A stretch of DNA of 64,000 nucleotides, from NCBI GenBank assembly GCA_938083505.1, contig CALKCF010000007.1, forward strand, positions 118,715 to 182,714. The letters run 5' to 3'. The position numbers and the translations under genes were made by a program. The notes beneath the pieces were generated by a model. That model was not told the origin of the DNA. It saw only the letters and a list, made by a program, of their open reading frames with translations, and made no database searches. Positions 1 through 64,000 of the stretch are shown here, piece by piece (the first letter of the stretch is position 1; the number at the start of each line of letters is the position of its first letter). The stretch comes from an uncultured archaeon (lineage in GTDB: Archaea > Thermoproteota > Nitrososphaeria_A > Caldarchaeales > Wolframiiraptoraceae).

Positions 1-388
1 TCTTAGAACACATTCAAAACAAGTAATGTTAGGAGATTTGAATGTTAGAATAGAGCCACAATATGTGGAGACTCTTGCTAAGAATGTTGACTATTTTACG
101 ATTAGAACATCTTCATGGTTAGACATACTTTACCCTGACAACTTTAATAATGTCACGTTTAACAATTATAAAGAACGTTTACCCGAACTACTGTCCTCTA
201 TACCAGAGGATGTAAAACATAAGGTGCTTTTTAGTATTAACGCCATAGATATCGCAGATGGTTGGATGACTCCAGCAATAGCGCTTCAAGAAGATATAGA
301 TGCTTCATCAAAGTTTAAAATGAACGGGTATGTGATATATCACACAAACAAGTACTTACCATATAGAATAACTCCTTCAACTAAGTAA
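1..388 (+). CDS. 3' part of a hypothetical protein (frame open to window edge)
   Basis: Frame of ORF 26..388 is open back to base 2; no recognisable motif. Confidence 0.5.
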   Translation, partial: LRTHSKQVMLGDLNVRIEPQYVETLAKNVDYFTIRTSSWLDILYPDNFNNVTFNNYKERLPELLSSIPEDVKHKVLFSINAIDIADGWMTPAIALQEDIDASSKFKMNGYVIYHTNKYLPYRITPSTK

Positions 389-404
389 AGAATGTTCAAA
401 CTTA

Positions 405-869
405 TTACTGCTGTAGCCTCCTCCACTTAGGCACATGGGGATATATCTTTCCGTCTACCGAAACCCGTCCGCATCCTAAACACAGATCCTTATAAAACGC
501 AACAACATACCTTGCCGTGATAAACTTCTCAAGTTGTAGTGGTGCTCCCTCCATCCAGAGCTTACTCTGCTCTTTAGTTAGTTCTATTCGGTTCTTCTTA
601 ATTCTGTTACAGAGAAGCTGTGAACCTTCAATCGAAAGCACAACGTCATTCCCCTTAACTTTTGCTACATATAAACCCAATGAATGTACACCTTGCATTT
701 TTTCCGCGACCCTTATCGTATCATTCGTCGTCAGTCTAATTTTACCTTCACCAACTTGAATCAAAACTTTATCTGAAAAATCTTCAGCATCATAACACCT
801 CTTGAGCATTGCTTGGAAGGCTGACTTTTTTGAAGAGTTTAACAAAACTATTTTTTCATCAACTATCAC
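405..869 (-). CDS. RsmF C-terminal/PUA-like ribosome biogenesis protein
   Basis: LSIEGSQL, W..G and LGCG..P.VPK.RR pattern; overlaps the m5C methyltransferase. Confidence 0.65.
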   Translation of the reverse strand: MIVDEKIVLLNSSKKSAFQAMLKRCYDAEDFSDKVLIQVGEGKIRLTTNDTIRVAEKMQGVHSLGLYVAKVKGNDVVLSIEGSQLLCNRIKKNRIELTKEQSKLWMEGAPLQLEKFITARYVVAFYKDLCLGCGRVSVDGKIYPHVPKWRRLQQ

Positions 870-1800
870 CTTCTTTTACTATCTTTGCTATAAAGAACCC
901 CTCAGCTTCATGTTCATATGGATAAACTCTTACACATCGTTCGAGCTCAGGGTTGTACTTATTGTGTTGCCATTCCAGAAGTCCTTTGTTTATTTTTAAC
1001 CCCTCAAGTCGTATGTTCTCTAAGCGCGCATTAGGTTTATTTGCAAGAAGACGATCTATGACCCATTCGTTCTCCTGCGGGCTGAGCGTGCATGTGGCGT
1101 AGATCATTATGCCACCAACCTTCAAACATTCAAAGCCAGAGATAGCTAGGCTGAGCTGAAGTTTAGACAATCGCTCGGAAGTCCGAAAGCTCCATTTTTT
1201 TGCAGCACTCCAATCTTTGCTTACTATACCGAGTGATGTACACGGCGCGTCAACAAGAACTTTGTCAAAAAATCCTTTGGCCCATAATGGAAATTTCCTA
1301 CCATCGACCTGCGTGATAATACAGTTTATAACCCCGCACCTTTGAACATTAGAAGAGAGCGCCCTTATCCTCTTAATGTTCACATCATTTGCGACTATTA
1401 CACCCTCTCCTTGTAAAGCTTGTGCTATCTGTGTAGTTTTGCTACCTGGAGCGGCACAAAGGTCTAGAACGAGTTCACCAGGTTTAGGTGATAGTACCTC
1501 AACCGGAGCCATGGATACTGCGCCTTGAATGTATATTAGACCAAGCATATGCTCGAGCGTGTTTGAGACATTAACGTCGTTTACGACCCAATACCCATAT
1601 CTTGCCCAAGGTATCTTTTTAAGCTCTATACTCCTTTCTCTTAGCATGCTTAGCACATACTCCTCTCTGGCCTTTAATGTGTTGATTCTAATGGATTGTC
1701 GTATCGGTTTTTGATAACTTTCTAGCAAACTTTTAACATCTATATCCGGTATGCTGTACAAAAGGTTTCTGAGGTCCTCACTTATATTAATGGTGCTCAA
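859..1800 (-). CDS. RsmB/NOL1/NOP2/Sun family RNA m5C methyltransferase
   Basis: DLCAAPGSKT, DAPC, YATCT..PQENE motifs. Confidence 0.95.
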   Translation of the reverse strand: MSTINISEDLRNLLYSIPDIDVKSLLESYQKPIRQSIRINTLKAREEYVLSMLRERSIELKKIPWARYGYWVVNDVNVSNTLEHMLGLIYIQGAVSMAPVEVLSPKPGELVLDLCAAPGSKTTQIAQALQGEGVIVANDVNIKRIRALSSNVQRCGVINCIITQVDGRKFPLWAKGFFDKVLVDAPCTSLGIVSKDWSAAKKWSFRTSERLSKLQLSLAISGFECLKVGGIMIYATCTLSPQENEWVIDRLLANKPNARLENIRLEGLKINKGLLEWQHNKYNPELERCVRVYPYEHEAEGFFIAKIVKEGDS

Positions 1801-1824
1801 TGTTCATCACACGAGTTATTGCAC

Positions 1825-2448
1825 CTACTTGAATACTTCTCCAGTTTTGTCGGCCCATATTACGAGATCAAGGACCTCTGGCCTCATATTCAAATCCTTA
1901 GCAAATTCTATAAACTTCTTTTCAAGTTTCAGGTACGTTCTTTTTGTTAAAATTTTTGGAACTTCTTCTACAATCCCAGCCTCTTTCATACCTCTCAGTA
2001 TGTGTCTATCCAAAACAGACAATCCTTCATAACCAATGTTCCTCAAAAAATGGCTCGCCTCTTTATAACCCAAGCCCTTTATGTTTTTAACGAGCCACTC
2101 TCTTGCCTTAAAACCATCTGGAGGTAAATTCCTTAACGACTTCAAATAATTCCTTGCAGCAATTATATATTTAGCCTTTGACCTGGGAAATCGAACACCA
2201 GTCTTCCTTAATACGGATGTTATACTATCTTCGTCACCATAAAGTAGTAATGATTCTTTCTTTAGGATTGATATTGCCGCGTCTGCAGCCCTCGCTCTAG
2301 TCTGAGGAGTACACAGACAAAAACAAAGCTCCGCAAATATTTCCTCATCGCTTTTTTGTAAAACATCTTTAAATTCCCTAAGCCTGTCCTCTATCTCTTC
2401 ACGCCTCTCTTCGTAAATCTTCAAATACCTGCTAGCAGCATCATTCAT
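1825..2448 (-). CDS. ogg: 8-oxoguanine DNA glycosylase/AP lyase
   Basis: ELCFCLCT, HhH IKGLGYKEASHFLRNIG, LDRHI; start placed at ATG 2448, just after the herA stop. Confidence 0.9.
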   Translation of the reverse strand: MNDAASRYLKIYEERREEIEDRLREFKDVLQKSDEEIFAELCFCLCTPQTRARAADAAISILKKESLLLYGDEDSITSVLRKTGVRFPRSKAKYIIAARNYLKSLRNLPPDGFKAREWLVKNIKGLGYKEASHFLRNIGYEGLSVLDRHILRGMKEAGIVEEVPKILTKRTYLKLEKKFIEFAKDLNMRPEVLDLVIWADKTGEVFK

Positions 2449-2449
2449 G

Positions 2450-3934
2450 CTATTTGTTTTTCTCAACTCTTGGTATATGTAGTTGTTTATCGGAAAGTTC
2501 GAAAAATAGCCTAGTTTTGCCCATCGTCTCCACATCGACTTCCCTAACCTTGACAACGACTGGTATGTCCCTGACCAAATATCCTATAAGTAAGCAGTAA
2601 CGCGGAGGTAGGGATGCTGCCATTATCTTCACACTTTCAGAATCTATGCGTGAAGTTTTTGCTATCGCTTCTAAATCAGCTTCGTTAGTGAAGTTAAAAA
2701 GAATTATGTTATCCGCCTGTCTGTATATTGTTTCAGGGATAGAATCGGGCTGATTCGTCACAAAGATTGGTGATAAACCTAAATGTCTCATTCTTGTCAC
2801 TATGTCATCCCAGTACGTGTCCCTTAAATAAAGATGTGCCTCTTCAGCCACAAGGAATATTGGGGGCAACTTCTTTGCTTGCAATAATTCAGTAAGTTTA
2901 CTAACTAAATATTCGACAACCATCCTTCTCGTCGGAGGTAGCAGGTCTCTTAGGTTAACTACGAGCATTTTACCGTCAATACATTTGATAATTTTCTCAA
3001 AAGACGTTACGCAATCCTCATCATCTGTAATAATGCCTGTAGCCTCTATTGCCATAAGCCTACTCATCAATGCCTCTTTTACGGACTCATGTAGCTGTGT
3101 CTTTTGAATAACATCTATTAAATCTCTAAGGGTAACCTTACCCTTATTCCTTTTCAGAACGTTCCATATCCTAAAGAATTCCCGACTACTACTTGATGGT
3201 GTATCGTAGACGTGAATTAGTATATCCATAAAGGTCCTAAGGCCAACATCCTCCGTCCTAACTTTGAAGTTCTTACCAGGCTCCAGCACTTCATGCCGAA
3301 GGGCTATATTGCTCTGACTTCCATCAACCTTTCTCTTCAGATTTACGTATTCTCCGTTAATATCAAGCACTATAACCAAGGCCCCATACTCAACCAATGT
3401 AGTTGATATTAGCTTCGTTATGTGAGATTTTCCGGTTTCTTTCTTCCCAGTTATTATGGTCAATCTACCATCGAAGGATTCTGCATCAACCCAAAAGTCT
3501 TCCCCTCCTACTGTTCCAATGTGTACTTTTCGCTTACCCAGTAACTTCATTACGTTCCTTAATAAGTCGGCTTTCGCGACGGAGATGTTTGACCTAAATC
3601 TTGAAGGGAGCCATGAACTATTATTCGCAATTCTATCTCCATCTACAATGCACCTTATCTTACACCTTATCATTCTCGCTTCCTTTATCATAATTGTCAG
3701 CGAGCCTGTATCAAATGGGTCGAAGATGTTTTCATGATTCACGATTTCTAGCGAAACTTCGCGTAACATGTCTTCTAGTATGCCAGGAATATCTGCATAG
3801 TTTACATCTATCACTTGAGCAAGTATAAACTTATCTCCTTCGCTTAGTAAAAGATACTGACCTTTTTCCACCAGAATTTCTTGAGGAAATGCCAATACAT
3901 CCAACGTGTCTTTTTGCTTAGAAAAAATCTTCAT
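2450..3934 (-). CDS. herA: HerA/FtsK-like ATPase (DUF87)
   Basis: N-terminal HAS-like barrel, Walker A GKKETGKS, LDINGEY, Walker B VAEEAH, RMRHLG, TNQP. Confidence 0.85.
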   Translation of the reverse strand: MKIFSKQKDTLDVLAFPQEILVEKGQYLLLSEGDKFILAQVIDVNYADIPGILEDMLREVSLEIVNHENIFDPFDTGSLTIMIKEARMIRCKIRCIVDGDRIANNSSWLPSRFRSNISVAKADLLRNVMKLLGKRKVHIGTVGGEDFWVDAESFDGRLTIITGKKETGKSHITKLISTTLVEYGALVIVLDINGEYVNLKRKVDGSQSNIALRHEVLEPGKNFKVRTEDVGLRTFMDILIHVYDTPSSSSREFFRIWNVLKRNKGKVTLRDLIDVIQKTQLHESVKEALMSRLMAIEATGIITDDEDCVTSFEKIIKCIDGKMLVVNLRDLLPPTRRMVVEYLVSKLTELLQAKKLPPIFLVAEEAHLYLRDTYWDDIVTRMRHLGLSPIFVTNQPDSIPETIYRQADNIILFNFTNEADLEAIAKTSRIDSESVKIMAASLPPRYCLLIGYLVRDIPVVVKVREVDVETMGKTRLFFELSDKQLHIPRVEKNK

Positions 3935-3936
3935 AT

Positions 3937-4998
3937 CTAATGCCCGTCTAACGGATTGAAAAGGCTACTCCTTACATCGCCCATGTTAAAAGAATCTATA
4001 TTGAGCTTCTGCTTTAACAATTTCTGCAAAACTAACACGTCTACCTTATTAAATGTGCAATAATTGTGAGCTAACAATAGCGTCTCCGGATATCCGTATA
4101 TTATAGCATCGCTGCTGAGAAGATTATCAATTATGCACAAGGCATCATCCATTTCCCTTTCACTTACATCAAGCCTATAAGGAAAGAAAGTCCTAGATAG
4201 ATGTGATACTAATATCCTGCCGAATTTATGAATTTTAAGAGAAGAACATACAGCATCGCTTACATCAATAACGCACGGGGGGTCTATATTCGGCACTAGT
4301 GATGTTATCCTAGTTCCCAGATAGGACAAGTATGTCGATTTCGAGAAAGCAAGCACAACGTTGCCGTTTCGTTCAGCCTCATTAAGCGCCTCACGAATTA
4401 ATTGTAAGGAGTTGTCAGCTGGTCCAGCAGTTAACGAACCATCAAACAGTAGTATCGAGTCGGAAAACGCTGATGCTAAAGAACGCTGAAGCCATTTTTC
4501 AAGTAAGCTGCCTATGCTTCTATGTATCGTCTCAAAGCTTTCATTGAACGGCTGACCCTCGACGAGCTCTGACATAAAGGTGAACAAAGGCAGGTTATCT
4601 TCAAAAGATACGAAAAAGATGATGGGGCCAATTATCCATGACTCGATGCTTCCGGATCTTTTTCTCCTTACTACAGAACCCCTTAAAGCAGCGAAGTAAC
4701 CAAAAGGCCCCTCAGACAGCTTTATAACCGAAGTATCACATGCGATCACGTCGCACATCCTACCGGAAGGTCTCACTTTGTAAGCCTTAAGTGGCGGTAT
4801 CTTGTCAAACTCTACTATGACATCATGGCCAATATGATGGTAAAACCCATCAATACTAATGGTTAGTAAGGTCTTTCTTAGGTTTTCTATAGAACCCATC
4901 CCCATTTTAGAAAATGCTTTAAATACCTCTAAGAAGTTCTCAACAATGGGGGTCTCAATGTTTATGAATATGTTCATCCGCTCCTTCAATACTAACAC
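3937..4998 (-). CDS. nurA: NurA-family nuclease
   Basis: IACDTS, LLFDGSL, FSKS, GYPETLLLAH motifs; directly upstream of herA. Confidence 0.75.
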   Translation of the reverse strand: MLVLKERMNIFINIETPIVENFLEVFKAFSKMGMGSIENLRKTLLTISIDGFYHHIGHDVIVEFDKIPPLKAYKVRPSGRMCDVIACDTSVIKLSEGPFGYFAALRGSVVRRKRSGSIESWIIGPIIFFVSFEDNLPLFTFMSELVEGQPFNESFETIHRSIGSLLEKWLQRSLASAFSDSILLFDGSLTAGPADNSLQLIREALNEAERNGNVVLAFSKSTYLSYLGTRITSLVPNIDPPCVIDVSDAVCSSLKIHKFGRILVSHLSRTFFPYRLDVSEREMDDALCIIDNLLSSDAIIYGYPETLLLAHNYCTFNKVDVLVLQKLLKQKLNIDSFNMGDVRSSLFNPLDGH

Positions 4999-5046
4999 TA
5001 CAAATCTATGTGCTTATAAATTTTGCGCAATTTGGGTAATTTGCTC

Positions 5047-5478
5047 ATGTCACAAGAAAGGATAAAGGTTAAGATAACCATAGGAAAGGCGAACGTGGAG
5101 ATAGAAGCACCTCCCGATTTGCTAGAGAGATCTATAAAGGAGGTTATGGCTGCCCTCGGTGTCTCAAATACGTTAGAACCTGAGCCTGAATCCCAAAGGC
5201 GCACAAGGTCAGCCGAGACGTCCACCTGCAGGGGGTTGGTGGAAAGTATACTTAAAGAAGGGTGGTTCTCCACGCCGAGACAGTTGTCGGAGGTTGTGGC
5301 AGAGTTGGCCAGAAGAGGACACCATTACGATCCCACCGCTGTAGCCCACGTTTTATTGGATATGGTAAGGGAGGGTGGCCTAGTTAGAACAGGCCGTCCC
5401 AGAAGGTATTTGTATTCAGAACGGCCCGTATCAGCGGCTAAAGTGGAAACCGAAGAAAGCGAACCCAGAAGCGAGTAG
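5047..5478 (+). CDS. Hypothetical protein, N-terminal beta-hairpin/helix plus C-terminal winged helix
   Basis: WFSTPRQLSEV..EL...G.HY....V...L..MVREG.L.R.G wHTH pattern; start set at ATG 5047. Confidence 0.7.
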   Translation: MSQERIKVKITIGKANVEIEAPPDLLERSIKEVMAALGVSNTLEPEPESQRRTRSAETSTCRGLVESILKEGWFSTPRQLSEVVAELARRGHHYDPTAVAHVLLDMVREGGLVRTGRPRRYLYSERPVSAAKVETEESEPRSE

Positions 5479-5970
5479 TTATGCTTTTTCGACTTTGCCT
5501 TCCACAAACTCCTTAATGCCTAACATTGTTATAACATAGTCCCCTCTATCTAAGCGTCTGATGTAGCCCTTCCGCAAAAGCAGGCTTAGCTTTCCCGATA
5601 TAGTCTTCTCAGGCTTAGCTATACTTTTCGCAAGCTCAGAAGCATTTATGGAGGGCGACTCCGTCAGACCTAGTCCATGTTCGAGATACCTCTTTGTGCA
5701 TAAAAGCATTATCGCCTCTGAAACCGATAAAGTGTTTAGAGGTTTAAGTAAAAAGAAACCTTCTGCCTGATTATAAGCTAGGTACTCTTTCAATTTTTCG
5801 ATTAAATCTTGAATACCTACAGAGTAGCTTATCTTACTTGCAAGCGAGTACGAGGGCATTACCTTCTCCATAAAGAATATTATGCTTTTGTAGACATCCT
5901 CAGGTTTTCCCTCAAAATCTGCCCGGACATCTTTATACTGTATTGAGACCTTCATAAAATCTTCGCCCAT
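5479..5970 (-). CDS. Hypothetical winged-helix protein, related to neighbours
   Basis: ASELAKSI.KPEKTISGKLS.L.RKG.I.R..RG.Y. Confidence 0.7.
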   Translation of the reverse strand: MGEDFMKVSIQYKDVRADFEGKPEDVYKSIIFFMEKVMPSYSLASKISYSVGIQDLIEKLKEYLAYNQAEGFFLLKPLNTLSVSEAIMLLCTKRYLEHGLGLTESPSINASELAKSIAKPEKTISGKLSLLLRKGYIRRLDRGDYVITMLGIKEFVEGKVEKA

Positions 5971-5972
5971 GA

Positions 5973-6443
5973 TCAGACCTCCTCTACCAGCATGTTGATG
6001 GCGGATGTATTAAAAATATACCTTCCACTGTTAACCTTTATGACAAGACCAGACTTTCTCATATCGCTTAGCCTAGCTCTCGTAACCCTTTCCTCTAAAC
6101 CCGTGGCTGCCGAAATCTCCTTAGGAGAAAGCGCGTCATTTTCCAGAAGCCCAAGCACCCTACCCACGTATGCGGCCGCAAGACATAGGAGTATTTTTTT
6201 CTTTGCGTCCGCCCGGGTTGAGACGATTATCCTACCATTTGTTATCTGAACATTTCCCGAAAGCAATAAGGCGATGTGGGAAACGTCGGCAGTTCCCATA
6301 AATTTCTTTAATATGGATAGAGACGGATAAAGCTCTGAAAGATACTTGTTAACGCTCATCCATACCTCTTCATAATTTCCGTCAAACTCGACGGAAATGT
6401 CGTCATGTTGTATTCTTATCTTAAGACCTTTCGCATTTTGCAA
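5973..6443 (-). CDS. Hypothetical winged-helix protein, related to neighbours
   Basis: SPKEISAATGLEERVTRARLSDMRKSG.V.K...G.Y. Confidence 0.7.
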   Translation of the reverse strand: MQNAKGLKIRIQHDDISVEFDGNYEEVWMSVNKYLSELYPSLSILKKFMGTADVSHIALLLSGNVQITNGRIIVSTRADAKKKILLCLAAAYVGRVLGLLENDALSPKEISAATGLEERVTRARLSDMRKSGLVIKVNSGRYIFNTSAINMLVEEV

Positions 6444-6510
6444 AGTCTTTAACCAATATATGAATTAAGAAATACATACATTAAAATTTATCGTTGTTAA
6501 ATAGTTTTTA

Positions 6511-8427
6511 TTAAAGAGTGTCGGATTTGAGTTCCTGAATCGCCTTTAATAGCATGCTGTTTATGAGTGCGCCATTAACCCTGCCCCTGTAATCTTTCAT
6601 AAGCTTACCCATCAGCTTAGCCACGGCTTTCCTTTCGTCATTAAGAATCTCTTGTTTATGTTCTTTAACGAGTGTCTTAATCTTATCCTCCACCTCTGAA
6701 GTCGGAGGAGACCAAAGACGGAGCTCCTCTATAATTTGCTCAACATTTTGTCCTTTTTGGGCTACGGCCGTTAAGACATCCCTAACAGCTTCCTTCGCGA
6801 CCTTACCACATGACACGAGTTCAAAGAATCTCATCATGTGCGCTTTGGTTATCTTCTCAATATTAATTCCATCCCTCCTTAAACTTCTGAGCAGTTCCGT
6901 CAACGTAGAGGCCACAAGAGTGGGGGGTGCTCCGGTTTTTGAGACGATGTCCTCGAAATCTTCAACCACCTCACTGTCTATAAGGTCATTTGCAAGCTGC
7001 TTGCTAAGCCCATACCTCTCTACGAGTTGTTGAGCCGTCGTGTCCAAAGTGGGTGGAAGCCTTGCTTTTAGAGACTCAATATAATCTTGTGAAATTACAA
7101 TTGGTGGTATGTCAGTCTCTGGATACATCCTTGCTGAGCCCGGCCTCGGCCTCATATAAACGGTTGTCCCATCAGGTCTTGCTGCCCTAGTTTCTTCAGG
7201 CACACCGTCCAAGGCTTCCACAGCTCTTTCTTTAATAACATTTATTGCATCTAATGCTTTGCCTTCTTCAGCTGCCACTATGACCACAGCATCGGATTCT
7301 CCAGCATGCGTTACATCTCTGAGAACCTTGACTTCCTCAACTGTTATTCCATAATTAGGGAGCTCATCCGTATGGAATATACCTTCTACTTCGCTCCATA
7401 CCTTTACCCTTCCTGCAATCTCTGCACCGAGTCTTATACCGGGCGAGGGGTGTAGAGCCAACAATCCAGCAAATCCCTTTAATACTATTGCGTATACAAC
7501 GCCGCCCGCCTCGATCTGTCTTTTGATTACCCTGCTGGAAGTTTTAGAAAATATGGAGGTAACATCAACTGGTTTTGCGCCCCAGATATCTTCTTTTTTA
7601 ACACCACGCTTCAACAATTCCTCTTTTATCCACAAAAGATGCATCTGCCGCTTAACTTCGTTTTCCACAACCTTCTGGATGAGCTCAAGTTCTTGGACAC
7701 CTTTTATCTCAACTGGTGCTCCACCTCGGATTGATATATTCAAATCTTGTCTGACGGTCCCTATACCTCTCTTAACTTTACCCGTTGCCCTTAATATCCT
7801 CCCTATGGCATAAGCTACTTCTATGGCCTCTTCAGGTGATTCAATGACGGGTTCTGTCGAAACTTCTATCAATGGTATGCCGAGTCTTGATAGGTCGTAA
7901 TGAACCTCGTCCTTTCTAACCTCTATTATCCTAGCGGCATCTTCCTCGAGCGTTATTGCTTGTATGGGTATTATTTTGTTCTTTATCTTTATTTGTCCTC
8001 CTATTGCGACTACACACGTGCGCTGGAACCCTGTCGTGTTAGAACCGTCTATGACTATCTTACGCATTACATGCACCTCATCAACCGGTTTAGAGTCAAG
8101 TAAAAGAGCAACTGTAAGGGCCACTTCAAGAGCCTCAGGATTTAAGTTATGCGGAGGTTCCTCGTCCATCTCGACCAGGCAAACATTTTTGAGATCTGCA
8201 TGGTAGATTATCGTCTTTCTTTTTCTTGATTCAAACATTGCAGCTGCGTCTACCATACCCAATTCGCTTTGAACTTCTCTCAGCCTTCTCATGAAAGTTA
8301 TGCTTTCTGCACCTTCAACAGCCTCCGTAGGACAGTCGCAAAACAACTTCTTTTTTGTGTTTAGTTGCCTATGTATCTCCAGACCGACTTTTAACCCTAC
8401 TTTCGAGTAATCCTCCATATTCACCAC
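6511..8427 (-). CDS. gatE: Glu-tRNA(Gln) amidotransferase subunit E
   Basis: GLEIHRQL, RKIVIDGSNTTGFQRT, RPRPGSARMYPETD. Confidence 0.98.
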   Translation of the reverse strand: MVNMEDYSKVGLKVGLEIHRQLNTKKKLFCDCPTEAVEGAESITFMRRLREVQSELGMVDAAAMFESRKRKTIIYHADLKNVCLVEMDEEPPHNLNPEALEVALTVALLLDSKPVDEVHVMRKIVIDGSNTTGFQRTCVVAIGGQIKIKNKIIPIQAITLEEDAARIIEVRKDEVHYDLSRLGIPLIEVSTEPVIESPEEAIEVAYAIGRILRATGKVKRGIGTVRQDLNISIRGGAPVEIKGVQELELIQKVVENEVKRQMHLLWIKEELLKRGVKKEDIWGAKPVDVTSIFSKTSSRVIKRQIEAGGVVYAIVLKGFAGLLALHPSPGIRLGAEIAGRVKVWSEVEGIFHTDELPNYGITVEEVKVLRDVTHAGESDAVVIVAAEEGKALDAINVIKERAVEALDGVPEETRAARPDGTTVYMRPRPGSARMYPETDIPPIVISQDYIESLKARLPPTLDTTAQQLVERYGLSKQLANDLIDSEVVEDFEDIVSKTGAPPTLVASTLTELLRSLRRDGINIEKITKAHMMRFFELVSCGKVAKEAVRDVLTAVAQKGQNVEQIIEELRLWSPPTSEVEDKIKTLVKEHKQEILNDERKAVAKLMGKLMKDYRGRVNGALINSMLLKAIQELKSDTL

Positions 8428-9761
8428 GAGCCAGTATTGGGCAAACTTCTCGAATAAATCTCTCCGGCGATATTCGTCAGCATAAGTTTTTTAACTTCAT
8501 CCAATTCGGCACCGTCAGCAAGGTTGCCGAATGTCCACATAAGCTTAACGAGTGCAACCTCGGATAGCATGTCATCAAGCGGAACCACACCTGCTTTTTG
8601 TAAATCCCTGCCACTATCATATACATTCATATTGACCCTTCCGAACTTACACTGAGATGTCATACCTATGAATATGCCATCCTTCGTTAGCTCCCTTATA
8701 ACTGGTACCCAATCTGAGGAAACATGCCCTAATCCTGTCCCCTCTATTATGAAACCCTTTGTTCCCTTCTCGGCTAGAATTGTTAGTATGTCGGGTTTCA
8801 TGGATGGGAAGAACTTAATGAGAAATGCTCTCTCATCAAACTTTGGTTTATAGATATACTCACTAGACCCCCTTGGGTTTAGATCGTTAGCCACTATCTT
8901 AAGCTCACCATGCTGATAGTAAGCAATTGGTTGCGAATTTACTGAACGGAAGGCATCCCTGCTACTTGTATGTAGCTTGATGACCCTAGTACCCCTATGT
9001 ATGGCTATAACGTCGTCGGAGTGCCATTTATGCATAGCAACAACAACTTCACCGAAAGGCGCTCTGGCTGCTGTTGCGACAGCTGCAATTAAGTTAGTAG
9101 CAGCATCGCTTGAAGGTCTGTCCGAAGACCTTTGCGCACCAACAAGAACGATTGGAATAGGTGGCCTCTGGAGTGCGAAGCTAAGTGCCGCAGCCGTATA
9201 TCCCATAGTATCTGTGCCATGCGTTAAGACCACACCATCTATGCTTTTACGAATAAAGCGGTCTATAGCTTCGGCCATTCCGATCCAATGTTGAATGCGA
9301 ACGTTCTCACTAAACACGTTATATAGCGCCTCGGTGTTTATATTCGCGATTTCTACAAGTTCGGGAATTATTGCTAGAAGATCGTTCGCGTCTAAAGCGG
9401 GCCTAACTGCTCCAGTCCTATATTCTACTCTGCTGGCTATAGTTCCGCCTGTACTGATTATGACAACATTTGGAAGGTCACTTACAGTTTGTGGTTTAGG
9501 CAGTCGCACGAACGTCGGCTTTACTCCAGCAGAAATTTTAGATATAGTGGTACTCTCTGTCACCCTTATGCCTATGTTATAGCCATTAGGCAGTTTTAGC
9601 GTTATGTGTTTTGGGTCTGCCAGCTCGTATCTAACCATCAGTATACCTCTATATCTTCTGCCGTTTGATACTACCTCGACTTCATCTCCGACACTTACGT
9701 TTTCCCGCTCTAGAAGTTCCTTTATAATGCCTGAGTATCCATGCAACTCTGATGCATTCAT
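8421..9761 (-). CDS. gatD: Glu-tRNA(Gln) amidotransferase subunit D
   Basis: TGGTIASR, HGTDTM, GAQRSSDRPSSD. Confidence 0.98.
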   Translation of the reverse strand: MNASELHGYSGIIKELLERENVSVGDEVEVVSNGRRYRGILMVRYELADPKHITLKLPNGYNIGIRVTESTTISKISAGVKPTFVRLPKPQTVSDLPNVVIISTGGTIASRVEYRTGAVRPALDANDLLAIIPELVEIANINTEALYNVFSENVRIQHWIGMAEAIDRFIRKSIDGVVLTHGTDTMGYTAAALSFALQRPPIPIVLVGAQRSSDRPSSDAATNLIAAVATAARAPFGEVVVAMHKWHSDDVIAIHRGTRVIKLHTSSRDAFRSVNSQPIAYYQHGELKIVANDLNPRGSSEYIYKPKFDERAFLIKFFPSMKPDILTILAEKGTKGFIIEGTGLGHVSSDWVPVIRELTKDGIFIGMTSQCKFGRVNMNVYDSGRDLQKAGVVPLDDMLSEVALVKLMWTFGNLADGAELDEVKKLMLTNIAGEIYSRSLPNTGSW

Positions 9762-9848
9762 GCAGTCCGACTTACGCTTTATTTACACGATATATTAACT
9801 TATTGTGTTACGAAAGTTTTTATAAGAATTGTTACAGGTATTCTCGAA

Positions 9849-11039
9849 ATGTGTACGAAGAGAACGTCCAGTAAAGCTCATAAGATAACCCAAGAAGGTG
9901 CCTTTGCAGTTCTTGCAAAAGCAAAGGAGGTTGAAGCAAAGGGGAAGAATGTGATACATATGGAGATTGGCGAACCGGATTTTGACACACCAGAGAATAT
10001 AAAGAGGGCGGCCATCGATGCTCTGTTAAAGGGTGCAACACACTATACACCGACGCCTGGTATGCCAGAACTCAGAAAGGCTATTGCAGAGAAAGTCTCC
10101 GCCGATTTAGATGTTAACGTTGATTGGAAGAATGTGCTTGTAACCCTTGGATGTAAAGAGGCAATATTCGCATCCATAATGTCGGTCGTGGATAATGGTG
10201 ATGAAGTAATATATCCAAATCCAGGGTATCCTGCATACGAATCAATCACAGCATATGCAGGTGGAAAACCCGTGCCGTTAAGGTTGAACGAAAATAACGA
10301 ATTTAGAATGACGCCTGAAGAGGTTAATGAACTAATGACCGACAGAACAAAGGCAATAATTATTAATTCACCCCATAACCCATGCGGCTCAGTTCTGAGG
10401 AAAGAGGATGTAAAAGGTATTGTGGAGATTGCGGAAGATAGGAACGCATTTGTGATATCTGACGAAATATATTATCCTATCTTATTTGATGGGCTGAAGC
10501 ACTACTCACCGTTACCGTTTGCAAAAAAGGACAACGTAATATTAGTGGATGGTTTTTCTAAAAGGTACGCAATGACCGGTTGGAGGCTTGGGTATGCAGT
10601 AGTTCCCTCAGACCTCGTTGAGCCTATGACTAAACTATTGAATAACATGACCTCATGTCCTAGCCAATTCGTTCAGTATGCAGGTATAGAGGCGCTTAAG
10701 GGACCCCAAGATTCCGTAAAGCGAATGGTGAAGGCATACGAAGGACGGAGGAACGTGGTGATTGAAGAGTTAAAGAAGATAGATAACATCACATACCTAA
10801 GACCTCAGGGTGCGTTTTACGCGTTCGTTAACGTTCAAAGGATTTTATCACGCGTCGATATGAACTCCGAACAACTCGTCACTAGGTTGATCGAAGATTA
10901 TGGTGTGGCTGTCCTTCATGGCTCGTCCATGGGCTCATATGGTGAAGGTTTTATAAGGATTAGCTTTGCAAATTCTGTCGAAAACCTAATCGAAGGTATA
11001 TCTAGACTTGAAAGAGCGTTTAACGAGATGCTAAGATAG
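9849..11039 (+). CDS. PLP-dependent class I/II aminotransferase (aspartate aminotransferase-like)
   Basis: GEPDF, NSPHNPCG, SDEIY, FSKRYAMTGWRLG. Confidence 0.95.
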   Translation: MCTKRTSSKAHKITQEGAFAVLAKAKEVEAKGKNVIHMEIGEPDFDTPENIKRAAIDALLKGATHYTPTPGMPELRKAIAEKVSADLDVNVDWKNVLVTLGCKEAIFASIMSVVDNGDEVIYPNPGYPAYESITAYAGGKPVPLRLNENNEFRMTPEEVNELMTDRTKAIIINSPHNPCGSVLRKEDVKGIVEIAEDRNAFVISDEIYYPILFDGLKHYSPLPFAKKDNVILVDGFSKRYAMTGWRLGYAVVPSDLVEPMTKLLNNMTSCPSQFVQYAGIEALKGPQDSVKRMVKAYEGRRNVVIEELKKIDNITYLRPQGAFYAFVNVQRILSRVDMNSEQLVTRLIEDYGVAVLHGSSMGSYGEGFIRISFANSVENLIEGISRLERAFNEMLR

Positions 11040-11720
11040 TAGCCTAGCCTCAAATACTACGGCCGTCCAGCAAGGCCTCATGTACTTATCGTACACTATG
11101 CTGGCGTTCGGTAGTTTAGCTATGTAGGTCTCCAAATTTTTCAAAAGTTTGCTGAAAGTAACGATTATGTATCCCATGCATTTATAACTCATGCCTAACT
11201 GGACGAACGTCTTAGTCGTTATGTCTATGCCGACTATTGATATTGTCGGAATTATGAGTCTGCCACCCGGTCTCAGGTGTTCCTTCGCACCTTTTAAAAC
11301 AGTGTTCAAAACCATCCTACCATCTGGCCCTCCATATGTCTCGGGTTTCAATGGTTTTGGCGACGGAGTCATGGGTGGATTTGAAATTATTACGTCAAAG
11401 TATTCGTCTTCTACAGGCTCGTAAAGATTTCCTTGTCTAACATCGATATTATATGCGGCGTTCAGCTCTGCGTTAGCTTTTGCCATCGCTACAGCATCGG
11501 GTGAAATATCCGTAGCCACACAACTTCTAGCACCAAGCTTAGATGCTACTATCGCCAAAAAGCCGCTACCAGTGCCTAAGTCTAAAACATGCTCATCACC
11601 TTTTAAGGTGATACAGCTCGCAATCAACTTCGAGACGGCTAATGGTCGGTAAACCCTTTTGTCATCGTAAAGCTTAATCGTCAGGTTGCCGACCTTTACC
11701 GTCATTAGTCTCCTGTACAT
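11031..11720 (-). CDS. HemK/PrmC-like SAM-dependent methyltransferase
   Basis: LDLGTGSG, SNPPM, GGPDG. Confidence 0.85.
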   Translation of the reverse strand: MYRRLMTVKVGNLTIKLYDDKRVYRPLAVSKLIASCITLKGDEHVLDLGTGSGFLAIVASKLGARSCVATDISPDAVAMAKANAELNAAYNIDVRQGNLYEPVEDEYFDVIISNPPMTPSPKPLKPETYGGPDGRMVLNTVLKGAKEHLRPGGRLIIPTISIVGIDITTKTFVQLGMSYKCMGYIIVTFSKLLKNLETYIAKLPNASIVYDKYMRPCWTAVVFEARLLS

Positions 11721-11867
11721 GGCCGAGCTAACTATGGTTTGGTATCACGATTACCCTTCTATATGTTGTACGGATTTATAGTTAAGCTTTAAGGATGACT
11801 AAAAACACGGTAGAATATGAGAAGAGAAGACAGGCATATAAATAAGATGTACTTGAAGTTTTATACA

Positions 11868-11941
11868 GGGCCGGTAGCTCAGTCTGGAAGAGCACTCGGT
11901 TTGCACCCGAGAGGTCCGGGGTTCAAATCCCCGCCGGTCCA
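11868..11941 (+). tRNA. tRNA-Ala(TGC)
   Basis: GGGCCGG/CCGGTCC acceptor stem with G3:U70, anticodon arm CTCGG-TTTGCAC-CCGAG, GGTTCAAATCC T-arm, followed by oligo-T. Confidence 0.97.
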
Positions 11942-12067
11942 TTTTTTAAGTGAATCCTTTAACTGAATGAAGGTTAAAAGAACGGAAAGAGAAATCCCAT
12001 TACAAATAGATGTAGTGGGCGGATAGACATCTTCTTACATTGCAGAAAAATTCCGAATCCATTCCTC

Positions 12068-14089
12068 CTATGCTGCAAAACGTGAACTTTTTCTCTTAAT
12101 GTAGTGTGCAAGCATGGCCATCATTACGGCAGCCGAAAGCGCATCGTAAATAAGGTCGATATAGTTGTTTGAGTATTTAATTTCAATATCAACATCGTCT
12201 TTAACACTCTTCATTTCGAATAAGATAAAGTTAGGACCTACGACTCTCGATGATAACTTCTTGCCGTTAGCGTATGCTACCCATCTATTATCGTAGTTCG
12301 TCTTGAAGAGTAAACTGTATTCACCATCAAGGTTGTATGCCCTTATCTTTATCAGGTTGTCATTTTCTATGGTATATTGAAAAGTTACACTTTCATCACA
12401 GTTATCAACTAACTCCAAGTAAGACCGAAGGTCTTCGAGGTCGAAAAGGTTGTCTATGATGGGGATCTGACCCCCTGTTCTGACGAGTTGTAGGGGTTCA
12501 GGACAACTTAATGGAACCTCGTATATCCTGACGCCGTCAACTTCCTTCACCAACCTCAGAACTCCCTCAAACTTTTCGGGATAAAGATAATCTTTGTAAG
12601 GAAGCGAGGCCCAGGGCATGTCGACCACCACGTATCTTATGTTATAGGCTTTTAACCAAAGAAGGATTAACGAGGAGTTTCGATTTGTGTTGATAAAGTA
12701 ACTTAAATGCGACCAAAGCAGATTGAAACTTCCAGAAAGATCATACCCGCCCCTCAGTTGAGGGACATCGGTGAAAACGTTTATCCAGAACGCTATGGAA
12801 CCCGTTGCGTATACCCTCGGGCCGAACCTGTTATCGAATAGTACATCAAGCTCTTCAGCAACCCGTCTCTCAATAGAGTGCTCGAGGTCACCAGACCTCA
12901 AGACGGTCCAACAGTTTGTCAGACCATTTAAGAAGCTAACCAGCACTACTACCGAAAGTAGGATGGCTATTATGATCGTCGATCTTCTCTTCAACTTCAC
13001 GAATGTAGTCACCAGAGAAGAGCTTACTAATCCGCAAAGGAAGGCATCAAACTCAGACCCATATCTAACGGCTTGTGGGAGGAGCCCTATGCTAGCGAAC
13101 CTGTTTGATAAGGTCACCATAAGAAAAAACAACGTGAGCAATAAAGATGTTGCTATAAAGGGCTTATTTTTGGAATGAACATACTTTGAAGCCGCATAAG
13201 AAGCTGCAAGGATCACTATGACTGTAATGATGAGTGGAAGGGTCAGCGGAGCACCCTCCATCGTCATCTGAGCATATATTATAGCAGCCTGTATGTACTC
13301 TGGGTCGTATGCAAAGATTCCAAGACCTATGGCCAGCAAGTACGCTAAGATGAGCCTCTTAATAGCACCCCAACCCTCTAGCACGGCTATACCGATAATT
13401 ATCACCGCAAGTGAGACAGCCGCTATTAGGTTGGTTAGGTTGACAAAACATATCGCGAAGGGTAAAAAGATACCATAAATCTTCTTTCTTTTAACGGTAT
13501 AATGGTAGAATAAGGCGGACGTTAGGAGTGCCAGTGCTAAGCCGAGTATATGTGGTGTTTCACCGTAAAGAGCAGTAACAGTCACATAATCTGGGTAAGG
13601 CGGAAAATTCGGGAACTCGTATATCGTCCTATGGGCTGAAGGTAACGTTACATAGAATAAACTCGTTAGAAATGCAGCGACATGCGAGACGGATAATCTC
13701 CAGGCGAATACGTAAAGGGCTAGCGGTAGAAATATAAGTGAGAACGCGGCAACTCTTCTGTAAGCTTCCTCAACACCTACGTTAAGTACAAAGGAAAACG
13801 CGTTGATTATGTAGAGAAAGCCGGGAGAGTAGGACAGCTTGAAGGGATAGCCGCCGTACCATAGGGGTTGCCATCCTGTAATCGGAAAGTTATCGCGCAA
13901 AAACTTCGACTGTGTTATGTACGCCCCTTCTATGGACGCAAAGTTCCATGTATATTTTCCGAAGAACAATGGATGAGCTTGGAGTAAAGCAAGGATCACG
14001 ATCGAGATTATGAAGAGTATTGGAACGTATCGTTTCCAGTCAGACATGTTAAAATGTACTGAATGCTTGACCAAAAAGTTTTTGATCAA
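12068..14089 (-). CDS. Multi-TM GT-C/YfhO-like membrane glycosyltransferase
   Basis: W.P.WYGGYP...Y.P loop, many TM helices, C-terminal Y..RW.A..NG domain. Confidence 0.65.
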   Translation of the reverse strand: MIKNFLVKHSVHFNMSDWKRYVPILFIISIVILALLQAHPLFFGKYTWNFASIEGAYITQSKFLRDNFPITGWQPLWYGGYPFKLSYSPGFLYIINAFSFVLNVGVEEAYRRVAAFSLIFLPLALYVFAWRLSVSHVAAFLTSLFYVTLPSAHRTIYEFPNFPPYPDYVTVTALYGETPHILGLALALLTSALFYHYTVKRKKIYGIFLPFAICFVNLTNLIAAVSLAVIIIGIAVLEGWGAIKRLILAYLLAIGLGIFAYDPEYIQAAIIYAQMTMEGAPLTLPLIITVIVILAASYAASKYVHSKNKPFIATSLLLTLFFLMVTLSNRFASIGLLPQAVRYGSEFDAFLCGLVSSSLVTTFVKLKRRSTIIIAILLSVVVLVSFLNGLTNCWTVLRSGDLEHSIERRVAEELDVLFDNRFGPRVYATGSIAFWINVFTDVPQLRGGYDLSGSFNLLWSHLSYFINTNRNSSLILLWLKAYNIRYVVVDMPWASLPYKDYLYPEKFEGVLRLVKEVDGVRIYEVPLSCPEPLQLVRTGGQIPIIDNLFDLEDLRSYLELVDNCDESVTFQYTIENDNLIKIRAYNLDGEYSLLFKTNYDNRWVAYANGKKLSSRVVGPNFILFEMKSVKDDVDIEIKYSNNYIDLIYDALSAAVMMAMLAHYIKRKSSRFAA

Positions 14090-14097
14090 GAGAATGC

Positions 14098-14832
14098 TTA
14101 GCGGTACAAACTACGCAAAGAGCTTATGAGCGATGGCACGTCTTGCTTAAGCGATAGAACGAACGGTAGGGCTTCTTGCTCTGCTAGTATTATAGCTAAC
14201 TCGTCTACGTCCTCAGGTTTCTTAGGTCCGTGGATCACAATCATCCTGGGCTTTATCGGATATATCTTCACAGCGATTATTGGTGAGCGACCTCTACTGA
14301 CACCGACGAAGACCAACACCCTCATGGAATTCGTACCGAATAGTTTCAGAAAATCCGTCGCGTCCATGAACTTTATGGCATTCAGGCTGTCCACGACAGT
14401 ATATCCGTATACTGGCTGGTTCTGCCCTTCCTTGCCAGCCAGAATTATGCCCTCCACGGCTTCTACAACATCTTTTACGGACTTTGTCCCAGGAAACTCT
14501 GCTATGTCTAAGATTACGTTGCTGAGGTCTTTCGTCGTTGTCGTGAACTTCTTTATATGAACCCCGCCCTTTTTAGAATCTATCTCTATCAATGCGATGA
14601 CGAATTTTCTAAGGAAGATAGTTCCTGGTGATTTTCTTCTATTTTTTTCGTAGTCGTTTAAAACCGATGGCGCTATGCCCATATGCTTGGCCAGCTCGCT
14701 CTGGTTAAGCTCGAACAGAAGTCTCCATTTCTTCATCACTTCACCGGGAGTTTTAGAGAGTATGATCTCGCCAGCTATCCTATTCATTAGGGCCTCTTCT
14801 GACGCTCCATACGGGCCAGCTGGGCTATCCAT
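14098..14832 (-). CDS. XRE-type HTH transcriptional regulator (COG1709-like)
   Basis: IAGEI.LS..PG..MKKWR, QSELA..MG..PSV..DYE..RRKSPG, GRSP.IAVK. Confidence 0.85.
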   Translation of the reverse strand: MDSPAGPYGASEEALMNRIAGEIILSKTPGEVMKKWRLLFELNQSELAKHMGIAPSVLNDYEKNRRKSPGTIFLRKFVIALIEIDSKKGGVHIKKFTTTTKDLSNVILDIAEFPGTKSVKDVVEAVEGIILAGKEGQNQPVYGYTVVDSLNAIKFMDATDFLKLFGTNSMRVLVFVGVSRGRSPIIAVKIYPIKPRMIVIHGPKKPEDVDELAIILAEQEALPFVLSLKQDVPSLISSLRSLYR

Positions 14833-14899
14833 TGTCCTGCTATTATGGGTTTTGACCTAAATATATTAATATTCTAGTGCTGAAGTTAACGCAATTAGG

Positions 14900-15637
14900 A
14901 TGCAAAAGAAGAAAAGTGCACATATGAATAGGGTTAAACCACCCGTCGCGATAGAAGTCTCGGATATTTTAAACCTAGCTAGGCTGGCCATGAGTAGGGT
15001 CGACGTCCAACCATTATTTTGGTACTTCAAGTGGAAAAACCGGCCGATACTTGGTTACCTTTCGTCCATACCGTATTGGTACGGAAATCTACCGATATTT
15101 GCGTATACAAAATTCGACGGTGAATTGAAAAGTTACATAGCATATATGAGTGTCGAGAAAGAGGAGGTTTTGCTGACCAATAGTAATGACGACAATCGAT
15201 ACATTTACGGTGCGATTATTGAAACAGAGGACAAGCCTCCGTTTATAACAGAGGCGCTTTCCGGACGTAACATGTTGAAAGAGAAACCAATACTCATAAA
15301 GGCGGGAAACATAAACTCTTTAATCAGGATGCTGATCATACTGTCGGACACGAATTCTTCACCGCCTCTATGGTACTTTGAATTCAAGGGCAAGCACGTG
15401 ATAGGTCTTATGGCTCCGTTCTTTGACTATTATGACGCTAACGCCCTACCGGTTTTCTTCTACGTAGAAAGTGACGCAAAGCCTCCTGCATCATTCATAA
15501 GGTACATCTCGCTCAAAAGCGGAGAAGAAATATCTTACGTACCATGCATAAGCGATATGAAGTACTTCTACGGCAGGATAGTGAACGTTAAGTCTATGCC
15601 ATTCTTTACCAGCCTGGGTTTAGGACACCGTAAGTAA
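14900..15637 (+). CDS. Hypothetical protein made of two tandem copies of a conserved cren/thaumarchaeal domain
   Basis: Two alignable ~115-aa halves. Confidence 0.7.
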   Translation: MQKKKSAHMNRVKPPVAIEVSDILNLARLAMSRVDVQPLFWYFKWKNRPILGYLSSIPYWYGNLPIFAYTKFDGELKSYIAYMSVEKEEVLLTNSNDDNRYIYGAIIETEDKPPFITEALSGRNMLKEKPILIKAGNINSLIRMLIILSDTNSSPPLWYFEFKGKHVIGLMAPFFDYYDANALPVFFYVESDAKPPASFIRYISLKSGEEISYVPCISDMKYFYGRIVNVKSMPFFTSLGLGHRK

Positions 15638-15839
15638 TTTTATTAATCCTCTTGAATTCTGCTTGTTTCGAATGTTGTAGAAGTTTTTAGGCATTAACTA
15701 CAAGATTTTCTTTTTTAAAGATAAAGTTTAAAGATAAAGCTCGGACAAAACCTGATAAATGTTGGAATTTTAGCCCAATACGGCGTTAAAATTTATTAGA
15801 TGGTTAAGTTAGCCGTTGTTTCTGGAGTGTGAGTATTGT

Positions 15840-17501
15840 ATGGCCTCAGCTGAAGTAGGTGTAGCACAACCAGTTATAATTCTAAAAGAAGGGACACAAA
15901 GGTCTAGGGGTAGGGATGCACAATCCTCAAACATCATGGTTGCAAAAATTATAGCGGAGAGTATGAGGTCGTCGCTTGGACCAAGAGGAATGGATAAGAT
16001 GTTAGTTGACAGTTTTGGAGACGTTGTTATAACGAACGACGGTGCCACAATACTCAAGGAGATGGATGTTGAACACCCTGTGGCTAAAATGCTCGTCGAG
16101 GTAGCTAAGGCACAGGACTCTGAGGTTGGTGACGGGACAACTACGGCCGTTGTCTTGGCAGGAGAGCTCCTTGCCAAAGCTGAAGAATTGATCGAGAAAG
16201 AGGTACATCCAACTGTAATAATCGAGGGGTACCGTAAAGCGGCCATAAAGTCCCTTGAAGTACTCGATGAGATAAGCTACCCGGTAAGTCCAGACGATAG
16301 GGAGACACTAATTAAGGTCGCTAAGACCTCGATAGCAAGCAAGCTCGTATCCGAGGAGGCAGACTACCTATCGAACTTAGCAGTAGATGCTGTGCTGAAG
16401 GTTGCCGAGAAAGTTGACGGAAAATGGCATGTCGACTTAGATGACATACTACTCGTTAAGAAGAGCGGCCAATCATTACGCGACACGAAGCTCGTCGAAG
16501 GCATCGTTTTAGATAAAGAAGTAGTTCATCCAGATATGCCGAAAATCGTCAGGAACGCAAAGATAGCAATACTCGACGCACCCCTGGAAATTGAGAAGAC
16601 AGAATTCGACGCAAAGCTCCACATTGAAACTCCGGAACAGATGAGGGCTTTCATGAAGCAAGAAGAGGATATGCTGAGGGAGATGGTTAACAAGATTATA
16701 TCGGTCGGCGCAAATGTCGTCATCTGTCAAAAGGGTATTGATGACCTAGCGCAGTACTTCCTCGCAAAGGCAGGTATCTTAGCGGTGCGCAGGGTTAAGA
16801 AGTCCGACATGGACAAACTCGCTAAGGCCACAAACGGTAGAGTTATCTCGAGAATCGACGACTTAACACCTGAAGATTTAGGAAAGGCAGTCCTTGTTGA
16901 AGAAAGACGCGTAGGTGAAGATAAGATGGTCTTCATTGAAGGATGTGAGAACCCGAAAGCTATAAGCATACTTATTAGGGGAGGCACACAGAGGATAGTT
17001 GACGAGGCTGAGCGCTCACTAAAGGATGCGATAAACGTTGTCAAAGATGTTATAGTTGAGGGTAAGGTGGTAGCTGGCGGTGGTGCTCCTGAAGTAGAGC
17101 TGGCTATGAAGCTCCGCGATTATGCAAATACCTTAGCTGGCAAGGAGCAACTAGCCGTGAACAAGTTTGCCGAGGCGTTAGAGATAGTGCCGTCACAACT
17201 CGCCGAGAATGCGGGCATGGACCCGATAGAGACAATAGTTAACCTAACGAGTGAACACAAGAAGGGCATTAAGTGGGCAGGTGTTGACGTGTTTAACGCT
17301 AAGATAGCGGACATGTTTAAGCAAAACGTCATAGAGCCGTTGCTAGTGAAGAAGCAGACGATAAAGTCAGCAGTCGAGGCTGCTTCGATGATTCTTAAGA
17401 TAGACGATATAATTGCTGCATCGAGATTAGAAGAAAAGACTCCAAAGACTGGAAAGGAAGAAGGAAAAGTTGGAGAAGGAGAAGAAGGATCTTTCGAGTG
17501 A
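15840..17501 (+). CDS. ths: Thermosome subunit (group II chaperonin)
   Basis: [24 protein letters not shown]. Confidence 0.98.
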
Positions 17502-17733
17502 ATATAAAGGACTAACAAAGTATGAGAAAACAAGGATAATCGGTGGAAGGGCACTTCAACTTTCGCTCGGTGCCTTCCCACTTGTTGAGACGAAGCCTGG
17601 TGATACCGTAATAGACATCGCCAAACGAGAACTTGAAGCGGGCGTCTTGCCGATCATAATCAGACGGAAAAGGCCTGACGGCTCTTACGTTGATATTCAT
17701 CTCCAAGAGCTTCTTGAAGAACAAACTGTTTAA
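17470..17733 (+). CDS. rpoK: RNA polymerase subunit K (Rpo6)
   Basis: [30 protein letters not shown]. Confidence 0.95.
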
Positions 17734-17857
17734 TTTTTTTATTTTTAAAATTATTAGTACATATTACTCGAATGTTTTTAACATCAACCCTTATAAGAAA
17801 ACAAATAGCTTCTCCCTATCATTATACGCATAACATCTAACGGGTGACGTCGAAAGT

Positions 17858-18955
17858 ATGTACAGGGCGGGAATAAGAGAGCTTGAAGCATCCTACAAAA
17901 AGCTCTCGTCTTGGTATTACAAAATCGCAAGGTCAAACACCTTGAGCATTACAAGGGCTTTTATAGATAATCATAGCCCATCTAAGTTTGTGCGGATTTT
18001 GGCCAGCCCTTTATGTTTTGATCTTTTAACAGTCGCTACTGGGTTGGATGAGCTAGATAGTGGATCTACCACGATCCTTGGTGCTATACTAAAAGACGTA
18101 CTCACTCCTGCTGATGGTGTAGTTATACTGGGTGGGAAGAATCTTGCTAGATTCGACGTTTCTAGCGAGCTCGATACTATCGCCGTCGAGCTTGGCCTTA
18201 CGAGTGTAGATGTTGAATACCTGAAGTACTGTAGCCGAATGGTGGCAAAGGTGGATGAAGCAGCCATACAAGATGGTTTTCACTTATACCATCACATGAT
18301 GGCAGTATCTTATGATGGTTTTTGGGCCGTCATTCAACAGGGAATTAACCCAATAACTTGCAAGGCCAGAAGGTACCACTGGTTTTCCGGCAAACTCAAA
18401 AGCTTTGTGGAAGAGCCACATGAGGGCATAGTCAGCCAAGAAAAGTCGAAGCTTGTGCTAGATATGACCGCGAAAGAGAGCGAGGAAGCAAGGCGCGCAT
18501 CAATCGAGCTCATAGTGTACGATTTCAAAAAATTAAAGCATGTATACAATGCCGCCCAAAAAAGGACGCAAACAAACCTTTCCTTATGGTTTGATTCGCC
18601 CAAGGTCGAGACCTTCGTTGAATTACCGCTCAGGATAAACTGGAAGCTGCTCAAAAGCATCAGCTCAAATCCACCCTCAAACTATGAGGGTCTATTGGCA
18701 ATAAGAGGTATAGGACCGGAAACCGTAAGGTTCCTCGCATTCGGATGCAGATGGTTGTACGGCATACTACCGAGCATGAACGACCCTGCCGTAATCTTGG
18801 ACGAGTGCGCCACTTACGTTCCGAGCAAAGAAGAGGAGAAGATAGTTTTTGATATGATTTTAGCAATAGAATCATCTAACATTCTTGCCGATTTGAAAAA
18901 TCGAATACTCCATAAAGTAAATGTATGGTTGATTCAAAGGGGACTCAATACCTAA
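17858..18955 (+). CDS. DUF763 family protein (divergent)
   Basis: SR.VAKVD..A.QDG..LY.H, WAVIQQG.N....ARRYHW, C-terminal HhH. Confidence 0.85.
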
Positions 18956-20036
18956 CCTTGCTTATGCCCCCTATGAATTCTTCGACCATATTCCTCGCGA
19001 CTTCGTCTGGGTAATGGACTGGTGGTGACTTCATGAAGTATGCTGACGGACCTATTAATACACCAGATATGCCCCTATCCATTGCTATCTTTACGCAACG
19101 TATTGCGTCTATGGCAACACCGGCTGAGTTAGGCGAGTCCCATACCTCAAGCTTCAGCTCTATGTTAAGGGGCGCATTACCGAAAGCTTTTCCCTCTATT
19201 CTGATGTAGGCCCACTTCCTATCTAAAAGCCACGGGACGTAATCGCTAGGTCCGATATGAACATTCTGCTCGCCTATGTCGTAAGGTATGAGCGACGTGA
19301 CGGCTTGTGTTTTGGAGATCTTCTTGGAAGTTAGCCTCTCCCTCTCAAGCATGTTTAAGAAATCTGTGTTCCCGCCTACATTCAGTTGCATTATCCTCTC
19401 GACCTTCACGCCCCTGTCAACGAGTAGCTTCACGAGAACTCTGTTTACAATAGTAGCGCCAACCTGAGATTTAATATCGTCACCAATAATAGGTACGCCC
19501 CTCTTCTCGAATATCTTCTGCCAACGTGGTTCTCTAGCTATGAAAACCGGTATGCCGTTGACAAAACCACAGCCTGCCGCAAGCACCTGTTCGACGTACC
19601 ACTTGGTAGCGAACTCGCTTCCTACCGGTAGGAAGTTTATTACAACGTCGACCTTGTTGCTTTTCAGAACATCAGCAACGTCAACCGTAGGTGATGGGTG
19701 CTTTTCGATTATCTCAGATAGATACTTCCCTAAACCATCATGCGTCATGCCCCTCAGCACCTCAACACCAAGCCTCGGAACTTCTGTGAACTTTAGGGTA
19801 TTATTCGGCGGCGTGAATATCGCCTCAGAGAGGTCCTTCCCTACTTTGTTCTTGTCTATATCAAAGGCCGCCGCAAACTCTATGTCGGAAACATGATAAT
19901 TTCCAAGCCTTACGTGCATAAGACCGGGTACGAACTCATCATCGTCCGCGTTTTTATAGAACTCGACACCTTGTACAAGCGCTGATGCGCAATTACCTAC
20001 GCCAATTATGCCTACTCTAATCTTGCCCATACCCAC
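18945..20036 (-). CDS. ino1: myo-inositol-1-phosphate synthase
   Basis: [34 protein letters not shown]. Confidence 0.97.
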
Positions 20037-20069
20037 TTCCTAGTATTTTAGGATCATAAACTACTATTA

Positions 20070-20402
20070 TTAATCTTTTCTCTCACCAAAAAGTTGAAAC
20101 TGGAGGTTATCTAGGAATTCTTTAGCTTTCTCGAGAAGCTCCTCGCCCTTACTCGTTATCCTGTAATACCTCCTAGGTGGTCCTGATTCGCTCGGAACGG
20201 TTTTGGATACCGCTATGAGTCCCTCTTTTTGTAGCGTGTAAATCACAACGTAGCACGTAACCTTCCCTGGCTTAAACCCAAATCTCTTCTCTATCATCCT
20301 CTCGACCTCATAGCCGTAAAGAGGCCCTTCCTTCAGCAGGCTGAGTACGTAAAGCCAAAGGTTCTCCTTCGTCAGCTTTCGAACGAGACGCCGGAATGCC
20401 AT
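20070..20402 (-). CDS. PadR family regulator
   Basis: LL..GP.YGYE, PRRYY.IT.KG. Confidence 0.9.
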   Translation of the reverse strand: MAFRRLVRKLTKENLWLYVLSLLKEGPLYGYEVERMIEKRFGFKPGKVTCYVVIYTLQKEGLIAVSKTVPSESGPPRRYYRITSKGEELLEKAKEFLDNLQFQLFGERKD

Positions 20403-20496
20403 GGTTAAGCCGTATGATGTGATAACCCTTCAGATAAGAACGTTTTGTCGAACATGTTAATATCAAACCATCGTCTCGCTTAGTTATGATGCAACT

Positions 20497-21279
20497 TTGT
20501 TAGATATCAGCAATTTGAAGGCTGTAATTCTAGACCTAGACGGTTGTGTGTACATAGGTGAAAGACCGGTTGAGGGCGCGGCTAACACAATCGAGGAGCT
20601 GAGACGTATGGGCTACCGTATACTCTTTCTGACCAATAATTCGACGCTATCAACAGCAGGTTACATTAACAAACTTAACAGGATGGGCATACGAATCAAA
20701 GATGAGGAAATACTAACCTCAGGTGTGGCAACCGCGAAGTACATCTACGAAGTTTATGGCCCTTCTAGGATACTCGCTGTGACGGAGAAAGGCTTTATCG
20801 AAGAGGCGAGACGAATGAATCATATCGTGGTGCCTTTTGAGAACTTTCAAGAAGCAGATATAGTCGTTGCTGGATTGGATCGTGAATTCAATTACCAAAA
20901 GTTAAGGGCGGCTGCTAAAACGATAATGTCCGGTGCGAAGTTTATTGCTACGAACGAGGATAGAACGCTTCCGACGGAAACGGGTTTAGACCCCGGTGCG
21001 GGCTCAATCGTGGCAGCAATCAAAGTCGCAACTGGTGTCGAGCCAATAGTTATAGGAAAACCCTCCAAAATTATAGTAAACATGGCGCTCGAAATGCTAA
21101 ACGTTAAGAACTATGAGGCGATACTTGTCGGCGATAAAATGGAAACAGACATCAAAGCAGCAGCATCCACAGGCATGCTTAGCGTCCTTATCTCAAACTT
21201 AGAGCCCGTTGGAGATCCAAGACCAGACTTTGTGATCAGCAGCATAACTTTATTACCAAGGCTCCTATCACGAAGATAG
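20497..21279 (+). CDS. HAD-IIA (NagD-like) phosphatase
   Basis: DLDG, LTNN, GKP, GDKMETD. Confidence 0.92.
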   Translation: MLDISNLKAVILDLDGCVYIGERPVEGAANTIEELRRMGYRILFLTNNSTLSTAGYINKLNRMGIRIKDEEILTSGVATAKYIYEVYGPSRILAVTEKGFIEEARRMNHIVVPFENFQEADIVVAGLDREFNYQKLRAAAKTIMSGAKFIATNEDRTLPTETGLDPGAGSIVAAIKVATGVEPIVIGKPSKIIVNMALEMLNVKNYEAILVGDKMETDIKAAASTGMLSVLISNLEPVGDPRPDFVISSITLLPRLLSRR

Positions 21280-21738
21280 GGTGCTGAAGATATACACGTT
21301 AGGACTTTCCTTTAAAGTTCGCAGGACAACCCTAGTCTCAGTTGATATCACGCCCTCCATTTTTCCTATCTCATCAAGTATTTTTGCAAGGGCCTCCCTG
21401 TCCTTTACTTTCAGCTTGAGCAAACAATAATAATCTCCAGTCACATCATGAACCTCCTGCACCTCGGGAAAAGAGACCAGTACCTCTAGTACCTTGTCAT
21501 ATAAGTGCGGTTGCGCCTTTACCGCAATAAAAGCTGTCATCGTTTTCCCCATCTTATTTTCGTCAATTATAGCTTGAAACTTTTTGATGTAACCCTGCTT
21601 GATTAGCTTCTTTATTCTGCTGTAGACCGCAGCTTCGCTTATACCAAGCCTCCTAGCTATCTCGGAATAAGAAGCTCTACCGTTTTCTTGGAGTATGTTA
21701 AGAATCATTATGTCTTTTTCGTCCAATCCAGCTTTCAT
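21268..21738 (-). CDS. Lrp/AsnC regulator
   Basis: N-terminal HTH, VTGDY RAM domain. Confidence 0.93.
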   Translation of the reverse strand: MKAGLDEKDIMILNILQENGRASYSEIARRLGISEAAVYSRIKKLIKQGYIKKFQAIIDENKMGKTMTAFIAVKAQPHLYDKVLEVLVSFPEVQEVHDVTGDYYCLLKLKVKDREALAKILDEIGKMEGVISTETRVVLRTLKESPNVYIFSTLSS

Positions 21739-21807
21739 AATCGTCCATAATACGTGTTTTAGGAATATTAAGATTATGTTTATAAATAGTCAACTGCGCC
21801 TAAAGAA

Positions 21808-22773
21808 TTGACGGTTATGCCAACTACGGTCGCTTTAGTTAAGGGTCCTGAGATTCTGAAGTACAGCTTTCCGGCATCGCACCCGATGAATTATCGCAGA
21901 ATTGAGAACTTCTACAAAAAGGTAGAAGCCTTATCCAAAGAAATGTTGGATGCATTGGTGATTGTTACGCCCAAAATGGCGACTACAGAGGAGATAGCGC
22001 TATTTCATGACACCAATTATATAGAATTTGTGAAGAAAAAGTCCCTAGAGGGCAGGGGTTATCTAGACTCTGGTGATACACCAGCCTTTCCTGGAATCTT
22101 TGAAGCGGCCTGTTACGTAGTAGGCTCGACGCTTGAGCTCTGTAGAGTTATTCTTTCAGGAAGTATAAAGAGGGGGTTCAATCCTATGGGCGGCCTCCAC
22201 CACGCCAGGAGGTCATCGGCTTCGGGCTTTTGCGTCTTTAATGACCCCGCAGTGGCCATAACTTACTTACTTAACGTGGCAAACCTCGAGGTCGTAGCGT
22301 ACGTAGACATAGACGCTCACCACGGAGACGGTGTTTGTTATGAGTTCTACGACGATAAAAGGGTTGTGTTTGCAGACATACACCAAGATGGTAGGACACT
22401 CTATCCTGGCACCGGTTTTAGGCATGAAAGGGGATTGGGCGAGGCTGAAGGCTTAAAGCTGAACATACCTTTGCCACCAGGCTCAGGCGACGAGGAGTTT
22501 GAGGCCGCTATGTATGAAGTAAAGGATTTCCTCATGGCACACGATTTCGATTTTATACTCTTCCAATGTGGGGCTGACGGTATAATGGGAGACCCGATCA
22601 CCGATTTGAACTATACAGCGGCTTCACATAGGCTCGCTGCGGAGATTCTATGCGATGTTGCAAACAAGAAATGTGGTGGTAGGATACTCGCCATGGGTGG
22701 CGGCGGCTACAACCCAGAAAATACGGCAGAGGCTTGGACTAACGTCGTGAAAGTTTTCATCGAAAGGACTTAG
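21808..22773 (+). CDS. Histone deacetylase/AcuC family amidohydrolase
   Basis: GGLHHA, GFCVFND, DIDAHHGDG, GGGGY. Confidence 0.95.
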   Translation: MTVMPTTVALVKGPEILKYSFPASHPMNYRRIENFYKKVEALSKEMLDALVIVTPKMATTEEIALFHDTNYIEFVKKKSLEGRGYLDSGDTPAFPGIFEAACYVVGSTLELCRVILSGSIKRGFNPMGGLHHARRSSASGFCVFNDPAVAITYLLNVANLEVVAYVDIDAHHGDGVCYEFYDDKRVVFADIHQDGRTLYPGTGFRHERGLGEAEGLKLNIPLPPGSGDEEFEAAMYEVKDFLMAHDFDFILFQCGADGIMGDPITDLNYTAASHRLAAEILCDVANKKCGGRILAMGGGGYNPENTAEAWTNVVKVFIERT

Positions 22774-23408
22774 CACGACATGAATTTCATGACCTGCCTA
22801 GATATCAGCTTGGAGAGTCTTACGGGTTCTGGTAAGCGGCCATGTAGCGTGAACTTATCCAACAACCTCTTACCGACGTTCAGCTCAACACCTAAGCATC
22901 TGATGAACACTGTGTATCCGGTCCTGAGTCTTACTGCATGCCTTGCACCATTCCTCTCGTAAACTTCAACCCGGGCCTGCCAGTCATTAGGAAAATTTTT
23001 TATGAAGTATTCTCTTATACCTTCGGACTCTTCGTAAGTAATGCATACCAATGGCAAACCAATTGTCTCATACACGACGTTAAGGTCTACTACATTGTAC
23101 CAGCTTATCACACAACCGCTCAGAATTATGGCGTTTATGTCCGTCCTATCAAGCCTCCTATACAGCGAGATGATTGCCTCAGTTGCATCCATGCCGCCCA
23201 CACTGCATTTAGCTATCGCCAGACCATCCACTATGAAGTCGCTCCTCATTACAACCCCTGCCAATATCGAGTTTTTATTGAGCATCTTATCAAAACTCTC
23301 GGCTATTCCGAGGACACGGATTGCTGGCTTATCCAGCCTTAACTTCAGGTGGCTACCCCTCCTGCCAGTAGACCTCGCCGGGCTCCAGGACAGCACCATC
23401 CGGAACAT
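22770..23408 (-). CDS. DUF99 / endonuclease dU family protein (true start probably ~20 codons later)
   Basis: GIAESF, VGGMDAT, PEP.R. Confidence 0.85.
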   Translation of the reverse strand: MFRMVLSWSPARSTGRRGSHLKLRLDKPAIRVLGIAESFDKMLNKNSILAGVVMRSDFIVDGLAIAKCSVGGMDATEAIISLYRRLDRTDINAIILSGCVISWYNVVDLNVVYETIGLPLVCITYEESEGIREYFIKNFPNDWQARVEVYERNGARHAVRLRTGYTVFIRCLGVELNVGKRLLDKFTLHGRLPEPVRLSKLISRQVMKFMSC

Positions 23409-24525
23409 TGCTATACGGTGATATGACCGCGCCGAATTCCCTCTTGCTTGTATCTATCAGTCTGCCTGCAACCATAACCTTTACCGTCTCCTGGCCGACC
23501 GCCTTATACCGCGTAGTGCATCCGACACCGAGCGTAGCACCCTCGCCGACGACCGAGTAGAATATTACGGACCCCTCGCCAATTTTTACGTTCTCTAAGA
23601 TGAGCGAATTACCTAACGTAGCACCATCCCCAACCGACGTACCCTCTAACACGACAGTGTATGGTAAGATCGAGGAACCTTTGCCCAATTTTACGTTCTC
23701 GCCCAAGAAGCATGGACCGAAGAGTCTAGCACCGTTTTCTGTTTCGACGTGTGTGCCCGGACGCAAGAGTTTTCCGCTCTTGGGCGAATAGTTATGTTTA
23801 GACGATAAGTAGTCTAGGAATGTGATGTTGGCGTCCAATAAATCCCATGCCCTTCCAATATCGAACCATAAATTTTTGTTCATCTTTAGCACACATATTT
23901 TATGTCCGTCCTTGACAAGTAGGTTCAGTACGTCTGTCAGCTCGTATTCGCCCCTCGCTGACGGTTTAATCCTAGAAAAATACTTGACGGATTCTGATGG
24001 AAGTATGTATGCTCCAGCGTTCACGTAAGCCTCGTGGAAACCTTCTGCAGGCTTTTCCATTATGTGTTCCAGCATTCCATTTCTCTCTTCCAGAACACCA
24101 AAGTTGCTCGCATCTTTGACCCTAACGGCCAGTATGACACCATCGCAGGCACCTTCATTGAAAGAGGAAAGCATTTTCCCCACGACATCCTCTGTTATGG
24201 TTATGTCACCGTAGACGAGAAGGAAAGCATCCTCACCTTCGAGAAAATCCTTACATACATAAAGCGCATGGGCCGTGCCTAGTAACTCTCTCTGCTGAAT
24301 ATACGTTATCTCCATCGAAAGCCTTTCTCGGTCGACCGCGCGCCTGATCAATTCATCCATGTAAGCGACAGTTATGCCAACGTCCCTTATTCTATTGCTG
24401 ACTAGGGTCTCAAGCACCCTAATCAACACGGGTTTATCGACGAGCGGCAAAAGGTGCTTAGCCTTGAAACTCGTGAGGGGTTTTAGTCTTTTGCCTAGGC
24501 CTGCGGCGAAAACTACGGCCTTCAA
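23353..24525 (-). CDS. Sugar-1-phosphate nucleotidylyltransferase with hexapeptide repeats (GlmU-like)
   Basis: AAGLGKRL.PLT, LGTAHA, RGEYELTD, C-terminal left-handed beta-helix repeats. Confidence 0.9.
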   Translation of the reverse strand: MKAVVFAAGLGKRLKPLTSFKAKHLLPLVDKPVLIRVLETLVSNRIRDVGITVAYMDELIRRAVDRERLSMEITYIQQRELLGTAHALYVCKDFLEGEDAFLLVYGDITITEDVVGKMLSSFNEGACDGVILAVRVKDASNFGVLEERNGMLEHIMEKPAEGFHEAYVNAGAYILPSESVKYFSRIKPSARGEYELTDVLNLLVKDGHKICVLKMNKNLWFDIGRAWDLLDANITFLDYLSSKHNYSPKSGKLLRPGTHVETENGARLFGPCFLGENVKLGKGSSILPYTVVLEGTSVGDGATLGNSLILENVKIGEGSVIFYSVVGEGATLGVGCTTRYKAVGQETVKVMVAGRLIDTSKREFGAVISPYSNVPDGAVLEPGEVYWQEG

Positions 24526-24588
24526 CGATCTCTACCAAACCTACATCACTTTAAAAGATATTAAGCTTTAGTCTGAACTTTTGCTGGT

Positions 24589-25626
24589 ATGGGCATAACT
24601 TTCGTGGGCATTGGCCTAGGTCCAAGACGCCATATCACGGAGGCAGCAATTGAAAGCATCAAAGCAGCAGACATGGTGTTCCTCGACACTTACACGGGAA
24701 CGCTTCCTAATGAAACTGTAGAATTTCTTCGCACGATAAGCAGGCATTTAATACTAGCTGACCGCTACCTGCTGGAGGACGGTGTCGGTTTTGTGCTAAC
24801 CGAGGCCACCAAGAAAGACGTGGTTATAGCGGTTCAAGGTGACCCGTTTATAGCCACAACACATATATCAATAATGCTTGAGGCGCATAAGCGTGGAATT
24901 GCTTGTAAGGTGATTAGCGGCATATCTTCATATTCAGTAGCGGCAAGCCTGTCCGGCCTCCAAGCTTACAAATTTGGCAGGGCTGTTACGTTACCAATTG
25001 AAGGAAATATCGAGCATGTAAAATCTGTATACAAAAGCATCTCGGAGAACATGTCCAGAGGTTTGCACACGCTTGTCTTCCTCGACACTAAGGATGGTGG
25101 TTTGACGATACCTGTTGCCCTCGGCCGCTTAAGAGAGTTGGAGAGCACACTCAGAAAGGGCTTGGTAGCAGACGACAGACTTGTCATAGCCCTTGCAAGG
25201 CTAGGATACGAGGACGGGCTCATAAGGGCTGGAAGGGTTGCAGAGTTGGTTACCGCGAGTTTCCCGGAACCTCCGCACATGCTGATATTCCCTGGAAAGT
25301 TGCATTTTTTAGAGCGTGAGGCGCTTATAAGACTTCTTGGCGCTCCTCGTGAATGTGTAGAGGCCTATGAGCCGGTAGGGTACGAGGTTGATAAGGTGAG
25401 GCGCTACATAGATGCCTGTGAGAGGGTTTTATCCAAGTTGGGCAGCTCGGCGAAGGAGACGAAGATCAATGAGGTACTGAGTATTGCCAAAAGCTACCTA
25501 GACGATTCGAAATTTTTCCTGAAGTCAGGGGACCTTTTTGATTCGTTAGCCGCGATCTCGTATTGCGAGGGGCTGCTTGATACTCTGAGGATTATGGGCT
25601 ACGTTGAGTTTGATTGGAAGCCATAG
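24589..25626 (+). CDS. dph5: Diphthine synthase fused to DUF357
   Basis: GDPFIATTH, GLQAYKFG, GLHTL.FLD; C-terminal A.SY..D...F...GD....A.ISY.EGLLD. Confidence 0.92.
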   Translation: MGITFVGIGLGPRRHITEAAIESIKAADMVFLDTYTGTLPNETVEFLRTISRHLILADRYLLEDGVGFVLTEATKKDVVIAVQGDPFIATTHISIMLEAHKRGIACKVISGISSYSVAASLSGLQAYKFGRAVTLPIEGNIEHVKSVYKSISENMSRGLHTLVFLDTKDGGLTIPVALGRLRELESTLRKGLVADDRLVIALARLGYEDGLIRAGRVAELVTASFPEPPHMLIFPGKLHFLEREALIRLLGAPRECVEAYEPVGYEVDKVRRYIDACERVLSKLGSSAKETKINEVLSIAKSYLDDSKFFLKSGDLFDSLAAISYCEGLLDTLRIMGYVEFDWKP

Positions 25627-27392
25627 TTCTTCGCTCTTTTATAGTTTGTTGGCCTAAGTGCTCCGGCCAAAGCCTCTGATATGTGTTTTATGTTGGCCGC
25701 GCACGACCTATATAACTCTTCGTAGACCTTCAGGGCTTGCTCTAGGCACTCATTATATGTCTTAGCACCTCTGCTGAGCATCTCCATGAAATCCTCTACG
25801 AATTTTCTCGTATCTGGTGTAACGAGTCTCTCGTCCACGCTGGACAAGGCCTCAATAAGCCTCATACCCAGTTCTGTCGGATAAAAACTTCTGCCTCTCT
25901 TCACGACATAGCCCCTTTCCACCACTATCTTAGGATACTCAGCGCGTGTGGCATCGGTTCCTATGCCGTTCTTTTCCATGAGCTCCAATAGTGCAGACTC
26001 CGTGAGCCTTGGCGGAGGCCTGGTTTTCTCTTCCTTCAGCTCCGACTTAATGACCCCTAAGGTATCACCAGGTGACAGTTTAGGTATGGGCGTGTCCTTT
26101 GGCATAAAGTACTCGAATATTGTGAAGAACCCTTTCCGGGCGATGACCGTGCCCGACGCCCTTACGATAGCATTTCCTACGCTTATCTCCGCTGAGCTTC
26201 CCATCAGCCTGGCGTTGTCGAATAATACATTCGCGGCAAACCTCCTCGCTATGTATTCCCAGACAGTTCGCTTAAGCGAACTGTCTTTGGTGTAAGGCTT
26301 TATAGGATATATCGGAGGATGGGCACCATCGTCCTTTCTTCCGTTAAGCGGTTCAATTCGCATCTTGTCCAAGTCTCCAAGTAGCCTGGATAGGTCGGAG
26401 CGGGCCAAAGCCTCGATGGGCTCTCTGAAGTTAAAGTCGTGCCTAAACCTATTAGTCTCGGTCCTCGGGTACGAGCAGTAACCCTCGGCGTAAAGCTCCT
26501 CTGCTATGGAGAGCAACATGTCTGCTGAGATGCCCGTTATCTTCGTCAAATCTTTGAGGAGTGTGTCGGTATCAAGAGGCAATGGTCTTTGAATCGTCTT
26601 TTCCTCTTCGTCGTAGGATAGGACGCTCCCGTTCTTCTGCCCCTCAACGCTTTTCCAAATAACCTTGGCCTTTTCGGCATCTTTCATATTTTCGCTCTTG
26701 GCCTCAAACTCCTCGCCGTCCCATGTCCTGAACCTTATCCGAATGTACCAGAACGGCTTCGCTATAAAGGAAATTATTTCCCTCTCCCGCTTAACGATGA
26801 AGCCCAGAGTAGGTGATTGGCAGGAGCCCCACGATATGAGTCTGACATTTTGGCGCTTTCTCGTCTCTTTTGTAAGCAGCCTCGTGAAGGCCGCACCCGT
26901 CACGAGGTCGAAGTGTTGTCTGAACATAGCCTTCATGACCCAGTTCATCCTTAAGGAGTCCTCGAGGCTGTTCCATGCCCTCCAAAGCTCGCTTGGATTC
27001 GTCGAGTTAAACCTCATCCGCTTATATGGTGCCTGGTTTCCCCTATTGGTCCTATAGATCGAAAGTATCTCGTAACCGATCAACTCACCTTCTGGATCAT
27101 TATCGGTCGCTATGATGAGCGTTTCGGTTTTTTTGAAAACCTTTTCAAGCTTTTTGTAAGACCTTTCGTCGGAGACGATGTTTCTAAATTCTCTGACTGA
27201 AAATAACTTGGATGGGTCTATGTTGTTCCATTCATAACCTTCAGGAAAGTCCGCATTCAGCACATGCCCTCTAACAGAAGTGATGTAAGCGTTTACGCCT
27301 TTATCCTTCAGAGCCCTCGCTATGCTTCTTGCAACGCTAGGTTTTTCCGCCACTATTATGTATGAATACCCCTCGTCTTCACCCACATGCAT
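25599..27392 (-). CDS. topA: Type IA DNA topoisomerase (TopoIII-like, no C-terminal Zn fingers)
   Basis: AEKPS, DND.EGE, SYPRTE, GIGT.ATR. Confidence 0.93.
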   Translation of the reverse strand: MHVGEDEGYSYIIVAEKPSVARSIARALKDKGVNAYITSVRGHVLNADFPEGYEWNNIDPSKLFSVREFRNIVSDERSYKKLEKVFKKTETLIIATDNDPEGELIGYEILSIYRTNRGNQAPYKRMRFNSTNPSELWRAWNSLEDSLRMNWVMKAMFRQHFDLVTGAAFTRLLTKETRKRQNVRLISWGSCQSPTLGFIVKREREIISFIAKPFWYIRIRFRTWDGEEFEAKSENMKDAEKAKVIWKSVEGQKNGSVLSYDEEEKTIQRPLPLDTDTLLKDLTKITGISADMLLSIAEELYAEGYCSYPRTETNRFRHDFNFREPIEALARSDLSRLLGDLDKMRIEPLNGRKDDGAHPPIYPIKPYTKDSSLKRTVWEYIARRFAANVLFDNARLMGSSAEISVGNAIVRASGTVIARKGFFTIFEYFMPKDTPIPKLSPGDTLGVIKSELKEEKTRPPPRLTESALLELMEKNGIGTDATRAEYPKIVVERGYVVKRGRSFYPTELGMRLIEALSSVDERLVTPDTRKFVEDFMEMLSRGAKTYNECLEQALKVYEELYRSCAANIKHISEALAGALRPTNYKRAKNYGFQSNST

Positions 27393-27492
27393 CCAGCCTT
27401 ATTGGAATGAATGCATGGAACTTTACTTTATTACGTTTATGCATATTAGGGTTTAAACAAGAAATAAATAACCGTAAATTTGCAATAACTTC

Positions 27493-27858
27493 ATGAATGG
27501 AAGAAACGAGTCGTGCTATAATTGGGTGCACATCCCAGAGGATAGACTAAAATCTAACATAAGTAGGAAGGCAATACACGGGGAAAATATTACAATCGGC
27601 ATGTTCTTCCTCAAGAAGGGGGCAAAAGTCGAATCGCACAAGCACGTTAACGAGCAGATGAGCTGTGTCCTGTCTGGAGCCGTAAAGTTCATCATGGTTG
27701 ATGGAAAGGAGTACGTGGTATCACAAGGTATGGTAATGCATATTCCACCCAATGTTGAGCATGCGGCCATAGCATTAGAAGACTCTGTTGTTATGGACGT
27801 CTTCAGTCCTCCAAGAGAAGATTGGAAAAAAGGTGCTGATCAGTATCTAAGAAAATAA
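27493..27858 (+). CDS. Cupin domain protein
   Basis: H.H..EQ, IPPN..H, D.FSPPRED. Confidence 0.9.
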   Translation: MNGRNESCYNWVHIPEDRLKSNISRKAIHGENITIGMFFLKKGAKVESHKHVNEQMSCVLSGAVKFIMVDGKEYVVSQGMVMHIPPNVEHAAIALEDSVVMDVFSPPREDWKKGADQYLRK

Positions 27859-27906
27859 ATAGAACGTTTAAAAATGACACCTATTCTTTCTACAAGATAA
27901 TAGGCG

Positions 27907-28389
27907 ATGTCGTTGAGGGCGGATGCTGCTAGGAAGAAAACAGTCATAGCCTCTGGTGCCTTCGATATCTTGCATCCAGGCCACATAAAGTTTTTGGAAG
28001 AGGCTAAGCGTGTAGGTGGTAAAAATTCCACGCTCATAGTAATCGTTGCTAGGGATAAGACTGTGAAAGAGAATAAGGGAAGGGATACCGTCTTCAGCGA
28101 GGATGCTAGGCTCCATATGGTTCAAGCCCTGAAGCCCGTGGATAAGGCGGTCTTGGGATATCGGCCTTTTTCTTTCGAGAAAGTGGTCAAAAAGTACAGG
28201 CCGAATATCGTGGTCTTTGGCTACGACCAGGTATGGCTTATGGAAAAGTTCAAGAAACTATGTCGGAGAAAGAAGTTGAACATCAATATTAAGGTGTTGA
28301 AGAAGTATGACCTCGGAAACATTAACAGCAGCTCGGAGGTAATAAAGAAAATCAAGAAGCTTCGGACGTTTAAAAGAAGAGCAGGATAA
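27907..28389 (+). CDS. ribL: FAD synthase (cytidylyltransferase family)
   Basis: GAFDILHPGH, VARD, GYDQ, SSS. Confidence 0.85.
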   Translation: MSLRADAARKKTVIASGAFDILHPGHIKFLEEAKRVGGKNSTLIVIVARDKTVKENKGRDTVFSEDARLHMVQALKPVDKAVLGYRPFSFEKVVKKYRPNIVVFGYDQVWLMEKFKKLCRRKKLNINIKVLKKYDLGNINSSSEVIKKIKKLRTFKRRAG

Positions 28390-28558
28390 TACCTGCGATA
28401 ATCAGCAACGTTATCATGAAAAGCATTAATCCGCTTGTAAGCGAAAACACGAAAGAAGGTGTTGTGAGCCAATAGAGGAAAAGAGAGCCGAAGGCAAGTA
28501 TAATCGCTCCTAGAATCTTTGTCCATATTCTAACCAAATACGACTTTATAGTGCTCAT
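28370..28558 (-). CDS. Small two-TM membrane protein
   Basis: Two hydrophobic helices; fills an intergenic gap. Confidence 0.45.
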   Translation of the reverse strand: MSTIKSYLVRIWTKILGAIILAFGSLFLYWLTTPSFVFSLTSGLMLFMITLLIIAGIILLFF

Positions 28559-28740
28559 GCTTTCTCTTCAATCTTCTTGATACCGAGAATTATATTTATG
28601 TTACGCAGAGTTGTGCGATGTGCAGGTAAGATGTTTCAGGGTTTGATAAACGGATAATCTCGATGTGATATTCTTCGTCAAGTTTTCAAGAAGGGCTAAA
28701 TAGTTCGCTGAAAGGAGTGAACTTCGAAGGTAGATAATGA

Positions 28741-29373
28741 ATGAAAATAACAGGAATAACAAGAAAAAGGGATGATGAGGAAAAGTTGGTAGGAGTGGCC
28801 AATATGAGCTTTGCTAGAGATAGGTTAATGGATGTCATTACGCAACTAAAGATTCAAGCGGAAAAACTGAACAGGACGTCCCAGAGACTCGCAGCAAGGG
28901 GCAAGGAGTTATTTGAGATGTGTGTAAGGGCGGAACAGGAGAGGGACAAGGGCAGGGCGACGATATACGCCAACGAAATAGCTCAACTCAGGAAGATATC
29001 CCGTACAATTTTGAAGAGTCAGCTTTCCCTAGAGAAAGTAATCCTAAGGTTGGAGACCGTGAAGGAATTCGGAGACGTCATGAACGTCCTCGGCCCGGCA
29101 ACGAGTATAATAAGGCAAGTGCAGTCAGAGATCTCTGGATTAGTCCCAGAGGTTGCCTATAACCTAAGGCAAGTTGACGAGATGCTCGAGGGCATAATCG
29201 TTGAGGCTGGAAGCGTAACCGGCGCATCTGTCCAAGTTATGGTGAGCGACAGTGAGGCACAGAGGATACTCGAGGAGGCTGCTGAAATAGCTGCCCAGCG
29301 TATGAAGAGCACATTCCCTGACTTACCAGAAGGTTACAGGCACCTAGAAACATCGACCGAGCCGAAGCAGTAG
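28741..29373 (+). CDS. Snf7/CdvB (ESCRT-III) family protein
   Basis: A.IYANE.A.LRK, L.LE...LRLETV..GD, EA..IL.EA..A, C-terminal FPDLP. Confidence 0.88.
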   Translation: MKITGITRKRDDEEKLVGVANMSFARDRLMDVITQLKIQAEKLNRTSQRLAARGKELFEMCVRAEQERDKGRATIYANEIAQLRKISRTILKSQLSLEKVILRLETVKEFGDVMNVLGPATSIIRQVQSEISGLVPEVAYNLRQVDEMLEGIIVEAGSVTGASVQVMVSDSEAQRILEEAAEIAAQRMKSTFPDLPEGYRHLETSTEPKQ

Positions 29374-29470
29374 TCAAACGTCAGTATACCAATAGCTTCA
29401 GCGACCTAAAAAACCAAGGACGAAACGTGACCTACCAAAAAATGAGGGGTGTTAATGCTGATGTGCCTGC

Positions 29471-31063
29471 TTAGAATTGCGTTTTCGACGGCAACCTCCT
29501 TAAGACTCCGAGCTCGTAAACGTAACCATCGACTATAGCATTTAAACTTGCTTCCAGTATATTTTTTGATACATGCGTCGTTGTCCAAGTATTACCTTCA
29601 GATGCGAATTCAACGAAGACTCTTACGGATGCTGCTGTACCATCTTCGCTGTCTACAACGCTTACCTTGTAGTTGACAAGCCTCGTACCCCTTAAATCCG
29701 GGAACCTGCTTGATAGAGCCTCCCTAAGAGCTATGTCCAATGCGTGAACCGGGCCAACACCTTCTCCCATTGCTACGACACTACTTCCGCCCATGTCTAT
29801 TGACACGATTGCTTTAGATACGGGCCTATTACCAGATTTGAAAGTCTCGACCCACCAGAAAGTTACTTTAAAGCACGTTGGGTCGATTCCTAAGGACTTT
29901 AACATTAGGAGCTTTACAGTAGCGTCAGCAGACTCAAGATGATACCCCTCAGCCTCCAGCCTCTTTATTTCCTCTAGGCACTTTGTCGTATCCTGTTTAG
30001 ATAACTCTAGTCCGAGCTCCTTTGCTATGTTCACGAGCGCGGACCTTCCTGAGAGCTCTGATACGGACATCGTTCTGCTGTTTCCGACAAGGTCCGGATC
30101 TACGTGCTCGTAAGTACTTGGATTTTTCAGCACAGCATCTACATGTACCCCGGCCTTATGTGCGAATGCATTTCTTCCAGTATAAGGTTGTCCCAAAATT
30201 TCTGGCATACCCGTAACTTCGTAAATATATCTTGAGGTCTTTGTCAGCATCTTTAAACCATCCTTATTCTTAAGAACACTGTACCCCATCTTCAGTTTTA
30301 GGTTTGGTATTATTTGACATAGGTCGGCATTCCCACATCTTTCTCCAAGCCCGTTTATGGTTCCTTGCACGTGTCGAACACCAGATTCCACAGCAGTCAA
30401 CGTGTTAGCAACAGCAAGACCTGAATCGTTATGTGCATGTATCCCCAGCTGACAACAGTCGATGTGATTCTTGACATAGGATGTTATACTTTTTATCTCG
30501 CTAAATAGAGAGCCGCCATTAGTGTCACAAAGTACAATAGCCCTGGACTTCGAAGCGCATGCGGCCTTCACAACTTCCATGGCATAATCTTTATCGTCTT
30601 TAAATCCGTCGTAAAAATGCTCTGCATCGAATATAACGTCCAAACCATGCTCCCTAAGGTAGTCTATAGTCTCGGTAATCAGCTGTATGTTCTCCTCTGG
30701 TGTGCACTTAAGAACTTCTCTAACGTGTAGGGTCCAACTTTTCCCGAATATAACAGCGTACTCTACATCTGAGTTCAGTATAGCATTCAAAGATTGGTCC
30801 TCACTTACCCTTACGTCCTTTCGTTTTGTGCTACCGAACGCGGCCATCTTGCTATTCTTTAAGGATATTTCTTTAAAGGTTTTGAAGAACTCTTCGTCCT
30901 TTGGGTTTGAGCCTGGCCATCCTACTTCAATTATGTCTATACCGAGTTCATCCAGCACCCTTACTATGTTAAGCTTATCTTGGAGGGTAAAGGTGATGCC
31001 CCTTGTCTGCGCTCCGTCTCTGAGCGTAGTATCGAGAATTTCAACGTAATCGAAGCCGTTCAC
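29471..31063 (-). CDS. cimA: Citramalate synthase (LeuA family)
   Basis: DTTLRDGAQ, GWPGSNPKD, DAEHF.DG, HAHND, AHKAG.H. Confidence 0.9.
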   Translation of the reverse strand: MNGFDYVEILDTTLRDGAQTRGITFTLQDKLNIVRVLDELGIDIIEVGWPGSNPKDEEFFKTFKEISLKNSKMAAFGSTKRKDVRVSEDQSLNAILNSDVEYAVIFGKSWTLHVREVLKCTPEENIQLITETIDYLREHGLDVIFDAEHFYDGFKDDKDYAMEVVKAACASKSRAIVLCDTNGGSLFSEIKSITSYVKNHIDCCQLGIHAHNDSGLAVANTLTAVESGVRHVQGTINGLGERCGNADLCQIIPNLKLKMGYSVLKNKDGLKMLTKTSRYIYEVTGMPEILGQPYTGRNAFAHKAGVHVDAVLKNPSTYEHVDPDLVGNSRTMSVSELSGRSALVNIAKELGLELSKQDTTKCLEEIKRLEAEGYHLESADATVKLLMLKSLGIDPTCFKVTFWWVETFKSGNRPVSKAIVSIDMGGSSVVAMGEGVGPVHALDIALREALSSRFPDLRGTRLVNYKVSVVDSEDGTAASVRVFVEFASEGNTWTTTHVSKNILEASLNAIVDGYVYELGVLRRLPSKTQF

Positions 31064-31162
31064 CTCGAACTTTTTGGCACTATAAATGATGAACTTGTAT
31101 AAAAATATTTTAGATAAAGTGTAGCGAAAGATGCGGTATGTAGAGTTAAGGTTGTTGTAGCA

Positions 31163-31560
31163 TTACTTTCTTTTAGGCTGAACAAGCTCGTATATGACGC
31201 CGTAAATGTGTTTTGGTTCTACGAACGCTATCAACATGTGCAGCACTTCGCTTATCGACTCCTCATCTGTGAAAGACATTCCAAGCTTCCTCAACCTATC
31301 GACCTCCTCTTTTATGTTACTAACTTCTACGCCGATATGATGCAAACCCTCATCTTTTTCCTCAAGCAATCTGTAAAGCTGAGAGTTGGGAGGGGTTGGC
31401 TGTAAAAGTTCGAGAATCGTGTCATCGAACTTTATCCACACGAGCTTCAGTTTCCTTTTTCATCAATTACGTATTCGCCGACTATTAACACTCTTAAGAA
31501 AGTTTCTTTCACAGTATCGGCATTTTTTACAACTACGCTAACATGATGCAACCTTGCCAT
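31163..31560 (-). pseudogene. VOC family (methylmalonyl-CoA epimerase-like), frameshifted
   Basis: ATG 31560 gives MARLHHVSVVV..; one A short in GAAAAAGG (~31456-31460) before KLVWIK..EGLHHI..ELVQ. Confidence 0.7.
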
Positions 31561-31664
31561 GCCATGCCGTTTGTTGAGAACAAATATTAAGGGTCATGCT
31601 GTCGCAGGCTCCTAAGCGCCTCCTAATAAGGTCACCATGTATAAAAGAGCTCAAGGCAGAGGCG

Positions 31665-32519
31665 CTAATAGCGGCGCGAGAATGCTTTGCTTAACGCTTC
31701 GTAGTCCTCTAAGCTCATCGACCAACCTACAGACCCCGCATTTTCTTTAACGTGCTCGATTTTCACAGCTTTAGGTATCGCTATAACGCTTGGCCTCCTT
31801 ACAACCCAATTAAGTGCCACCTGAGAGTACGTCTTTTTATATTTCTCAGCTAAGCTCTGCAACGCATCTGCCTCGTGCCTATCCAAGTGTTTCCTAGGTT
31901 CCGAGAGTTTACCGCGTGAAAGCGGACTGTACGCAATCACAGTTATTTTTTCTTTTTCGCAGAAAGGTAGTAGGTCACGTTCTATGCTTCTATCTAGTAA
32001 GCTGTACTCGACTTGGTTCGATACTATCTCTTCGCTGGCGAGCGCCACCATGGCCTCCTCTAGCTCGCTTACTGAAAAGTTGCTGACACCTATGAACCTC
32101 ACAAGGCCTTCCTTAACTAGCCTCTCCATTGCCCTCATCGTTTCCCTGATGGGTATTCTCGGGTTTGGCCAGTGAATCTGGTAGAGATCTATGGTCTTAA
32201 CGTTAAGCCTGCTAAGGCTGGCCTTCGCAGACTTTATCACGGAATCGTAGGACAGGTGCTCCGGAGATACCTTCGTCGCGATGAAGAGCTCTGTCTTTGA
32301 GTCCGCTATGGCTCTGCCCACAACCTCCTCAGAGTGTCCAGCTCCATAAGCCTCGGCCGTATCGATAAGCGTCATACCCAATTCTATTCCAAGCTTAAGG
32401 GCCGCTATGGCTTCCGCATCTCTGCTATCGTCCCTGCTGTAGAATCCGCCTATGCCCCAAGTCCCCTGACCCAAGGCTGGAACCTTACAACCGGCCCTAC
32501 CTAACTCCCTATACTCCAC
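31665..32519 (-). CDS. Aldo/keto reductase
   Basis: GQGTWG, DTAEAYG, IDLYQIHWP, GVSNF, IPK. Confidence 0.95.
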   Translation of the reverse strand: MEYRELGRAGCKVPALGQGTWGIGGFYSRDDSRDAEAIAALKLGIELGMTLIDTAEAYGAGHSEEVVGRAIADSKTELFIATKVSPEHLSYDSVIKSAKASLSRLNVKTIDLYQIHWPNPRIPIRETMRAMERLVKEGLVRFIGVSNFSVSELEEAMVALASEEIVSNQVEYSLLDRSIERDLLPFCEKEKITVIAYSPLSRGKLSEPRKHLDRHEADALQSLAEKYKKTYSQVALNWVVRRPSVIAIPKAVKIEHVKENAGSVGWSMSLEDYEALSKAFSRRY

Positions 32520-32645
32520 GCCGATATTCTGTACACGGTAGGATTTTAGATTTCTGAATTAGTTCAGAGCCGAGGAAAAATTTTCTGACATGCTGAACTA
32601 ATCGGTTGGCATGCGGTACCCATGGCACTATAGGCACATCATCCC

Positions 32646-33509
32646 TTACTGGACCTTAGCAGCGGATTGCAACAAAAGGGCCTCCGCATAAGCTTTCTTG
32701 AGAAGGTACGGCAGCGTCTCTTTTGTTACGTACGAGGCCTCTATGGCAACGGCAAGCGCCTTCATATAAGCCAACGCTATAACCTGCGCCGAGGTCTCCT
32801 TGGTTACGTAACTGATGTTCACGGCAAAGTTGAACGCGTTCTTTACTGCCGCCTCAATCTCTCGTCTAGTCTTATCCAAGTCTATGAGTAGCTCATCGCC
32901 CGAGTAAATTCTGCCTCCCTCGTAAGCCGCCTCGATCATTACTCCCTTCAGTACGGCCTTTATGTCCAGTTTCATGAGAAGGCTAGCCAATGCTGGTGAT
33001 ATCACGTCACCCTTCTTCGCTACGAGCGTATCTTTAGCTATCCAGATGCTGCCACCGTCTATCCTCGTCGGTATCTTCATCTTACCTAACTCGCTCAATA
33101 TAGGGCCTGGTGGTATGCCCGTGTTGCACTCTGGAATTATAACATCAACATCAGCTTTTTCGCCTGCCTTTGCATGCATGAGCACCCTGTTCTTCTGTAG
33201 TATGAGCGCGAGCTTGAATGCTGATACGTCACTGAATATCAGGCCGATGGGGTTGAGCTTATCCTCCACGAGACTCTTTAGTTGAGTTATGCCGGCCTTT
33301 TCGGCTGCCTTAATAAAGAGCGTTTTTTTAGTCACCTTAAACACAGTATTTTGTCTAAGCTTCGCTCTCAACTCATGCAAGACATTTGCCCTCACGCCCG
33401 TAAGCCCGAACACGGCGATCACTGGGTACTTTTTTATGCAGTCTACAAGTTCGGCTAGTTCACGTTCTTTCCAAGCCCTGCCAGCTCTTTTCTTTAGAAC
33501 CAACGCCAA
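32646..33509 (-). CDS. rpl10: 50S ribosomal protein L10 (uL10/P0)
   Basis: LR..LR, TG.PPGP, follows L11 and L1. Confidence 0.93.
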   Translation of the reverse strand: MALVLKKRAGRAWKERELAELVDCIKKYPVIAVFGLTGVRANVLHELRAKLRQNTVFKVTKKTLFIKAAEKAGITQLKSLVEDKLNPIGLIFSDVSAFKLALILQKNRVLMHAKAGEKADVDVIIPECNTGIPPGPILSELGKMKIPTRIDGGSIWIAKDTLVAKKGDVISPALASLLMKLDIKAVLKGVMIEAAYEGGRIYSGDELLIDLDKTRREIEAAVKNAFNFAVNISYVTKETSAQVIALAYMKALAVAIEASYVTKETLPYLLKKAYAEALLLQSAAKVQ

Positions 33510-33555
33510 CTTAGTTCACCGACCTTTAACACATCGAGCTTAATATATCCCTCGC

Positions 33556-34230
33556 TTACTTTTCCTCGATTTCAACCTTTACCGGCTTGCCCATGGTTTT
33601 TTTGACGTATATAGACGCTATGTTCTTGAACCTCTTCTCTAACTTTTCCACGATTCTGTTGATCACTGTCTCCGCATTTTCAGCCAGCGCCTTAGAATCC
33701 ATGTCTTCCGTTCCGATAATGCAGCCGAGTTTCGGACCCTTTCGCAACCTAAGGGTCACACTTCTTGAATACTTTTCTACGAACTTATCGAGTTCCGTGC
33801 CTGGGGGTATGGGCACCGGCGCTTTACCCTTCGCACCTAGTACTGCACCGAGTGCTTTCGCCGCTATGCTCATCATAGAAGGTTCGACGAGGAAGTAATC
33901 GTAGCTCCTTGCGAGCTTCTTTGCCATCCTCTTGTTACCTACTAAAGCCTCAAGGTCTTCCTTTCCTAAGACCTTGTCCACTGTCGATATCTTTTCTGCC
34001 TTGAGCGCCATATCGCCGGATGCTATCACGCATATCTTCCTCTTCTTTTTTCCGAGGGCGTGTGGGAGCTCGATGGTTTCCGTAAACCTATTCTCTGGTT
34101 TTGTTAGGTCTACATCTTTTACATTCATCGTGAGCTCAATCGATTGAAGAAACTTCCTAGTAGGTGACTTCTTTGCAGCTTCTATGGCATCCAATAGCTT
34201 AGACGATAGTGTTCTTAACAAACTAACCAC
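33556..34230 (-). CDS. rpl1: 50S ribosomal protein L1
   Basis: RKF.QS.EL, LPH, IG.EDM, K.TMG. Confidence 0.95.
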   Translation of the reverse strand: MVSLLRTLSSKLLDAIEAAKKSPTRKFLQSIELTMNVKDVDLTKPENRFTETIELPHALGKKKRKICVIASGDMALKAEKISTVDKVLGKEDLEALVGNKRMAKKLARSYDYFLVEPSMMSIAAKALGAVLGAKGKAPVPIPPGTELDKFVEKYSRSVTLRLRKGPKLGCIIGTEDMDSKALAENAETVINRIVEKLEKRFKNIASIYVKKTMGKPVKVEIEEK

Positions 34231-34705
34231 CTAGCATGCTATCATATATGCCCGAATCTACCTCTTTAAGTACCTGCTTAGGTTCTTTACCATCAACCTT
34301 TATTCCTATACTCACACACGTACCAATGACTTGCTTCAGTGCAGCTTTTAAGGTCTTGGCTCGTAGGTCTGGCACCTTTATCTTTGCTATCTTAATGGCA
34401 GCGTCCATTGATAGGTTGCCAACGTATTCCTTACCAGGGTTGCCCGAGCCCTTCTTAACTGCCGCCTCTTTTACTATCAAGGCCGCAACCGTTGGTGTTC
34501 CTACCTTAACCGAAAACTCTTTTGTATCTGTGTCAACACTTATCTCGACTGGGACGCGCATTCCCATAAATTCTGCCGTGACTTCGTTTATCTTTTCCAC
34601 GATCATGGGCACGTTTAACCCGAGCGGTCCTAAAGAAGAACCTATGGGCGGTCCTGCCGTAGCTTTACCTCCTTCTATGATGAATTTGAACCGCTTCTCA
34701 GGCAT
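34223..34705 (-). CDS. rpl11: 50S ribosomal protein L11
   Basis: GGKA.AGPP.G..LGP.G. Confidence 0.97.
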   Translation of the reverse strand: MPEKRFKFIIEGGKATAGPPIGSSLGPLGLNVPMIVEKINEVTAEFMGMRVPVEISVDTDTKEFSVKVGTPTVAALIVKEAAVKKGSGNPGKEYVGNLSMDAAIKIAKIKVPDLRAKTLKAALKQVIGTCVSIGIKVDGKEPKQVLKEVDSGIYDSMLGG

Positions 34706-34707
34706 CC

Positions 34708-35178
34708 TTAACTCGCACCCCCTTTCCGAGAAGAGAGAATTTTTATCTGGTCAACCGATATTGATATCGGTAAGGGGAACGCCGCTTCAGACAACTCAAC
34801 AGTAACCTCCCTCTTGGTCCTATCTACTCTTATGACTTTACCAGTTATCCCCTTCAACGGACCAGCAATTATCTCGACAGAATCCCCTTCTGAGAGAATA
34901 TCTATTATAAGTTTCTCGACTAAGTGGTTAGATATTTCCTTTATATCTATCGGCATTGCAGGTCTACTCTTTATGTGTCTGATTCCTTGTATGAGAGCAT
35001 TTATAACTTCCTTACTTTTCGCCTCAACAAAGATGTAACCTTTAACGTCTGGGAGTGTTAGGATAGAAGCTACTTCTGCGTTCTCGCCTCTTACCCTACT
35101 CTCCAGTATCTTGGCTACGTTCCTCTCTTGCCCCGCTGTCGTCTTTATCGCGAATAGTTTATACTTCTCCACACTCAA
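34708..35178 (-). CDS. spt5: Transcription elongation factor Spt5
   Basis: TT.GQE..VA, KGY.F.E, KOW motif. Confidence 0.95.
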   Translation of the reverse strand: MSVEKYKLFAIKTTAGQERNVAKILESRVRGENAEVASILTLPDVKGYIFVEAKSKEVINALIQGIRHIKSRPAMPIDIKEISNHLVEKLIIDILSEGDSVEIIAGPLKGITGKVIRVDRTKREVTVELSEAAFPLPISISVDQIKILSSRKGGAS

Positions 35179-35282
35179 ACCTTAGCATCCCCAAGCCTCA
35201 ACGATTATCAGGCCTTTAACTACCCCCTTTAACCAAACCGTCCTTAAATATCTATTTTTTGCCTGCTCAACATCCTTTAATG

Positions 35283-35453
35283 TTAAATCGTCTGGAGAGC
35301 TAGGGCTACAAATCTTACTATAAAAGCGATCGCACCTAACACAATTATGCCCAGAAACGTGATTTTTAAAGCTATCATAAACTCGGTCCTACTAGGCTTC
35401 TTCGCCACCTTCATGAGTGTCTTTACGGATTTAAAGAACTCGATAAGCTTCAT
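35283..35453 (-). CDS. secE: Protein translocase SecE/Sec61-gamma (missed by ORF track)
   Basis: Hand translation MKLIEFFKSVKTLMKVAKKPSRTEFMIALKITFLGIIVLGAIAFIVRFVALALQTI; canonical position before spt5. Confidence 0.93.
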   Translation of the reverse strand: MKLIEFFKSVKTLMKVAKKPSRTEFMIALKITFLGIIVLGAIAFIVRFVALALQTI

Positions 35454-36007
35454 GTTTTTTCGCTAAACTTTTCTTTCGTGTATGATATATCTTTTTTCTT
35501 AAAGGATTTTCCCGCCTCATAAAGATAGAGTTTATGTAACCTTCCATCCTCTGTGGAGACCTTGCTCGCCACGATTAAAGGTTGCCATTCTAGAACCGGA
35601 AAGTCATGGGTGATGAGTTTCGTCCCAGGTTTAGTATAGAACTCGAGTCTTGGTTTTAGAATTTTCAAAGCGTCAGGGGTCAGATACAACGTTATAACAT
35701 CCGCCGAGCTGACGTCAAACTTGAATAGATCCCCCCTTATTATTCTGAAGTTTTTGATACCTTTTTCTAGCAGCTTATTATAGGCATAGCTCGCCAGATT
35801 AGGGTTGGACTCCACACCTATAACGGAACACCCATAGTTACTGGCCGCCTCTACCAATATTCTCCCATCTCCACAGCCTAGGTCGACGAGTAGTTGCCCT
35901 TCTCTCGGCTCTACAAGATCTAGCATCAGCTTGACCGTGTCAATCGGTGACGGATAGAAGGGTATCTTCGGAGAATAGTGCTTTCTTAAAATGTATGGAT
36001 ACGACAT
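35450..36007 (-). CDS. Class I SAM methyltransferase (protein-lysine methyltransferase-like)
   Basis: P..PSP, DLGCGDGRI, D.I.LYL, HDF. Confidence 0.8.
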   Translation of the reverse strand: MSYPYILRKHYSPKIPFYPSPIDTVKLMLDLVEPREGQLLVDLGCGDGRILVEAASNYGCSVIGVESNPNLASYAYNKLLEKGIKNFRIIRGDLFKFDVSSADVITLYLTPDALKILKPRLEFYTKPGTKLITHDFPVLEWQPLIVASKVSTEDGRLHKLYLYEAGKSFKKKDISYTKEKFSEKT

Positions 36008-36039
36008 AACCCGCGTATAGTTAAACAGAGGGGCTTGGA

Positions 36040-36972
36040 TTAAAATTTTCTTCCATCCTGAAGTAAGTACAATAGTAAAGCAGCCTCGGTATGCAGCCTG
36101 TTAGCAGCCTGTTGCCAAACCATGGATTTCTTGCCATCGATCACGGATGCCTCCACTTCTTCTTCCCTATGCGCTGGTAAACAATGCATGAATATCGCGT
36201 CAGGTTTTGCTAAGGACATCAACTTCTCTGTTACCTTGTATCTCGGATAAAAAACCTTCAACCTCTTCTCCCTTTCTTCCTCCTGACCCATGGAAACAAA
36301 AACGTCTGTGTAGACAACGTCGGCATCCCTTACAGCCTCTTCTGGATTTTCTGTCAACTCTATTGAACTCCCAGACATCCTCATCCACTCCTTCGCTTGT
36401 GTTATCACGTTTTTTGGTGGCTGATATTCCTTAGGTGATGCCACCGAAATTCTGGCACCAAGTAGTGAACATGCTTGGATGAGAGAATTACAAACATTGT
36501 TTCCGTCACCGATGTAGGCAACTTTTACCCCTTGGATGCTACCCTTTAGCTCCTTGATCGTCATCATATCAGCAAGTCCTTGGCAAGGATGAAATCTATC
36601 ACTTAAGGCGTTGATTATCGGTACCGAGCTGTATCTTGCCATCTCAGAAAGCGTCTCATGCTTACAGACTCTTGCAACGATGGCGTCCACGTAAGCCGAC
36701 AGCGCGTGTGCGGTATCACTCAACGGCTCTCCTCTGCTCACTTGCATCTCGCTAACACTGAGCGGAACGCTTTCACCACCAAGCCTTGCTATCGCTACTT
36801 GAAAGGATACTCTGGTTCTAGTAGACGGTTTTTCGAAAATCAAAGCTACGGACTTGCCGGATAGTGGTTTATTATCGGGATATCCTTTCTTCTTAAAATT
36901 TATAGCCATGTCTATTATGCGTAGTATTTCTTCTGCGGTATATCCTTCAAAATCTAAGAAGTGTCTAACCAT
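36040..36972 (-). CDS. argF: Ornithine carbamoyltransferase
   Basis: STRT, HPCQ, SMG, HCLP. Confidence 0.97.
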   Translation of the reverse strand: MVRHFLDFEGYTAEEILRIIDMAINFKKKGYPDNKPLSGKSVALIFEKPSTRTRVSFQVAIARLGGESVPLSVSEMQVSRGEPLSDTAHALSAYVDAIVARVCKHETLSEMARYSSVPIINALSDRFHPCQGLADMMTIKELKGSIQGVKVAYIGDGNNVCNSLIQACSLLGARISVASPKEYQPPKNVITQAKEWMRMSGSSIELTENPEEAVRDADVVYTDVFVSMGQEEEREKRLKVFYPRYKVTEKLMSLAKPDAIFMHCLPAHREEEVEASVIDGKKSMVWQQAANRLHTEAALLLYLLQDGRKF

Positions 36973-37109
36973 GTCAAAACCGTATTACAAATAAATATTT
37001 AAGCGTACTAACTTGTGAAGCAATGGTAACCTTTATCTTAACTATCACCTATAACGTGACGTAGTCTAGGGGGGCGGTTTTCATATTCTTTGACGAAGAA
37101 GGAGAGGCG

Positions 37110-38918
37110 TTGGATAAAATACTGGAAGCGTTAGCCTCACCTATAAGGATTGAGATGCTGAAACAACTCTCTAAACATGATATGAACTACACGGAATTGA
37201 TACGCTCAGTGGGCATGAATCCTCAGAAAGATGCAGGAAAGTTCTCTTACCACTTGAAGAAGCTTCTCAGCTCTAAGCTCATAAGAATTAATGAGAAGAC
37301 GAAACTTTATGAGCTTTCTCATAGCGGTAGGGCAATGCTTGATGTAATTGAACAGGCAATAAGGAAGCTAGCAGGCTCGGACTTACTGATTGTCAGACGT
37401 AGCGAGTGCTCGATAGAACCCTTTGATAAGAATAAGATAGTGAACGCTTTGGTCAAGGAAGCTGGCATGCCAGCAAAACTTGCCCATAAAGTCGCATCCA
37501 TCGTGGAAGAAAAGCTTCTTGACCTTAAAATAGAGTACCTATCCGCACCCTTGATTAGGGAAATTGTAAACTCCATTTTGATAGACCAAGGGTTAGAAAA
37601 GTACAGACATAAGCTTACAAGGGTTGGCATGCCCATTTATGATGTCGCTCAGACGATCAAGAACGCTTCAAAGCAAGGTGGAACCACCGCTATCATGAAG
37701 TCTGCGGCAAATTCGGTTTTGAAGGAGTACGTGCTACTTAACGTGCTGCCAAGAAACGTAGCTGACGCTTATCTCTCCGGAATGGTAGACATTTGCTTTC
37801 TGGAATCATGGGTTACGTCAATTTATGGTAAGGCATACGATATACGTACACTAAATGATGCTGAGGGCGCAGATATGCGCGAGGCACTCATAATGAATTT
37901 CATGAGAGATGTGTTTGCTGTTGAAAAAGAATTTCTTCTTTACAATCTTAACGACGTTATGGCGAACAAAAAATTATTAAAACAACTTGTATCGGCACTC
38001 GTAAAAACTTCATCCCTAAGTATGTTTGAGGACCCTAAGTTTGTGCTTAACGTTGTCGAGAACTCGGAATGTGTAGAAGATTTTATAGAGAGTTTTGACA
38101 AGTATCAAAAGGATAACATCTCAATTGTATTAAGTAAAGATTTGATTGAGAGAATGTCCACACGTTACATTTCCAAAGAGGGGCTCGAATTAATATTCTC
38201 AAGATGTCCCAAATCAGAGATTTTAACGAGCGATGGATACAAAATCTCCATTAAGGATGCAGAAAATACCGAAAGCTTTCTATGTGGTGTGGCCGTGTTG
38301 AATATGCCAAGGTTGGCACTGCAGTCTGCGGGCAACGAGGAAGAATTTATGGAGTCCGTGAGAAGAACTATGCAGTTTATTATAACAGCCTTTATAAAGA
38401 AGATGAACCTGACAGACGTGCTTTATGGGGACGTAAACATAAAACACCAATTTATAGTATCACCATGCGGCATGTTCGAGGCGATAAAATGCTTAACGGG
38501 AAAATATCCGACCAACGAATCTTCCGATATTTTGTTAAATGTGTTGAGGGAAATGGTTAAGCTGACGTTGAAGAGCTCTAAAAAGAACTTCCAAACAGGG
38601 GTCGCTAATGTCTGTCCCCCACAATCCTCTAAGAGGATGACCAAGTCTGATATAGAGAGGTTTGGCTTCAAAACGATATCGAGCCTATCCTTCCATGCAA
38701 TGACATCTAACTTTGCCTATTCGACAACCATCGTGCCCCATGACGCGAAAATGCCGCAGGAAGATAGGCTACAGCTTGAGGTAAAAGTCGCCAACGTTTT
38801 GAACGGTGGTTATATGGTAATGCTGTCTAAACCTTCGAAGGACAAGGAAGCACAAGAAACCATCAACATTATCAAGAGGTACTTAGAAGCCGGCTGCGAT
38901 TCCCTAAAATTCATTTAG
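37110..38918 (+). CDS. ArsR-type HTH + ATP-cone + degenerate class III ribonucleotide reductase barrel
   Basis: N-terminal wHTH; VRRS....E.FD..KI...L..EA ATP cone; LTRVG.P.YD, LNMPRLA; no glycyl-radical RxxGY. Confidence 0.75.
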   Translation: MDKILEALASPIRIEMLKQLSKHDMNYTELIRSVGMNPQKDAGKFSYHLKKLLSSKLIRINEKTKLYELSHSGRAMLDVIEQAIRKLAGSDLLIVRRSECSIEPFDKNKIVNALVKEAGMPAKLAHKVASIVEEKLLDLKIEYLSAPLIREIVNSILIDQGLEKYRHKLTRVGMPIYDVAQTIKNASKQGGTTAIMKSAANSVLKEYVLLNVLPRNVADAYLSGMVDICFLESWVTSIYGKAYDIRTLNDAEGADMREALIMNFMRDVFAVEKEFLLYNLNDVMANKKLLKQLVSALVKTSSLSMFEDPKFVLNVVENSECVEDFIESFDKYQKDNISIVLSKDLIERMSTRYISKEGLELIFSRCPKSEILTSDGYKISIKDAENTESFLCGVAVLNMPRLALQSAGNEEEFMESVRRTMQFIITAFIKKMNLTDVLYGDVNIKHQFIVSPCGMFEAIKCLTGKYPTNESSDILLNVLREMVKLTLKSSKKNFQTGVANVCPPQSSKRMTKSDIERFGFKTISSLSFHAMTSNFAYSTTIVPHDAKMPQEDRLQLEVKVANVLNGGYMVMLSKPSKDKEAQETINIIKRYLEAGCDSLKFI

Positions 38919-39285
38919 ACTTTAGCAAAAGAATTGCCTTTGCTAAATCTCCGCCTACTTCTATGAGTGTCCTCTTTGCCTCCTCCTCAGACACACCTGC
39001 CTGGAGCGCCACGATGGCTATGTCGTCTGGCGACGGTTCGTAGACTGGAGCTTTTTCTTCACTTACTGTAACTTTCTGCTCAGAAACCTCGCCACCTATG
39101 ATCTGATAGACCTTTTCTCCACCAACTTGTAAAATCACGACGGTGGGCTCTTTTATTACTATGTCCCTATCCGGCAGACGAAGCACAACCTCCTTAGCAA
39201 CGTTTTGCTCTGTAACATCAAGACCCAAACTACTAAGTAGCTTTGATTGTATCCTTCTAAGTTCGCGCGAGCTCAACTTTCTCAT
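38911..39285 (-). CDS. nac: Nascent polypeptide-associated complex protein
   Basis: NAC barrel (YQ..G) plus UBA-like DDI..V..QAGVS.EEA...L....GDLA.AI. Confidence 0.92.
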   Translation of the reverse strand: MRKLSSRELRRIQSKLLSSLGLDVTEQNVAKEVVLRLPDRDIVIKEPTVVILQVGGEKVYQIIGGEVSEQKVTVSEEKAPVYEPSPDDIAIVALQAGVSEEEAKRTLIEVGGDLAKAILLLKSK

Positions 39286-39752
39286 AGGGCTTCACTCCTA
39301 AACTTTCTAACCTTCACGGCTAAGCCCCGTCTAAATTTACCCATTTCACAACCGCTAATCACGGCCTTACCCACGGCTAGTAGTTCGCCTTTATCGTTTT
39401 CTATGATAACTTCGTCGCCTGGCAGAATCTTTGGGTCAGCCTTAAGAACATGCTTAGAAAATAAGGACTTACCCTCGGCGATGAATTTGGTAGCATCATC
39501 TGATGCTATGACCTTAAACCTACCATACGGTAGCAATTCCCTCAATCTCATAGCACCTTCAACTGTCAATGCTATCAAGCCGTCATTGCACCTAATAGTC
39601 GCCAGAAGCTTGCCGTTCAAGTATACTCTCCTGGGTTTACCTGTACGTTTTGATACCTCGATAACGACGTTGTCCGGGAAAAGGTGTTCGCCTACATCCA
39701 TTCCGAATTGGTAATTCGAAATCGCCCTGATCACGTCCAACAACTCAGCCAC
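39282..39752 (-). CDS. PUA-domain RNA-binding protein
   Basis: YQFG, G.S.F.KHV...D..I.PG.EV, G.AVKVR. Confidence 0.88.
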   Translation of the reverse strand: MAELLDVIRAISNYQFGMDVGEHLFPDNVVIEVSKRTGKPRRVYLNGKLLATIRCNDGLIALTVEGAMRLRELLPYGRFKVIASDDATKFIAEGKSLFSKHVLKADPKILPGDEVIIENDKGELLAVGKAVISGCEMGKFRRGLAVKVRKFRSEAL

Positions 39753-40998
39753 CCTCTATCCTGAACGATTTAACCAGACTGAGCCTCTTCAACTTTTCGG
39801 CTAAGTAGTTAGGCGTCTCAACTTTTAACTCTATGAGTCCACCTTCATATTTCAATTCTAAAACATTTGACTTTTCGCATATCTCAGATAAGACTTTTAC
39901 AGAACTTTCATCGCTTCCGTCTAACTTGGCTGTTGCTATTACGTAATTTCCCATCATCGAGGCTATATTTTGCTCTAGGAGGTCTATGTTAGTACGGTAC
40001 AAGGCCGATATCATCACATATGGTAGGGCCAGACCGAGCTTCTCAACTTTTTTTTCGGCATCGCCTACGAGGTCTATCTTGTTTAATATGACAAGCATCG
40101 GTATGGAGTGCGCTCCTATCAAGCCTAAAGTTTCTAGCGAATAGGTGAGCTTCTCCTTAATAACTTCTATAGGTTCTGAAAAATCTGCGACCAAAAGTAT
40201 TAGATCCGAGAATAGTATCTCGCTCAACGTGGAATGAAATGCATCGATAAGCATTGACGGTAGGTTTTTGATGAATCCTACGGTATCGGATAGGAACGCA
40301 CTTTTACCTCTTATCTTGACAAGCCTTATCGTCGTGGATAATGTTGTGAAGAGCCTGTTATCAACTGGCACGTTTTCTGATGTCAGCGCGTTGAAGAGCG
40401 TCGATTTGCCAGCATTAGTGTAACCAACAAGCGATATTGTTGGAATTCCGTACTTTTCTCTTCTAAGCCTGAACAATTCGCGCCTTTTCTTTATGCTGGC
40501 CAGCTTTTTAGTTAACGTATGTATTCTCTTGTTGATCTCGTTATAATAAACGTCAGCTTCATAAGCACCAAGTCCGTGGAAACCTGGCTGTTCGCCCATT
40601 TTCGCAAGCCTAACTTTTTCCCTAGCTCTCGAGAGTTCGTATTTTAGCTCCGCTAACTTAATTTGCAACTTAGCTTCTTTTGAGGAAGCGTGCAGGGAAA
40701 ATATTTCCAGTATTAGTTGGGTTCTTGACATAACAGGGACACCAAGGGCTTTTGCCAGGTTATATTCTTGTACGGTCTTTACGTCATTTTCAAAAATCAC
40801 CTTTTCTACGTTTAATCTTTTGACGACGTCCTTTAACTCTGCTAGCTTTCCAGGCCCAATATTATACTTTGGGTGCGGGTAGCGACGCTGCGCGAGCTCA
40901 TATACTACCTCGTAGCCTGCAGTTACACATAACTCCCTAAGCTCGTTTAAGTTCGGCTTCTCACCAGGCCGTATACAATGAACTATTGCTACCCTCAA
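39745..40998 (-). CDS. hflX: GTPase HflX
   Basis: GYTNAGKS, LF.TL, DTVGF, NKID. Confidence 0.96.
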   Translation of the reverse strand: MRVAIVHCIRPGEKPNLNELRELCVTAGYEVVYELAQRRYPHPKYNIGPGKLAELKDVVKRLNVEKVIFENDVKTVQEYNLAKALGVPVMSRTQLILEIFSLHASSKEAKLQIKLAELKYELSRAREKVRLAKMGEQPGFHGLGAYEADVYYNEINKRIHTLTKKLASIKKRRELFRLRREKYGIPTISLVGYTNAGKSTLFNALTSENVPVDNRLFTTLSTTIRLVKIRGKSAFLSDTVGFIKNLPSMLIDAFHSTLSEILFSDLILLVADFSEPIEVIKEKLTYSLETLGLIGAHSIPMLVILNKIDLVGDAEKKVEKLGLALPYVMISALYRTNIDLLEQNIASMMGNYVIATAKLDGSDESSVKVLSEICEKSNVLELKYEGGLIELKVETPNYLAEKLKRLSLVKSFRIEGG

Positions 40999-41030
40999 AG
41001 GCTTATATATAGTACTTTTTATGATTTATA

Positions 41031-41414
41031 TCAACCTTCCTTCTTTTCGGCTTCGAGCTTCTTCATAATATCGCCCAACGTATACCCACCAAGTTGTGGT
41101 TTGCTGAGAAATGGCTTATACTGATAATCCTCCACCTCACTCACCTCTTCTATTATCTGTATTTTCAAAAACTTCTCGAGCTTCTTAGCAAGCTCGATGG
41201 GGGGTTTGACTTCTCCCTGTTCGATTTTCTTAATGAGCGTTACTTTCTCGTTTAATTGCGTAGCAAGCTCCTCTTGTGACAAACCCATACGCTCTCTTGC
41301 GCTCTTTATCCTTACGTGAAAACCCTCCACATAATCGATTTTCTCCACAGGTATAAGGCTTTTTGAAGTCGTTCTCTTCTTAGGTTCGACCCTTTTCTGA
41401 AACTTAGAAGTCAT
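41031..41414 (-). CDS. mbf1: Multiprotein bridging factor aMBF1 (no N-terminal Zn ribbon)
   Basis: I..ARE..GLSQEELA..LNEK...I.KIE.G, TLGD; conserved position before hflX. Confidence 0.85.
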   Translation of the reverse strand: MTSKFQKRVEPKKRTTSKSLIPVEKIDYVEGFHVRIKSARERMGLSQEELATQLNEKVTLIKKIEQGEVKPPIELAKKLEKFLKIQIIEEVSEVEDYQYKPFLSKPQLGGYTLGDIMKKLEAEKKEG

Positions 41415-41503
41415 GCTGATTCATTAAAAGTACTCAAAATATCCTAATATATTTAATGCAAACACCGTTAGTTTTGTGATTAAATGTTTAATTTTAACGA
41501 TAT

Positions 41504-42235
41504 TTGTGTAAAGTTTGTATGATCTTCGTGGATAGTAAAGAGGCGTCGAAAAGCAAGAGTATCCTCGAAATGTTAACGAATGTGCTGGGCCAGCAGGTCG
41601 GTATAAAGAACTTAGAAGTTGGGGATTACCTCCTCGATGGTGCTGAGGGCATGGCCGTTATCGAAAGGAAAACGATAAACGACCTGCTGAACTCTCTGAA
41701 ACCTGATGAATCTGGTCGTGGGAGAATATGGTCCCAGTTAGATAGATTCTCAGAAATGGATTCCTTTGAGAAGATTCTGATAATCGAGGGATGGTTGGGT
41801 GCAATAAGGAGGATGACGGAATGGAATGAAGCCAGCGTCTACAGAGTAATAGAAAGTATTCAAAGGTACTACGAGGTCATCGTTGTTTATACGCCGGACT
41901 GGAAAGGTACTGGAGCTTACGTCATAGCAAAATACAAGAGTCTCTCGGAGAAACCGGAACCAAGGGACATAAGACTTCGGGTAAGCTCTGCTTCTATGAC
42001 GCCAGAAGAACAGGCACTCTATATTGTGGAAGGACTTCCGAGGGTTGGACCTAGTTTAGCAAAAGCTTTCCTCAAAACCTATGGTTCTGTGAGGAACGTG
42101 TTCAACGCATTAGCTTCGAAACCTATCGAACTCTTAAGGGATGAGGTAGCTAAGTTTTTAGGTAGAAAACCTCCAGAGGTTGTTATAAGGAACGCTAAGG
42201 ACATTATCGTAAGAGAGGTAAAATTAGAAGATTAA
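41504..42235 (+). CDS. xpf: ERCC4/XPF-family flap endonuclease (short form)
   Basis: VD..E, GDY, ERKT..D, C-terminal HhH. Confidence 0.85.
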   Translation: MCKVCMIFVDSKEASKSKSILEMLTNVLGQQVGIKNLEVGDYLLDGAEGMAVIERKTINDLLNSLKPDESGRGRIWSQLDRFSEMDSFEKILIIEGWLGAIRRMTEWNEASVYRVIESIQRYYEVIVVYTPDWKGTGAYVIAKYKSLSEKPEPRDIRLRVSSASMTPEEQALYIVEGLPRVGPSLAKAFLKTYGSVRNVFNALASKPIELLRDEVAKFLGRKPPEVVIRNAKDIIVREVKLED

Positions 42236-42251
42236 AGATGTTATATGCAAT

Positions 42252-43091
42252 TTAACCAAAACTGCCCAGTAGTAACGATGCAGCGGTGGCGACCATAATT
42301 ATAAGCAATGTTTCTAACGACATTTTCCTCCAACTTATCCGAGATTTCTTGGAACGGTATTTAATGAGATACGCGTTCATTGCACCTACAATCGCTAATG
42401 CCATTATGAGATTAGCCGGTTCTGGTAAAAACATGTATGCGACGACAGGAATACCTCCTGCTAGAAAAGTCGTTAAGCTACATATAAGTGCAGCGTACAA
42501 ATTAGACAGTCTTACCTCCTTATGAAGTAACATGAATAGCCTCTTAACTAGCATAAGGGATTTGTTGCGCTCATTTTTGTCGGGGATATCGCTCAAGCTG
42601 AACCTCATCAAAATTTGGATAGACCGCATATCTGCTAAATCCTCAGTTATTCCACCTAAAAGAAAACTGGAAAAGTTCGTTATGGCTACAGCCACCAACG
42701 TTAAAAGGACAGCAAATGTTACGACCTTAGTAAGTATGCCGGACAAGAAAACAGAAAGAACCACGACAAGTCCTGCTATTGAACCATCCACGAGGCCGGC
42801 TACAACTTCAAGTATGGGCTCTCTCTTCAGAAGAAGGTTTCTCCACTCTTTGCCCAACTTTATACCTTGAGGTGTCGGTCGGATGTAATCACCATCTTCA
42901 ATTATTAGTCCCTCAGAGACCATTTCTTTTAAGGACTTATCTAAGTCACTCACCTCAACGCAAACATCATCGGCACAAATTTCATCGATGCGCTTTTTGA
43001 GAATAGCCTTATGTATTGTAGTCCTTCTTTTCAAATTCAACAGAACAAACACTTTTATAACATCAGACAACTCTTGAACTTCAAATGACAC
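42252..43091 (-). CDS. wHTH fused to VIT1/CCC1-like membrane domain
   Basis: N-terminal wHTH; V.GL.DG, F..G..P TM pattern. Confidence 0.6.
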   Translation of the reverse strand: MSFEVQELSDVIKVFVLLNLKRRTTIHKAILKKRIDEICADDVCVEVSDLDKSLKEMVSEGLIIEDGDYIRPTPQGIKLGKEWRNLLLKREPILEVVAGLVDGSIAGLVVVLSVFLSGILTKVVTFAVLLTLVAVAITNFSSFLLGGITEDLADMRSIQILMRFSLSDIPDKNERNKSLMLVKRLFMLLHKEVRLSNLYAALICSLTTFLAGGIPVVAYMFLPEPANLIMALAIVGAMNAYLIKYRSKKSRISWRKMSLETLLIIMVATAASLLLGSFG

Positions 43092-43299
43092 TCAGTATTT
43101 CACCGTTCGCATTATTACTTAATATCTTATCAATTTAATAACCCTTCTGCACCTACGTATATAAATATGGCTACTGAAGGTTTGTTTTCAGCAAACCATC
43201 AAATTTTTGGGTTATAATTCATAAGTTAAGATAAAAATAGTTTTAAGCTCCCCTTACATTTTATGCTCTAAATATGTGTTACGGAAAGGCTGACGTGAG

Positions 43300-43920
43300 T
43301 TGAATAAATTACGCATGCCGAATAGGATCTCAGAACTCTTAAGCGTTCCATGGGTAAGGTCCTCCCTGATTTTAGGTGGAGTGCTTGTAGTTATAGGTGC
43401 GGCATTGATTTTGATCTTCAAATTTTTGAACATTGGGAATTCTCCACTTTTCATAGATGTAAAAACCCTCGTTATGAAGTACGGGCTCTTAGGCATATTT
43501 ATAGTCACAATATTGGCTGGTACCATTGTACCCGTTGGGAGTCCGGCGCTTGTCGTAATGGTATCATCTTTTGGTGTCCATCCCATACCCTTAACGGTTG
43601 TAGCCACGTTTGGCTTCACTGTGGGCATGGTAATAAACTACATGTTGGCTTACGGTTTTGGAAGACCATTCGTAGTGAAGAAGTTAGGGATGGAAAGGCT
43701 TGAAGAAATATCCGCGTTATGGAATCGATGGGGATGGTTCATATATGTGTTGTTTGGGATTGTGCCAGTGCTCCCGGTTGAGTTCCTGGCACTCTTCTGC
43801 GGGTTAATTAAAGTGCAATTCAGCCGCTTTCTTATCTTAAGCTTCATTCCACGCTTAGTGGTATTCGCTTTTCTATCTTACTTCGGAGTTCAACTTGGTT
43901 GGTGGCTTGAAATAATATAA
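43300..43920 (+). CDS. DedA/VTT family membrane protein
   Basis: G...NY.L...G, P.LP.E....CG...F..F. Confidence 0.8.
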   Translation: MNKLRMPNRISELLSVPWVRSSLILGGVLVVIGAALILIFKFLNIGNSPLFIDVKTLVMKYGLLGIFIVTILAGTIVPVGSPALVVMVSSFGVHPIPLTVVATFGFTVGMVINYMLAYGFGRPFVVKKLGMERLEEISALWNRWGWFIYVLFGIVPVLPVEFLALFCGLIKVQFSRFLILSFIPRLVVFAFLSYFGVQLGWWLEII

Positions 43921-44222
43921 TAACGCGCACGCGCCCCAACATCTTCTGCACCTTACTGCTATTGTTATTTTCAAGGGACCGTTAGCTGGAGCTGATCTCA
44001 AGCATATAATAAACATACATAAATACTAAAATACTAAAAACTTAATGGTGAGACATGTCAAAAACAAAGGTGTTAAAGTTCCGTTAGAGAAAGGTGTTTA
44101 TGGGAGAGTTTGGTAGTATAGATTTATGTTGATAATGTAAACTTCACAGAGGAGTTGAAAGTAACCTTAAAATAACCTTAAAATATGAGAATTATAAATT
44201 ATATTATGAGAAGTGATGTTTA

Positions 44223-45458
44223 TTGGGTGGATTTTCTGAGGAGGACAGGAAGAAGTTTCTGAAAGAGGTTATTAGACAATTACACGCTGGCGTGCCTCTA
44301 CATGAGGTTAAAGAAAACTTTAAGCATGTGTTAGATGGAGTAAGCCCGCTTGAGATAGCCAAAATGGAACAGGAACTCATAAGTGAAGGTATATCAAGAG
44401 AAGAGATTCAAAGGTTATGCGACGTTCACTTAGCAATTTTCAAAGAACAGCTGGAAAAGCAGAAGATTGATGTACCCTCAACTACCCCCATTGGTATCCT
44501 AATGGAGGAGCACAACGTGCTCCAACGAATGGTCGAAAAACTTAGCATTTTAACTGAAAAATTACAGAAGGCAGAAAGTTTAGACGAGATTGTCAAAGAA
44601 TTTTCACAACTAAAGCATGTTGTAAAGGAGCTTTTAGATGCAGAAAAGCATTACTTAAGGGAAGAAAACGTCCTATTCCCAGTTTTGGAGAAGCATGGAA
44701 TAACTGAGCCGCCGGCAATAATGTGGATGGAGCATAACCAACTTAGGGAAAAAAAGAGGCAGCTTAAGGCCCTAATCGAGAACGTCACGAAAATTGGCTT
44801 TTTAGACTTTAAGAAGCAGCTTGGCGAACTGGCAAAAGCATTGAGCGAGATGCTCAACAGTCATATTTACAAGGAGAACAACATCCTATTCCCAATTGCT
44901 CAGCGCGTCGTCACGGAACAAGAATGGACTACTATAAGAGCTGATTTTGATGAAATTGGATATTGTTGCTTCATACCAGAACATTTGATAGCAAAACCGA
45001 CTAAAGGGTTTGAAAAATCAACATCCGAGGAGAAAGCCATGCTTGAAGATGCATTACAGTTTGAAACTGGAACGTTGACGAAAGAGGAAGTCGAGGCCAT
45101 TTTGAACACGTTACCCGTGGACATAACATTCGTGGATAAGGATGACGTTGTTAAATATTTTAATAAATCAGCTGAACGTATCTTTATAAGGACGAGGGCT
45201 GTTTTAGGCAGGAAGGTTCAGCTTTGTCATCCGCAAAAAAGTATCCACATAGTCAACAGAATCCTAGAAGCCTTCAAGAAAAGCGAAAAAGACGTGGCTG
45301 AATTTTGGATACAAAAAGGCGACCGCCTAATTCACATAAGATACTTCGCCGTAAGAGACAATGACGGCAAGTATTTGGGCACTATGGAAGTAACACAAGA
45401 CATAACAGACCTAAAGAAAATCGAAGGTGAGAAACACCTCCTAGACTGGGAAGACTAA
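44223..45458 (+). CDS. DUF438 + hemerythrin + PAS protein
   Basis: LCDVH, EEH, HY.REEN.LFP, MW.EH, H..KEN.ILFP, PAS with CHP.KS. Confidence 0.9.
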   Translation: MGGFSEEDRKKFLKEVIRQLHAGVPLHEVKENFKHVLDGVSPLEIAKMEQELISEGISREEIQRLCDVHLAIFKEQLEKQKIDVPSTTPIGILMEEHNVLQRMVEKLSILTEKLQKAESLDEIVKEFSQLKHVVKELLDAEKHYLREENVLFPVLEKHGITEPPAIMWMEHNQLREKKRQLKALIENVTKIGFLDFKKQLGELAKALSEMLNSHIYKENNILFPIAQRVVTEQEWTTIRADFDEIGYCCFIPEHLIAKPTKGFEKSTSEEKAMLEDALQFETGTLTKEEVEAILNTLPVDITFVDKDDVVKYFNKSAERIFIRTRAVLGRKVQLCHPQKSIHIVNRILEAFKKSEKDVAEFWIQKGDRLIHIRYFAVRDNDGKYLGTMEVTQDITDLKKIEGEKHLLDWED

Positions 45459-45599
45459 TCCCTAATCCTCTTCCTTATCTAACATAAAAAAATTTATTCG
45501 TAGCGTGTTAAGTAATTAGAAAAAATTAAGAGTAAATTCAGAGAAAGAAAAAATCTGAGTGAAATTTTTTAAGTCTGCTTTATATCATTATTGCTTATT

Positions 45600-45995
45600 T
45601 ATTGCTCAATTTTGCTTTGAAGCTCAGTTTTTCTTGGCGTTCCTTCTCTAACTCCTCTTTAGATGGTGCCTCAGGCTTTTTTGCCATTAAGGATAAGACT
45701 TTTTTCGCCGCGCACTAGCATCTCGTAGGTTTCCCCTTACAAGTTTTCCAGCCTCAGTTTTCCCAGTTAAATAGAAGCGAATTGTCTGCTCACCCCTTCC
45801 AAGTTCTTCTGCTATCCGCGGAACGGTCATGTCGGCTTTCTTTCTCATAAAGGCTCCTGGCTGTCACAGCCAAAGAGTTTATCCAAGTTATTCAGTCTTT
45901 AGGGTCTGCCGCTGCACATTTTCTCGATAACATCATATCTTGAAACAGTACCCAAAAGGAGAACTGCCTCAAGTCCTTCTATAAATTCCTCTATA
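45600..45995 (-). pseudogene. Decayed COG1318/near-KaiC-type HTH regulator (approximate ends)
   Basis: Fragments LEAVLLLGT..R.DVIE, ITWINSLAV, KADMTVPRIAEELGRGEQTIR..LTGKTEAGKLV and ETYE across stops and frameshifts. Confidence 0.7.
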
Positions 45996-46284
45996 TGTAA
46001 CACTCAAACAAAGTTTTCTCTAGATAGACGACTATGTCTTTGCTTGATGCATCGCCGCTCAGGAGGATATGGCCATAGCGCCTCATCAGGCTCAGACACT
46101 CCCAAGGCATATTTGCGGCTATAGTTAGCCATGATCACCTCGGCTATCGAGGCCCAGTCGATGCCCGGAGCGTCAGAATATGATCCAACACCCCCGCCAT
46201 GAGCGTTTGAACATGCTCCAAAGCGGCCCATGATACTCGAATGCCCTGGAGAAGATGCTCCAGAAGCCTCTGCGGGGCTCGATT

Positions 46285-46299
46285 TGGACCGGGCGGTAT
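46285..46299 (+). repeat. att-like direct repeat copy 1 (TGGACCGGGCGGTAT)
   Basis: Identical to 58623-58637; reverse complement resembles a tRNA-Ala 3' end. Confidence 0.85.
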
Positions 46300-46311
46300 G
46301 CAATTAAATAA

Positions 46312-46325
46312 TTAAGCGAATCCTT
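46312..46325 (+). repeat. Left inverted repeat (TTAAGCGAATCCTT)
   Basis: Exact reverse complement of 58600-58613. Confidence 0.85.
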
Positions 46326-46326
46326 T

Positions 46327-46900
46327 TTAGAGTTTTCTTATTTTTCCTGTTTGTGGTTGGTATATTTGGCCTTGTTGTGTTAGGCGCCATATGGCTGTTT
46401 CAACAGCCGCCTTTTCCGGGCTCTCCTCTTCATAAGCCCGTTGGACAACTTCTTCTATTGTTATTGTTTTATTTTGGAGGTTTTCCATGAGCCATTTCAT
46501 GGCTTGGCTTTAAGCCTTTAGTCTGTATTGTTTGGGTTTCCAAAGCTCTTTTCTGGGCGGGCTAGCTACCTCTGCTTGAATCGTTTGGGCGCTTACTGTT
46601 GTAGCCTGCGTTGTTTGCGGCTAGTAGTCCATTAGGGTTATGGTTGGCACGGCTTTCTCTTTCAAGAGTTCTGGCAGCTTCCTGTTTAGGCTGGCTTATT
46701 ATTCGCTTCATTTTTCTTGCTCTTGAAATGCTTGACCAGTAGAAAGCCTCGTCAACCGTGTCTTCGGCTATTAGGATTGTTACTTTTCCTGCCACGCGTC
46801 TTCCTGTTATGCCCCTGCGTTGTATGTAGCGTATCTCGCTTGGAACAGGCTCATAAAAGACTACGTGGTCAACTTCAGGAATGTCTAAGCCTTCCCCGTC
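46327..46900 (-). pseudogene. C-terminal fragment of Hef/FANCM-like helicase ending in a wHTH
   Basis: EGLDIPEVD.V.FYEPVPSEIR.IQRRG.TGR (motifs V/VI); frameshifted tail ..AIWRLTQQGQIYQP..GKIRKL. Confidence 0.75.
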
Positions 46901-47042
46901 CCCCGTAGCATTTGCCACAGAGCAGTTGAAGATTCAACAAGTCATCCGCATACAAGTGGAGATTCTCGGTGGAACCACAATTTTGACATTTACCGCCTAA
47001 CTTTTCCATTAGAAGCTGACAGACTCGCCTACTCACACGCAT
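46875..47042 (-). pseudogene. Degenerate HNH endonuclease remnant
   Basis: Hand translation ..LGGKCQNCGSTENLHL..NLQLLCGKCY; central HH segment deleted. Confidence 0.6.
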
Positions 47043-47437
47043 TAATGATCACTTCCTGTTAACGGTTTTTAACGGATAACGGGGGGAGGGGTACAGATGT
47101 AAAAATTTTCGATCTATTTAAAAGTATCCTTTAACATGCCAACATTGAAAAATCCGTACAATCCGTTACTTTTTTAAAAGAAGCCCAAAAAACTTCTTTC
47201 CTCACATTTCGCAACTCCGAATTTATCGAACTTTTTGTTTACACCGCAAATTCTACGAGAACATCGCAAGACTTAATAAACAAGGACAGACGAAAATCCG
47301 TTAACAACCGTAACATACGTAACACTAAGACTTAAGAAATAAGATTAAAAGGCATCGGCCATTCAATAACGCTCATTTAGCTTTCACGTATGTTAAATAT
47401 TTGTTCCGGTTTAAAACGTTATGCCGGCTGTTTCAAA

Positions 47438-48640
47438 CTATTGAATCACCTTTTTAATGACGTCAAACCGTTTAGGGTCTCCCTGTAGCACCCCAATCAT
47501 AATAACTAAAAAGTTCAAGAAGGTAGTTATCTTTGTTGCAATCGCCGCCAATAATCCGTGCTTCCACCCCATCACTTTCCCTATACTCCAAAACCTAAGC
47601 GCATACCATGAAGCCACAGATGCTAAACCAATAACGGATTGCTCCCAGGTGAGGTGTAAGAGTCCAACTAATGAAAGAAGAAGCCCCAATTGGGAAAAAG
47701 GATAGAAAACGAACGCGCAGAAGTGGACGAAAATAAACCTTAATGCATGGTTTAGAGGCAACATTCTTTTTATGTAAACGATGTTGAAGTTGCCCCATAT
47801 CCACCTTCTTCTCTGTTTCACCGCGTCTTTGAAGGAAAGAGGTGGAGTTATCAAGACAGGCTTATCCGAGTTATAAACCTTAAAGCCTGCAACCTCTGCC
47901 TTATGAAGCCAGTACATGTCCTCATTGCCCATTACAGGAACGTTCTCCAAAGTTTTGCCGTTGATGGGTTTAAATTCGTAGTCTAAGGCTTGCTCCACAT
48001 ACTTGTAATATATTTGAGATTCGCCGTGTCCATACAAAACCCGTCCAACATTAGTGAAGAAGTTGCAAGTGTGCATGCAAGTGTAGGGTCGTTCATAGTC
48101 AAGCAGCAGCCCAAACTTTGAAGTTGTCCTAGGCTTAATTGTCCCGACAACAACGTCTGCATCTACGCTTAAAGCGTCAAGTATTAATTCTCGGCTAACC
48201 ACTGAGTCGTCGTCGCTTTGTATCACCATGTACTTGGATGGAAGCAAACCTTTTTCAGCCAGTTGCAGCCTATACCGACGCGCATACTCTAAAGCTCTAG
48301 CTTTCACGTGGGCGAAACATTTGAAAGCTTTCGGGACAACGACTACGCGGTCAGCGTTGTATCTTGTCGGGTTGTCTCCTTCTTCAATCACTACCCAACA
48401 CTGCAACGGCAGAGGCAAATCATATTTGCGAACCGTGTCAAAAATTTTGTTAACACATTCAGCGTTACCAACCGTTGGAATTTGGAGGATTATTAGGTCT
48501 GCTTTGTCGTTATGGGGGTTAAAACGCTTAAACTTCTTTGCGCTAACAGCTCCAATAACTGCTTCCGCCAGAAAGAATAATGGAGCAAACCATGAAGCAA
48601 GAATTAACCATTTAACTATTTCAAAAATGATGCTTAACAT
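47438..48640 (-). CDS. Membrane GT2 glycosyltransferase (egghead-like)
   Basis: KARALEY, DDDS, ED, QRRRW, flanking TM helices. Confidence 0.85.
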   Translation of the reverse strand: MLSIIFEIVKWLILASWFAPLFFLAEAVIGAVSAKKFKRFNPHNDKADLIILQIPTVGNAECVNKIFDTVRKYDLPLPLQCWVVIEEGDNPTRYNADRVVVVPKAFKCFAHVKARALEYARRYRLQLAEKGLLPSKYMVIQSDDDSVVSRELILDALSVDADVVVGTIKPRTTSKFGLLLDYERPYTCMHTCNFFTNVGRVLYGHGESQIYYKYVEQALDYEFKPINGKTLENVPVMGNEDMYWLHKAEVAGFKVYNSDKPVLITPPLSFKDAVKQRRRWIWGNFNIVYIKRMLPLNHALRFIFVHFCAFVFYPFSQLGLLLSLVGLLHLTWEQSVIGLASVASWYALRFWSIGKVMGWKHGLLAAIATKITTFLNFLVIMIGVLQGDPKRFDVIKKVIQ

Positions 48641-49370
48641 TTTCGTTAACCATCTCCGCCGCTTCTAGAATTTTAGGGTTCAAACCGTTTCGCCGAAAAT
48701 CATTAATCAAATGTTTAACGTCTTTCGGTAGGCATCTGCCTCCGTAAGGTTTTCCAAAGAATTTTGTTCCCCATTTGCCGCCTTCCCATTCACCTAAAAC
48801 CTTCGCTGGGTCACATGCCTGTGCAACAGTTTTAATGTCGGCTCCTATCTTTTTGCAAAGTAGGTAAAGCTCGTTCCAGAAGCTTATGCTCACAGCCCTA
48901 AGCGAGTTGGTTGAAAGTTTTATCAGCTCGCTTGTCGTCGGATCTGTGCGGTAAACTGTTGTGGTTAAAGGGGCGTAGAGCCTTTCAAGCTGTTCTCCGT
49001 GCTTATGGCAGCATTCACCTATAACAATTCTTGAAGGGTTCACCACATCCTTCAAGGTGTGTTTTTCTCTGAGGAACTCCGGGTTGTGGCAGATGTGGCG
49101 CTTATATTTCTCCATTAAAGTTTTAGTTGTCCCCACTGGAACTGTGCTTTTAATAACGTAAAGTCCTTGAACTTCAATTTCAATTAACGTTTGCAAAGCT
49201 TTCTCCACCTCATGTTCAGGAGTGCAGATGAAGGTTGCGTCCACCTCTTTTTCGATTTTGTTTTTACCTTTGAACGGGTCATAGATGAACGTTTGGTGTC
49301 CCAGCTTCCGCATTAGGTACGCTTGTGCGGAGCCAACTACGCCGTAGCCGACAATTTGAATTTTCATCAC
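48621..49370 (-). CDS. Short UDP-glucose/GDP-mannose dehydrogenase
   Basis: GYGVVG, KSTVPVGTT, NPEFLRE, SE.IK, GG.CLPKD; no C-terminal domain. Confidence 0.85.
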   Translation of the reverse strand: MMKIQIVGYGVVGSAQAYLMRKLGHQTFIYDPFKGKNKIEKEVDATFICTPEHEVEKALQTLIEIEVQGLYVIKSTVPVGTTKTLMEKYKRHICHNPEFLREKHTLKDVVNPSRIVIGECCHKHGEQLERLYAPLTTTVYRTDPTTSELIKLSTNSLRAVSISFWNELYLLCKKIGADIKTVAQACDPAKVLGEWEGGKWGTKFFGKPYGGRCLPKDVKHLINDFRRNGLNPKILEAAEMVNENVKHHF

Positions 49371-49463
49371 ACTTCACTGACATATATTGTATGCGAAAAG
49401 TTTTAATAGGCTTTTCGCTGTGGCAAAACTCCCCGCTACGCCCCTCAAACAAAAAGAGGAAGA

Positions 49464-49712
49464 TTATAGGCGTAGGCATTTAGGGTTAGTTCTAATGGCT
49501 CGCCAAAAGGCTGGGCTTTTAGAAGCCATGTTAATGTCCCTTAACTGTTCATGGGTAATCCTTAGAATAACCCAATTGCAAAAGTAGAAGTCTTCACTAT
49601 CGTAGGTTTCATGGCTCTCGCTGTCATGCCATTTCATTAGCATATTAAGTAAAGCCCTTGTGTAAGCCCATAGGATATAACCACAATTTCGACATTTAAC
49701 CACAAAAGGCAT
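49464..49712 (-). CDS. Small hypothetical protein with N-terminal CxxC
   Basis: VKCRNCG; SD-like GGGGTTGG upstream. Confidence 0.5.
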   Translation of the reverse strand: MPFVVKCRNCGYILWAYTRALLNMLMKWHDSESHETYDSEDFYFCNWVILRITHEQLRDINMASKSPAFWRAIRTNPKCLRL

Positions 49713-49952
49713 GGCTAACCAACCCCTTTTAATGTTTGGGTGTAGTGGTTTAGAGTGCCACTCGATAAGCCCTTATTCCTGTGCACACAGCTTGAATTGC
49801 ATATACTCCTTCCACATTTCATAAACGTAGCCTTCCTTGAATGTTAGGAGGTAGCCCCTAACCCATTCGCCCTTCGAAGAGGCTGCAAATTTGCCTCCTT
49901 TGCTGAACCTCTCCAAAAATTTCAACCTCGAATGGGTAGGGAGCCCTCTCCA

Positions 49953-50796
49953 CTAACCTACACCCTTAAAGATTTCTACAGCTTTTGGAATTGAAACCTT
50001 CTCTTCCTCTGTTATTCCGCGGTAGAACTGGACTGTTGTGTCAAAACCTCGAGTGCCTAGCCACATACTTGCTTACAAGGTCTAAGGGGACCCCTCTGTT
50101 TCTCAGGCTTGTAATTCGCGAATGCCTCAAGATATGGGGCCTTAAATCTCTGCCCCGGAATTCTATCCCGGCCCTCTTGCAGTCCATCTTAAAAGCCATT
50201 TCAACAGCTCTCGCAGTTATCTCGAAAAGCTTCTGTTTCCCGAGAATATTGTCGTATTTTAGCAGCATTTCCTTGATCCATGGCTCAAGCTTGTATGTAG
50301 CCTTCTCCTCCCTTTTCTTCTTCAAAATATTGAAAGTGATTGTGCCTTTTTCGAGGTCCAAATCTTTCCTTGTTAGGGCTAATACTTCGCCTAGACGGCG
50401 GGCGTAAGCGTAGCATAAAGCGTAGATAATCCTGCGGATCGGCGAAGGCGTGTTGGTGATAAGCCTCGCAGCTTCATCATCCGTTAAGAAGTCAACCTCT
50501 CCAACATTGCGGGGCGGAATCCTCTTCTTCAAAAGTTTAAGCTTCTTCTCATCCACGTCTAGCATCATGATTTCAAAGTAGCTGAGAACATCATAGGTGT
50601 AGACGCCCAATGTGCTGCTGCTTAAACCACGCTTCAGCAGCTCGTCAATCCAGAGGTTAAGCGACTCAAGGCCTGGCTGCAAACCATTCTTCTCGAGGAA
50701 ACTGTCGTATTGTTTTAGGACTACTTCTTTCCGCTGTAAACATGATTTGGGATAGAGATCCTTAGCTCTAAACTTGAAGGTTTTAATGTCAAGCAC
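49953..50796 (-). pseudogene. Tyrosine recombinase/integrase, frameshifted before the catalytic Tyr
   Basis: R..E, HILRHSR, VARH; removing one T of T4 (~50043-50046) restores HSRFDTTVQFYRG.. Confidence 0.85.
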
Positions 50797-50831
50797 AATT
50801 ATTAAAATTTAATAAAGGGAATATAAAAATT

Positions 50832-51041
50832 TCAGCCCATGAGTTTCGCCAATTCTTCCTTCAGAAGCTTTCGCTCTTCTTCTGTGAAGACCTTTCTGAT
50901 TTCCTCTCGGACCTCATCCTTAACCGAGTCGCCTTGAACCAGAATCTTTGTTAGAAGCTCTATGCATATGGTTTTCTTGCTGTCCTCTTTTATGACGGCG
51001 CATACTCTGCGGGCTGTTTCGCGGGCCATCAATTCAATCAC
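50832..51041 (-). CDS. Small helical Cys-pair protein (paralog of next ORF)
   Basis: LM..E....VC..C...L.KILV.G shared with 51038..51247. Confidence 0.65.
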   Translation of the reverse strand: MIELMARETARRVCAVIKEDSKKTICIELLTKILVQGDSVKDEVREEIRKVFTEEERKLLKEELAKLMG

Positions 51042-51247
51042 TCAACACCCAGCTCCCTCAACCTCTCCTTAACGGTTTTCCTGCAGTCTTCCGGAAGCTC
51101 GGCTAAGGCTTCAAAGCCTTTGCCTTCCACGAGGATTTTGTGGAGAACCGCTCTGCACTTAGCCTTGTTCGCTTCTCCAACGGCTTCACAGACGTCCTCA
51201 ACAATTTCCTTAGACATCAGAACCTTGATCCCCTCCTCGTCGTTCAC
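51038..51247 (-). CDS. Small helical Cys-pair protein
   Basis: Coupled 4-nt overlaps with neighbours, SD GGAGGTG. Confidence 0.65.
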   Translation of the reverse strand: MNDEEGIKVLMSKEIVEDVCEAVGEANKAKCRAVLHKILVEGKGFEALAELPEDCRKTVKERLRELGVE

Positions 51248-51641
51248 TCCAACACCTCCTTTAATATTTTTAATGCTTTACGCTTAAAAGCTTCCGGCGG
51301 AGTCAAATACTCCTCAAGCCTATCCATCTTCAACTTTTCAGCCCTAAGCAATGTTTCGCCTAGGACTGTTGCCTCGCTTCCACGCTTCATCCTTCTAGGA
51401 CTGTGTTCAGGGATTCAGCAAAGCGGGTGCAGAAAGCCTCAGGCTTCTTTTCAGCCTCCCTTATAACCCTGTCAAAGAGTTTAAGGTAAACGTCATCCAT
51501 GTTTTTTATGCTGGCATAATACATCAAGTCCGTAAGCCACCTGATGGCTTCGCTTGCACGATCCTTGGATAAGGCCTCGAGGATTTTTGCTGTGGCCTCT
51601 AACAAGACCTGCTTAGGCTCAGCTTCCAATACGTTCACCAA
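51244..51641 (-). CDS. Hypothetical helical protein: 84-aa + 48-aa coupled ORFs, or one frameshifted gene
   Basis: ORF 51387..51641 followed by ATGA-overlapping 51244..51390 (MKRGSEATV..KEVLE). Confidence 0.5.
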
Positions 51642-51686
51642 ACAAGAATGGTGGAAACAAAAATAAAAATGCGTCGAATATGGCTG

Positions 51687-52136
51687 TTAGGCGTTCTCTG
51701 CTCCGATAATGATTATGTCGAAACTGAAGCTTGTGATGCCGCCTATGTTTGAAGCAACTGAAAGTGTTAAATCTGCTGATACGCTATCTCCAGGATCTGA
51801 AACTTGGTCTTGGCGGTTCTAACTTAAAGTCAGATAGTTTGAAGCTGACGATGGATTCCAGTTGTCGACTTCCATGCTCAGCCTAATTGGAACATTGCCT
51901 TCATTCTTCACGTAGACCGTGAACTGTTTACTTGAGCCTGGCTCCAGAAAGCCCCAATCGATATACGATACTGGAATGGTGCAACCGCTGTCGGAGTAGA
52001 CGCCTACACCAACAGCCTTTATATTCCCAACGCTGGAAATTATCCGCTTGGCAACAAGGGCTCCCAACACTGTTGCAACTATACATACAAGGGCGATTGC
52101 CAAAACCGTTGCCAAAGCGATTCTATGCATCGCCAT
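51687..52136 (-). pseudogene. Secreted beta-sandwich surface protein with in-frame TAG
   Basis: Signal peptide, IDWG.LEPG, KNEGNVP; frame continues 43 codons past TAG at 51819-51821. Confidence 0.7.
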
Positions 52137-52409
52137 GTTCTTCACCAGCAAGAGCTTAGCAGAAAAAGAGGGGGAATGCACCAGGCGCCAGGCAAGTTGT
52201 CTACATGGCTTCAAAGGCTGCCTTCATGTTCGAGAAAAGCTTCTCAAACACGAGCTGGTAGACTACCTGATAACATCCAGGATAATTAAGCCTCTCGTCA
52301 ACCTCCTCAACATTTTAATAAAAGCCAGAGAAGCCGAAATCTACAAAGAAAAAGAGAAACTCGTAGAAATCTTCTCAAAAATCATTTAATCACTCTGACA
52401 AATCGTCCT

Positions 52410-52940
52410 TCATTTTAATTCTTGCTCAATAAGGTGCCAAGCGTCAAGAAACTCGGTGTAGTTTGTTAGTTCATTATCAATGCTAGCTGTTACTCTTTCA
52501 TCCCAAACGTTTGAACCTCCAAAATGGAAGCAGAAGGAGTATACTCCTCTCTTTCCTGGGTCTTTAACCGTCATTCTCTTCTCGAGTTCAGCGCTTGGAA
52601 CAATGAGGAATTTGTTTTCGAAACGACTTATCCTGTGTTCTCCAACAAGCGGCAGGTAGGTGATGAAGACATAAAAATCAACTTTGCCTCTGTTTTTAAG
52701 GAATTTTGCCCTCTTGATTTGATGCCAACTGTGTCCCACATGCCCGCTTTTCCATCTGCGACCAATGTAATAACGTGACTCTTTAACCTGGATTCCCACG
52801 TGCTTATCACCTTTAACAACCAGCAAATCTAAGCCAACATCACGCACAGGAAAATACACCTCACACTTCAGCCTTTTCATGATTTCCTCTGCAACTATGC
52901 ATTCACCAGGCTCTAAAGACCAAACGTTTCTAACAGGCAC
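52410..52940 (-). CDS. PD-(D/E)xK restriction-endonuclease-like protein
   Basis: GE..V..E, D.G.DL, IQVK.SR. Confidence 0.75.
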   Translation of the reverse strand: MPVRNVWSLEPGECIVAEEIMKRLKCEVYFPVRDVGLDLLVVKGDKHVGIQVKESRYYIGRRWKSGHVGHSWHQIKRAKFLKNRGKVDFYVFITYLPLVGEHRISRFENKFLIVPSAELEKRMTVKDPGKRGVYSFCFHFGGSNVWDERVTASIDNELTNYTEFLDAWHLIEQELK

Positions 52941-53176
52941 TTACACCACAAAAAACAAAGTGTTAAAGCATTATAAATAAATTCTATCGATACTTTCGGT
53001 TAGACGTTACTAACAGAACACATAGAAAAGCAAGCAATTTAAACATAAAATCGCAAAGCAAGCATGTTTTAGGCTTAGAATAGATGCTATGGGAAACGAT
53101 AGAAACCCTTCACAATTTTTATCCAATATTAATTTAATAAGGCAACATAAGGAGTATTGGAACCGTGCATAAACCT

Positions 53177-53899
53177 TCATGGTCGATACTTAGCTAACCA
53201 TGGGATAAGTTCCGCGAGTGTTTTTATGCGATTTCCGGTGAAATCAGGATATCTGTCTTCTCTGTCTATGAGCAGCGCCTCCATTCCAGTGTTAATGGCT
53301 CCTTCGTAATCATCTTTTGGATCATCCCCTACATAGATGCAGCTTCCGGTTTTAATGCCCATTAAAGAAGCTGCATGTTCGAAGATTCTGCGGTCTGGCT
53401 TCTTTATTCCGAACTCTACAGAAGTAACTATAACTTCAAACGAGTTGTTAAGGCCTGCTTTGGCTAAATTCTGGTAGACTAGGCTCGGATAATGGGTGTT
53501 GCTTATCAGTCCCAGCCTATGACTTTTCGAAAGCTGTTTAATAACTCTTGTGCTTTCATCAAAAGGCTTGACACCTCGATTCCATTCCCATAAAAATGTC
53601 TCCGCCAGCAGCTTTACAAAGCTAGAAGTAGGAGGTTTAGACGGGAAATTTTCCCTCAAGAAATTTTTGACAAAATCGAAAAAATGAAACTCTACGCAAT
53701 CAACATAGGATTCCGCCTCCATCCGACTTAAGCAGTCTTCCCAACTCCGCTTGAAAACCTCAAGTTCAACTTCATAACCGTATTTTTTGAGGAGTCGCCA
53801 GGTCCGTTTACCCCCATCCACAAATAGGGATTCAGGGACACTTAGCAATGTTCCAAATAAATCAAAGATGAGCACTTTTTTCATGTTCTCCACTTCCAT
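53177..53899 (-). CDS. HAD-IA family hydrolase
   Basis: FDLFGTL, ISN, KPD, VGD....D. Confidence 0.9.
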   Translation of the reverse strand: MEVENMKKVLIFDLFGTLLSVPESLFVDGGKRTWRLLKKYGYEVELEVFKRSWEDCLSRMEAESYVDCVEFHFFDFVKNFLRENFPSKPPTSSFVKLLAETFLWEWNRGVKPFDESTRVIKQLSKSHRLGLISNTHYPSLVYQNLAKAGLNNSFEVIVTSVEFGIKKPDRRIFEHAASLMGIKTGSCIYVGDDPKDDYEGAINTGMEALLIDREDRYPDFTGNRIKTLAELIPWLAKYRP

Positions 53900-54025
53900 A
53901 TATTATTGTTAGGAAACTTACACTAGGAAAATAAACTTAACGAATAACAGCAGCCTCGATTTATAGACTTTCTATGAGGATTTTGTAGTTGTTAAAGGAA
54001 GGAAACTAAATATGAGTGAAAGTCA

Positions 54026-54541
54026 TCATGGGTTTAGGTGTTGAGTTTGCGAGAGTTTTGGCAAGGGGATGGCTGGAACTGAAAGGATCTCCCCCTTAGC
54101 CATTATGTATTCGAACCCTCCCCCCACCTCCTCAACCCAAAAGCCGAGGGCTACTGCCGGCTTAAGCTTCTTCGCCTCCCTCATGCTTTTCCATACTGTA
54201 ATTGAAGTGTCAAACTCGATTTTGCCAGCCCTGTTAGGCAGCTGTGGAAGGTGTTCCGCCAACTTTCTAGCTAGCTCATTAACGCTTTCGGCTGTAAGTC
54301 CAACGGTTGCTAGAGGCGCAACCCTCTCAATTATCCGCCTAATCACAACTTCTGGTATTCTAAACTCCCTGACAAGCTCCCCAATTCTTTCGGGCGGGAC
54401 GGCTGGCGCGGCTGGAGCGCCAATCCTCTCGGATATTGCCTGCAAAAGCTTTAACTGCTGCTCCTCAACCCTAAGAAGCAAAACGATTAGCTCGTCCACC
54501 CTTGTGAGAACGTCTAAAAGCCTTTGAATGGGGATCTCCAT
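54026..54541 (-). CDS. Hypothetical coiled-coil/Pro-Ala protein, probably 3'-truncated
   Basis: Last gene of the co-oriented cluster. Confidence 0.55.
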   Translation of the reverse strand: MEIPIQRLLDVLTRVDELIVLLLRVEEQQLKLLQAISERIGAPAAPAVPPERIGELVREFRIPEVVIRRIIERVAPLATVGLTAESVNELARKLAEHLPQLPNRAGKIEFDTSITVWKSMREAKKLKPAVALGFWVEEVGGGFEYIMAKGEILSVPAIPLPKLSQTQHLNP

Positions 54542-54567
54542 TGCAACCTTTCCGCTAGTTCAAGTTT

Positions 54568-54906
54568 TTACAGGTTGTAGGCTTGCAGCATAACTGAAAT
54601 AGTGTTTGCGCTGGCTACTGCCTTGATGTTTTGGCCAGGATTCATGGTGAAAAGGGGCGAATCCACAGACCTGTAAACGTCTAAAGTGGCATAGGCGTCT
54701 AAAGTTATGGGTGGAAGTGTCCTCTCAACCGTTGCTTCCCGTTCAATTGTAAGCGTCAGCGTGTTTGCAGTCGCCGCGTTGTTATGTATCAGCATACCAT
54801 AGACTTTTCGTGCAAACTTGTTAGGCGGAACCGTATTGTTTGTCAATGGAACCTTGCTTGTTCCGACTTCCGCTTCCATTTCGAAAGTGTCTTCGGGCTT
54901 GGCCAA
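54568..54906 (-). CDS. Hypothetical beta-rich protein (putative virion component)
   Basis: Alternating beta-strand pattern, 2-nt gap to the upstream gene. Confidence 0.6.
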   Translation of the reverse strand: MAKPEDTFEMEAEVGTSKVPLTNNTVPPNKFARKVYGMLIHNNAATANTLTLTIEREATVERTLPPITLDAYATLDVYRSVDSPLFTMNPGQNIKAVASANTISVMLQAYNL

Positions 54907-54908
54907 AC

Positions 54909-55628
54909 CTAGCTTCCTCCTGCTAAAACTCTCTCTATTGTGGCTTTGTCAACCTCTGTTGGGGGAGCCCATTCCTCTGGCACTGTCCACGTGAAGTGTC
55001 TGAGTCCTCCAACGGTTAGGAACCTGCATGGTGGCTTCTGCCTCAGCATTCCCTCGATCACGTTTCTGTTTGTTATTTGTATGGTGTCGTAGCCTGCTCC
55101 AAGAATGCGCATGCTTGGCCTTATGGGTCTTCCAGAGTCGTTCTTAAGCCCAATTTCTATGCTTAGCTTATGGTATAGAACGCATTCAGTAGCCACTGTG
55201 GGATTGTCATAGGGGCTCAGCCATCCCGGAATGTAATCGCGTTTGTCTCCAACTTTTGGAGGCTCAACCTTGTAGCCCCAGCCTGTCTGTGGCGTGCCCG
55301 CTGGAATACTCCTGTAAAGCCATATCTCGCTTGGTCTAATGCCAAATGCGAAATGCAGTATCCTGAAGGGCCTCTCCTCCCACACGGCCAGTATGTCAGG
55401 CTCCTCTCCCAGGGCTGTTTCTCCCATGATTTTGAAGTCAACTGTTTCTCCCTCGGGAATTTCCGGAAGCTCGCCGTCATAGGTTCTGTGAAGGGGATAT
55501 CTTCGCATGACACGGAAAAAGTAGAGGGCGAATACAGGCTCTTTAGCCACAGCCTTTGGAAGAATAATAGCCAAGTTCATGTTCTCGTCAAAGATAGACT
55601 CAACTATAGGCTTATTCAACTCAACCAT
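54909..55628 (-). CDS. Hypothetical beta-rich protein (candidate jelly-roll capsid protein)
   Basis: 239 aa, SD GGAGG, no TM; fold is inference only. Confidence 0.55.
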   Translation of the reverse strand: MVELNKPIVESIFDENMNLAIILPKAVAKEPVFALYFFRVMRRYPLHRTYDGELPEIPEGETVDFKIMGETALGEEPDILAVWEERPFRILHFAFGIRPSEIWLYRSIPAGTPQTGWGYKVEPPKVGDKRDYIPGWLSPYDNPTVATECVLYHKLSIEIGLKNDSGRPIRPSMRILGAGYDTIQITNRNVIEGMLRQKPPCRFLTVGGLRHFTWTVPEEWAPPTEVDKATIERVLAGGS

Positions 55629-55697
55629 ACAGTTTTTAACCTCCGTTCAGAAAAACTTCGGGAGTTCATTGTTTTGTTCAGCTCCCTGCAAGGGAAA

Positions 55698-55871
55698 CTA
55701 GCCCTTCTCAGAAGTGGTGGTCACGGTCACTGTTACTGGCGCGAAATCGTAGGCGGCTGTATCGGCTTCTCCGGCTGTAACTCCCCCATGCGTATGCGAT
55801 GGCAGGTCAACAGTAACCGTTACTGAATGTTTATGTTGCCTGTGCCCTGCAAGGTATCCGGGTTTTGGCAT
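55698..55871 (-). CDS. 57-aa HxH-motif spike/needle-like protein (missed by ORF track)
   Basis: MPKPGYLAGHRQHKHSVTVTVDLPSHTHGGVTAGEADTAAYDFAPVTVTVTTTSEKG; SD AGGAGG. Confidence 0.7.
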   Translation of the reverse strand: MPKPGYLAGHRQHKHSVTVTVDLPSHTHGGVTAGEADTAAYDFAPVTVTVTTTSEKG

Positions 55872-55883
55872 TTATTCAGCCTC

Positions 55884-56582
55884 CTATGCGCCTGGTCTGG
55901 CTAGTGCTGGCACATCTTTGCCGTAGCCTATCCATACGCCAACCGGAAACGCGTAGGTTGTAACAGTAGCGCCTGCGGTTTTCGACTCAACCTTTCCATC
56001 AATGTCTAACGTTGCATCGGCGATAACTGGGTGTGGAAACTCGAAAACCTGCATATCCGTAGCCTTCATGATAAGGGTGGCTTCAATGGGGTACTGTGGA
56101 ACTCCATCCACATCCACAACTTGAACAGCCGTCAAGGGAGCTGTGGGGCTAAGCTCTATTATGTCCGTGATGATGAAGATCTGCTTTGCCGGAATCGTTA
56201 GTTTGCCGGCTGTTGGGGGAATAATGTTGAAGGTTCCAACGTATTTCCCAGCGGCAAGCGTTATATCCCTTTCATACGTGAAGTTTTCGCCTATGTGTTC
56301 TGGTCGGAGCTGCATCAAAACAATGTCGTCGCTCTTAGCATATTGAAGCGGCATAATGTTACGCTTCTCCTTCTCCTTAAACTCGGCTAAGACCTGGCAG
56401 ACAAGCTCAAGGTTCCTCGTCAAACCCGGAACCTCAAAAGTTCTCTCCGAAATATTCAACGTCCTAATCTTCGCCAACTCATGCTTCACAATGTCGTATT
56501 CCGTCCCAAAAGGCTCAACCTTGCGGCTGAGAACAGACTTGGCATCTATCTCGAGCAACCTCTTTAACTCTTCAATTTCCAT
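55884..56582 (-). CDS. Hypothetical protein, helical N-terminus + beta-rich C-terminus (candidate capsid protein)
   Basis: 232 aa, first gene after an AT-rich promoter-like gap; fold is inference only. Confidence 0.55.
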   Translation of the reverse strand: MEIEELKRLLEIDAKSVLSRKVEPFGTEYDIVKHELAKIRTLNISERTFEVPGLTRNLELVCQVLAEFKEKEKRNIMPLQYAKSDDIVLMQLRPEHIGENFTYERDITLAAGKYVGTFNIIPPTAGKLTIPAKQIFIITDIIELSPTAPLTAVQVVDVDGVPQYPIEATLIMKATDMQVFEFPHPVIADATLDIDGKVESKTAGATVTTYAFPVGVWIGYGKDVPALARPGA

Positions 56583-56654
56583 ACAACCAACTCCATTTAA
56601 CAGCTGGAAAAGAATATTAAAATGATGGTATCAGTAAGTATTGGTTAGACTAAA

Positions 56655-56816
56655 ATGGCTGAGGAGCTGGTTTTCACGGCTCAGGTTCAAAAGATCTACA
56701 GAATAGCCATACCGAGAACAATTTATAAGGCGTTGGATATTAAGCCCGGAGACTATGTTGAGGTTAGAGTAAAGAAGGTCAGCATCAAGCCTAAGGGATA
56801 CCCGCTAACTCGCTGA
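56655..56816 (+). CDS. AbrB/MazE/SpoVT family DNA-binding protein (missed by ORF track)
   Basis: MAEELVFTAQVQKIYRIAIPRTIYKALDIKPGDYVEVRVKK.. Confidence 0.85.
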   Translation: MAEELVFTAQVQKIYRIAIPRTIYKALDIKPGDYVEVRVKKVSIKPKGYPLTR

Positions 56817-56839
56817 AACTTAAATTTCTAGCTTTGACA

Positions 56840-57172
56840 TCAGCGGCTCATTACGTAGCCTGTCTTCGGCTTCTCCTTTTCAGCCCCTGAAAGCTGATAC
56901 TCGGCTTTTCTCTCTACGCTGGGCAGGATATCCTCCAGCTTAGGGAGGGTTGGGAGTTTACCGAGAACCTCAGGCAGCTTAGGCGCCCTTGGAACAACAG
57001 CCTCAGGAGCCTTTCCAGCCTCTAAGGAAGTTTGAAGTTTCAAGAGGGTTGACTGCGGACCTGGAGGCAGCTCCACCTTCAAGGCTTCTTTAACCAAGCT
57101 TTCAAACTGGCTTTCAGGCGCTGCCAAAAGCTGCGTGAAGGATGATATTTTGGGAAGCTCCTGCGGAGGCAT
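56840..57172 (-). CDS. Pro/Leu-rich hypothetical protein
   Basis: Abuts the upstream stop; repeated LP.L motifs. Confidence 0.6.
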   Translation of the reverse strand: MPPQELPKISSFTQLLAAPESQFESLVKEALKVELPPGPQSTLLKLQTSLEAGKAPEAVVPRAPKLPEVLGKLPTLPKLEDILPSVERKAEYQLSGAEKEKPKTGYVMSR

Positions 57173-57424
57173 CTACTTCTTCACTGCCTTTGTAGGCACG
57201 TCGAGGGCTTGGGCTATACCCTCGCCTATGTTTTCAATGGCAGTTCCAATACTCTTTGCAATGCTGTCAGCCACCCTGTGGGGACCAGCAGAGCCCAACG
57301 GCCCCTTATCTATAGCTGAAGACACAGATTCGGACAGCTCCTTTGGAACACGTACTAGGCTGTCTAAAACGTCGTCCGCAACCCTATGTGGAGGCTTAGC
57401 CGTTAAATCGGGGAGTTCGGGCAT
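57173..57424 (-). CDS. Hypothetical protein with internal PHRVAD repeat
   Basis: PPHRVADDVLDSL / GPHRVADSIAKSI. Confidence 0.6.
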   Translation of the reverse strand: MPELPDLTAKPPHRVADDVLDSLVRVPKELSESVSSAIDKGPLGSAGPHRVADSIAKSIGTAIENIGEGIAQALDVPTKAVKK

Positions 57425-57436
57425 TCAACCACCAAA

Positions 57437-57772
57437 TCAATAATAAACGTTCATATTTTTAATTTTTTCTATTCCGTAAAAACCTTTAATGCAGCTAAAA
57501 ACTGAGGGCAGCCACTTATTCTCCTTAACGAAGCGCTCGTACTCTTCAGGCTTCATCAAACGCTTAAGCTCGGCGTAAGCCATATCCGACGCCACGTCGC
57601 CGGCGAATGGTATGACGTCTGCGAGGTCGTCCATCAAAGCGTAGCGGAGAACCTCCCTCTGCCTATCATCAAGCTTTGGCATGGGTTTCGGAGGAAAATC
57701 TGGGAGCTCAACGCTTGGGAGCTCAACCTCTAAAAGCGGAATTTTAAACTTTTCCAAAATTTTTATGGGCAT
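57437..57772 (-). CDS. Hypothetical protein (possible late frameshift in a T5 run)
   Basis: Pro-rich N-terminus, D.IPF.GD motif; alternative end PSVLAALKVFTE*. Confidence 0.55.
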   Translation of the reverse strand: MPIKILEKFKIPLLEVELPSVELPDFPPKPMPKLDDRQREVLRYALMDDLADVIPFAGDVASDMAYAELKRLMKPEEYERFVKENKWLPSVFSCIKGFYGIEKIKNMNVYY

Positions 57773-57785
57773 ACTGCAAGCCTAC

Positions 57786-58538
57786 TTATTGAAGCTTAGA
57801 CCACGTTAAAAGCCCGTAGCCTTTATCGGCAGATTTCTCTCCGAAGCGAGCCATCCTAGCCTTAACATCTTCAATATTGCTGAGTATGCCCCTGTCTATG
57901 GCTAAAGCCGCAAGCCCTGAGCAATGGGGTGTAGCCATCGACGTGCCAATCATCAAGTCGAAGCCGTCTGGAACCAAGTCGTAGAAGGCGTCGTACCATA
58001 GGCTCACCGCAGCTACGATTTGGCTTTCTCTGTCTCCGCCTATGCCGGCTACATCTGGCTTCAAGAAGTTTCCCCCGTATTTTTGGTAGTCCCTGTCATA
58101 GGCGTCCTTGTTATCCCTGTACCATCTTGCTTGCGGCCCACGCGATGAATAGCTTGACGTTTCCATTGTCTTCCAGTCTACGGCAGCCACACATAAAACG
58201 TATGGGCTGGCTCCCGGGCTGTTTATGCTCCATTCCTCGCCGTCGTTTCCAGCCGCGACTATGAAGTTTGTGCCATACTGCCTGTAAAGCTTCTCAGCCA
58301 AAACACATTCGGGATCCTCTTCAACGCTTCCCTCCAATGGACCGCCGAGACTCATGTTCACAACCTTACAGCCTTTCACTGCGCACATCTCCATAGCCTT
58401 CATGATCTGGAAGCTTGAGCATGGACCAAATGCGGTGAACACTTTAACATGGTAGCTGGATGGAGCCAAAGCCACGGGAATGAAGGTTCCATACCGTGAG
58501 AGGCATGGTTGACCGAAGGCGCATGAATGGGCCCAGCT
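57786..58538 (-). pseudogene. Subtilisin-like S8 peptidase, C-terminal extein (5' part deleted)
   Basis: VNMSLGG, AAGN, SSRGP, KPDV, GTSMATPH; catalytic Asp/His region absent. Confidence 0.85.
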
Positions 58539-58607
58539 ATTATGAACTATGAAACCGCTGGCCGAATAGTTGCCATATGTTGTATCCGCTAAATCGTAGA
58601 AGGATTC
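58539..58607 (-). other. Intein C-terminal splicing region (blocks F/G)
   Basis: In frame with the peptidase: ESFYDLADTTYGNYSASGFIVHN|S. Confidence 0.8.
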
Positions 58608-58613
58608 GCTTAA
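58600..58613 (-). repeat. Right inverted repeat
   Basis: AAGGATTCGCTTAA = reverse complement of 46312-46325. Confidence 0.85.
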
Positions 58614-58622
58614 AAAATTAAG

Positions 58623-58637
58623 TGGACCGGGCGGTAT
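58623..58637 (+). repeat. att-like direct repeat copy 2
   Basis: TGGACCGGGCGGTAT identical to 46285-46299. Confidence 0.85.
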
Positions 58638-58837
58638 CTACACTTAATTGGGTGCGAGTCCACATTGTACGGAGTAATTTGAAAGGATTCAGGGAATGCG
58701 GTCGAAAAAGCGAGGGTCTAGGCTTCTCCATATAGCTGAAGGAAGCAAATGAAAAGACTGCTCGAGGTGCTGACGAAAATTTTTATCATCCACCGAATGC
58801 CATCATCGGTGAAGCGTTAGGGAGGGAATAAGGGGAG

Positions 58838-61800
58838 TTGAGGAAACTCCTTAGCTTAGGAATAATCTTCCTGCTTCTTACTTCAATCCTAGCGAATTTT
58901 GTTCCCGCTCTTCCCATTGAAGCTCAACAGCAGAGCTATGGATGGAAAGATGAGTTTAACTATCGAGGTTTGGACGAGGTGCAGGAAATCAAGCTTGTTA
59001 ATGATAGGCAATTTACTTTTGATGGCGGAGATGATTTTTATCCATTATGGAGCCCCGATGGATCAAAACTCCTCTTCTTGCGCGCAGTACCTTCTCTTGA
59101 GGAATGGAATGCTTCTTTATGGATTTCAGACCTTAAGGGAAAATTAATTGGCCCAATGATGGGAACGGTACTCACTGATGTTGGATGGAGTCCAGATAGC
59201 ACCAAAATCGCTTATTCGTCACTCAAAGTGAGGTATTCAGTCAGGTATTCTTGGAACTATTTTTGGGATGAATTACACATTTTTGATACTTCGACATCGG
59301 AGGATAAGGTAATTCTGACTACAGGAAAGAATGAGACGATTTCTTATCGTCTTTTAGCCCCTACAAGAAGTTTGGATTGGTTACCAAGAGGTGGAGGAAT
59401 AGTGTTCACACATTTCAGCATGTTTCGGCCTCAATTACCATTTTTCGCGAAAAGTCAAATCAACATCATTAGTGAGGATGGAAAATATCTTAAAACTCTT
59501 GTGGAAAGGGATGTGAGAACCGACCTCAGCATTATAAGTGACCTATTTGTTAGCAGTAGCGGGGATATTATTGGATTTTCAGAAATTCGTTTCAGTGAAT
59601 TGCCTCTGCAACCATACTCCGAGTCGATTAATCGACTATGGCTTATGAATGTTGATGGAAGCAATCAGCAATTAATTTTAGAGCTTCCAAGCCATCCAGG
59701 CCTTTTTTCCCCAATAAAATCTATCAGCTTCTTAGATGAATCCAAGATACTCATTGAAAGATGGAATATTAGACTTCTTGAGGAGCCGCCTGGGAGAATG
59801 GATTTTGAAAAATTCGAAATCGGCATCATCGACATAAGCACCAAGAAATTTACATCACTACTAACGTTTTCCCTTGAAACAGTTCCTTTTAGCTTTATAG
59901 GAATTTCAAGAAAACAACCTTCATTTAACAATAAATTCCTTTATGCAAACATAACAACAACCGGTGATTACTCTGTGGAATATAGCATTTGGTTATTTGA
60001 TGTTAAAGACCATACTAAGAAAGTATTACTGTCTAAACCATTTAAAAGAGAGTGGTTAGAGAAATGGTCATTTCTCGTGCTATTATTTCTTTTTCACGGT
60101 GTTAGCGTAAGTCCTACTGGAGAAAGAATAGCCTACTTATATCCAGATGGTGAAGGTGAGCATATGAAGATCTGGGTAGCGGAGGTGGAAGGGCTTGCAC
60201 CTAAAGTAACGAGGCTTAATGTAGAAGTTGTTGATCCAAGTCCTCCAGATGGTGCTAGGAGAAGCCCACCAATAACTTTTAGGGCAAGGGTAACTTCTGA
60301 TGGCCAGCCTGTTCGGGATGCCTTCGTGACCTTCTACATGGGCGATGGCGGAACCAGTTATATTGGACAATCGAACATAAGAACGGATGCTAATGGCTAT
60401 GCTGAGGTTAGGGACTGGGATCCAAAATGGGATCATGAAGTAACATTTAGATGGTGGGCTGAAGCATGGAAGGAAGGATATGAAAGCGGAATATCGGAAA
60501 AGAGAAGTCTAATTTATGTTCCCGCATCTAAATTAGACATTACAGATATCGCTAGTGGTCCTTTTGGAGTTATAATCTTTAAGGTTAAGAATCAAGCGAC
60601 AAAAACGGTAAAGATAAACTCCTATGAGATATATGTAAATGATAAGAAGACAGGATGGAATGATAATGTATCTGAGGAATTGCCTAAAGGAGAAGAATAC
60701 TTATTTGTTACTCCCTTTTCTTTTAGCAGTTTAACTGAGGTAACGAAGGTAAAAGTAATAGTAAACTACAATGGGAAAGATAGTTGGTTAGAAGAGAGTT
60801 GGTCTGAGAGGGACGTTGAAGAAAGATTATTAAAGGCTAGAGATTATTTAAAGAATTTAGGTGTAAGGGATATACCTGAGGACATCCCAAAAATAAGCTA
60901 CCCAGCCAACGTGAAGCAACCATACTATGATTATGGAACAGATACCATATATGTACCAGTTAATTATACCCAGTCTGACTTTGTAATTTTGCACGAATAT
61001 GGACATTTTATCGAAGATAAGTGGTATTTGTTTAATATGCCAGATGATTGGGAGGGAGATTGCCAGAGAATTGGGAAAAAGAATGCTATGAAGGAGGGAT
61101 GGGCTCATTTTCTTGCCTCCCTTGCTCGAAATTCTCCAAAAATTCTTGAGGCGCAGCCTGTTGGAATTAATATGGATTTTGAAGACCCATTCTCTAATAC
61201 AATCTTTTGTGCTCATACAATGGATAAACGGCAAGAAAACGAAGCATGTGTTGTTTCAGTTGCAGGTATTTTCTGGGATCTTTATGACCCTGCTAATGAG
61301 GAGTTCGATCAACTTCAAATTTCACCAGAAGAGCTTGTATCTTTAATAAAAGAGAGTATGAAATGGAATAGTGAAGGGTTTAAAACATTTTACATCAATT
61401 TTAACGCCAAATATAGAGGAACCGATTTACCAGAAAAGCTTGATAAGTTATTACTGGAAGGATATGGCATCAGCTATATCAACCTGAAAACAGAATTTCT
61501 TGTAGCTTCACTTCACTCACCGGCAAATCTTCATGCATATGATTCTGAAGGTAAACATGTAGGAGTGAATGAACGGGGTGAAATAGAGATAGAGATACCG
61601 AATTCGTATTATACAGGTCCTGATGCTGAACCGGAGGAAATTATAATTTTCGGTCAAAGCGAGGGGATAACTTTTAAAATTGAGGGAATCGCTGAAGGTA
61701 ACTTCAGCCTATTAATAGAGCAGAAAAAGGATAATTACATAAAAAGAGTGGAGTACAGGAACATTTTTATCACAAACTCTACATATGCCATAGTTGAAAT

Positions 61801-62071
61801 AGGTCTTTCCAACCCTGAATATGTGATGTCCTTAGATTATGATAAAGATGGGATAATAGATGAGAAAAAGGTACCAAATGTGACAGAGGGGACTCTTCCT
61901 TCAGAAACGGTTGGACCATTTTTACTTTTGGAATGCTTTTATGTCTTTTTGACAATCGCTACAATAATCATTGCAGCTTTTTTAATACTAAAATTTAGAA
62001 AGAAGACTAAGATCAAGTCTGATAAAAACCGAGTAAATGAATTTAAATTCATCCTTTTAAGGACTTACTAA
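58838..62071 (+). CDS. Membrane-anchored surface protein: TolB-like propeller, Ig-like domains, zinc metallopeptidase
   Basis: Signal peptide; WSPDG/WSPDS repeats; HEYGH...EGWA; DYDKDG; C-terminal TM + basic tail. Confidence 0.75.
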   Translation: MRKLLSLGIIFLLLTSILANFVPALPIEAQQQSYGWKDEFNYRGLDEVQEIKLVNDRQFTFDGGDDFYPLWSPDGSKLLFLRAVPSLEEWNASLWISDLKGKLIGPMMGTVLTDVGWSPDSTKIAYSSLKVRYSVRYSWNYFWDELHIFDTSTSEDKVILTTGKNETISYRLLAPTRSLDWLPRGGGIVFTHFSMFRPQLPFFAKSQINIISEDGKYLKTLVERDVRTDLSIISDLFVSSSGDIIGFSEIRFSELPLQPYSESINRLWLMNVDGSNQQLILELPSHPGLFSPIKSISFLDESKILIERWNIRLLEEPPGRMDFEKFEIGIIDISTKKFTSLLTFSLETVPFSFIGISRKQPSFNNKFLYANITTTGDYSVEYSIWLFDVKDHTKKVLLSKPFKREWLEKWSFLVLLFLFHGVSVSPTGERIAYLYPDGEGEHMKIWVAEVEGLAPKVTRLNVEVVDPSPPDGARRSPPITFRARVTSDGQPVRDAFVTFYMGDGGTSYIGQSNIRTDANGYAEVRDWDPKWDHEVTFRWWAEAWKEGYESGISEKRSLIYVPASKLDITDIASGPFGVIIFKVKNQATKTVKINSYEIYVNDKKTGWNDNVSEELPKGEEYLFVTPFSFSSLTEVTKVKVIVNYNGKDSWLEESWSERDVEERLLKARDYLKNLGVRDIPEDIPKISYPANVKQPYYDYGTDTIYVPVNYTQSDFVILHEYGHFIEDKWYLFNMPDDWEGDCQRIGKKNAMKEGWAHFLASLARNSPKILEAQPVGINMDFEDPFSNTIFCAHTMDKRQENEACVVSVAGIFWDLYDPANEEFDQLQISPEELVSLIKESMKWNSEGFKTFYINFNAKYRGTDLPEKLDKLLLEGYGISYINLKTEFLVASLHSPANLHAYDSEGKHVGVNERGEIEIEIPNSYYTGPDAEPEEIIIFGQSEGITFKIEGIAEGNFSLLIEQKKDNYIKRVEYRNIFITNSTYAIVEIGLSNPEYVMSLDYDKDGIIDEKKVPNVTEGTLPSETVGPFLLLECFYVFLTIATIIIAAFLILKFRKKTKIKSDKNRVNEFKFILLRTY

Positions 62072-62681
62072 CTTACTACAATTAAAAGTGAAAGCATATC
62101 TTGCATTTATTTGCTTTACTCCTCCTTCTCCCCGAAGGATAATGTAACACCTCATCGCGTCTTCACTCTTAGGGAATTCTATACTACAATTTTCACTATT
62201 ATTTCCCAATACACATTTGCTACAGTAAGATAATACTACAGGTCTGCAGGAATTCCAATGTTCTTTATGAATGTGTGTAAATCGTATTCTAATAACAAAT
62301 CCCAAAATAAAAATGGTCGTGAGAAAAATCACATATATCAAGGAAACTTCAGGTCTAATTGTTTTTAACTTTCTGTAAATTATGACTAAACTGCAAGCGA
62401 CAATGTATGTAGAGAAAAACCAAAAAGGAGGAAGTATGAACGATTTTTTATGCATTTCACTTAATACAGGAACTCCAAATATTAAAAGTAACACTGATGT
62501 CTCGATTATTAGTAAAAAAGTAAATGCTTTTATAAAAATATTGTTGATATTATCACCTTTATCCACAAATAGCCAAAAATTCACAGAAGAAAAAAATGAT
62601 TCCAAAATTTAATAAGAGGAGAAATACTATGATCTTGAGTAAATCTGGCTTTAAGAACTCCTTAACGGCTTTCCAACCCAT
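62057..62681 (-). CDS. Membrane protein, probably frameshifted near the 5' end
   Basis: ORF 62057..62605 has 3 TM segments and a Cys-rich tail; upstream ATG 62681 (MGWKAVKEFLKPDLLKII..) is in another frame. Confidence 0.4.
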
Positions 62682-62940
62682 AAACTCATCTAATTAAAAA
62701 TTACTTTAAAATTATAAAAATAGTGATGACTCCCTATATCCATTTGTTTGATGCATTCCTTAATTGAGGCATATTATATCCTATTGTGATCAAAATTAGT
62801 TTACCACGCTCTCAACATTCAAAACAATAAAATTCTAGTTAAATCGAATATGACTGCCTTACCAAGAAATGTTTTAAAGTATGTGATAGCTCATGAAATG
62901 ATACTGTCCGGAATTTCTTAGTGAAAGACAAACTATTATC

Positions 62941-63624
62941 ATGGAATGGTTAAAGAAACTTGTCTCCAAATTGTTTAAATGGAATAGAGTTCCTCTAGAA
63001 ACTAAGTTGCAAGCGATAATAGATTGGCTTGAATGCTCCAGCTACAGGAAAGCCTCTAAAAAGCTTAGGTTGCAAGGTAAAAGGGCGAGCAAATCTTCCA
63101 TTTGGGAATGGGTCAATAAGCTTGCTAAAGCAATAGAGCTAAGAATTCCAAAAAAGGAGAGGGAATTTGTTGCCATGGATGAAACTTGCTTCAAAGCCAA
63201 TGGAGCTAAAGTCTTCATCTACTCTGCTTTGGATGTTGAGGAAAGAATTTGTCTTGGAGCTAAGGTATTTACCTCCAGGAATTATTTTACCACTAGCCTT
63301 TTCCTTGAGAAAGTTATGGTAGTATGCAAGAATAAGCCCACTTTCCTTGTTGATAAGGGTCCTTGGTATAAAGAGGTTTTTGAAAGCAGGCAAATTCCCT
63401 ACCAACATGTAACCTGGGGGAAGAGAAACCTGGTTGAGCGCTTCTTTGGTAGCTTAAAGCAAAGAACCAGGTTATTCTTCAACAACATCAATGTTAACTT
63501 CAAGCTTTTGCTTAAGCGCATGGAAGCTGGACTAAGAGATGGGGTAGCTATGCAGAGAATTGACCTCTTCCTAAAGCTATTTGTACATTGGTTCAATGAA
63601 ACAGGAAAGCCTAGAATGCCCTAG
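62941..63624 (+). CDS. IS6-family DDE transposase
   Basis: SYR..S, W.WV, DET..K.NG, DKGPWY, RN.VER.F..LK.R. Confidence 0.9.
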   Translation: MEWLKKLVSKLFKWNRVPLETKLQAIIDWLECSSYRKASKKLRLQGKRASKSSIWEWVNKLAKAIELRIPKKEREFVAMDETCFKANGAKVFIYSALDVEERICLGAKVFTSRNYFTTSLFLEKVMVVCKNKPTFLVDKGPWYKEVFESRQIPYQHVTWGKRNLVERFFGSLKQRTRLFFNNINVNFKLLLKRMEAGLRDGVAMQRIDLFLKLFVHWFNETGKPRMP

Positions 63625-63796
63625 CTGTAAAAGAAAAATTCCGGTGCAGGAGCTAGAGTTTATTCTAGATGGCTTAATCTGGGATCAAAAGGAGCAGAGA
63701 GTAAAGTTCCCATTTCCTGAGAAAAGGATGAAAGATATAATACGTTGTTTTCGTTGCCCTTTTTGTAAAGCTGAAATTCCAGTTGAGAAAGAATAA
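63596..63796 (+). CDS. Zinc-ribbon protein inside IS6
   Basis: CPSC...CPFC; ends 12 nt before the right TIR. Confidence 0.6.
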   Translation: MKQESLECPSCKRKIPVQELEFILDGLIWDQKEQRVKFPFPEKRMKDIIRCFRCPFCKAEIPVEKE

Positions 63797-64000
63797 ATTT
63801 TATCATTCAATTCCGGACAGTATCAATATTCGTTAAGTTGAATTTAAATCTTTGAAAGGATGCTTGAGTACTTCTCCATTCTCATCATTTTCCCTCAGGC
63901 TGAATAAGCCAAGTCATCCAGCAAAGCTCTATGGGCATATAACCACAAGCCAAAACAACTTCTTCAGCTTTTTAATGAATTCAATATCATCGTTAACAAA

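Follow-up and report, generated by a model that had tools for sequence, protein, structure and literature searches.

The gene at positions 37110-38918 on the forward strand of the window, by which we mean the whole 64,000-nucleotide stretch of archaeal DNA analysed here, encodes a protein of 602 amino acids in which a winged helix-turn-helix (wHTH) and an ATP-cone-like domain are followed by the barrel of a class III ribonucleotide reductase (RNR), NrdD, devoid of its catalytic residues. We refer to this gene, together with its family members, as REG. In our judgement, which we would place somewhat above even chances, REG is a dead NrdD paralogue equipped with a wHTH, and it controls deoxyribonucleotide supply at the level of transcription.

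A class III ribonucleotide reductase barrel without catalytic residues

The REG frame opens with a TTG start codon preceded by a GGAG-rich stretch, and the database holds an identical 602-residue protein (P0002). Two congeners have CTG or CTT as their first codon, and an ATG at codon 16 is kept in 7/7; codons 1-15 are nonetheless still conserved as protein across the family. On the forward strand, the ArsR-like wHTH (DUF7347) occupies residues 4-80 (37119-37349; Pfam 1.5e-9, above cut-off) and the ATP-cone-like domain residues 95-165 (37392-37604; PF03477, 2.5e-8, above cut-off). The invariant linker YRHKLTRVGMPIYDV, which is predicted to be flexible, covers residues 165-179 (37602-37646) and takes the place of the connector of true NrdD. 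The NrdD-type alpha/beta barrel follows (residues 176-602, 37635-38915), within which the Pfam NRDD model (PF13597) matches residues 309-593 at 4.5e-15, above its cut-off. An earlier interpretation made from the letters alone (the sequence-only reading) had recognised an ArsR-like wHTH, an ATP-cone and NrdD-like remnants in a chain that ends ahead of the Zn site and the glycyl-radical loop. All of these were borne out, the remnants being DICFLES (227-233), LNMPRLA (397-403), GMFEA (454-458), YSTT (537-540) and LNGG (564-567), and the chain stopping at GCDSLKFI before both sites.

The C-terminal region of REG is the ten-stranded alpha/beta barrel of a class III RNR, a fold type shared by RNRs and glycyl-radical enzymes, as a comparison with NrdD structures, proposed as a check by the same reading, and the Pfam match both establish. 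An AlphaFold2 model built from 42 homologues as input reached a mean pLDDT of 84, and its best 36 Foldseek matches in the PDB are NrdD throughout (E 5e-17 to 1e-11, TM 0.53-0.60), with class I R1 proteins ranking after them at only about 1e-7. The REG family profile likewise matches the Streptococcus thermophilus NrdD 9d3x at 6.9e-22.

What is left of the active site was assessed in an alignment of the REG family with Escherichia coli NrdD (NC_000913) and six true archaeal NrdDs of the same phylum, using as reference the features of the PcNrdD active site, namely HxHD, the NxN flap, the Cys pair and the Zn ribbon with its glycyl loop (PMC11226230). The first-strand Cys column (E. coli C175, PcNrdD C171), which holds Cys in 7/7 true NrdDs, is Gly240 in REG (37827-37829). 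The thiyl-radical Cys column in the finger loop (E. coli C384, PcNrdD C416) is Tyr377 (38238-38240; SDGYKIS versus SMCCRLR / PMGCRSF), and only 4/149 family members have Cys there. The HxHD triphosphate motif is replaced by D227-I228-C229-F230 (37788-37799; PMC11226230), the NxN flap segment is deleted across the whole family, and both the Cys4 Zn ribbon and the RVxGY glycyl-radical loop are absent from the 602-residue protein. None of the 149 family members keeps both catalytic Cys together with the Gly, and REG scores 60.2 bits against a cut-off of 326 with the TIGR02487 equivalog model of NrdD. Every catalytic feature tested is thus missing, as the notion of a dead NrdD had implied, and by this alignment REG cannot act as a ribonucleotide reductase. 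Other NrdD motifs are left in the barrel: NxPR, GxxE, R509, Y537 and GG, the first of them as the structural motif N398-M-P-R (38301-38312), whose N398 is invariant in the family.

The gene inventory of this genome (98.5% complete) completes the picture. The sequence-only reading had noted that no nrdG lies nearby, and this extends to the whole genome, where NrdG2, with a cut-off of 131 bits, reaches no more than 58.9 with its best radical-SAM match. A second match to PF13597 was not found in this genome, and NrdD is absent from it as well as from the ammonia oxidisers discussed below. Its single working RNR is an adenosylcobalamin-dependent class II enzyme, NrdJ, which has an ATP-cone of its own; those of nrdJ and REG are the only two ATP-cones in the genome. 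With NrdR lacking as well (see below), the genome offers no competitor for the role proposed here for REG.

The putative DNA-binding head, the cone-like domain and the predicted dimer

At its N-terminus the REG family profile matches NmtR (3e-5), NolR and ArsR, with a basic and nearly invariant recognition helix, DAGKFSYHLKKL, at residues 41-52; the ArsR models themselves stay below their cut-offs for REG (HTH_5 19.1 versus 22, NF033788 29.8 versus 55). An ArsR-type metal site is missing because residues 1-99 contain no Cys, the first being residue 100, and REG shares only the fold class with the ArsR/SmtB metalloregulators.

The cone-like domain reaches 34.8 bits with PF03477 against a gathering score of 25.8 and covers profile positions 3-75 of 88; the cones of true NrdD are longer by about 17 residues. 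In canonical cones the Lys-Arg pair of the V-x-K-R hairpin contacts the nucleotide phosphates (K9/R10 in EcRNR, K19/R20 in StNrdD; PMC12662201). The REG hairpin instead reads V95-R96-R97-S98, and family members in general have (R/K/T/A)-Ser at these two positions, the Ser being nearly invariant, so that the canonical Arg is absent and the Lys often absent too. Other cone residues are still conserved, namely an invariant Arg96, Glu103, Phe105, Asp106, Lys109 and I110. A PDB search with the cone region as a single sequence returned nothing useful. Since the canonical Lys-Arg hairpin is missing, sensing of ATP or dATP by REG is an assumption, and nucleotide binding by its cone is plausible rather than assured. 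The most conserved elements of REG are the recognition helix, parts of the cone, the linker (YRHKLTR.GMP.YDV) and the first core helices of the barrel (EY.LLN.LPR).

Those first core helices (residues 179-211, 37644-37742) also form the main part of a predicted homodimer interface, which comprises residues 179-211, 235-237, 257-270, 295-305 and 434-439. Two copies of the barrel (residues 176-602) were predicted to associate with a score of 0.46, the best control giving 0.00; a score of this height was reached by 20/30 proteins solved as pairs and by 1/23 solved as single chains. Contact agreement between runs was at least 89% and partner pLDDT at least 83. The prediction supports an NrdD-like homodimer of REG, with the reservation that it may echo the model's memory of solved NrdD dimers.

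Conservation, gene order and promoters

Intact REG frames of equal length and with the same C-terminus occur in 7/7 congeners, the C-terminal end being identical or nearly so in all of them, and we therefore take it as the natural end of the protein. Within the genus, dN/dS amounts to 0.04 for the wHTH, 0.05 for cone plus linker and 0.12 for the barrel, ratios that are rough because dS is near saturation; as judged from them, REG is under purifying selection. The gene was found in 39/41 genomes and 12/12 genera of its order, its N-terminal module in 144/201 genomes and 69/94 genera of the phylum, and in a library of 1.84 billion proteins that module matches 140 clusters with a threshold of E <= 1e-30, a number that rises to 539 with E <= 1e-10. 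The first 245 residues are 45-56% identical between families and the barrel 25-30% identical or undetectable by sequence; the barrel changes about three times faster than the N-terminal module, and one family of the order has a barrel that can no longer be recognised from its sequence. About 81 of the 149 family members keep the Cys4 ribbon, and REG of this organism falls in a derived clade (support 0.978) that unites at least 30 short forms without the ribbon in a tree rooted on true NrdDs, the rooting being approximate with an outgroup of seven sequences. This implies that the Zn ribbon was ancestral in the REG family and was lost several times.

The gene order around REG, at the level of the family, is the main and a strong support for a role in regulating RNR. 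When a phylum-wide survey of nrdJ was crossed with those of REG and nrdD, REG was found to adjoin nrdJ in 24 of the 26 genomes of one family (f5) of amoA-positive ammonia oxidisers, directly upstream and on the same strand in 23 of them and divergently in one; in the two others REG and nrdJ lie on short contigs. In a further family (f6) it stands upstream of a cone-less class II-like RNR in 3/3 genomes, and in six genomes of four further families directly upstream of a true nrdD. On one contig from Bathyarchaeia, REG is followed by a glutaredoxin-like gene (grx) and this in turn by an nrdD that scores 516 bits and has its SRVTGYY motif intact, and elsewhere in Bathyarchaeia the neighbours include pyrB/pyrI, a dCMP deaminase and a 5'-deoxynucleotidase-like HD protein. 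REG thus stands next to RNR genes of two classes in 33 of the 144 genomes that have it, these 33 belonging to at least six families, and for this reason we regard a role in regulating the synthesis of DNA precursors as probable. That it tracks RNR function rather than its own homologue is what would be expected of an RNR-specific transcription factor.

In the window itself the surroundings are different in kind. Upstream, on the reverse strand, lies argF, encoding ornithine carbamoyltransferase (36040-36972; TIGR00658, 405 bits versus a cut-off of 281), and the two genes diverge from a common promoter region of 137 bp (36973-37109) with the genus-conserved blocks CGTATTACA, ATATTTAAGCGTACTAAC, GGTAACCTTTATCTTAA and AGGGGGCGG, of which GGTAACCTTTATCTTAA is likely the TATA box of REG. 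Three families of the order share this divergent arrangement, and argF is missing from the REG neighbourhood in several genera. Downstream, a convergent NAC gene on the reverse strand (38911-39285) overlaps the REG stop codon by 8 nt and is followed by a TGT-C2/PUA gene and HflX. This layout is kept through much of the order, and the REG-NAC-PUA-HflX block extends to other Nitrososphaeria; being old housekeeping synteny, it is weak evidence on the function of REG. REG and nrdJ are never adjacent in this order; they are 56-66 kb apart in three congeners and lie on different contigs in this genome.

A motif search upstream of the nrd genes, which the sequence-only reading had put forward as a test, did not yield an operator common to REG and nrdJ. 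The aligned REG/argF, nrdJ and pyrB promoters of six to seven congeners each display conserved blocks and have none in common, and when the regions upstream of REG, 68 in number and drawn from 31 families, were searched for inverted-repeat dyads and 7-9-mers, none rose above shuffled or reversed controls. Order-wide k-mers upstream of nrdJ brought up ACGATTAT in 5/12 genera, which was rejected because its position and strand are inconsistent; TTCATA, at -107 to -160 in 4/12 genera, is not significant. The REG-nrdJ junction of the ammonia oxidisers contains a 13-bp palindrome, TATGAAnTTCATA, perfect in eight genomes; it overlaps with the stop codon of REG, and the TATA box of nrdJ follows about 55 nt further downstream. 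No copy was found in the regions preceding the REG genes of the ammonia oxidisers nor, allowing up to two mismatches, in the order of the present organism. The nrdJ promoter in this genome (contig C1, about 23,480-23,653), which includes GATATAGAACTTTATAC, contains the genus-conserved block GATATAGAACTT(C/T)ATAC, whose sole other near-copy in the genome is within a coding region. This block and the palindrome have GAACTTCATA and a similar distance to the TATA box in common and differ in the left half-site. Their resemblance is suggestive and may serve as a lead only.

Proposed role and its alternatives

The scheme that we propose, in which we infer DNA binding, the ligand, the targets in this genome and the sign of regulation, would run as follows. 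A catalytically dead NrdD paralogue, whose barrel was retained as a scaffold for dimerisation, acquired a winged helix of the ArsR type at its N-terminus, and REG would be an NrdD-like homodimer with two winged helices facing DNA. Its signal-receiving part would be made up of the cone-like domain plus the invariant linker, the ligand would most likely be an adenine nucleotide (ATP/dATP), and the signal could alter the geometry or the oligomeric state of the DNA-binding heads. The output would be transcriptional control of deoxyribonucleotide supply, with nrdJ, as the sole RNR gene, being the likely target in this organism and the divergent argF as well as REG's own promoter being possible further ones. 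A more ambitious version of this idea, about which we are clearly more hesitant, is that the REG family is the principal regulator of dNTP supply in Nitrososphaeria (including the ammonia oxidisers), Caldarchaeales and Bathyarchaeia, in which ATP/dATP moves the two winged helices, and that it represents an independent archaeal invention akin to NrdR. The remodelled cone, the linker and the dimer interface would then be allosteric machinery kept from the RNR subunit.

The sequence-only reading had likewise cast REG as an archaeal functional analog of NrdR, and this stands in part. REG resembles NrdR in that a DNA-binding module is combined with an ATP-cone-type domain in a protein often encoded beside RNR genes (PMC9110341, PMC12176259), and by analogy the proposed logic would be the same, namely nucleotide-dependent control of RNR transcription. 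The dead NrdD barrel is borne out, and the gene-order link in other lineages speaks for a regulatory role; the separation from nrdJ in this genome, the failure to find an operator, the altered hairpin of the cone and the co-occurrence of the two proteins in one family weaken the analogy. NrdR is a protein of about 150 residues with a Zn ribbon and a canonical cone, whereas the 602-residue REG has a wHTH, a cone without Lys-Arg and a dead NrdD barrel. REG is not a member of the NrdR family, because it has no match to TIGR00244 and no NrdR-type N-terminal Zn ribbon of two CxxC pairs, the place of which is taken by the wHTH. NrdR is rare in archaea (PMC9110341); it had no match in this genome (TIGR00244, E <= 1e-5), and in the phylum it is confined to 8/201 genomes, all of one family (f15, 8/8), where it always adjoins nrdD. 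REG coexists with it in 8/8 of these genomes, so REG is not simply a stand-in for NrdR, and the two are not mutually exclusive.

Compared with structurally known NrdDs (T4 1H78, Thermotoga maritima 4COI, Prevotella copri 8P23, S. thermophilus 9D3X), REG has the barrel, an N-terminal cone and the structural motifs in common with them and, according to the model, dimerises through the same first core helices; in cone and linker it shares 39-45% identity with archaeal NrdD from the same phylum. Unlike NrdD, it has an extra wHTH and is without both Cys, the glycyl-radical domain, the Zn site, the NxN flap, HxHD and an NrdG partner. Long members of the family (about 700-770 residues, in Bathyarchaeia and ammonia oxidisers) share the wHTH-cone-barrel order and the catalytic loss, and they still possess the Cys4 Zn ribbon along with a vestige of the C-terminal tail, both of which have been lost in the clade of REG described here. 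In MocR/GabR and the ROK repressors (NagC/Mlc), too, an HTH is joined to a domain that was once an enzyme and now serves in sensing or dimerisation; they are built on other enzyme folds, and none is known to derive from a ribonucleotide reductase. The present REG is a reduced, ribbon-less family member and, on the reading given here, would be an RNR regulator linked to nucleotides and constructed from a pseudo-enzyme.

The least comfortable competitor of this proposal, which we nevertheless consider unlikely, retains DNA binding and dispenses with the sensor: REG would be a regulator or chromatin-like protein whose cone and barrel are structural and whose targets are unrelated to dNTP supply, for instance argF and the use of carbamoyl phosphate. 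The replaced Lys-Arg pair fits this, as do the divergent argF retained in three families, the recurrence of a carbamoyltransferase gene (pyrB) beside REG in Bathyarchaeia and the lack of an operator in common with nrdJ. Against it, cone and linker are among the most constrained parts (dN/dS 0.05, with the invariant YRHKLTR.GMP), which suggests that they are more than a spacer; adjacency to two classes of RNR in at least six families points to dNTP supply, and argF is not near REG in several genera. Less probable still is that REG acts by protein contact: it might, for example, bind a working RNR as an allosteric partner or as a decoy subunit, and its wHTH would then be a module for protein interaction or dimerisation. 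The NrdD-like dimer interface that the model suggests has been kept and the co-location with nrdD in some genomes would agree with that; however, neither this genome nor the ammonia oxidisers provide an NrdD as a partner, their RNR is of class II and has a different interface, and a basic, nearly invariant recognition helix rather fits contact with DNA.

That REG should still be an enzyme, either a reductase with another radical source or a protein performing different chemistry in the old barrel, we deem very improbable. Purifying selection on the barrel (dN/dS 0.12) and the surviving NxPR, GxxE, R509, Y537 and GG motifs could be read in this way, but none of the residues on which radical transfer and triphosphate binding are known to depend is left (PMC11226230), the barrel evolves about three times faster than the N-terminal module to the point of being unrecognisable in one family, and the genome encodes no activase. 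A decaying pseudogene or an annotation artefact, as the C-terminus, short in comparison with NrdD, and the non-ATG, poorly conserved start codon might have led one to believe, has next to no probability and is refuted by the intact frames in 7/7 congeners, the low dN/dS, the near-universal presence in the order and the wide occurrence in the phylum.

In the portions of the full-text literature accessible to us, including the main papers on RNR phylogeny, ATP-cones and NrdR, we found no description of the REG family, and this large family apparently is undescribed. Its members are labelled in databases as 'anaerobic ribonucleoside-triphosphate reductase', 'ATP cone domain-containing protein' or 'ArsR family regulator', and the suspicion that similar fusions in related archaea are annotated as NrdD thus proved correct. 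The label 'anaerobic RNR', given even in aerobic ammonia oxidisers and in the present genome with no NrdG, misleads metabolic reconstructions as to oxygen lifestyle. The control of RNR transcription in archaea is largely unknown, and REG is a concrete and testable candidate for it; if our proposal is true, it would strikingly exemplify the reuse of an enzyme subunit as a transcription factor.

The nrdJ upstream region and the REG start codon

As to the TATA box of nrdJ, the class II ribonucleotide reductase (RNR) gene of the window's own genome, a block conserved across the genus, GATATAGAACTT(C/T)ATAC, is found ~40 nt upstream (contig C1:23535-23551, or about 3536-3552 of L056, the corresponding locus). 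It has GAACTTCATA in common with a 13-bp palindrome of the ammonia oxidisers, TATGAAnTTCATA, which there overlaps the stop codon of REG, the gene joining a winged HTH and an ATP-cone-like domain to a dead NrdD barrel, and likewise lies upstream of nrdJ. A gene for a Metallophos-type phosphoesterase directly precedes nrdJ in our genome (L056:2749-3507), and genes of this type are also found just upstream of REG homologues on two unrelated contigs (L089:4606-5463; L095:3098-3970).

The putative start codon of REG (region 37110-37157) is TTG in the window, and the same codon reads CTG or CTT in two congeners; in one congener no ATG, GTG or TTG is found ahead of a conserved ATG, which is codon 16 of REG. 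Codons 1-15 are conserved at the protein level and contribute to the first helix of the winged HTH.

Genes beside REG and in the rest of the window

In the REG family a carbamoyltransferase gene is repeatedly found nearby, and which carbamoyltransferase it is varies between lineages. In Caldarchaeales-like genomes it is that of ornithine carbamoyltransferase, divergent from REG, as with argF in the window (36040-36972), and in Bathyarchaeia that of aspartate carbamoyltransferase with pyrI, convergent or at a distance of 1-2 kb. Near REG homologues, pyrB was located at L088:8375-9301, L089:8263-9183 and L091:9531-10454; the pyrB-pyrI pair of our own genome occupies a separate location (C4:48.2-49.5 kb).

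A small HTH_3 (XRE-type) gene on the minus strand (41031-41414) accompanies HflX and the PUA gene within their shared synteny block in distant Nitrososphaeria (L094, L095). The G+C content of positions 60001-64000 is 0.34-0.38, versus about 0.43 in the remainder of the window, and GC skew is strongly positive at 60-62 kb; this segment may be foreign DNA.

RNR frames and NrdR across the phylum

Across the phylum, numerous nrdJ and nrdD genes reside in open frames of 1,100-2,800 aa in which the RNR match falls into two or three pieces (for example on G187:C61, G138:C1, G122:C20, G039:C7 and G006:C11), a pattern that would be expected of intein insertions. Within the phylum, bacterial-type NrdR scoring above the cut-off is confined to a single family, f15, where it always stands immediately upstream of nrdD (as at G148:C2:115672-116100 and G061:C3:106033-106458), and the same genomes carry a REG-type wHTH-cone-dead-NrdD gene elsewhere.

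What the first reader, a model, noticed from the sequence alone, without database searches (positions are those of the whole stretch)
46285..58637. 12.35-kb element with exact ends: 15-bp direct repeat plus inner inverted repeat
Seen: TGGACCGGGCGGTAT at 46285 and 58623; TTAAGCGAATCCTT at 46312 and inverted at 58600 (19/22 when extended to 46304-46325 vs 58600-58621). An excised circle would read IR-core-IR, a symmetric attP. The core's reverse complement (ATACCGCCCGGTCCA) resembles an archaeal tRNA-Ala 3' end and matches 12/15 to the tRNA-Ala at 11868. Inference: a tyrosine-integrase, tRNA-targeting element.
Basis: partly seen in the sequence, partly recalled or inferred. Interest (0 to 1): 0.8.

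Follow-up and report, generated by a model that had tools for sequence, protein, structure and literature searches.

The report
Decayed tRNA-Ala integrative element remnant
The 12.35-kb block is the worn-down, rearranged remnant of a large mobile element that inserts into alanine-tRNA genes of hot-spring archaea. Its ends are genuine attachment sites, but it has lost its own integrase, so it is an ordinary kind of element in a little-studied host.

Summary
TGGACCGGGCGGTAT occurs only at 46285 and 58623 in the 1.15-Mb genome, each copy with an inward-facing TTAAGCGAATCC box.

- A distantly related MAG (G076, 'Ca. Bathyarchaeota' DGJ8_bin_44_34) has a 56-kb island in an intact tRNA-Ala(GGC). Its two junctions carry the same arms and core, and its internal modules are 92-97% identical in DNA to ours.
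- A metagenome contig (FMJZ01023877.1) carries the predicted joined form, IR-core-IR, followed by an integrase gene.
- That att-adjacent gene belongs to a large ~435-aa tyrosine-recombinase family with no Pfam match. Its members sit behind tRNA genes with the same arm.

This copy is a fossil:
- The 435-aa integrase is deleted; the arm is fused to an intein fragment of a subtilase gene.
- The only recombinase inside (XerA-like, 280 aa in relatives) has a +1 T frameshift before its catalytic Tyr.
- Other genes are truncated, and one 4.5-kb module is inverted.
- Neither repeat copy touches a tRNA.

The right junction looks like a hybrid with a second, related element. That element's integrase end follows tRNA-Ala(CGC) on another contig, which implies a tandem array (inferred). 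A first-reader note of this scan on the same window (e1-5641429) proposed the same neighbour.

Verdict: a new member of a known kind, of moderate interest.

The parts
46285..46299 (-). Core copy 1, of attR type (P arm, then core, then outside flank). It carries the element-type 'ATA' version of the tRNA-Ala 3' end.
   Evidence: It is identical to G076 attR GCATACCGCCCGGTCCA.
46300..46325 (.). P arm. It contains the inverted-repeat box TTAAGCGAATCC (46312-46323), 12 nt from the core.
   Evidence: The 32 nt including the core are identical to G076 attR. Window 46285-46335 (core plus 36 nt of the P side) is 100% identical to the FMJZ01023877.1 attP.
46327..46918 (-). Broken 3' remnant of a helicase gene: a 57-aa wHTH ORF plus a 118-aa Helicase_C fragment.
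   Evidence: Pfam Helicase_C. It is 81% identical in DNA over 616 nt to the 392-aa helicase fragment beside the P arm in Ga0071330_1070579.
47438..49370 (-). Cargo genes: a GT2 glycosyltransferase (47438-48640) and a UDP-glucose dehydrogenase-like gene lacking the C-terminal domain (48621-49370).
   Evidence: Pfam. No counterpart in the G076 island.
49407..52256 (-). Recombinase module. The XerA-like tyrosine recombinase gene (50041-50796) is frameshifted by one extra T; the rest of the reading frame, with the catalytic Tyr, runs on to about 49950. Small upstream ORFs are included.
   Evidence: 92-96% DNA identity to G076 C4 26080-29235. Full-length homologues are 280 aa. TTT has become TTTT.
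52410..53899 (-). A 176-aa ORF of unknown family and a HAD hydrolase (53177-53899).
   Evidence: Pfam. No counterpart in the G076 island.
54079..58607 (-). A 4.5-kb module of small ORFs plus the C-extein of an S8 subtilase (57786-58475) and the last 69 nt of its intein (58539-58607). Its orientation is inverted relative to the recombinase module when compared with G076, L045 and L040.
   Evidence: 94.6-96.3% DNA identity to G076 C4 36851-41421, inverted. Pfam Peptidase_S8. Homology to L045 stops at 58607, inside the intein.
58600..58622 (.). P' arm with the inverted-repeat box (58600-58613), 9 nt from the core.
   Evidence: Identical to the 23 nt that follow tRNA-Ala(GGC) in G076 and to the FMJZ attP.
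58623..58637 (-). Core copy 2, also the 'ATA' version. It lies in a hybrid junction: P' arm of this element, core, then P-type arm of the neighbouring element.
58638..58661 (.). P0 arm (CTACACTTAATTGGGTGCGAGTCC), the P-type end of a second, related element, E0.
   Evidence: It forms an inverted-repeat pair with the arm after tRNA-Ala(CGC) on C1, with the same 3-nt register offset as the arm pairs of E, G076 and Ga0071330.
58838..64000 (+). Presumed body of E0 up to the contig end: a 1077-aa PD40/Ig-like protein and an IS240-type DDE transposase (62941-63624).
   Evidence: Not found in 40 relatives. Pfam. GC content 30-39%.
11868..11959 (+). tRNA-Ala(UGC) followed directly by a solitary P'-like arm, TTTTTTAAGTGAATCC. 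This is context, not part of the 12.35-kb block.
   Evidence: The trailer is not shared by any relative.

Best explanation
The block 46285-58637 is an integrated but decayed and non-autonomous member of a family of large integrative elements of hot-spring Thermoproteota.

How the family works. The free form carries this attP, in order:
- the P arm, with a TTAAGYGARTCC box;
- a 12-nt spacer;
- a 15-nt mimic of the tRNA-Ala 3' end, ATACCGCCCGGTCCA;
- a 9-nt spacer;
- the P' arm, with the same box inverted;
- a TATA-like stretch;
- the gene of a ~435-aa tyrosine recombinase.

The recombinase exchanges strands within the 12 nt (CCGCCCGGTCCA) that attP shares with the tRNA-Ala genes. The tRNA stays intact. 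attL is tRNA, then P', then integrase gene. attR is P, then the 'ATA' core, then host flank. Because attR keeps a usable core, further elements can pile up in tandem.

What happened in this genome. The copy kept both arms and both cores, but:
- A deletion fused P' to an intein fragment of a subtilase gene and removed the 435-aa integrase.
- The accessory XerA-like recombinase has a +1 T frameshift.
- The helicase, subtilase and UDP-glucose dehydrogenase genes are truncated.
- One 4.5-kb module is inverted.

The right-hand core is a hybrid junction with a second related element, E0. E0's other end (arm plus an intact 443-aa integrase) follows tRNA-Ala(CGC) on contig C1.

Shown: the sequences, the homologies and the gene damage.
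Inferred: catalysis by the 435-aa enzyme, the crossover region, the role of the boxes as integrase-binding sites, and the join between contigs C1 and C7.
For: Repeats. The direct repeat and the inverted repeat are real and unique in the genome.

Integrated relative. In G076 an intact tRNA-Ala(GGC) is followed by CTTAATTTTTTAAGCGAATCCTT. About 56 kb away lies ...CTTAATTATTTAATTGC-ATACCGCCCGGTCCA. These are the same two arms as ours.

Shared modules. The internal modules are 92-97% identical in DNA. The hosts' thermosomes are only 64% identical in protein, against 95% within the genus. That difference points to recent transfer.

Joined form. A P-core-P' junction followed by the integrase start is present in FMJZ01023877.1. 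It is 100% identical to both of our arms.

The 435-aa protein:
- It has more than 2500 relatives, many named 'site-specific integrase'.
- It hits NCBIfam XerA_Arch at E = 1e-8.
- R148, K193, R270, H297 and Y305 are invariant in the alignment.
- The top 50 listed fold matches (27 with E <= 0.001) are all tyrosine recombinases, with XerA 4a8e first at E = 2e-7.
- Three further family members sit directly after a tRNA 3' end and the same arm.

Decay of this copy:
- There is no homologue of the 435-aa integrase in the block.
- The frameshift in the XerA-like gene is confirmed.
- Gene fragments are present.
- The breakpoint at 58607 lies in intein-coding sequence.

Sporadic distribution. Neither recombinase was found in the order's other genomes, apart from fragments of the 435-aa integrase in G006.

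Tandem neighbour:
- The P0/P0' arm pair has the same 3-nt register offset as the other arm pairs.
- A 443-aa integrase, 60% identical to G076's, lies right after tRNA-Ala(CGC) on C1.
- The right ends of C1 and C7 are both unconnected.
Against: - Neither core copy is attached to a tRNA. The proposed tRNA end is on another contig, and the join is not shown.
- The left flank (46284 down to 43167) is itself absent from genus relatives, whose synteny resumes at 43166. The variable region is therefore larger than the block bounded by the repeats.
- Parts of the interior (46919-49406 and 52388-54078) have no counterpart in the G076 island, and the P-side remnant resembles a different relative (Ga0071330). 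The block may never have moved as one 12.35-kb unit.
- Some contigs carry a solitary P-core-P' junction in a chromosomal setting, with no tRNA or integrase within 10 kb. A joined junction alone does not prove a free circle.
- No reads could be examined for excision products.
Confidence: 0.78

Rival explanations
1. The block is not one former element. It is a composite left when two or more tandem elements of the family lost their middle parts, including an internal core, by deletion or recombination. On this reading the P end and the P' end come from different parents, and the 12.35-kb unit never integrated as such.
For: The P-side remnant (helicase fragment) matches Ga0071330-type DNA at 81%, while the interior matches G076 at 92-97%. 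Two stretches have no counterpart in G076. One module is inverted and fused to P'. A second integrase fragment on C1 (105824-106006) shows accretion at these loci. Module exchange among tandem archaeal elements is described in PMC8371274.
Against: Mosaic make-up is usual for single mobile elements. Both arms are 100% identical to one and the same attP contig (FMJZ01023877.1), which fits a single parent for both ends.
Confidence: 0.15
2. The block is an intact, self-mobile integrative element that uses the 251-aa recombinase at 50041-50796 as its integrase.
For: A Phage_integrase domain lies inside a unit bounded by direct repeats.
Against: The catalytic Tyr is out of frame. Homologues of this recombinase have no tRNA or arm motif within 10 kb. 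The att-adjacent integrase of the family is a different, 435-aa protein that is missing here.
Confidence: 0.03
3. The block is a DDE-type transposon with terminal inverted repeats and a 15-bp target-site duplication.
For: It has the geometry of a direct repeat plus an inverted repeat.
Against: The inverted repeats lie 12 and 9 nt inside the direct repeat, not at the termini. There is no transposase in the block. In G076 the 'duplication' is the 3' end of a tRNA-Ala gene.
Confidence: 0.01
4. The linkage is an assembly or binning artefact: foreign element DNA was wrongly joined to this genome at short shared sequences.
For: The assembly is a short-read metagenome assembly (141-nt end overlaps). 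The element is 96% identical to DNA of a distant MAG.
Against: The shared att sequence (about 64 nt) is shorter than the 141-nt overlaps. The block lies on a 182-kb contig with genus-typical genes up to 45458. A second family member with its own tRNA-Ala junction lies on C1 beside conserved ABC-transporter genes.
Confidence: 0.03

Closest known systems
Non-partitioning (pNOB8-type) tyrosine-integrase elements of archaea that insert into tRNA genes, and the 'cryptic integrated elements' catalogued in Thaumarchaeota (PMC8371274, PMC6563490)
   Same: A tyrosine recombinase gene sits beside the att site and stays whole after integration. The att core equals a tRNA 3' end. Direct repeats flank the island. 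The papers also describe tandem arrays, integrase loss after integration, and mosaic cargo with replication, partition and defence genes.
   Different: The integrase family (~435 aa, no Pfam match, an extra C-terminal region of about 100 aa) is not among the characterised ones. It was not found in the phage or plasmid records or in IMG/VR contigs. The conserved pair of inverted boxes around the core has not been described in the papers I read. Whether the family equals 'fam30-08' of PMC8371274 was not tested.
SSV-type 'suicidal' integrase elements (Fuselloviridae; the pTN3, pT26-2 and TKV elements of Thermococcales)
   Same: They target tRNA genes and are archaeal. The literature describes tandem or paired copies that promote chromosomal inversions (PMC7253208, PMC8371274). 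The flanks of the tRNA-Ala genes in this genus look shuffled in the same way.
   Different: In SSV-type elements attP lies inside the integrase ORF, which is split on integration. Here the integrase ORF starts about 50-60 nt after the core and is intact in the integrated state.
XerA/dif chromosome-dimer resolution
   Same: The 280-aa recombinase inside the block is closest to archaeal XerA (PDB 4a8e, E = 3e-25; NCBIfam XerA_Arch 82.8 bits).
   Different: Its score is far below the equivalog cut-off of 220 bits. It was not found in 75 other genomes of the order. It lies in plasmid-like contexts with ParA and TFIIB-like genes. There is no 28-bp dif-like site. It is more likely an element-borne resolvase or invertase.

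Membership tests
tRNA-targeting integrative element with a tyrosine integrase | Direct repeats that equal the 3' end of a tRNA gene, one copy inside the tRNA | tested here: inconclusive
   The repeats are tRNA-Ala-like (13 of 15 to tRNA-Ala(CGC)), but neither copy is in a tRNA. In the relative G076 one copy is inside an intact tRNA-Ala(GGC).
tRNA-targeting integrative element with a tyrosine integrase | An integrase gene inside the element, next to an att site, with the catalytic R-K-H/Y-R-H-Y residues | tested here: not met
   This copy has no 435-aa integrase, and its XerA-like recombinase has the Tyr out of frame. The feature is met in G076, in G000 contig C1 and in L073 and L079-L081.
tRNA-targeting integrative element with a tyrosine integrase | The joined attP form (arm-core-arm) exists | tested here: met
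   FMJZ01023877.1 carries P-core-P' followed by the integrase start, and it is 100% identical to both arms.
tRNA-targeting integrative element with a tyrosine integrase | Sporadic presence; missing from close relatives | tested here: met
   The core was not found in 75 genomes of the order, nor was the 280-aa recombinase. The 435-aa integrase was found only in G000 and, as fragments, in G006.
tRNA-targeting integrative element with a tyrosine integrase | Excision or circular forms in this organism | not testable with these tools
SSV-type (self-partitioning) integrase element | attP inside the integrase ORF, so that the gene is split into int(N) and int(C) at the two ends | tested here: not met
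   There are no integrase fragments at the ends. In relatives the integrase is whole and begins after the core.
XerA/dif system | A housekeeping single-copy recombinase conserved across relatives and scoring above the equivalog cut-off | tested here: not met
   82.8 bits against a cut-off of 220. No match at E <= 1e-20 in the 75 other genomes of the order.
DDE transposon (terminal inverted repeats plus target-site duplication) | A transposase gene and inverted repeats that abut the duplication | tested here: not met
   No transposase lies within 46285-58637. The inverted repeats are 9 and 12 nt inside the direct repeat.

The most novel reading that the evidence does not exclude
The remnant is not dead. 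With both arms and cores intact (100% identical to a natural attP), it would behave as a hitchhiker that the intact 443-aa integrase of the neighbouring element moves in trans. The same integrase family, whose cores fit all three tRNA-Ala genes, would then be the agent that has repeatedly swapped and inverted the chromosome segments between tRNA-Ala genes in this genus.
Probability: 0.2. Interest if true: 0.55.

Novelty: new member of a known kind. Interest (0 to 1): 0.4.

Why it matters
Mobile elements of hot-spring Caldarchaeales and Bathyarchaeia-type archaea are barely described. This locus and its relatives contribute four things:
- They define the attachment site (two inverted boxes around a mimic of the tRNA 3' end).
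- They identify the likely cognate enzyme, a large ~435-aa tyrosine-recombinase family that Pfam does not recognise.
- They show near-identical modules (92-97% DNA identity) in hosts whose thermosomes are only 64% identical, which points to recent long-range transfer.
- They flag the tRNA-Ala genes as points where chromosome order has changed within the genus.

For annotation, several ORFs in the block are fragments and should not be read as working host genes.

Tried and rejected
- PHROGs on nine unknown ORFs of the block gave nothing. Only the recombinase matched.
- A language-model atlas search of the 239-aa ORF gave only weak leads. I did not pursue the 'virion module' idea noted elsewhere in this scan.
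- Viral-contig scans for the attP and the arm patterns found 0 matches. The 435-aa integrase profile found no relative in IMG/VR, and a tblastn search with the G076 435-aa protein found none in the phage or plasmid records.
- A profile-profile comparison of the two recombinase families was not significant: probability 1.4%, on shallow alignments. The recombinase call for the 435-aa protein rests on NCBIfam, the motifs and the fold.
- The record behind L040 could not be reached beyond 10-kb flanks.
- An exact-protein look-up of a gene near the contig end found no bridging contig. One look-up failed.
- I tested whether the left flank is the native downstream flank of tRNA-Ala(CGC). It is not. 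In G003 and G004 that tRNA is followed by the homologue of window 14094-15192, which led to the inversion model instead.
- I looked for a tRNA body beside either repeat copy and found none.
- I looked for an ORF restored by deleting the block and found nothing convincing.
Full report
**Observation**

The 15-mer TGGACCGGGCGGTAT is present at 46285-46299 and 58623-58637. It is found nowhere else in the window, even with two mismatches, and no shuffle of 100 gave two copies. The whole assembly is 1.15 Mb in 10 contigs. The window is C7:118715-182714, so the window end is also the contig end. In that assembly these are the only exact copies. The neighbouring bases differ, so the repeat is exactly 15 bp.

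TTAAGCGAATCCTT lies 12 nt inside the left copy, and its reverse complement lies 9 nt inside the right copy. The extended arms match at 19 of 22 positions. The 12-mer TTAAGYGAATCC has only four exact sites in the genome: these two, one 4 nt behind the tRNA-Ala(UGC) gene of the window (11946), and one inside a gene on C3, which is about what chance would give.

The reverse complement of the core, ATACCGCCCGGTCCA, reads as T-stem, then the acceptor strand CCGGTCC, then A73 of a tRNA-Ala. It matches the UGC gene at 12 of 15 positions and the CGC gene on C1 at 13 of 15, with the last 12 contiguous.

All three tRNA-Ala genes (UGC on C7; CGC and an intron-bearing GGC on C1) are intact elsewhere. ARAGORN and Rfam find no tRNA body next to either repeat copy.

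**What lies between the repeats**

Almost all ORFs are on the minus strand. Pfam gives the following:
- a Helicase_C fragment (46562-46918);
- a GT2 glycosyltransferase;
- a UDP-glucose dehydrogenase-like gene without its C-terminal domain;
- a Phage_integrase-domain protein of 251 aa (50041-50796);
- a HAD hydrolase;
- a run of small ORFs without family;
- a 229-aa piece of an S8 subtilase at the right end.

The recombinase stops at ...ARHSRF. The next frame continues FDTTVQFYRGITEEEK.... Full-length relatives are 280 aa and read ...ARHSRFDTTVQFY... through the catalytic Tyr. A DNA alignment with the closest relative shows one extra T, AGGTTTGAC having become AGGTTTTGAC.

This recombinase is XerA-like (PDB 4a8e, E = 3e-25; NCBIfam XerA_Arch 82.8 bits against a cut-off of 220). 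It is not housekeeping: no other of the 75 genomes of the order has a match at E <= 1e-20. Its close homologues lie among ParA, TFIIB-like, ligase, methylase and helicase genes.

**The decisive relative**

A scan of species-representative genomes with the recombinase profile found contig JAGTQI010000001.1 of the MAG 'Candidatus Bathyarchaeota archaeon DGJ8_bin_44_34', here G076:C4, 71 kb. The 12-mer CCGCCCGGTCCA occurs twice on that contig, 56 kb apart and on the same strand.
- One copy is the 3' end of an intact tRNA-Ala(GGC). It is followed by CTTAATTTTTTAAGCGAATCCTT, which is exactly the sequence that follows our right-hand core when read on the minus strand.
- The other copy reads ...GGACTCACTTAATTATTTAATTGC-ATACCGCCCGGTCCA-host. 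Its 32 nt up to and including the core are identical to our left end read on the minus strand.

Our two ends are therefore the attL-type (P') and attR-type (P) arms of the same element family. The tRNA copy in G076 carries the tRNA's own bases (AATCC...), whereas the distal copy carries 'GCATA...'. That is the pattern expected if strand exchange occurs within the shared 12 nt.

Inside the island, G076 26080-29235 matches window 49407-52256 at 92-96% identity. G076 36851-41421 matches window 58607-54079 at 94.6-96.3%, but in inverted orientation.

The two hosts are not close. Their thermosomes are 64% identical in protein, compared with 95% within the genus and 80% within the order. The element DNA has therefore moved recently between distant lineages.

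**The joined site exists**

A scan of metagenome contigs for core plus the start of P' returned four contigs.

FMJZ01023877.1 reads AAGGATTCGCTTAATTATTTAATTGC-ATACCGCCCGGTCCA-CTTAATTTTTTAAGCGAATCCTT. This is P-core-P', 100% identical to both of our arms. It is followed by a TATA-like stretch and the start of a gene that is 90% identical in DNA to the gene next to P' in G076.

Two long contigs (Ga0207433_10000584 and Ga0071330_1070579) carry a variant P-core-P'. In Ga0071330_1070579, where the flanks were read, it sits between a 392-aa helicase fragment (81% DNA identity to window 46285-46895) and methyltransferase genes, among clearly chromosomal genes (S27e, eIF2-alpha, primase, dCTP deaminase). 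No tRNA or integrase lies within 10 kb. These look like old junction scars. They show that a joined site alone does not prove a free circle.

**The cognate integrase**

The gene next to P' in G076 (435 aa) has no Pfam match, but several results identify it as a tyrosine recombinase:
- It hits NCBIfam XerA_Arch at E = 1e-8.
- It has more than 2500 relatives of about 435 aa, many labelled 'site-specific integrase' in Bathyarchaeia and Nitrososphaerales MAGs.
- Box-I Arg (R148), K193, YxxR270, H297 and Y305 are invariant.
- The predicted fold (pLDDT 77) matches tyrosine recombinases in all 50 listed hits, 27 of them at E <= 0.001. XerA 4a8e is first at E = 2e-7, followed by IntI4, Cre, XerH and lambda Int.

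Three other members picked from long contigs each begin about 50-60 nt after a tRNA 3' end (only two of the three tRNAs were called by ARAGORN), and the tRNAs are of a different type (ends ...GGGCCCG or ...GGGCCCA). Each is separated from the tRNA end by the same arm: CTTAATTTTTTAAGTGAATCC, CTTAATTTTCTAAGTGAATCC or CCTCCATTTTTAAGCGAATACC. The box therefore travels with the integrase, not with the tRNA.

In every element where both ends are known, the P box is the inverted copy of the P' box and sits 3 nt further from the core. I infer that the boxes are integrase-binding sites, possibly overlapping the integrase promoter. This is not shown.

The 280-aa recombinase has no tRNA or box within 10 kb in five loci. 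It is probably an accessory resolvase or invertase.

The 435-aa family was not found in the phage or plasmid records or in IMG/VR contigs. I therefore call the elements cryptic integrative, plasmid-like elements. The G076 island also carries an AEP primase, ParA/ParB-like genes, a helicase, a ligase, type I restriction genes and metabolic cargo.

**State of this copy**

No trace of the 435-aa integrase lies in the block. Homology to G076 and L045 on the right side runs up to 58607, and the counterpart position there is inside the intein of the S8 subtilase gene. Our copy thus keeps only the last 69 nt of the intein and the C-extein, fused to the P' arm. The region that normally follows P', with the integrase, is gone.

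Taken together:
- The helicase next to the P arm is reduced to two broken pieces.
- The XerA-like gene is frameshifted.
- The 4.5-kb subtilase module is inverted relative to three relatives.
- Two stretches (46919-49406 and 52388-54078) have no counterpart in G076.

The small ORFs of the 54079-58607 module are intact and 91-99% identical in protein to those of G076. The block is therefore a non-autonomous, rearranged remnant, or possibly a composite of more than one parent. It is bounded by authentic att sites.

**The right-hand junction and a second element**

Both cores carry the element-type 'ATA'. To the right of the right core the plus strand reads CTACACTTAATTGGGTGCGAGTCC. This is a P-type arm (compare GCAATTAAATAATTAAGCGAATCC after the left core), so the right junction is P'(this element)-core-P0(another element).

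On contig C1, tRNA-Ala(CGC) (101672-101744) is followed by three features:
- CTCCTAATTGAGTGCGAATAC, which pairs with P0 as an inverted repeat with the same 3-nt offset;
- an uninterrupted 443-aa integrase, 60% identical to G076's, with all catalytic residues;
- a second C-terminal integrase fragment, about 3 kb further on.

The right ends of C1 and C7 are among the ends without a 141-nt overlap to another contig end. An IS240-type transposase lies near the C7 end.

The simplest reading is a tandem array: tRNA-Ala(CGC), then E0, then this element, then the flank. I put this at about 60%.

**Wider context**

In all six genus relatives the conserved sequence stops exactly at the 3' end of tRNA-Ala(UGC) and of tRNA-Ala(CGC). 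What follows differs between genomes:
- G003 and G004 have tRNA-Ala(CGC) followed by the homologue of window 14094-15192.
- G005 and G006 have tRNA-Ala(UGC) followed by the homologue of window 43166 to 41748, in reverse.
- G001 and G002 have tRNA-Ala(UGC) followed by what in G000 follows tRNA-Ala(GGC).

In G000 the 34-kb stretch 11942-46284 lies between tRNA-Ala(UGC) (followed by a solitary P'-like arm) and the inverted core at 46285. An inversion between convergent tRNA-Ala/att sites would produce this layout, and it independently predicts the C1-C7 join.

Such tRNA- or element-mediated rearrangements and tandem arrays are known in other archaea (PMC8371274, PMC6563490). Relatives' synteny resumes at 43166, not at 46284, so about 3.1 kb to the left of the block is also variable DNA of unknown origin.

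**Verdict**

This particular copy is a fossil without its integrase.

It is a new member of a known kind: a tRNA-targeting archaeal integrative element with a non-partitioning tyrosine integrase.

It has some points of interest:
- an uncharacterised, widespread integrase family with a conserved pair of boxes around the core;
- recent transfer between distant hosts;
- tRNA-Ala genes as rearrangement points.

According to unchecked notes of this scan, the host is Ca. Terraquivivens. I did not verify the name.

Noticed in passing
window 11942-46284 (with G000 C1:82534-82624 and C1:101672-101744): The three tRNA-Ala genes are synteny breakpoints within the genus. Their downstream flanks are exchanged between genomes, and in G000 a 34-kb stretch lies between tRNA-Ala(UGC) and an inverted att core, as if inverted between two tRNA-Ala/att sites.
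   Followed up: partly
window 11942-11959: A solitary P'-like arm (TTTTTTAAGTGAATCC) directly follows tRNA-Ala(UGC). No integrase remnant follows it. The next gene is a 673-aa ORF with no family match.
   Followed up: partly
G000 C1:101745-108538 (L014:3746-10539): A second family member sits at tRNA-Ala(CGC). It has an intact 443-aa integrase, then AdoHcyase-like, cupin, PadR and GGACT genes, and a second 61-aa C-terminal integrase fragment at C1:105824-106006.
   Followed up: partly
window 62941-63624: An IS240-type (IS6-like) DDE transposase gene lies about 400 nt from the contig end. It may explain the assembly break.
   Followed up: no
L065/L068 (G002:C2:60519 and 64882-64924): In relative G002 the last 43 nt of tRNA-Ala(CGC) are repeated 4.4 kb downstream and followed by CTCCTAATTAAGTGCGAAACC. 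This points to a small integrated element, or to the start of a further one.
   Followed up: no
L084, L085 (G006:C31:36113-36601; G006:C1:134733-134954): Degraded fragments of the 435-aa integrase (one with six stops) lie directly behind tRNA-Ala-like 3' ends in relative G006.
   Followed up: no
L075 10990-11065 (Ga0071330_1070579): A solitary P-core-P' junction sits in a chromosomal setting, beside a 392-aa helicase fragment. No tRNA or integrase lies within 10 kb. It looks like an old junction scar whose origin is unexplained.
   Followed up: partly
L045 1315-2469 versus L040 394/395: The S8 subtilase gene of G076/L045 has a 1155-nt intein-like insert at a site where the L040 homologue is continuous, although L040's product also has intein Pfam hits elsewhere. 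This suggests intein presence/absence, or different insertion sites, within one gene family.
   Followed up: no
window 45687-45848 (-): A 53-aa HTH-like ORF lies in the variable left flank. It is 70-74% identical in DNA to stretches in three genomes of another family of the order.
   Followed up: no
G000 C3:218660-219121: This is the only other Phage_integrase-domain gene of the genome (403-aa open frame). It lies next to tRNA-Arg(TCT). If it is an element integrase, no canonical XerA was detected in this genome.
   Followed up: no

Follow-up and report, generated by a model that had tools for sequence, protein, structure and literature searches.

A capsid-gene block in a Caldarchaeales genome as the probable remnant of an undescribed lineage of tailless archaeal viruses

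Introduction

Does the compact gene cluster at positions 54026-58607 of a 64,000-nt stretch of DNA (the window, as this whole stretch is called here), taken from a Caldarchaeales genome of 1.15 Mb (98.5% complete), encode the shell of a virus? The names borne by its ribosomal protein L1 homologs assign the genome, that of a hot-spring archaeon, to Caldarchaeales (Aigarchaeota). An earlier note, drawn up from the sequence, had proposed a virion module with paired capsid proteins of the Halopanivirales type, spike or penton proteins and a maturation protease. We consider, with a probability of about three in four, that these genes are the capsid block of a defective provirus, one that belongs to a hitherto undescribed lineage of archaeal viruses, temperate, icosahedral and without a tail. 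Predicted folds, gene order, selection, mobility, att sites and decay carry this reading.

Results

Gene content of the island

All open reading frames listed in the earlier note were recovered with the positions and orientations given there, and Pfam and PHROGs matches are indeed limited to the subtilase and the AbrB-type regulator, the two products said to resemble known families. The small proteins described as proline-rich proved modestly enriched (13.6, 9.6 and 9.9% proline). In its wider context, the module sits in a 12.35-kb island (46285-58637) together with an integrase gene (50041-50796). The features are as follows:

46285..46323, + strand: left att site of the island (37/39 match to attL of a 56-kb island in the Bathyarchaeia MAG G061)
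49407..52256, - strand: integrase arm (82-aa ORF, truncated tyrosine integrase, 69-, 69- and 48/84-aa ORFs)
50041-50796, - strand: tyrosine integrase, truncated (251 aa versus 280)
52242..52389, + strand: 3' remnant of the element's 111-aa F25 gene
52410..53899, - strand: cargo, a 176-aa ORF and a 240-aa ORF, without DNA match in G061 or L075-L077
54026..54541, - strand: 171-aa ORF with N-terminal amphipathic helix, truncated (188-191 aa in relatives)
54568..54906, - strand: 112-aa core protein
54909..55628, - strand: 239-aa core protein, predicted single jelly-roll
55698..55871, - strand: 57-aa His-rich HxH protein
55884..56582, - strand: 232-aa core protein, predicted single jelly-roll
56655..56816, + strand: AbrB/MazE-type regulator, 53 aa, divergent from the putative capsid genes (PF04014, E 1.4e-5)
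56840..57772, - strand: three small helical proline-enriched proteins (110, 83 and 111 aa)
57786..58607, - strand: dead S8 subtilase fragment (PF00082, E 1.4e-21; 229-aa ORF at 57786-58475)
58600..58637, + strand: right att site (37/38 match to attR at tRNA-Ala(GGC) in G061)

In most relatives the position of the regulator is occupied by an AbrB or RHH protein. The three small proteins are kept within the close clade, have no predicted transmembrane segment and may be candidates for an internal or scaffold role. By inspection only, the 176-aa cargo ORF is nuclease-like and the 240-aa ORF resembles a HAD-like hydrolase. Further island cargo, also named by eye, lies at window positions 46562-49370 (a Hef-like helicase fragment, a GT2-like glycosyltransferase and a short nucleotide-sugar dehydrogenase). 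Elsewhere in the window, positions 37110-38918 encode a protein with wHTH and ATP-cone that looks like a degenerate class III ribonucleotide reductase. A low-GC gene at 58838-62071 specifies a secreted-looking 1077-aa protein, anchored to the membrane at its C terminus, in which TolB-like propeller repeats were recognized by eye; it is followed by an IS6-like transposase gene (62941-63624).

A conserved triad of genes

Homologs of the 232-aa and the 239-aa protein, all of them unnamed, number 32 and 84, respectively. Counted over genome and metagenome loci, a few of which are duplicates, all 36 testable cases have the 232-aa gene immediately ahead of the 239-aa gene. The 112-aa gene is located directly downstream of the latter in 50 of 53. 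When determined against four relatives, dN/dS values for this triad are ~0.03-0.2. The numbers of homologs, the fixed order and the low dN/dS place the triad far beyond chance. Profile searches extend the set to 51 clusters, with the lineage present in about 60 loci. The very distant locus L115 retains this architecture and encodes, in this order, a membrane protein, a divergent regulator, a 263-aa protein, a small protein and a 268-aa protein, the last of which matches the 239-aa profile with an E value of 2.6e-23. In the window copy, the triad is intact.

The HxH protein is optional: families F7 and F4 are found between the two large genes and are missing from some loci, other relatives have longer repeat forms of 144-153 aa, and dN/dS compared with L013 is ~0.07. 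The genes after the triad are variable among loci, include those for lectins, ConA/DUF2341 and beta-helix proteins, and match tail-fiber/virion PHROGs (E 3.9e-12). Upstream of the triad, loci L035, L039, L048, L049 and L054 carry genes, often in pairs, for small basic helical proteins of 70-105 aa (families F13/F14), which lack Pfam and PHROG matches and are possible nucleoproteins. A CRISPR-like repeat array adjoins the triad in a metagenomic locus (L055:1709-2652).

Predicted folds

AF2 models and fold searches identify both large proteins as single jelly-rolls, as the earlier note had anticipated; any other fold would have spoken against its proposal. The 232-aa model consists of an N-terminal helical arm (residues 1-72) and a single jelly-roll (87-220), while the 239-aa model has its single jelly-roll at residues ~34-189 and is extended N- and C-terminally. 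On the basis of these models, the 232-aa protein is a candidate major capsid protein and the 239-aa protein a candidate capsid protein. When the 232-aa model was used for fold searches, an SPV1 capsid chain (PDB 6oj0) ranked first, N-terminal helix included. The two adjacent single jelly-rolls could be a pair of the Halopanivirales type, as proposed; the nearest structure, however, is that of SPV1, and the SH1 and HCIV-1 capsid proteins match less well, among generic matches. P23-77 VP16/VP17 were absent from the matches listed in the fold searches, which is still compatible with a relation. Foldseek matches to IBDV VP2 (E 3e-5, TM 0.3) were set aside as generic jelly-roll likeness. BFVD Foldseek and an ESM Atlas structure search gave no clear match, and the same was true for PDB sequence searches, PHROGs and INPHARED tblastn.

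Profile-profile comparison among the three triad proteins detected no homology (probability <1%), so that a capsid-gene duplication is unsupported by sequence. Complex prediction for the 232- and 239-aa proteins returned an ipSAE of 0.00, a value that carries no weight either way. In an alignment, the 112-aa protein exhibits the beta-strand pattern of a minimal jelly-roll; in the ESM Atlas its neighbors belong to viral clusters, with a score of 0.96 but recognition below threshold. It may form the penton or vertex. The HxH protein could act as a metal-stapled mini-spike, and the 171-aa ORF, encoded at the first variable position behind the triad, would be a spike or vertex candidate.

Intact relatives

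In G061 and close relatives, a replication/repair arm (RadA, primase, methylase, ligase) is followed by the integrase arm. The next block encodes a ParA/Mrp ATPase, SCP2, a wHTH protein, a UbiA prenyltransferase, the subtilase, which carries an intein in some relatives, and the three small proteins. The last block comprises the regulator, the triad, variable spike genes, a small hydrophobic ORF (holin-like by eye) and ParB. Intact relatives span about 35-63 kb. The earlier remark that no packaging ATPase, terminase or portal is visible applies to the G061 element as well: for the 50 ORFs of the att-bounded G061 element, no terminase, portal, HK97 capsid or FtsK-HerA match is among the top 25 families listed in Pfam/PHROGs searches, and a Walker-A scan of this element found no FtsK-HerA packaging ATPase. 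An unclassified 317-aa P-loop ATPase was found only in a distant 62.8-kb relative, with PCNA and integrase downstream of its gene; used as a query, it had no match in G061-G063, in the window genome (G000) or in other loci. The customary packaging motor seems to be missing from most intact relatives. The distant relative with the P-loop ATPase is represented by two contigs, 62,864 and 62,838 bp long and 99.99% identical, whose ends differ, one gene lying 16.6 kb from the contig end in one and 8.7 kb in the other. Judged from this permutation, it appears circular.

Of the 25 distinct long loci, 11 contain UbiA-type genes. These are paired in one clade, where one of the two is closest to DGGGP synthase families. 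L053:118-3101, L040 and L049 contain two UbiA-family genes, to which L053 adds a geranylgeranyl reductase gene. Paired UbiA proteins and the reductase are candidates for a virus-borne archaeal lipid pathway, with all lipid-enzyme scores below curated equivalog cut-offs and substrate assignment putative.

A conserved imperfect palindrome of 19-20 bp is located behind the integrase arm and again in the interval from ParB to F25 (L078:16944 and L079:15798 in G061; also in L005, L013-L015, L019 and L075-L077). It is a candidate parS or operator and is deleted in the window. A terminase pseudogene with four in-frame stops resides on another contig of the window genome (G000:C6:180577-181182); a link to it was rejected, and it is read as a separate decayed tailed provirus.

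Decay of the window copy

A deletion of ~16.8 kb fuses the integrase arm to F25 at 52242-52256 by microhomology. The capsid block is inverted relative to the integrase arm, with breaks at 54077 and 58607, the latter inside the right att arm, and the homology of the 171-aa ORF to its relatives ends at 54075-54079. The 111-aa ORF carries a +1 T frameshift compared with 100-aa relatives. What is left of the subtilase is the last ~20 residues of an intein and the C-extein. Alignment with the L007 enzyme, which bears the intein, and the L013 enzyme, which is free of it, places the catalytic Asp and His in the lost N-extein; the Ser motif is kept, and the Asp-His-Ser triad is thus incomplete. An active maturation protease in the window copy was rejected for the loss of Asp and His. 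The maturation role put forward earlier fails for the catalytically dead copy, and, with a subtilase in only ~11 of the 25 distinct long loci, the enzyme does not belong to the core assembly genes. As judged from its sequence, the window copy is a relic, predicted to be unable to make virus on its own.

Mobility and spread between hosts

A 15-bp direct repeat at 46285 and 58623-58637 is the reverse complement of a tRNA-Ala 3' end; in the left att site, the 15-bp core is followed by inverted arms. Equivalent att sites bound the 56-kb island of G061, which ends in tRNA-Ala. Searches with the 239-aa profile were negative in 60 relatives, among them six of the same genus, and the 232-aa profile matched in 2 of 401 genomes of the phylum. 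Att repeats, a tyrosine integrase and sporadic distribution mark a mobile element. Homologs lie in sporadic mobile elements rather than in the stable chromosomal operons against which the earlier note had cautioned, and a stable cellular operon was rejected on account of this distribution and setting.

At the DNA level, window and G061 island are 94-96% identical in the module and 92-96% in the integrase arm (G061:C4). The window integrase clusters with integrases from contigs carrying the module, and in the 239-aa tree the window protein is sister to that of G061 (99/93 support). The housekeeping genes flanking the G061 island are 31-50% identical to their orthologs in the window genome, and ribosomal protein L1 is 44% identical. 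Because the element DNA is so similar despite this divergence, the comparison, made at contig level and taking the island junctions as assembled, indicates recent movement between the classes Bathyarchaeia and Caldarchaeales.

After the right att core (window 58638-64000) a second element-type end follows, so islands seem to be stacked in tandem. In the window genome (G000:C1:101672-103123), tRNA-Ala(CGC) is followed by a gene for a 443-aa integrase that is 60% identical to the tRNA-adjacent one in G061. mcrA was not found in the window genome, and a Methanomethylicia host was rejected on this ground. The search for syntenic copies, suggested earlier, yielded copies in genomes and metagenomes including G061, but IMG/VR scans gave no match. 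The window's own genome has a 3-repeat CRISPR stub only, without spacer match; genome-wide DNA spacer searches, with 2-3 candidates scored per genome, are insensitive.

Discussion

Nested within the viral reading is a narrower version of it, in which the element belongs to the true Halopanivirales (Singelaviria) and encodes a duplicated major-capsid heterodimer pair, with the FtsK-HerA ATPase residing elsewhere or lost in the close clade. Viruses of this order feature vertical jelly-rolls, heterodimeric pseudo-hexamers and an internal membrane. Such membership is unlikely, as the structural matches rank below SPV1 among generic ones, FtsK-HerA is absent from the top 25 families listed for the 50 ORFs in the intact element of the close relative, and the 317-aa ATPase does not recur in G061-G063, G000 or the other loci.

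The jelly-rolls could also be non-viral cargo of an integrative plasmid-like element and form a nanocompartment or filament, tied for example to lipid-modifying enzymes. However, signal peptides and transmembrane segments are lacking, the lipid enzymes are optional (11 of 25 loci) whereas the triad is constant, the downstream genes resemble those for virion fibers and lectins, and the ESM Atlas neighbors are, as a weak indication, viral clusters, all of which renders this explanation quite improbable. That the genes encode minor structural or tail proteins of a head-tailed virus is suggested by Atlas neighbor clusters whose few phylum-assigned members are labeled Uroviricota and by weak tail-protein PHROG matches downstream. 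Against this stand the matches listed for the 50 ORFs of the intact, att-bounded G061 element, among which the terminase, portal and HK97 capsid characteristic of Caudoviricetes do not figure, and the position of terminase matches on other contigs; we regard a head-tailed virus as very improbable.

If the cluster is the remnant of a tailless icosahedral virus, the intact virus would integrate by tyrosine recombination, here in tRNA-Ala-targeting islands, and transcribe a late operon under a divergent AbrB/RHH regulator. We infer a particle with a shell of cytoplasmic 232- and 239-aa jelly-rolls, acting as two major capsid proteins or as a major and a minor one. Five-fold vertices would be capped by the 112-aa minimal jelly-roll, and the HxH protein and variable downstream genes would provide spikes or receptor-binding parts. 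By analogy with SPV1, the particle is likely to contain an internal lipid membrane, to which element-borne UbiA prenyltransferases, SCP2 and geranylgeranyl reductase could contribute. Encapsidation of the genome probably proceeds by motor-free co-assembly, given that a packaging motor was not detected in the close relative with an intact element. The same mode has been proposed for SPV1, a virus that lacks a packaging ATPase and contains an inner lipid layer (PMC8459092, PMC8812541).

The element works like a virus of the Portogloboviridae/Singelaviria type, though only as a putative member of either group. It differs from Portogloboviridae (SPV1, PDB 6oj0) by two larger (~230 aa) adjacent jelly-roll genes plus the 112-aa one, by integrase, att sites, ParA/B and lipid enzymes and by element size (~35-63 kb versus 20 kb in SPV1), and neither sequence similarity between the two nor a counterpart of the VP1 nucleoprotein was identified. 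Portogloboviridae genomes are circular, ~20 kb in size and without recognizable replication or integration proteins; intact relatives of ~35-63 kb with integrase, primase, ligase and PCNA fall outside this description. Two adjacent single jelly-rolls of similar size are shared with Halopanivirales/Singelaviria (Sphaerolipoviridae SH1 and HCIV-1, Simuloviridae SNJ1, Matsushitaviridae P23-77 and the proposed 'Kalaviridae' of Thermococcales, PMC12934983). The AbrB/MazE-type switch resembles that of SNJ1 (PMC12642351), and a temperate life style would be shared as well. Likened by description, the proposed 'Dandaviridae' and 'Shabalaviridae' of Thermococcales (PMC12934983 supplement) likewise have an S8 peptidase by the capsid gene, AbrB, beta-helix/DUF2341 receptor-binding genes and several jelly-roll genes in a row. 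Viruses described for Bathyarchaeia (PMC10848311) and Caldarchaeales (bioRxiv 10.1101/2025.08.23.671958), host groups shared with this lineage, are head-tailed, filamentous/rod or spindle-shaped, with jelly-rolls unmentioned. In the literature consulted on viruses of these two groups we found no tailless jelly-roll virus described, and, Thermococcales included, no matching family. The lineage may be concealed among families of mobile genetic elements listed without known capsids.

Pfam, PHROGs and PDB sequence searches all miss this lineage of about 60 loci, so that the triad provides a new marker for it. Its value lies in the intact relatives, the window copy being only a relic. According to Krupovic et al. 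(PMC8812541), SPV1 precedes both the doubling of the jelly-roll capsid gene and the acquisition of the packaging ATPase. It is a tentative and rather doubtful possibility that the lineage represents the missing step from SPV1 to Halopanivirales, with a duplicated, SPV1-like but motor-less capsid pair, ether-lipid enzymes of its own for an internal membrane, and transfer between the archaeal classes Bathyarchaeia and Caldarchaeales, in which its DNA is 94-96% identical. Virus-borne prenyltransferases together with a lipid carrier would be unusual, as would near-identical copies in hosts with 31-50% identical housekeeping proteins. A two-gene motor-less lineage would, if true, directly test the order of events set out in PMC8812541.

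Follow-up and report, generated by a model that had tools for sequence, protein, structure and literature searches.

A truncated subtilase gene that keeps the end of an intein at its catalytic-histidine motif in a Caldarchaeales genome, and the intein insertion sites of its protein family

The surviving subtilase tail

The window analysed here is a stretch of 64,000 nucleotides from a Caldarchaeales genome, and its end is also the end of contig C7 (182,714 nt). The minus strand contains a frame of 283 open codons (58637–57789), which reads IPPGPLNFLS, then ESFYDLADTTYGNYSASGFIVHN and then SWAHSCAFGQPCLSRYG; on re-reading, the transcription and the coordinates of this frame in the first-pass annotation proved correct. 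An in-frame TAG (58640–58638) shuts the frame upstream, and no ATG, GTG or TTG occurs before GTG 58475–58473, which gives a called ORF of 229 aa. The profile of Peptidase_S8 (Pfam PF00082) matches residues 64–248 of the frame with an E-value of 2.4e-21, and the alignment with subtilisin BPN′ begins at residue 50 (E 1.8e-11).

The C-extein and its stop codon (57788–57786) occupy 57786–58538 on the minus strand and are equivalent to residues 236–485 of P0001, a full-length relative; the protein identity is 93% to P0001 residues 233–485. All 250 codons are free of stops and frameshifts. Both the oxyanion motif AAGND (Asn codon 58247–58245) and the catalytic-serine motif GTSMATPH (Ser codon 57941–57939) are kept. 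A complete Asp-His-Ser triad was not found in the window, as the IDTG and GHG motifs belong to the missing 5′ part. Thus, the fragment lacks Asp and His and cannot act as a protease.

The intein stump

Upstream of the called ORF, the minus strand at 58607–58539 reads ESFYDLADTTYGNYSASGFIVHN, followed by SWAHSCAFG. These are the last 23 codons of a LAGLIDADG-type intein at the HG↓S site (the arrow marks the insertion point), comprising blocks F and G and the terminal His-Asn. The last intein codon, Asn, lies at 58541–58539 and the +1 Ser at 58538–58536, so that the C-terminal splicing motif FYDLADTTYGNYSASGFIVHN↓S is present in the window. The stump is identical at 21 of 23 residues to the C-terminal end of the intein in the relative P0125 (BLASTP, E 4e-13, a single comparison), which bears out the earlier reading of blocks F/G, terminal His-Asn and +1 Ser. 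The Hint-domain profile agrees: Intein_splicing (PF14890) matches the 23 residues at profile positions 134–155 of 155 with an E-value of 0.0064 and 16.7 bits, which does not reach the gathering score, in keeping with so short a stump. The match to TIGR01443 (E 0.21) is below the cut-off.

DNA comparisons give the same limits. The intein-bearing allele L003 is homologous up to 58607, where the intein likeness ends, and homology to the G087 allele, which has no intein at the HG↓S site, ends exactly at 58538. The DNA identity of the stump is 78% to the P0125 allele and 72% to the P0122 allele, over 69 nt only; we considered these values as a signal of recent homing and rejected it, because 69 nt is too short. 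Codon 2 of the stump encodes Ser where the relatives have Tyr, and it forms part of the microhomology at the junction described below. Neither the N-terminal Cys/Ser1 nor the block B TxxH motif occurs in the window or elsewhere in the assembly; thus, the window contains an intein remnant and not an intein. The LAGLIDADG motifs (PF14528) are likewise lost from the window and are present in P0122, P0125 and others.

Intact relatives with and without an intein at the histidine motif

The closest full-length relatives, P0001, P0003 and P0004, are 90–93% identical over 89% of the query and come from metagenome bins labelled Thermoproteota/Bathyarchaeia. Intein-free relatives have 480–490 aa (485 aa for the closest). 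P0001, P0003 and P0004 read ...EPPVDTMGHG SWTHSCAFGQPCLSRYG, and in the alignment GHG runs into SWTHSCAFG without interruption. Identity between the window and these homologues starts at the Ser, and the 31 preceding residues of the window have no counterpart in the intein-free relatives, so the segment is not a normal part of the protein. When P0001 is aligned to solved subtilisins, IDTG corresponds to Asp32, GHGS to His64-Gly65-Thr66 and GTSMA to Ser221, which places the break at the Gly65–Thr66 bond of the catalytic-His motif.

Longer relatives (810–890 aa) carry precomputed Intein_splicing and LAGLIDADG_3 domains, and homologues of 864–888 aa have an intein of 381–400 aa, from Cys1 to [H/S]N, with a LAGLIDADG endonuclease at HG↓S/T. 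A complete intein at HG↓[S/T]W is present in 18 relatives (P0122, P0125–P0129, P0139, P0144, P0154 and nine further). Their inserts range from 150 to 440 aa, and each starts with Cys, has a TxxH motif (mostly TPWH) and ends with [H/S]N. The HG↓S inteins follow the pattern C...TPWH...LAGLIDADG...FYDLA..NY.A.GF.V[H/S]N; that of P0125 ends in EYFYDLADTTEGNYSASGFIVHN↓SWCHACAFG. Pfam scans of P0122, P0125 and P0144 and the precomputed annotation of P0154 identify Intein_splicing and/or LAGLIDADG_3, with PF14528 at an E-value of 2e-12 in P0122 and P0125 and matches in others as well. The first-pass annotation had placed an intein at the catalytic-His motif of a subtilase; in the relatives the junction is exactly HG↓S, or HG↓T, and the claim stands.

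The upstream boundary

The ten residues that precede the stump, IPPGPLNFLS, are an in-frame but unrelated read-through of 58608–58637 on the minus strand. This segment shows no homology to the subtilase or intein alleles compared, and derives from a copy of a tRNA-Ala 3′ end and its flank. Positions 58623–58637 hold one copy of a 15-nt direct repeat, TGGACCGGGCGGTAT; the other lies at 46285–46299, and the genome has no third copy. The last 12 nt of the 15-mer equal the 3′ end of tRNA-Ala(CGC) on another contig (C1:101732–101743, 12/12 nt). Next to it, an 18-nt segment (58617–58600, minus) matches the sequence downstream of tRNA-Ala(TGC) at 11942–11959 of the window in 17 of 18 nt, and this flank copy overlaps the first stump codons. 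The 3′ end of a tRNA gene with its flank is the kind of sequence used as an attachment site by integrase-type elements. The boundary therefore looks like an attachment-site scar, judged from these matches, rather than a transposon inverted repeat. A tRNA gene itself was considered as the boundary feature and rejected: neither ARAGORN nor Rfam detects one around 58.6 kb or 46.3 kb, where there is only a 3′ fragment of 12–15 nt.

The first-pass annotation held that the 5′ part of the gene was lost at the right inverted repeat of an element. A 14-nt exact inverted repeat, AAGGATTCGCTTAA, does exist, with its right arm at 58600–58613 and its left arm at 46312–46325, starting 12 nt after the 46285–46299 repeat copy. 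As a boundary it does not hold: its length is at chance level, and the boundary sequence is the tRNA-Ala copy instead. Exact 14-nt inverted pairs number 34 in the window versus 13 in simulated sequence; a stretch of 64 kb is expected to contain such matches by chance. Of the right arm, 8 nt are intein codons. Direct pairs of 15 nt number 3 in the real sequence versus 2.6 in simulation, and one such pair is within chance. The pairing of the 15-mer with the inverted repeat at both loci is beyond chance, at about 1e-5 by our own estimate. We also considered a transposon- or casposon-type element and rejected it, on account of arms that lie 9–12 nt off the 15-nt repeats, a match of chance length, a repeat of tRNA-Ala type and a tyrosine integrase as the element-type enzyme among the ORFs scanned (see below).

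The join itself falls inside the 8-mer GAATCCTT, which in intact intein alleles corresponds to GAATACTT or GAGTACTT. A join within the GAATCCTT microhomology accounts for the unusual Ser at a position where Tyr is conserved, and the probable cause is a microhomology-assisted or off-target site-specific deletion. The 15-mer att core, allowing at most two mismatches, is absent from the intact relatives L002–L005; thus, these do not explain the boundary. The right flank (58640–62100) has no match in six congeners and the left flank is already non-syntenic among them, so that no empty site is definable.

Some further observations concern the tRNA-Ala genes. The motif TTAAG[C/T]GAATCCTT occurs after tRNA-Ala(TGC) and again beside both tRNA-Ala-like 15-mers (11942–11959, 46312–46325 and 58600–58617), and a related motif, GAGTGCGAATACTT, occurs after tRNA-Ala(CGC) on C1 (C1:101672–101760). 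An ORF approximately 70 nt downstream of tRNA-Ala(CGC) is a possible start of a second tRNA-Ala-targeting integrated element.

The virus-like element around the gene

The subtilase tail lies in a block (54079–58538, minus) that is colinear with the intact elements L002 and L068 at 87–88% identity (blastn). In the comparison with L002, window positions 58551–54079 correspond to 9629–14098 at 88% identity; homology to the second relative, the G087 contig (L068), ends at the same left point, 54079. Besides the subtilase tail, the block encodes three small proteins, a jelly-roll protein of 232 aa and further ORFs of 57, 239, 112 and 171 aa, and it includes an AbrB/MazE-like gene on the opposite strand. 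In the intact relative L002, which is 15.3 kb long, the subtilase is accompanied by a tyrosine integrase, ParA and a series of proteins of unknown function. A second block of the same element family (49794–52256, plus) matches the L002 integrase block, but in the opposite relative orientation. Its tyrosine integrase gene (50041–50796, minus) is 90% identical to the L002 integrase and is the element-type enzyme among the ten larger minus-strand ORFs that were scanned from 46.5 to 56.6 kb. A T-run near 50041–50046 contains one T too many, which shifts the frame of the window integrase and removes the last 29 residues; with them goes the only tyrosine after the break (in TTVQFY), presumably the catalytic Tyr. 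The frameshift reflects either a pseudogene or a homopolymer sequencing error.

The GC content is 0.47–0.50 in the 54–59 kb region versus 0.30–0.39 to the right. Of 400 further genomes sampled across the phylum, only 1 has the subtilase gene, a distribution consistent with a mobile element. Pfam and PHROGs searches with the structural-looking ORFs of the element gave no match. The AF2 model of the 232-aa neighbour (55884–56582, minus; pLDDT 89.5) consists of helices and a jelly-roll sandwich, and its best fold matches are weak (SPV1 capsid chain, Z 5.5; IBDV VP2, TM 0.32); the model suggests a candidate capsid protein of the element. The nearest clusters in the ESM Atlas are unnamed and mostly viral, and IMG/VR contains only distant relatives of the subtilase (41% identity or less).

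Other ORFs were observed on both sides of the block. To the right, 58838–62071 (plus) encodes a protein of 1077 aa with a hydrophobic segment at the N-terminus, a membrane anchor at the C-terminus and an HEYGH (HExxH) motif, in low-GC DNA without a match in six same-genus genomes. It is followed by an ORF (62941–63624) that is transposase-like by eye, and the contig ends at 64000. To the left are two ORFs that are short for their families. The match of the first (46562–46918, minus) to the Helicase_C profile is confined to the C-terminal end of the profile, and the second (48621–49370, minus; 249 aa) matches UDP-glucose dehydrogenase, an enzyme that is considerably longer in its intact form. 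The two att-like repeats enclose both ORFs, and the 46–59 kb region as a whole looks like accreted broken mobile DNA.

A relic and the alternatives to it

We searched the assembly, which comprises 10 contigs and 1.15 Mb and is 98.5% complete, for the missing 5′ part. Genome searches and tblastn with six alleles found neither the N-extein (approximately 235 aa, with Asp and His) nor the N-terminal part of the intein (approximately 360 aa) in the window or on any of the 10 contigs. The missing part could lie in unassembled DNA, and a chimeric join at the repeated att-like sequence is possible. Since the C-extein has no stop or frameshift and keeps 93% identity, the truncation is either recent or an artefact. 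The frame of the stump lacks a start codon, Asp, His and the N-terminal splicing half; thus, it neither splices nor cleaves. In all probability, the window copy is a dead 3′ relic of a protease gene from a decaying integrated virus-like element in a small archaeal genome.

The stop-free C-extein would also be expected if the contig had been misjoined at the att-like repeat and the gene were intact in the real genome or virus population. The assembly is of metagenome type with 10 contigs, the break coincides with sequence that is repeated at 46285–46325 and resembles the flank at 11942–11959, and the GC content falls from about 0.49 to about 0.38 just past the break. Nevertheless, we consider such a misjoin unlikely, given that the missing 5′ part is on no contig of the assembly, that the junction contains a plausible microhomology, and that the element block is also broken at 54079 and the integrase frameshifted, which indicates general decay.

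We considered two other readings. The stump and C-extein could be translated alone as part of a natural split intein and be trans-spliced to an N-extein and IntN made elsewhere; indeed, approximately 30 residues ending in HN and running into a C-extein superficially resemble the IntC-extein of split DnaE. Only 21–23 of these residues are intein-derived, though, and the preceding 10 come from the tRNA flank. With no start codon between TAG 58640–58638 and GTG 58475, which is downstream of the stump, no N-extein/IntN partner anywhere in the genome and a contiguous intein in 18 of 18 relatives with an HG↓S intein, a split intein is highly improbable. The remaining reading, that there is no intein and that VHN-SWAHSCAFG is a degenerate native H-G-T motif of an ordinary subtilase extending upstream, is hardly credible at all. 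It could draw on H-N-S suiting several positions of the subtilase His signature and on a BLAST alignment that runs 13 nt beyond the boundary against an intein-free allele (9/13 matches). Against this, no intein-free homologue has an equivalent of the 21 residues that precede the H, the 23 residues match the end of Pfam-verified inteins at 21 positions, and homology to the G087 allele stops precisely at the Ser codon. We therefore retain the relic of an intein-bearing gene as the reading of the locus.

Inteins across the subtilase family

An exhaustive, profile-free search with P0001 (E ≤ 1e-30) gave 78 cluster representatives, 66 of which have at least 400 aa. Cleanly delimited inteins are present in 18 of these 66 near-full-length representatives, a count that leaves out three further long representatives. 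Insertion sites were surveyed in 279 family proteins and the G087 genomic allele. There are seven sites, and six of them lie at or beside a residue of the catalytic triad (Asp, His, Ser) or the oxyanion Asn. Inteins interrupt the catalytic Asp motif at VLD↓TG (n = 3), the sequence four residues before the catalytic His at EPPxD↓TMGHG (n = 2), the catalytic His motif at HG↓S/T (n = 18), the oxyanion Asn motif at AAGN↓SG (n = 2), and the catalytic Ser motif at G↓TS and GT↓S (n = 10 in total, plus the G087 allele). The seventh site, LGFG↓ST (n = 2), is in the Gly100–102 substrate-binding strand according to our own sequence comparison with BPN′. In the GT↓S alleles the +1 nucleophile position is the catalytic Ser itself, and P0333 has two cleanly delimited inteins, at the His and Ser sites.

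Inteins at different motifs can be related to each other. Those at D↓TG and PPxD↓T share 31–36% identity with E-values down to 5e-64 (P0121 and P0123 versus P0145, P0364 and P0389), and those at AGN↓S and G(T)↓S share 27–32% identity with E-values down to 7e-49 (P0148 and P0394 versus P0124, P0302, P0327 and G087). These sequence relationships suggest that inteins move ectopically between active-site motifs with similar junction residues. The clade that is more than 90% identical to the window includes the empty P0001, P0121 with a PPxD↓T intein, G087 with a GT↓S intein and the HG↓S stump. The occurrence of an empty allele and three intein sites within such a clade points to fast intein turnover.

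Proposed history and function

On the preferred reading of the window copy as a relic, the intact gene would have contained a class-1 LAGLIDADG intein of approximately 380 aa between Gly and Ser of the H-G-S motif (485 aa without the intein). The conserved Ser/Thr of the motif would serve as the +1 nucleophile; by established intein biology, Cys1 and Ser/Thr would carry out splicing, with cyclization of the terminal Asn. Similarly, from intein biology, the LAGLIDADG endonuclease would cut empty alleles and drive homing when related elements share a cell. Both splicing and homing are probably active in the intact relatives. In the window genome, recombination would then have deleted all sequence 5′ of the last 23 intein codons, with the copy of the tRNA-Ala 3′ end and flank as one partner and the intein as the other, through the look-alike 8-mer (GAATCCTT versus GAATACTT in the intein). 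We infer this order of events, and microhomology as the cause of the break, from the sequence at the junction.

In the intact relatives, approximately 380 aa lie between His64-Gly65 and Ser66, and this would leave them without a catalytic triad until splicing. The first-pass annotation had proposed that the intein split the active site and that splicing would gate proteolysis. The first part is upheld, and the second fails for the window copy, a truncated pseudogene; gating by splicing would apply to the intact relatives only. More speculatively, and with low confidence, splicing may be the activation step of the protease and more than the exit route of a parasite: with inteins directly on Asp, His, the oxyanion Asn and Ser, the precursor may be a splicing-dependent zymogen and possibly a conditional switch (responding to temperature, redox state or time of infection), whose intein lineages hopped between motifs from D↓TG to PPxD↓T and from AGN↓S to G(T)↓S.

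Comparison with known inteins and protease precursors

What is new is the host protein; the intein belongs to the canonical class-1 LAGLIDADG type. Similar to Sce VMA1/PI-SceI and the DNA polymerase inteins of Thermococcales, the intact relatives have Cys1, TPWH and two LAGLIDADG-type motifs (PF14528). Blocks F/G with [H/S]N, a Ser/Thr at +1, in-frame insertion in a conserved active-site motif and empty alleles in close relatives are also shared with canonical class-1 inteins. The usual hosts of that class are replication, repair and ATPase proteins, whereas here the host is an S8 subtilase encoded by a virus-like element of archaea, and the window copy keeps only the last 23 codons. The cyanobacterial split DnaE inteins likewise have a short C-terminal intein piece fused directly to the C-extein; unlike in split DnaE, the piece in the window has no start codon and no partner gene, and is smaller than a functional IntC.

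Regarding proteases, the intein hosts given by Novikova et al. (2016; PMC4760082) are the chloroplast ClpP of Chlamydomonas eugametos and archaeal LonB, with no subtilase. In ClpP and LonB, too, an intein interrupts a serine protease whose activity requires splicing. However, ClpP (S14) and Lon (S16) belong to other protease clans, and the subtilase sites abut the Asp, His, oxyanion Asn and Ser, with the catalytic Ser as the +1 residue at one site. No report of a natural intein in a subtilase was found in a full-text search of incomplete coverage, and the family has probably not been described as an intein host before. The earlier statement that S8 proteases are unusual hosts is in line with the literature searched, but not with this particular S8 family, in which inteins are common (in 18 of the 66 representatives counted above). 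There is also a functional analogy, and only that, to subtilase zymogens with an I9 propeptide, since in both a segment has to be removed autocatalytically before the triad works; the difference is that proteolysis would here be replaced by protein splicing with religation. A search of the first 200 residues of P0001 for an I9 propeptide gave no match.

As a fossil, the window copy is of interest only in that it marks a decayed provirus. The family, on the other hand, is unusually rich in inteins. It would be a natural set of splicing-dependent protease precursors and a useful model for conditional protease activation, and it is a clear counter-example to the claim that inteins rarely sit at catalytic residues. 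It is also a compact system for intein homing, loss and ectopic movement, because alleles that are more than 90% identical occur empty or with inteins at three sites. Within the element relatives, inteins extend beyond the subtilase: they are found in ParA and in a 622-aa protein that is encoded between the subtilase and the next gene in a relative, and a free-standing LAGLIDADG gene is also present (intein and LAGLIDADG loci L003:6304–8169, L004:39–689 and L003:13129–13701).
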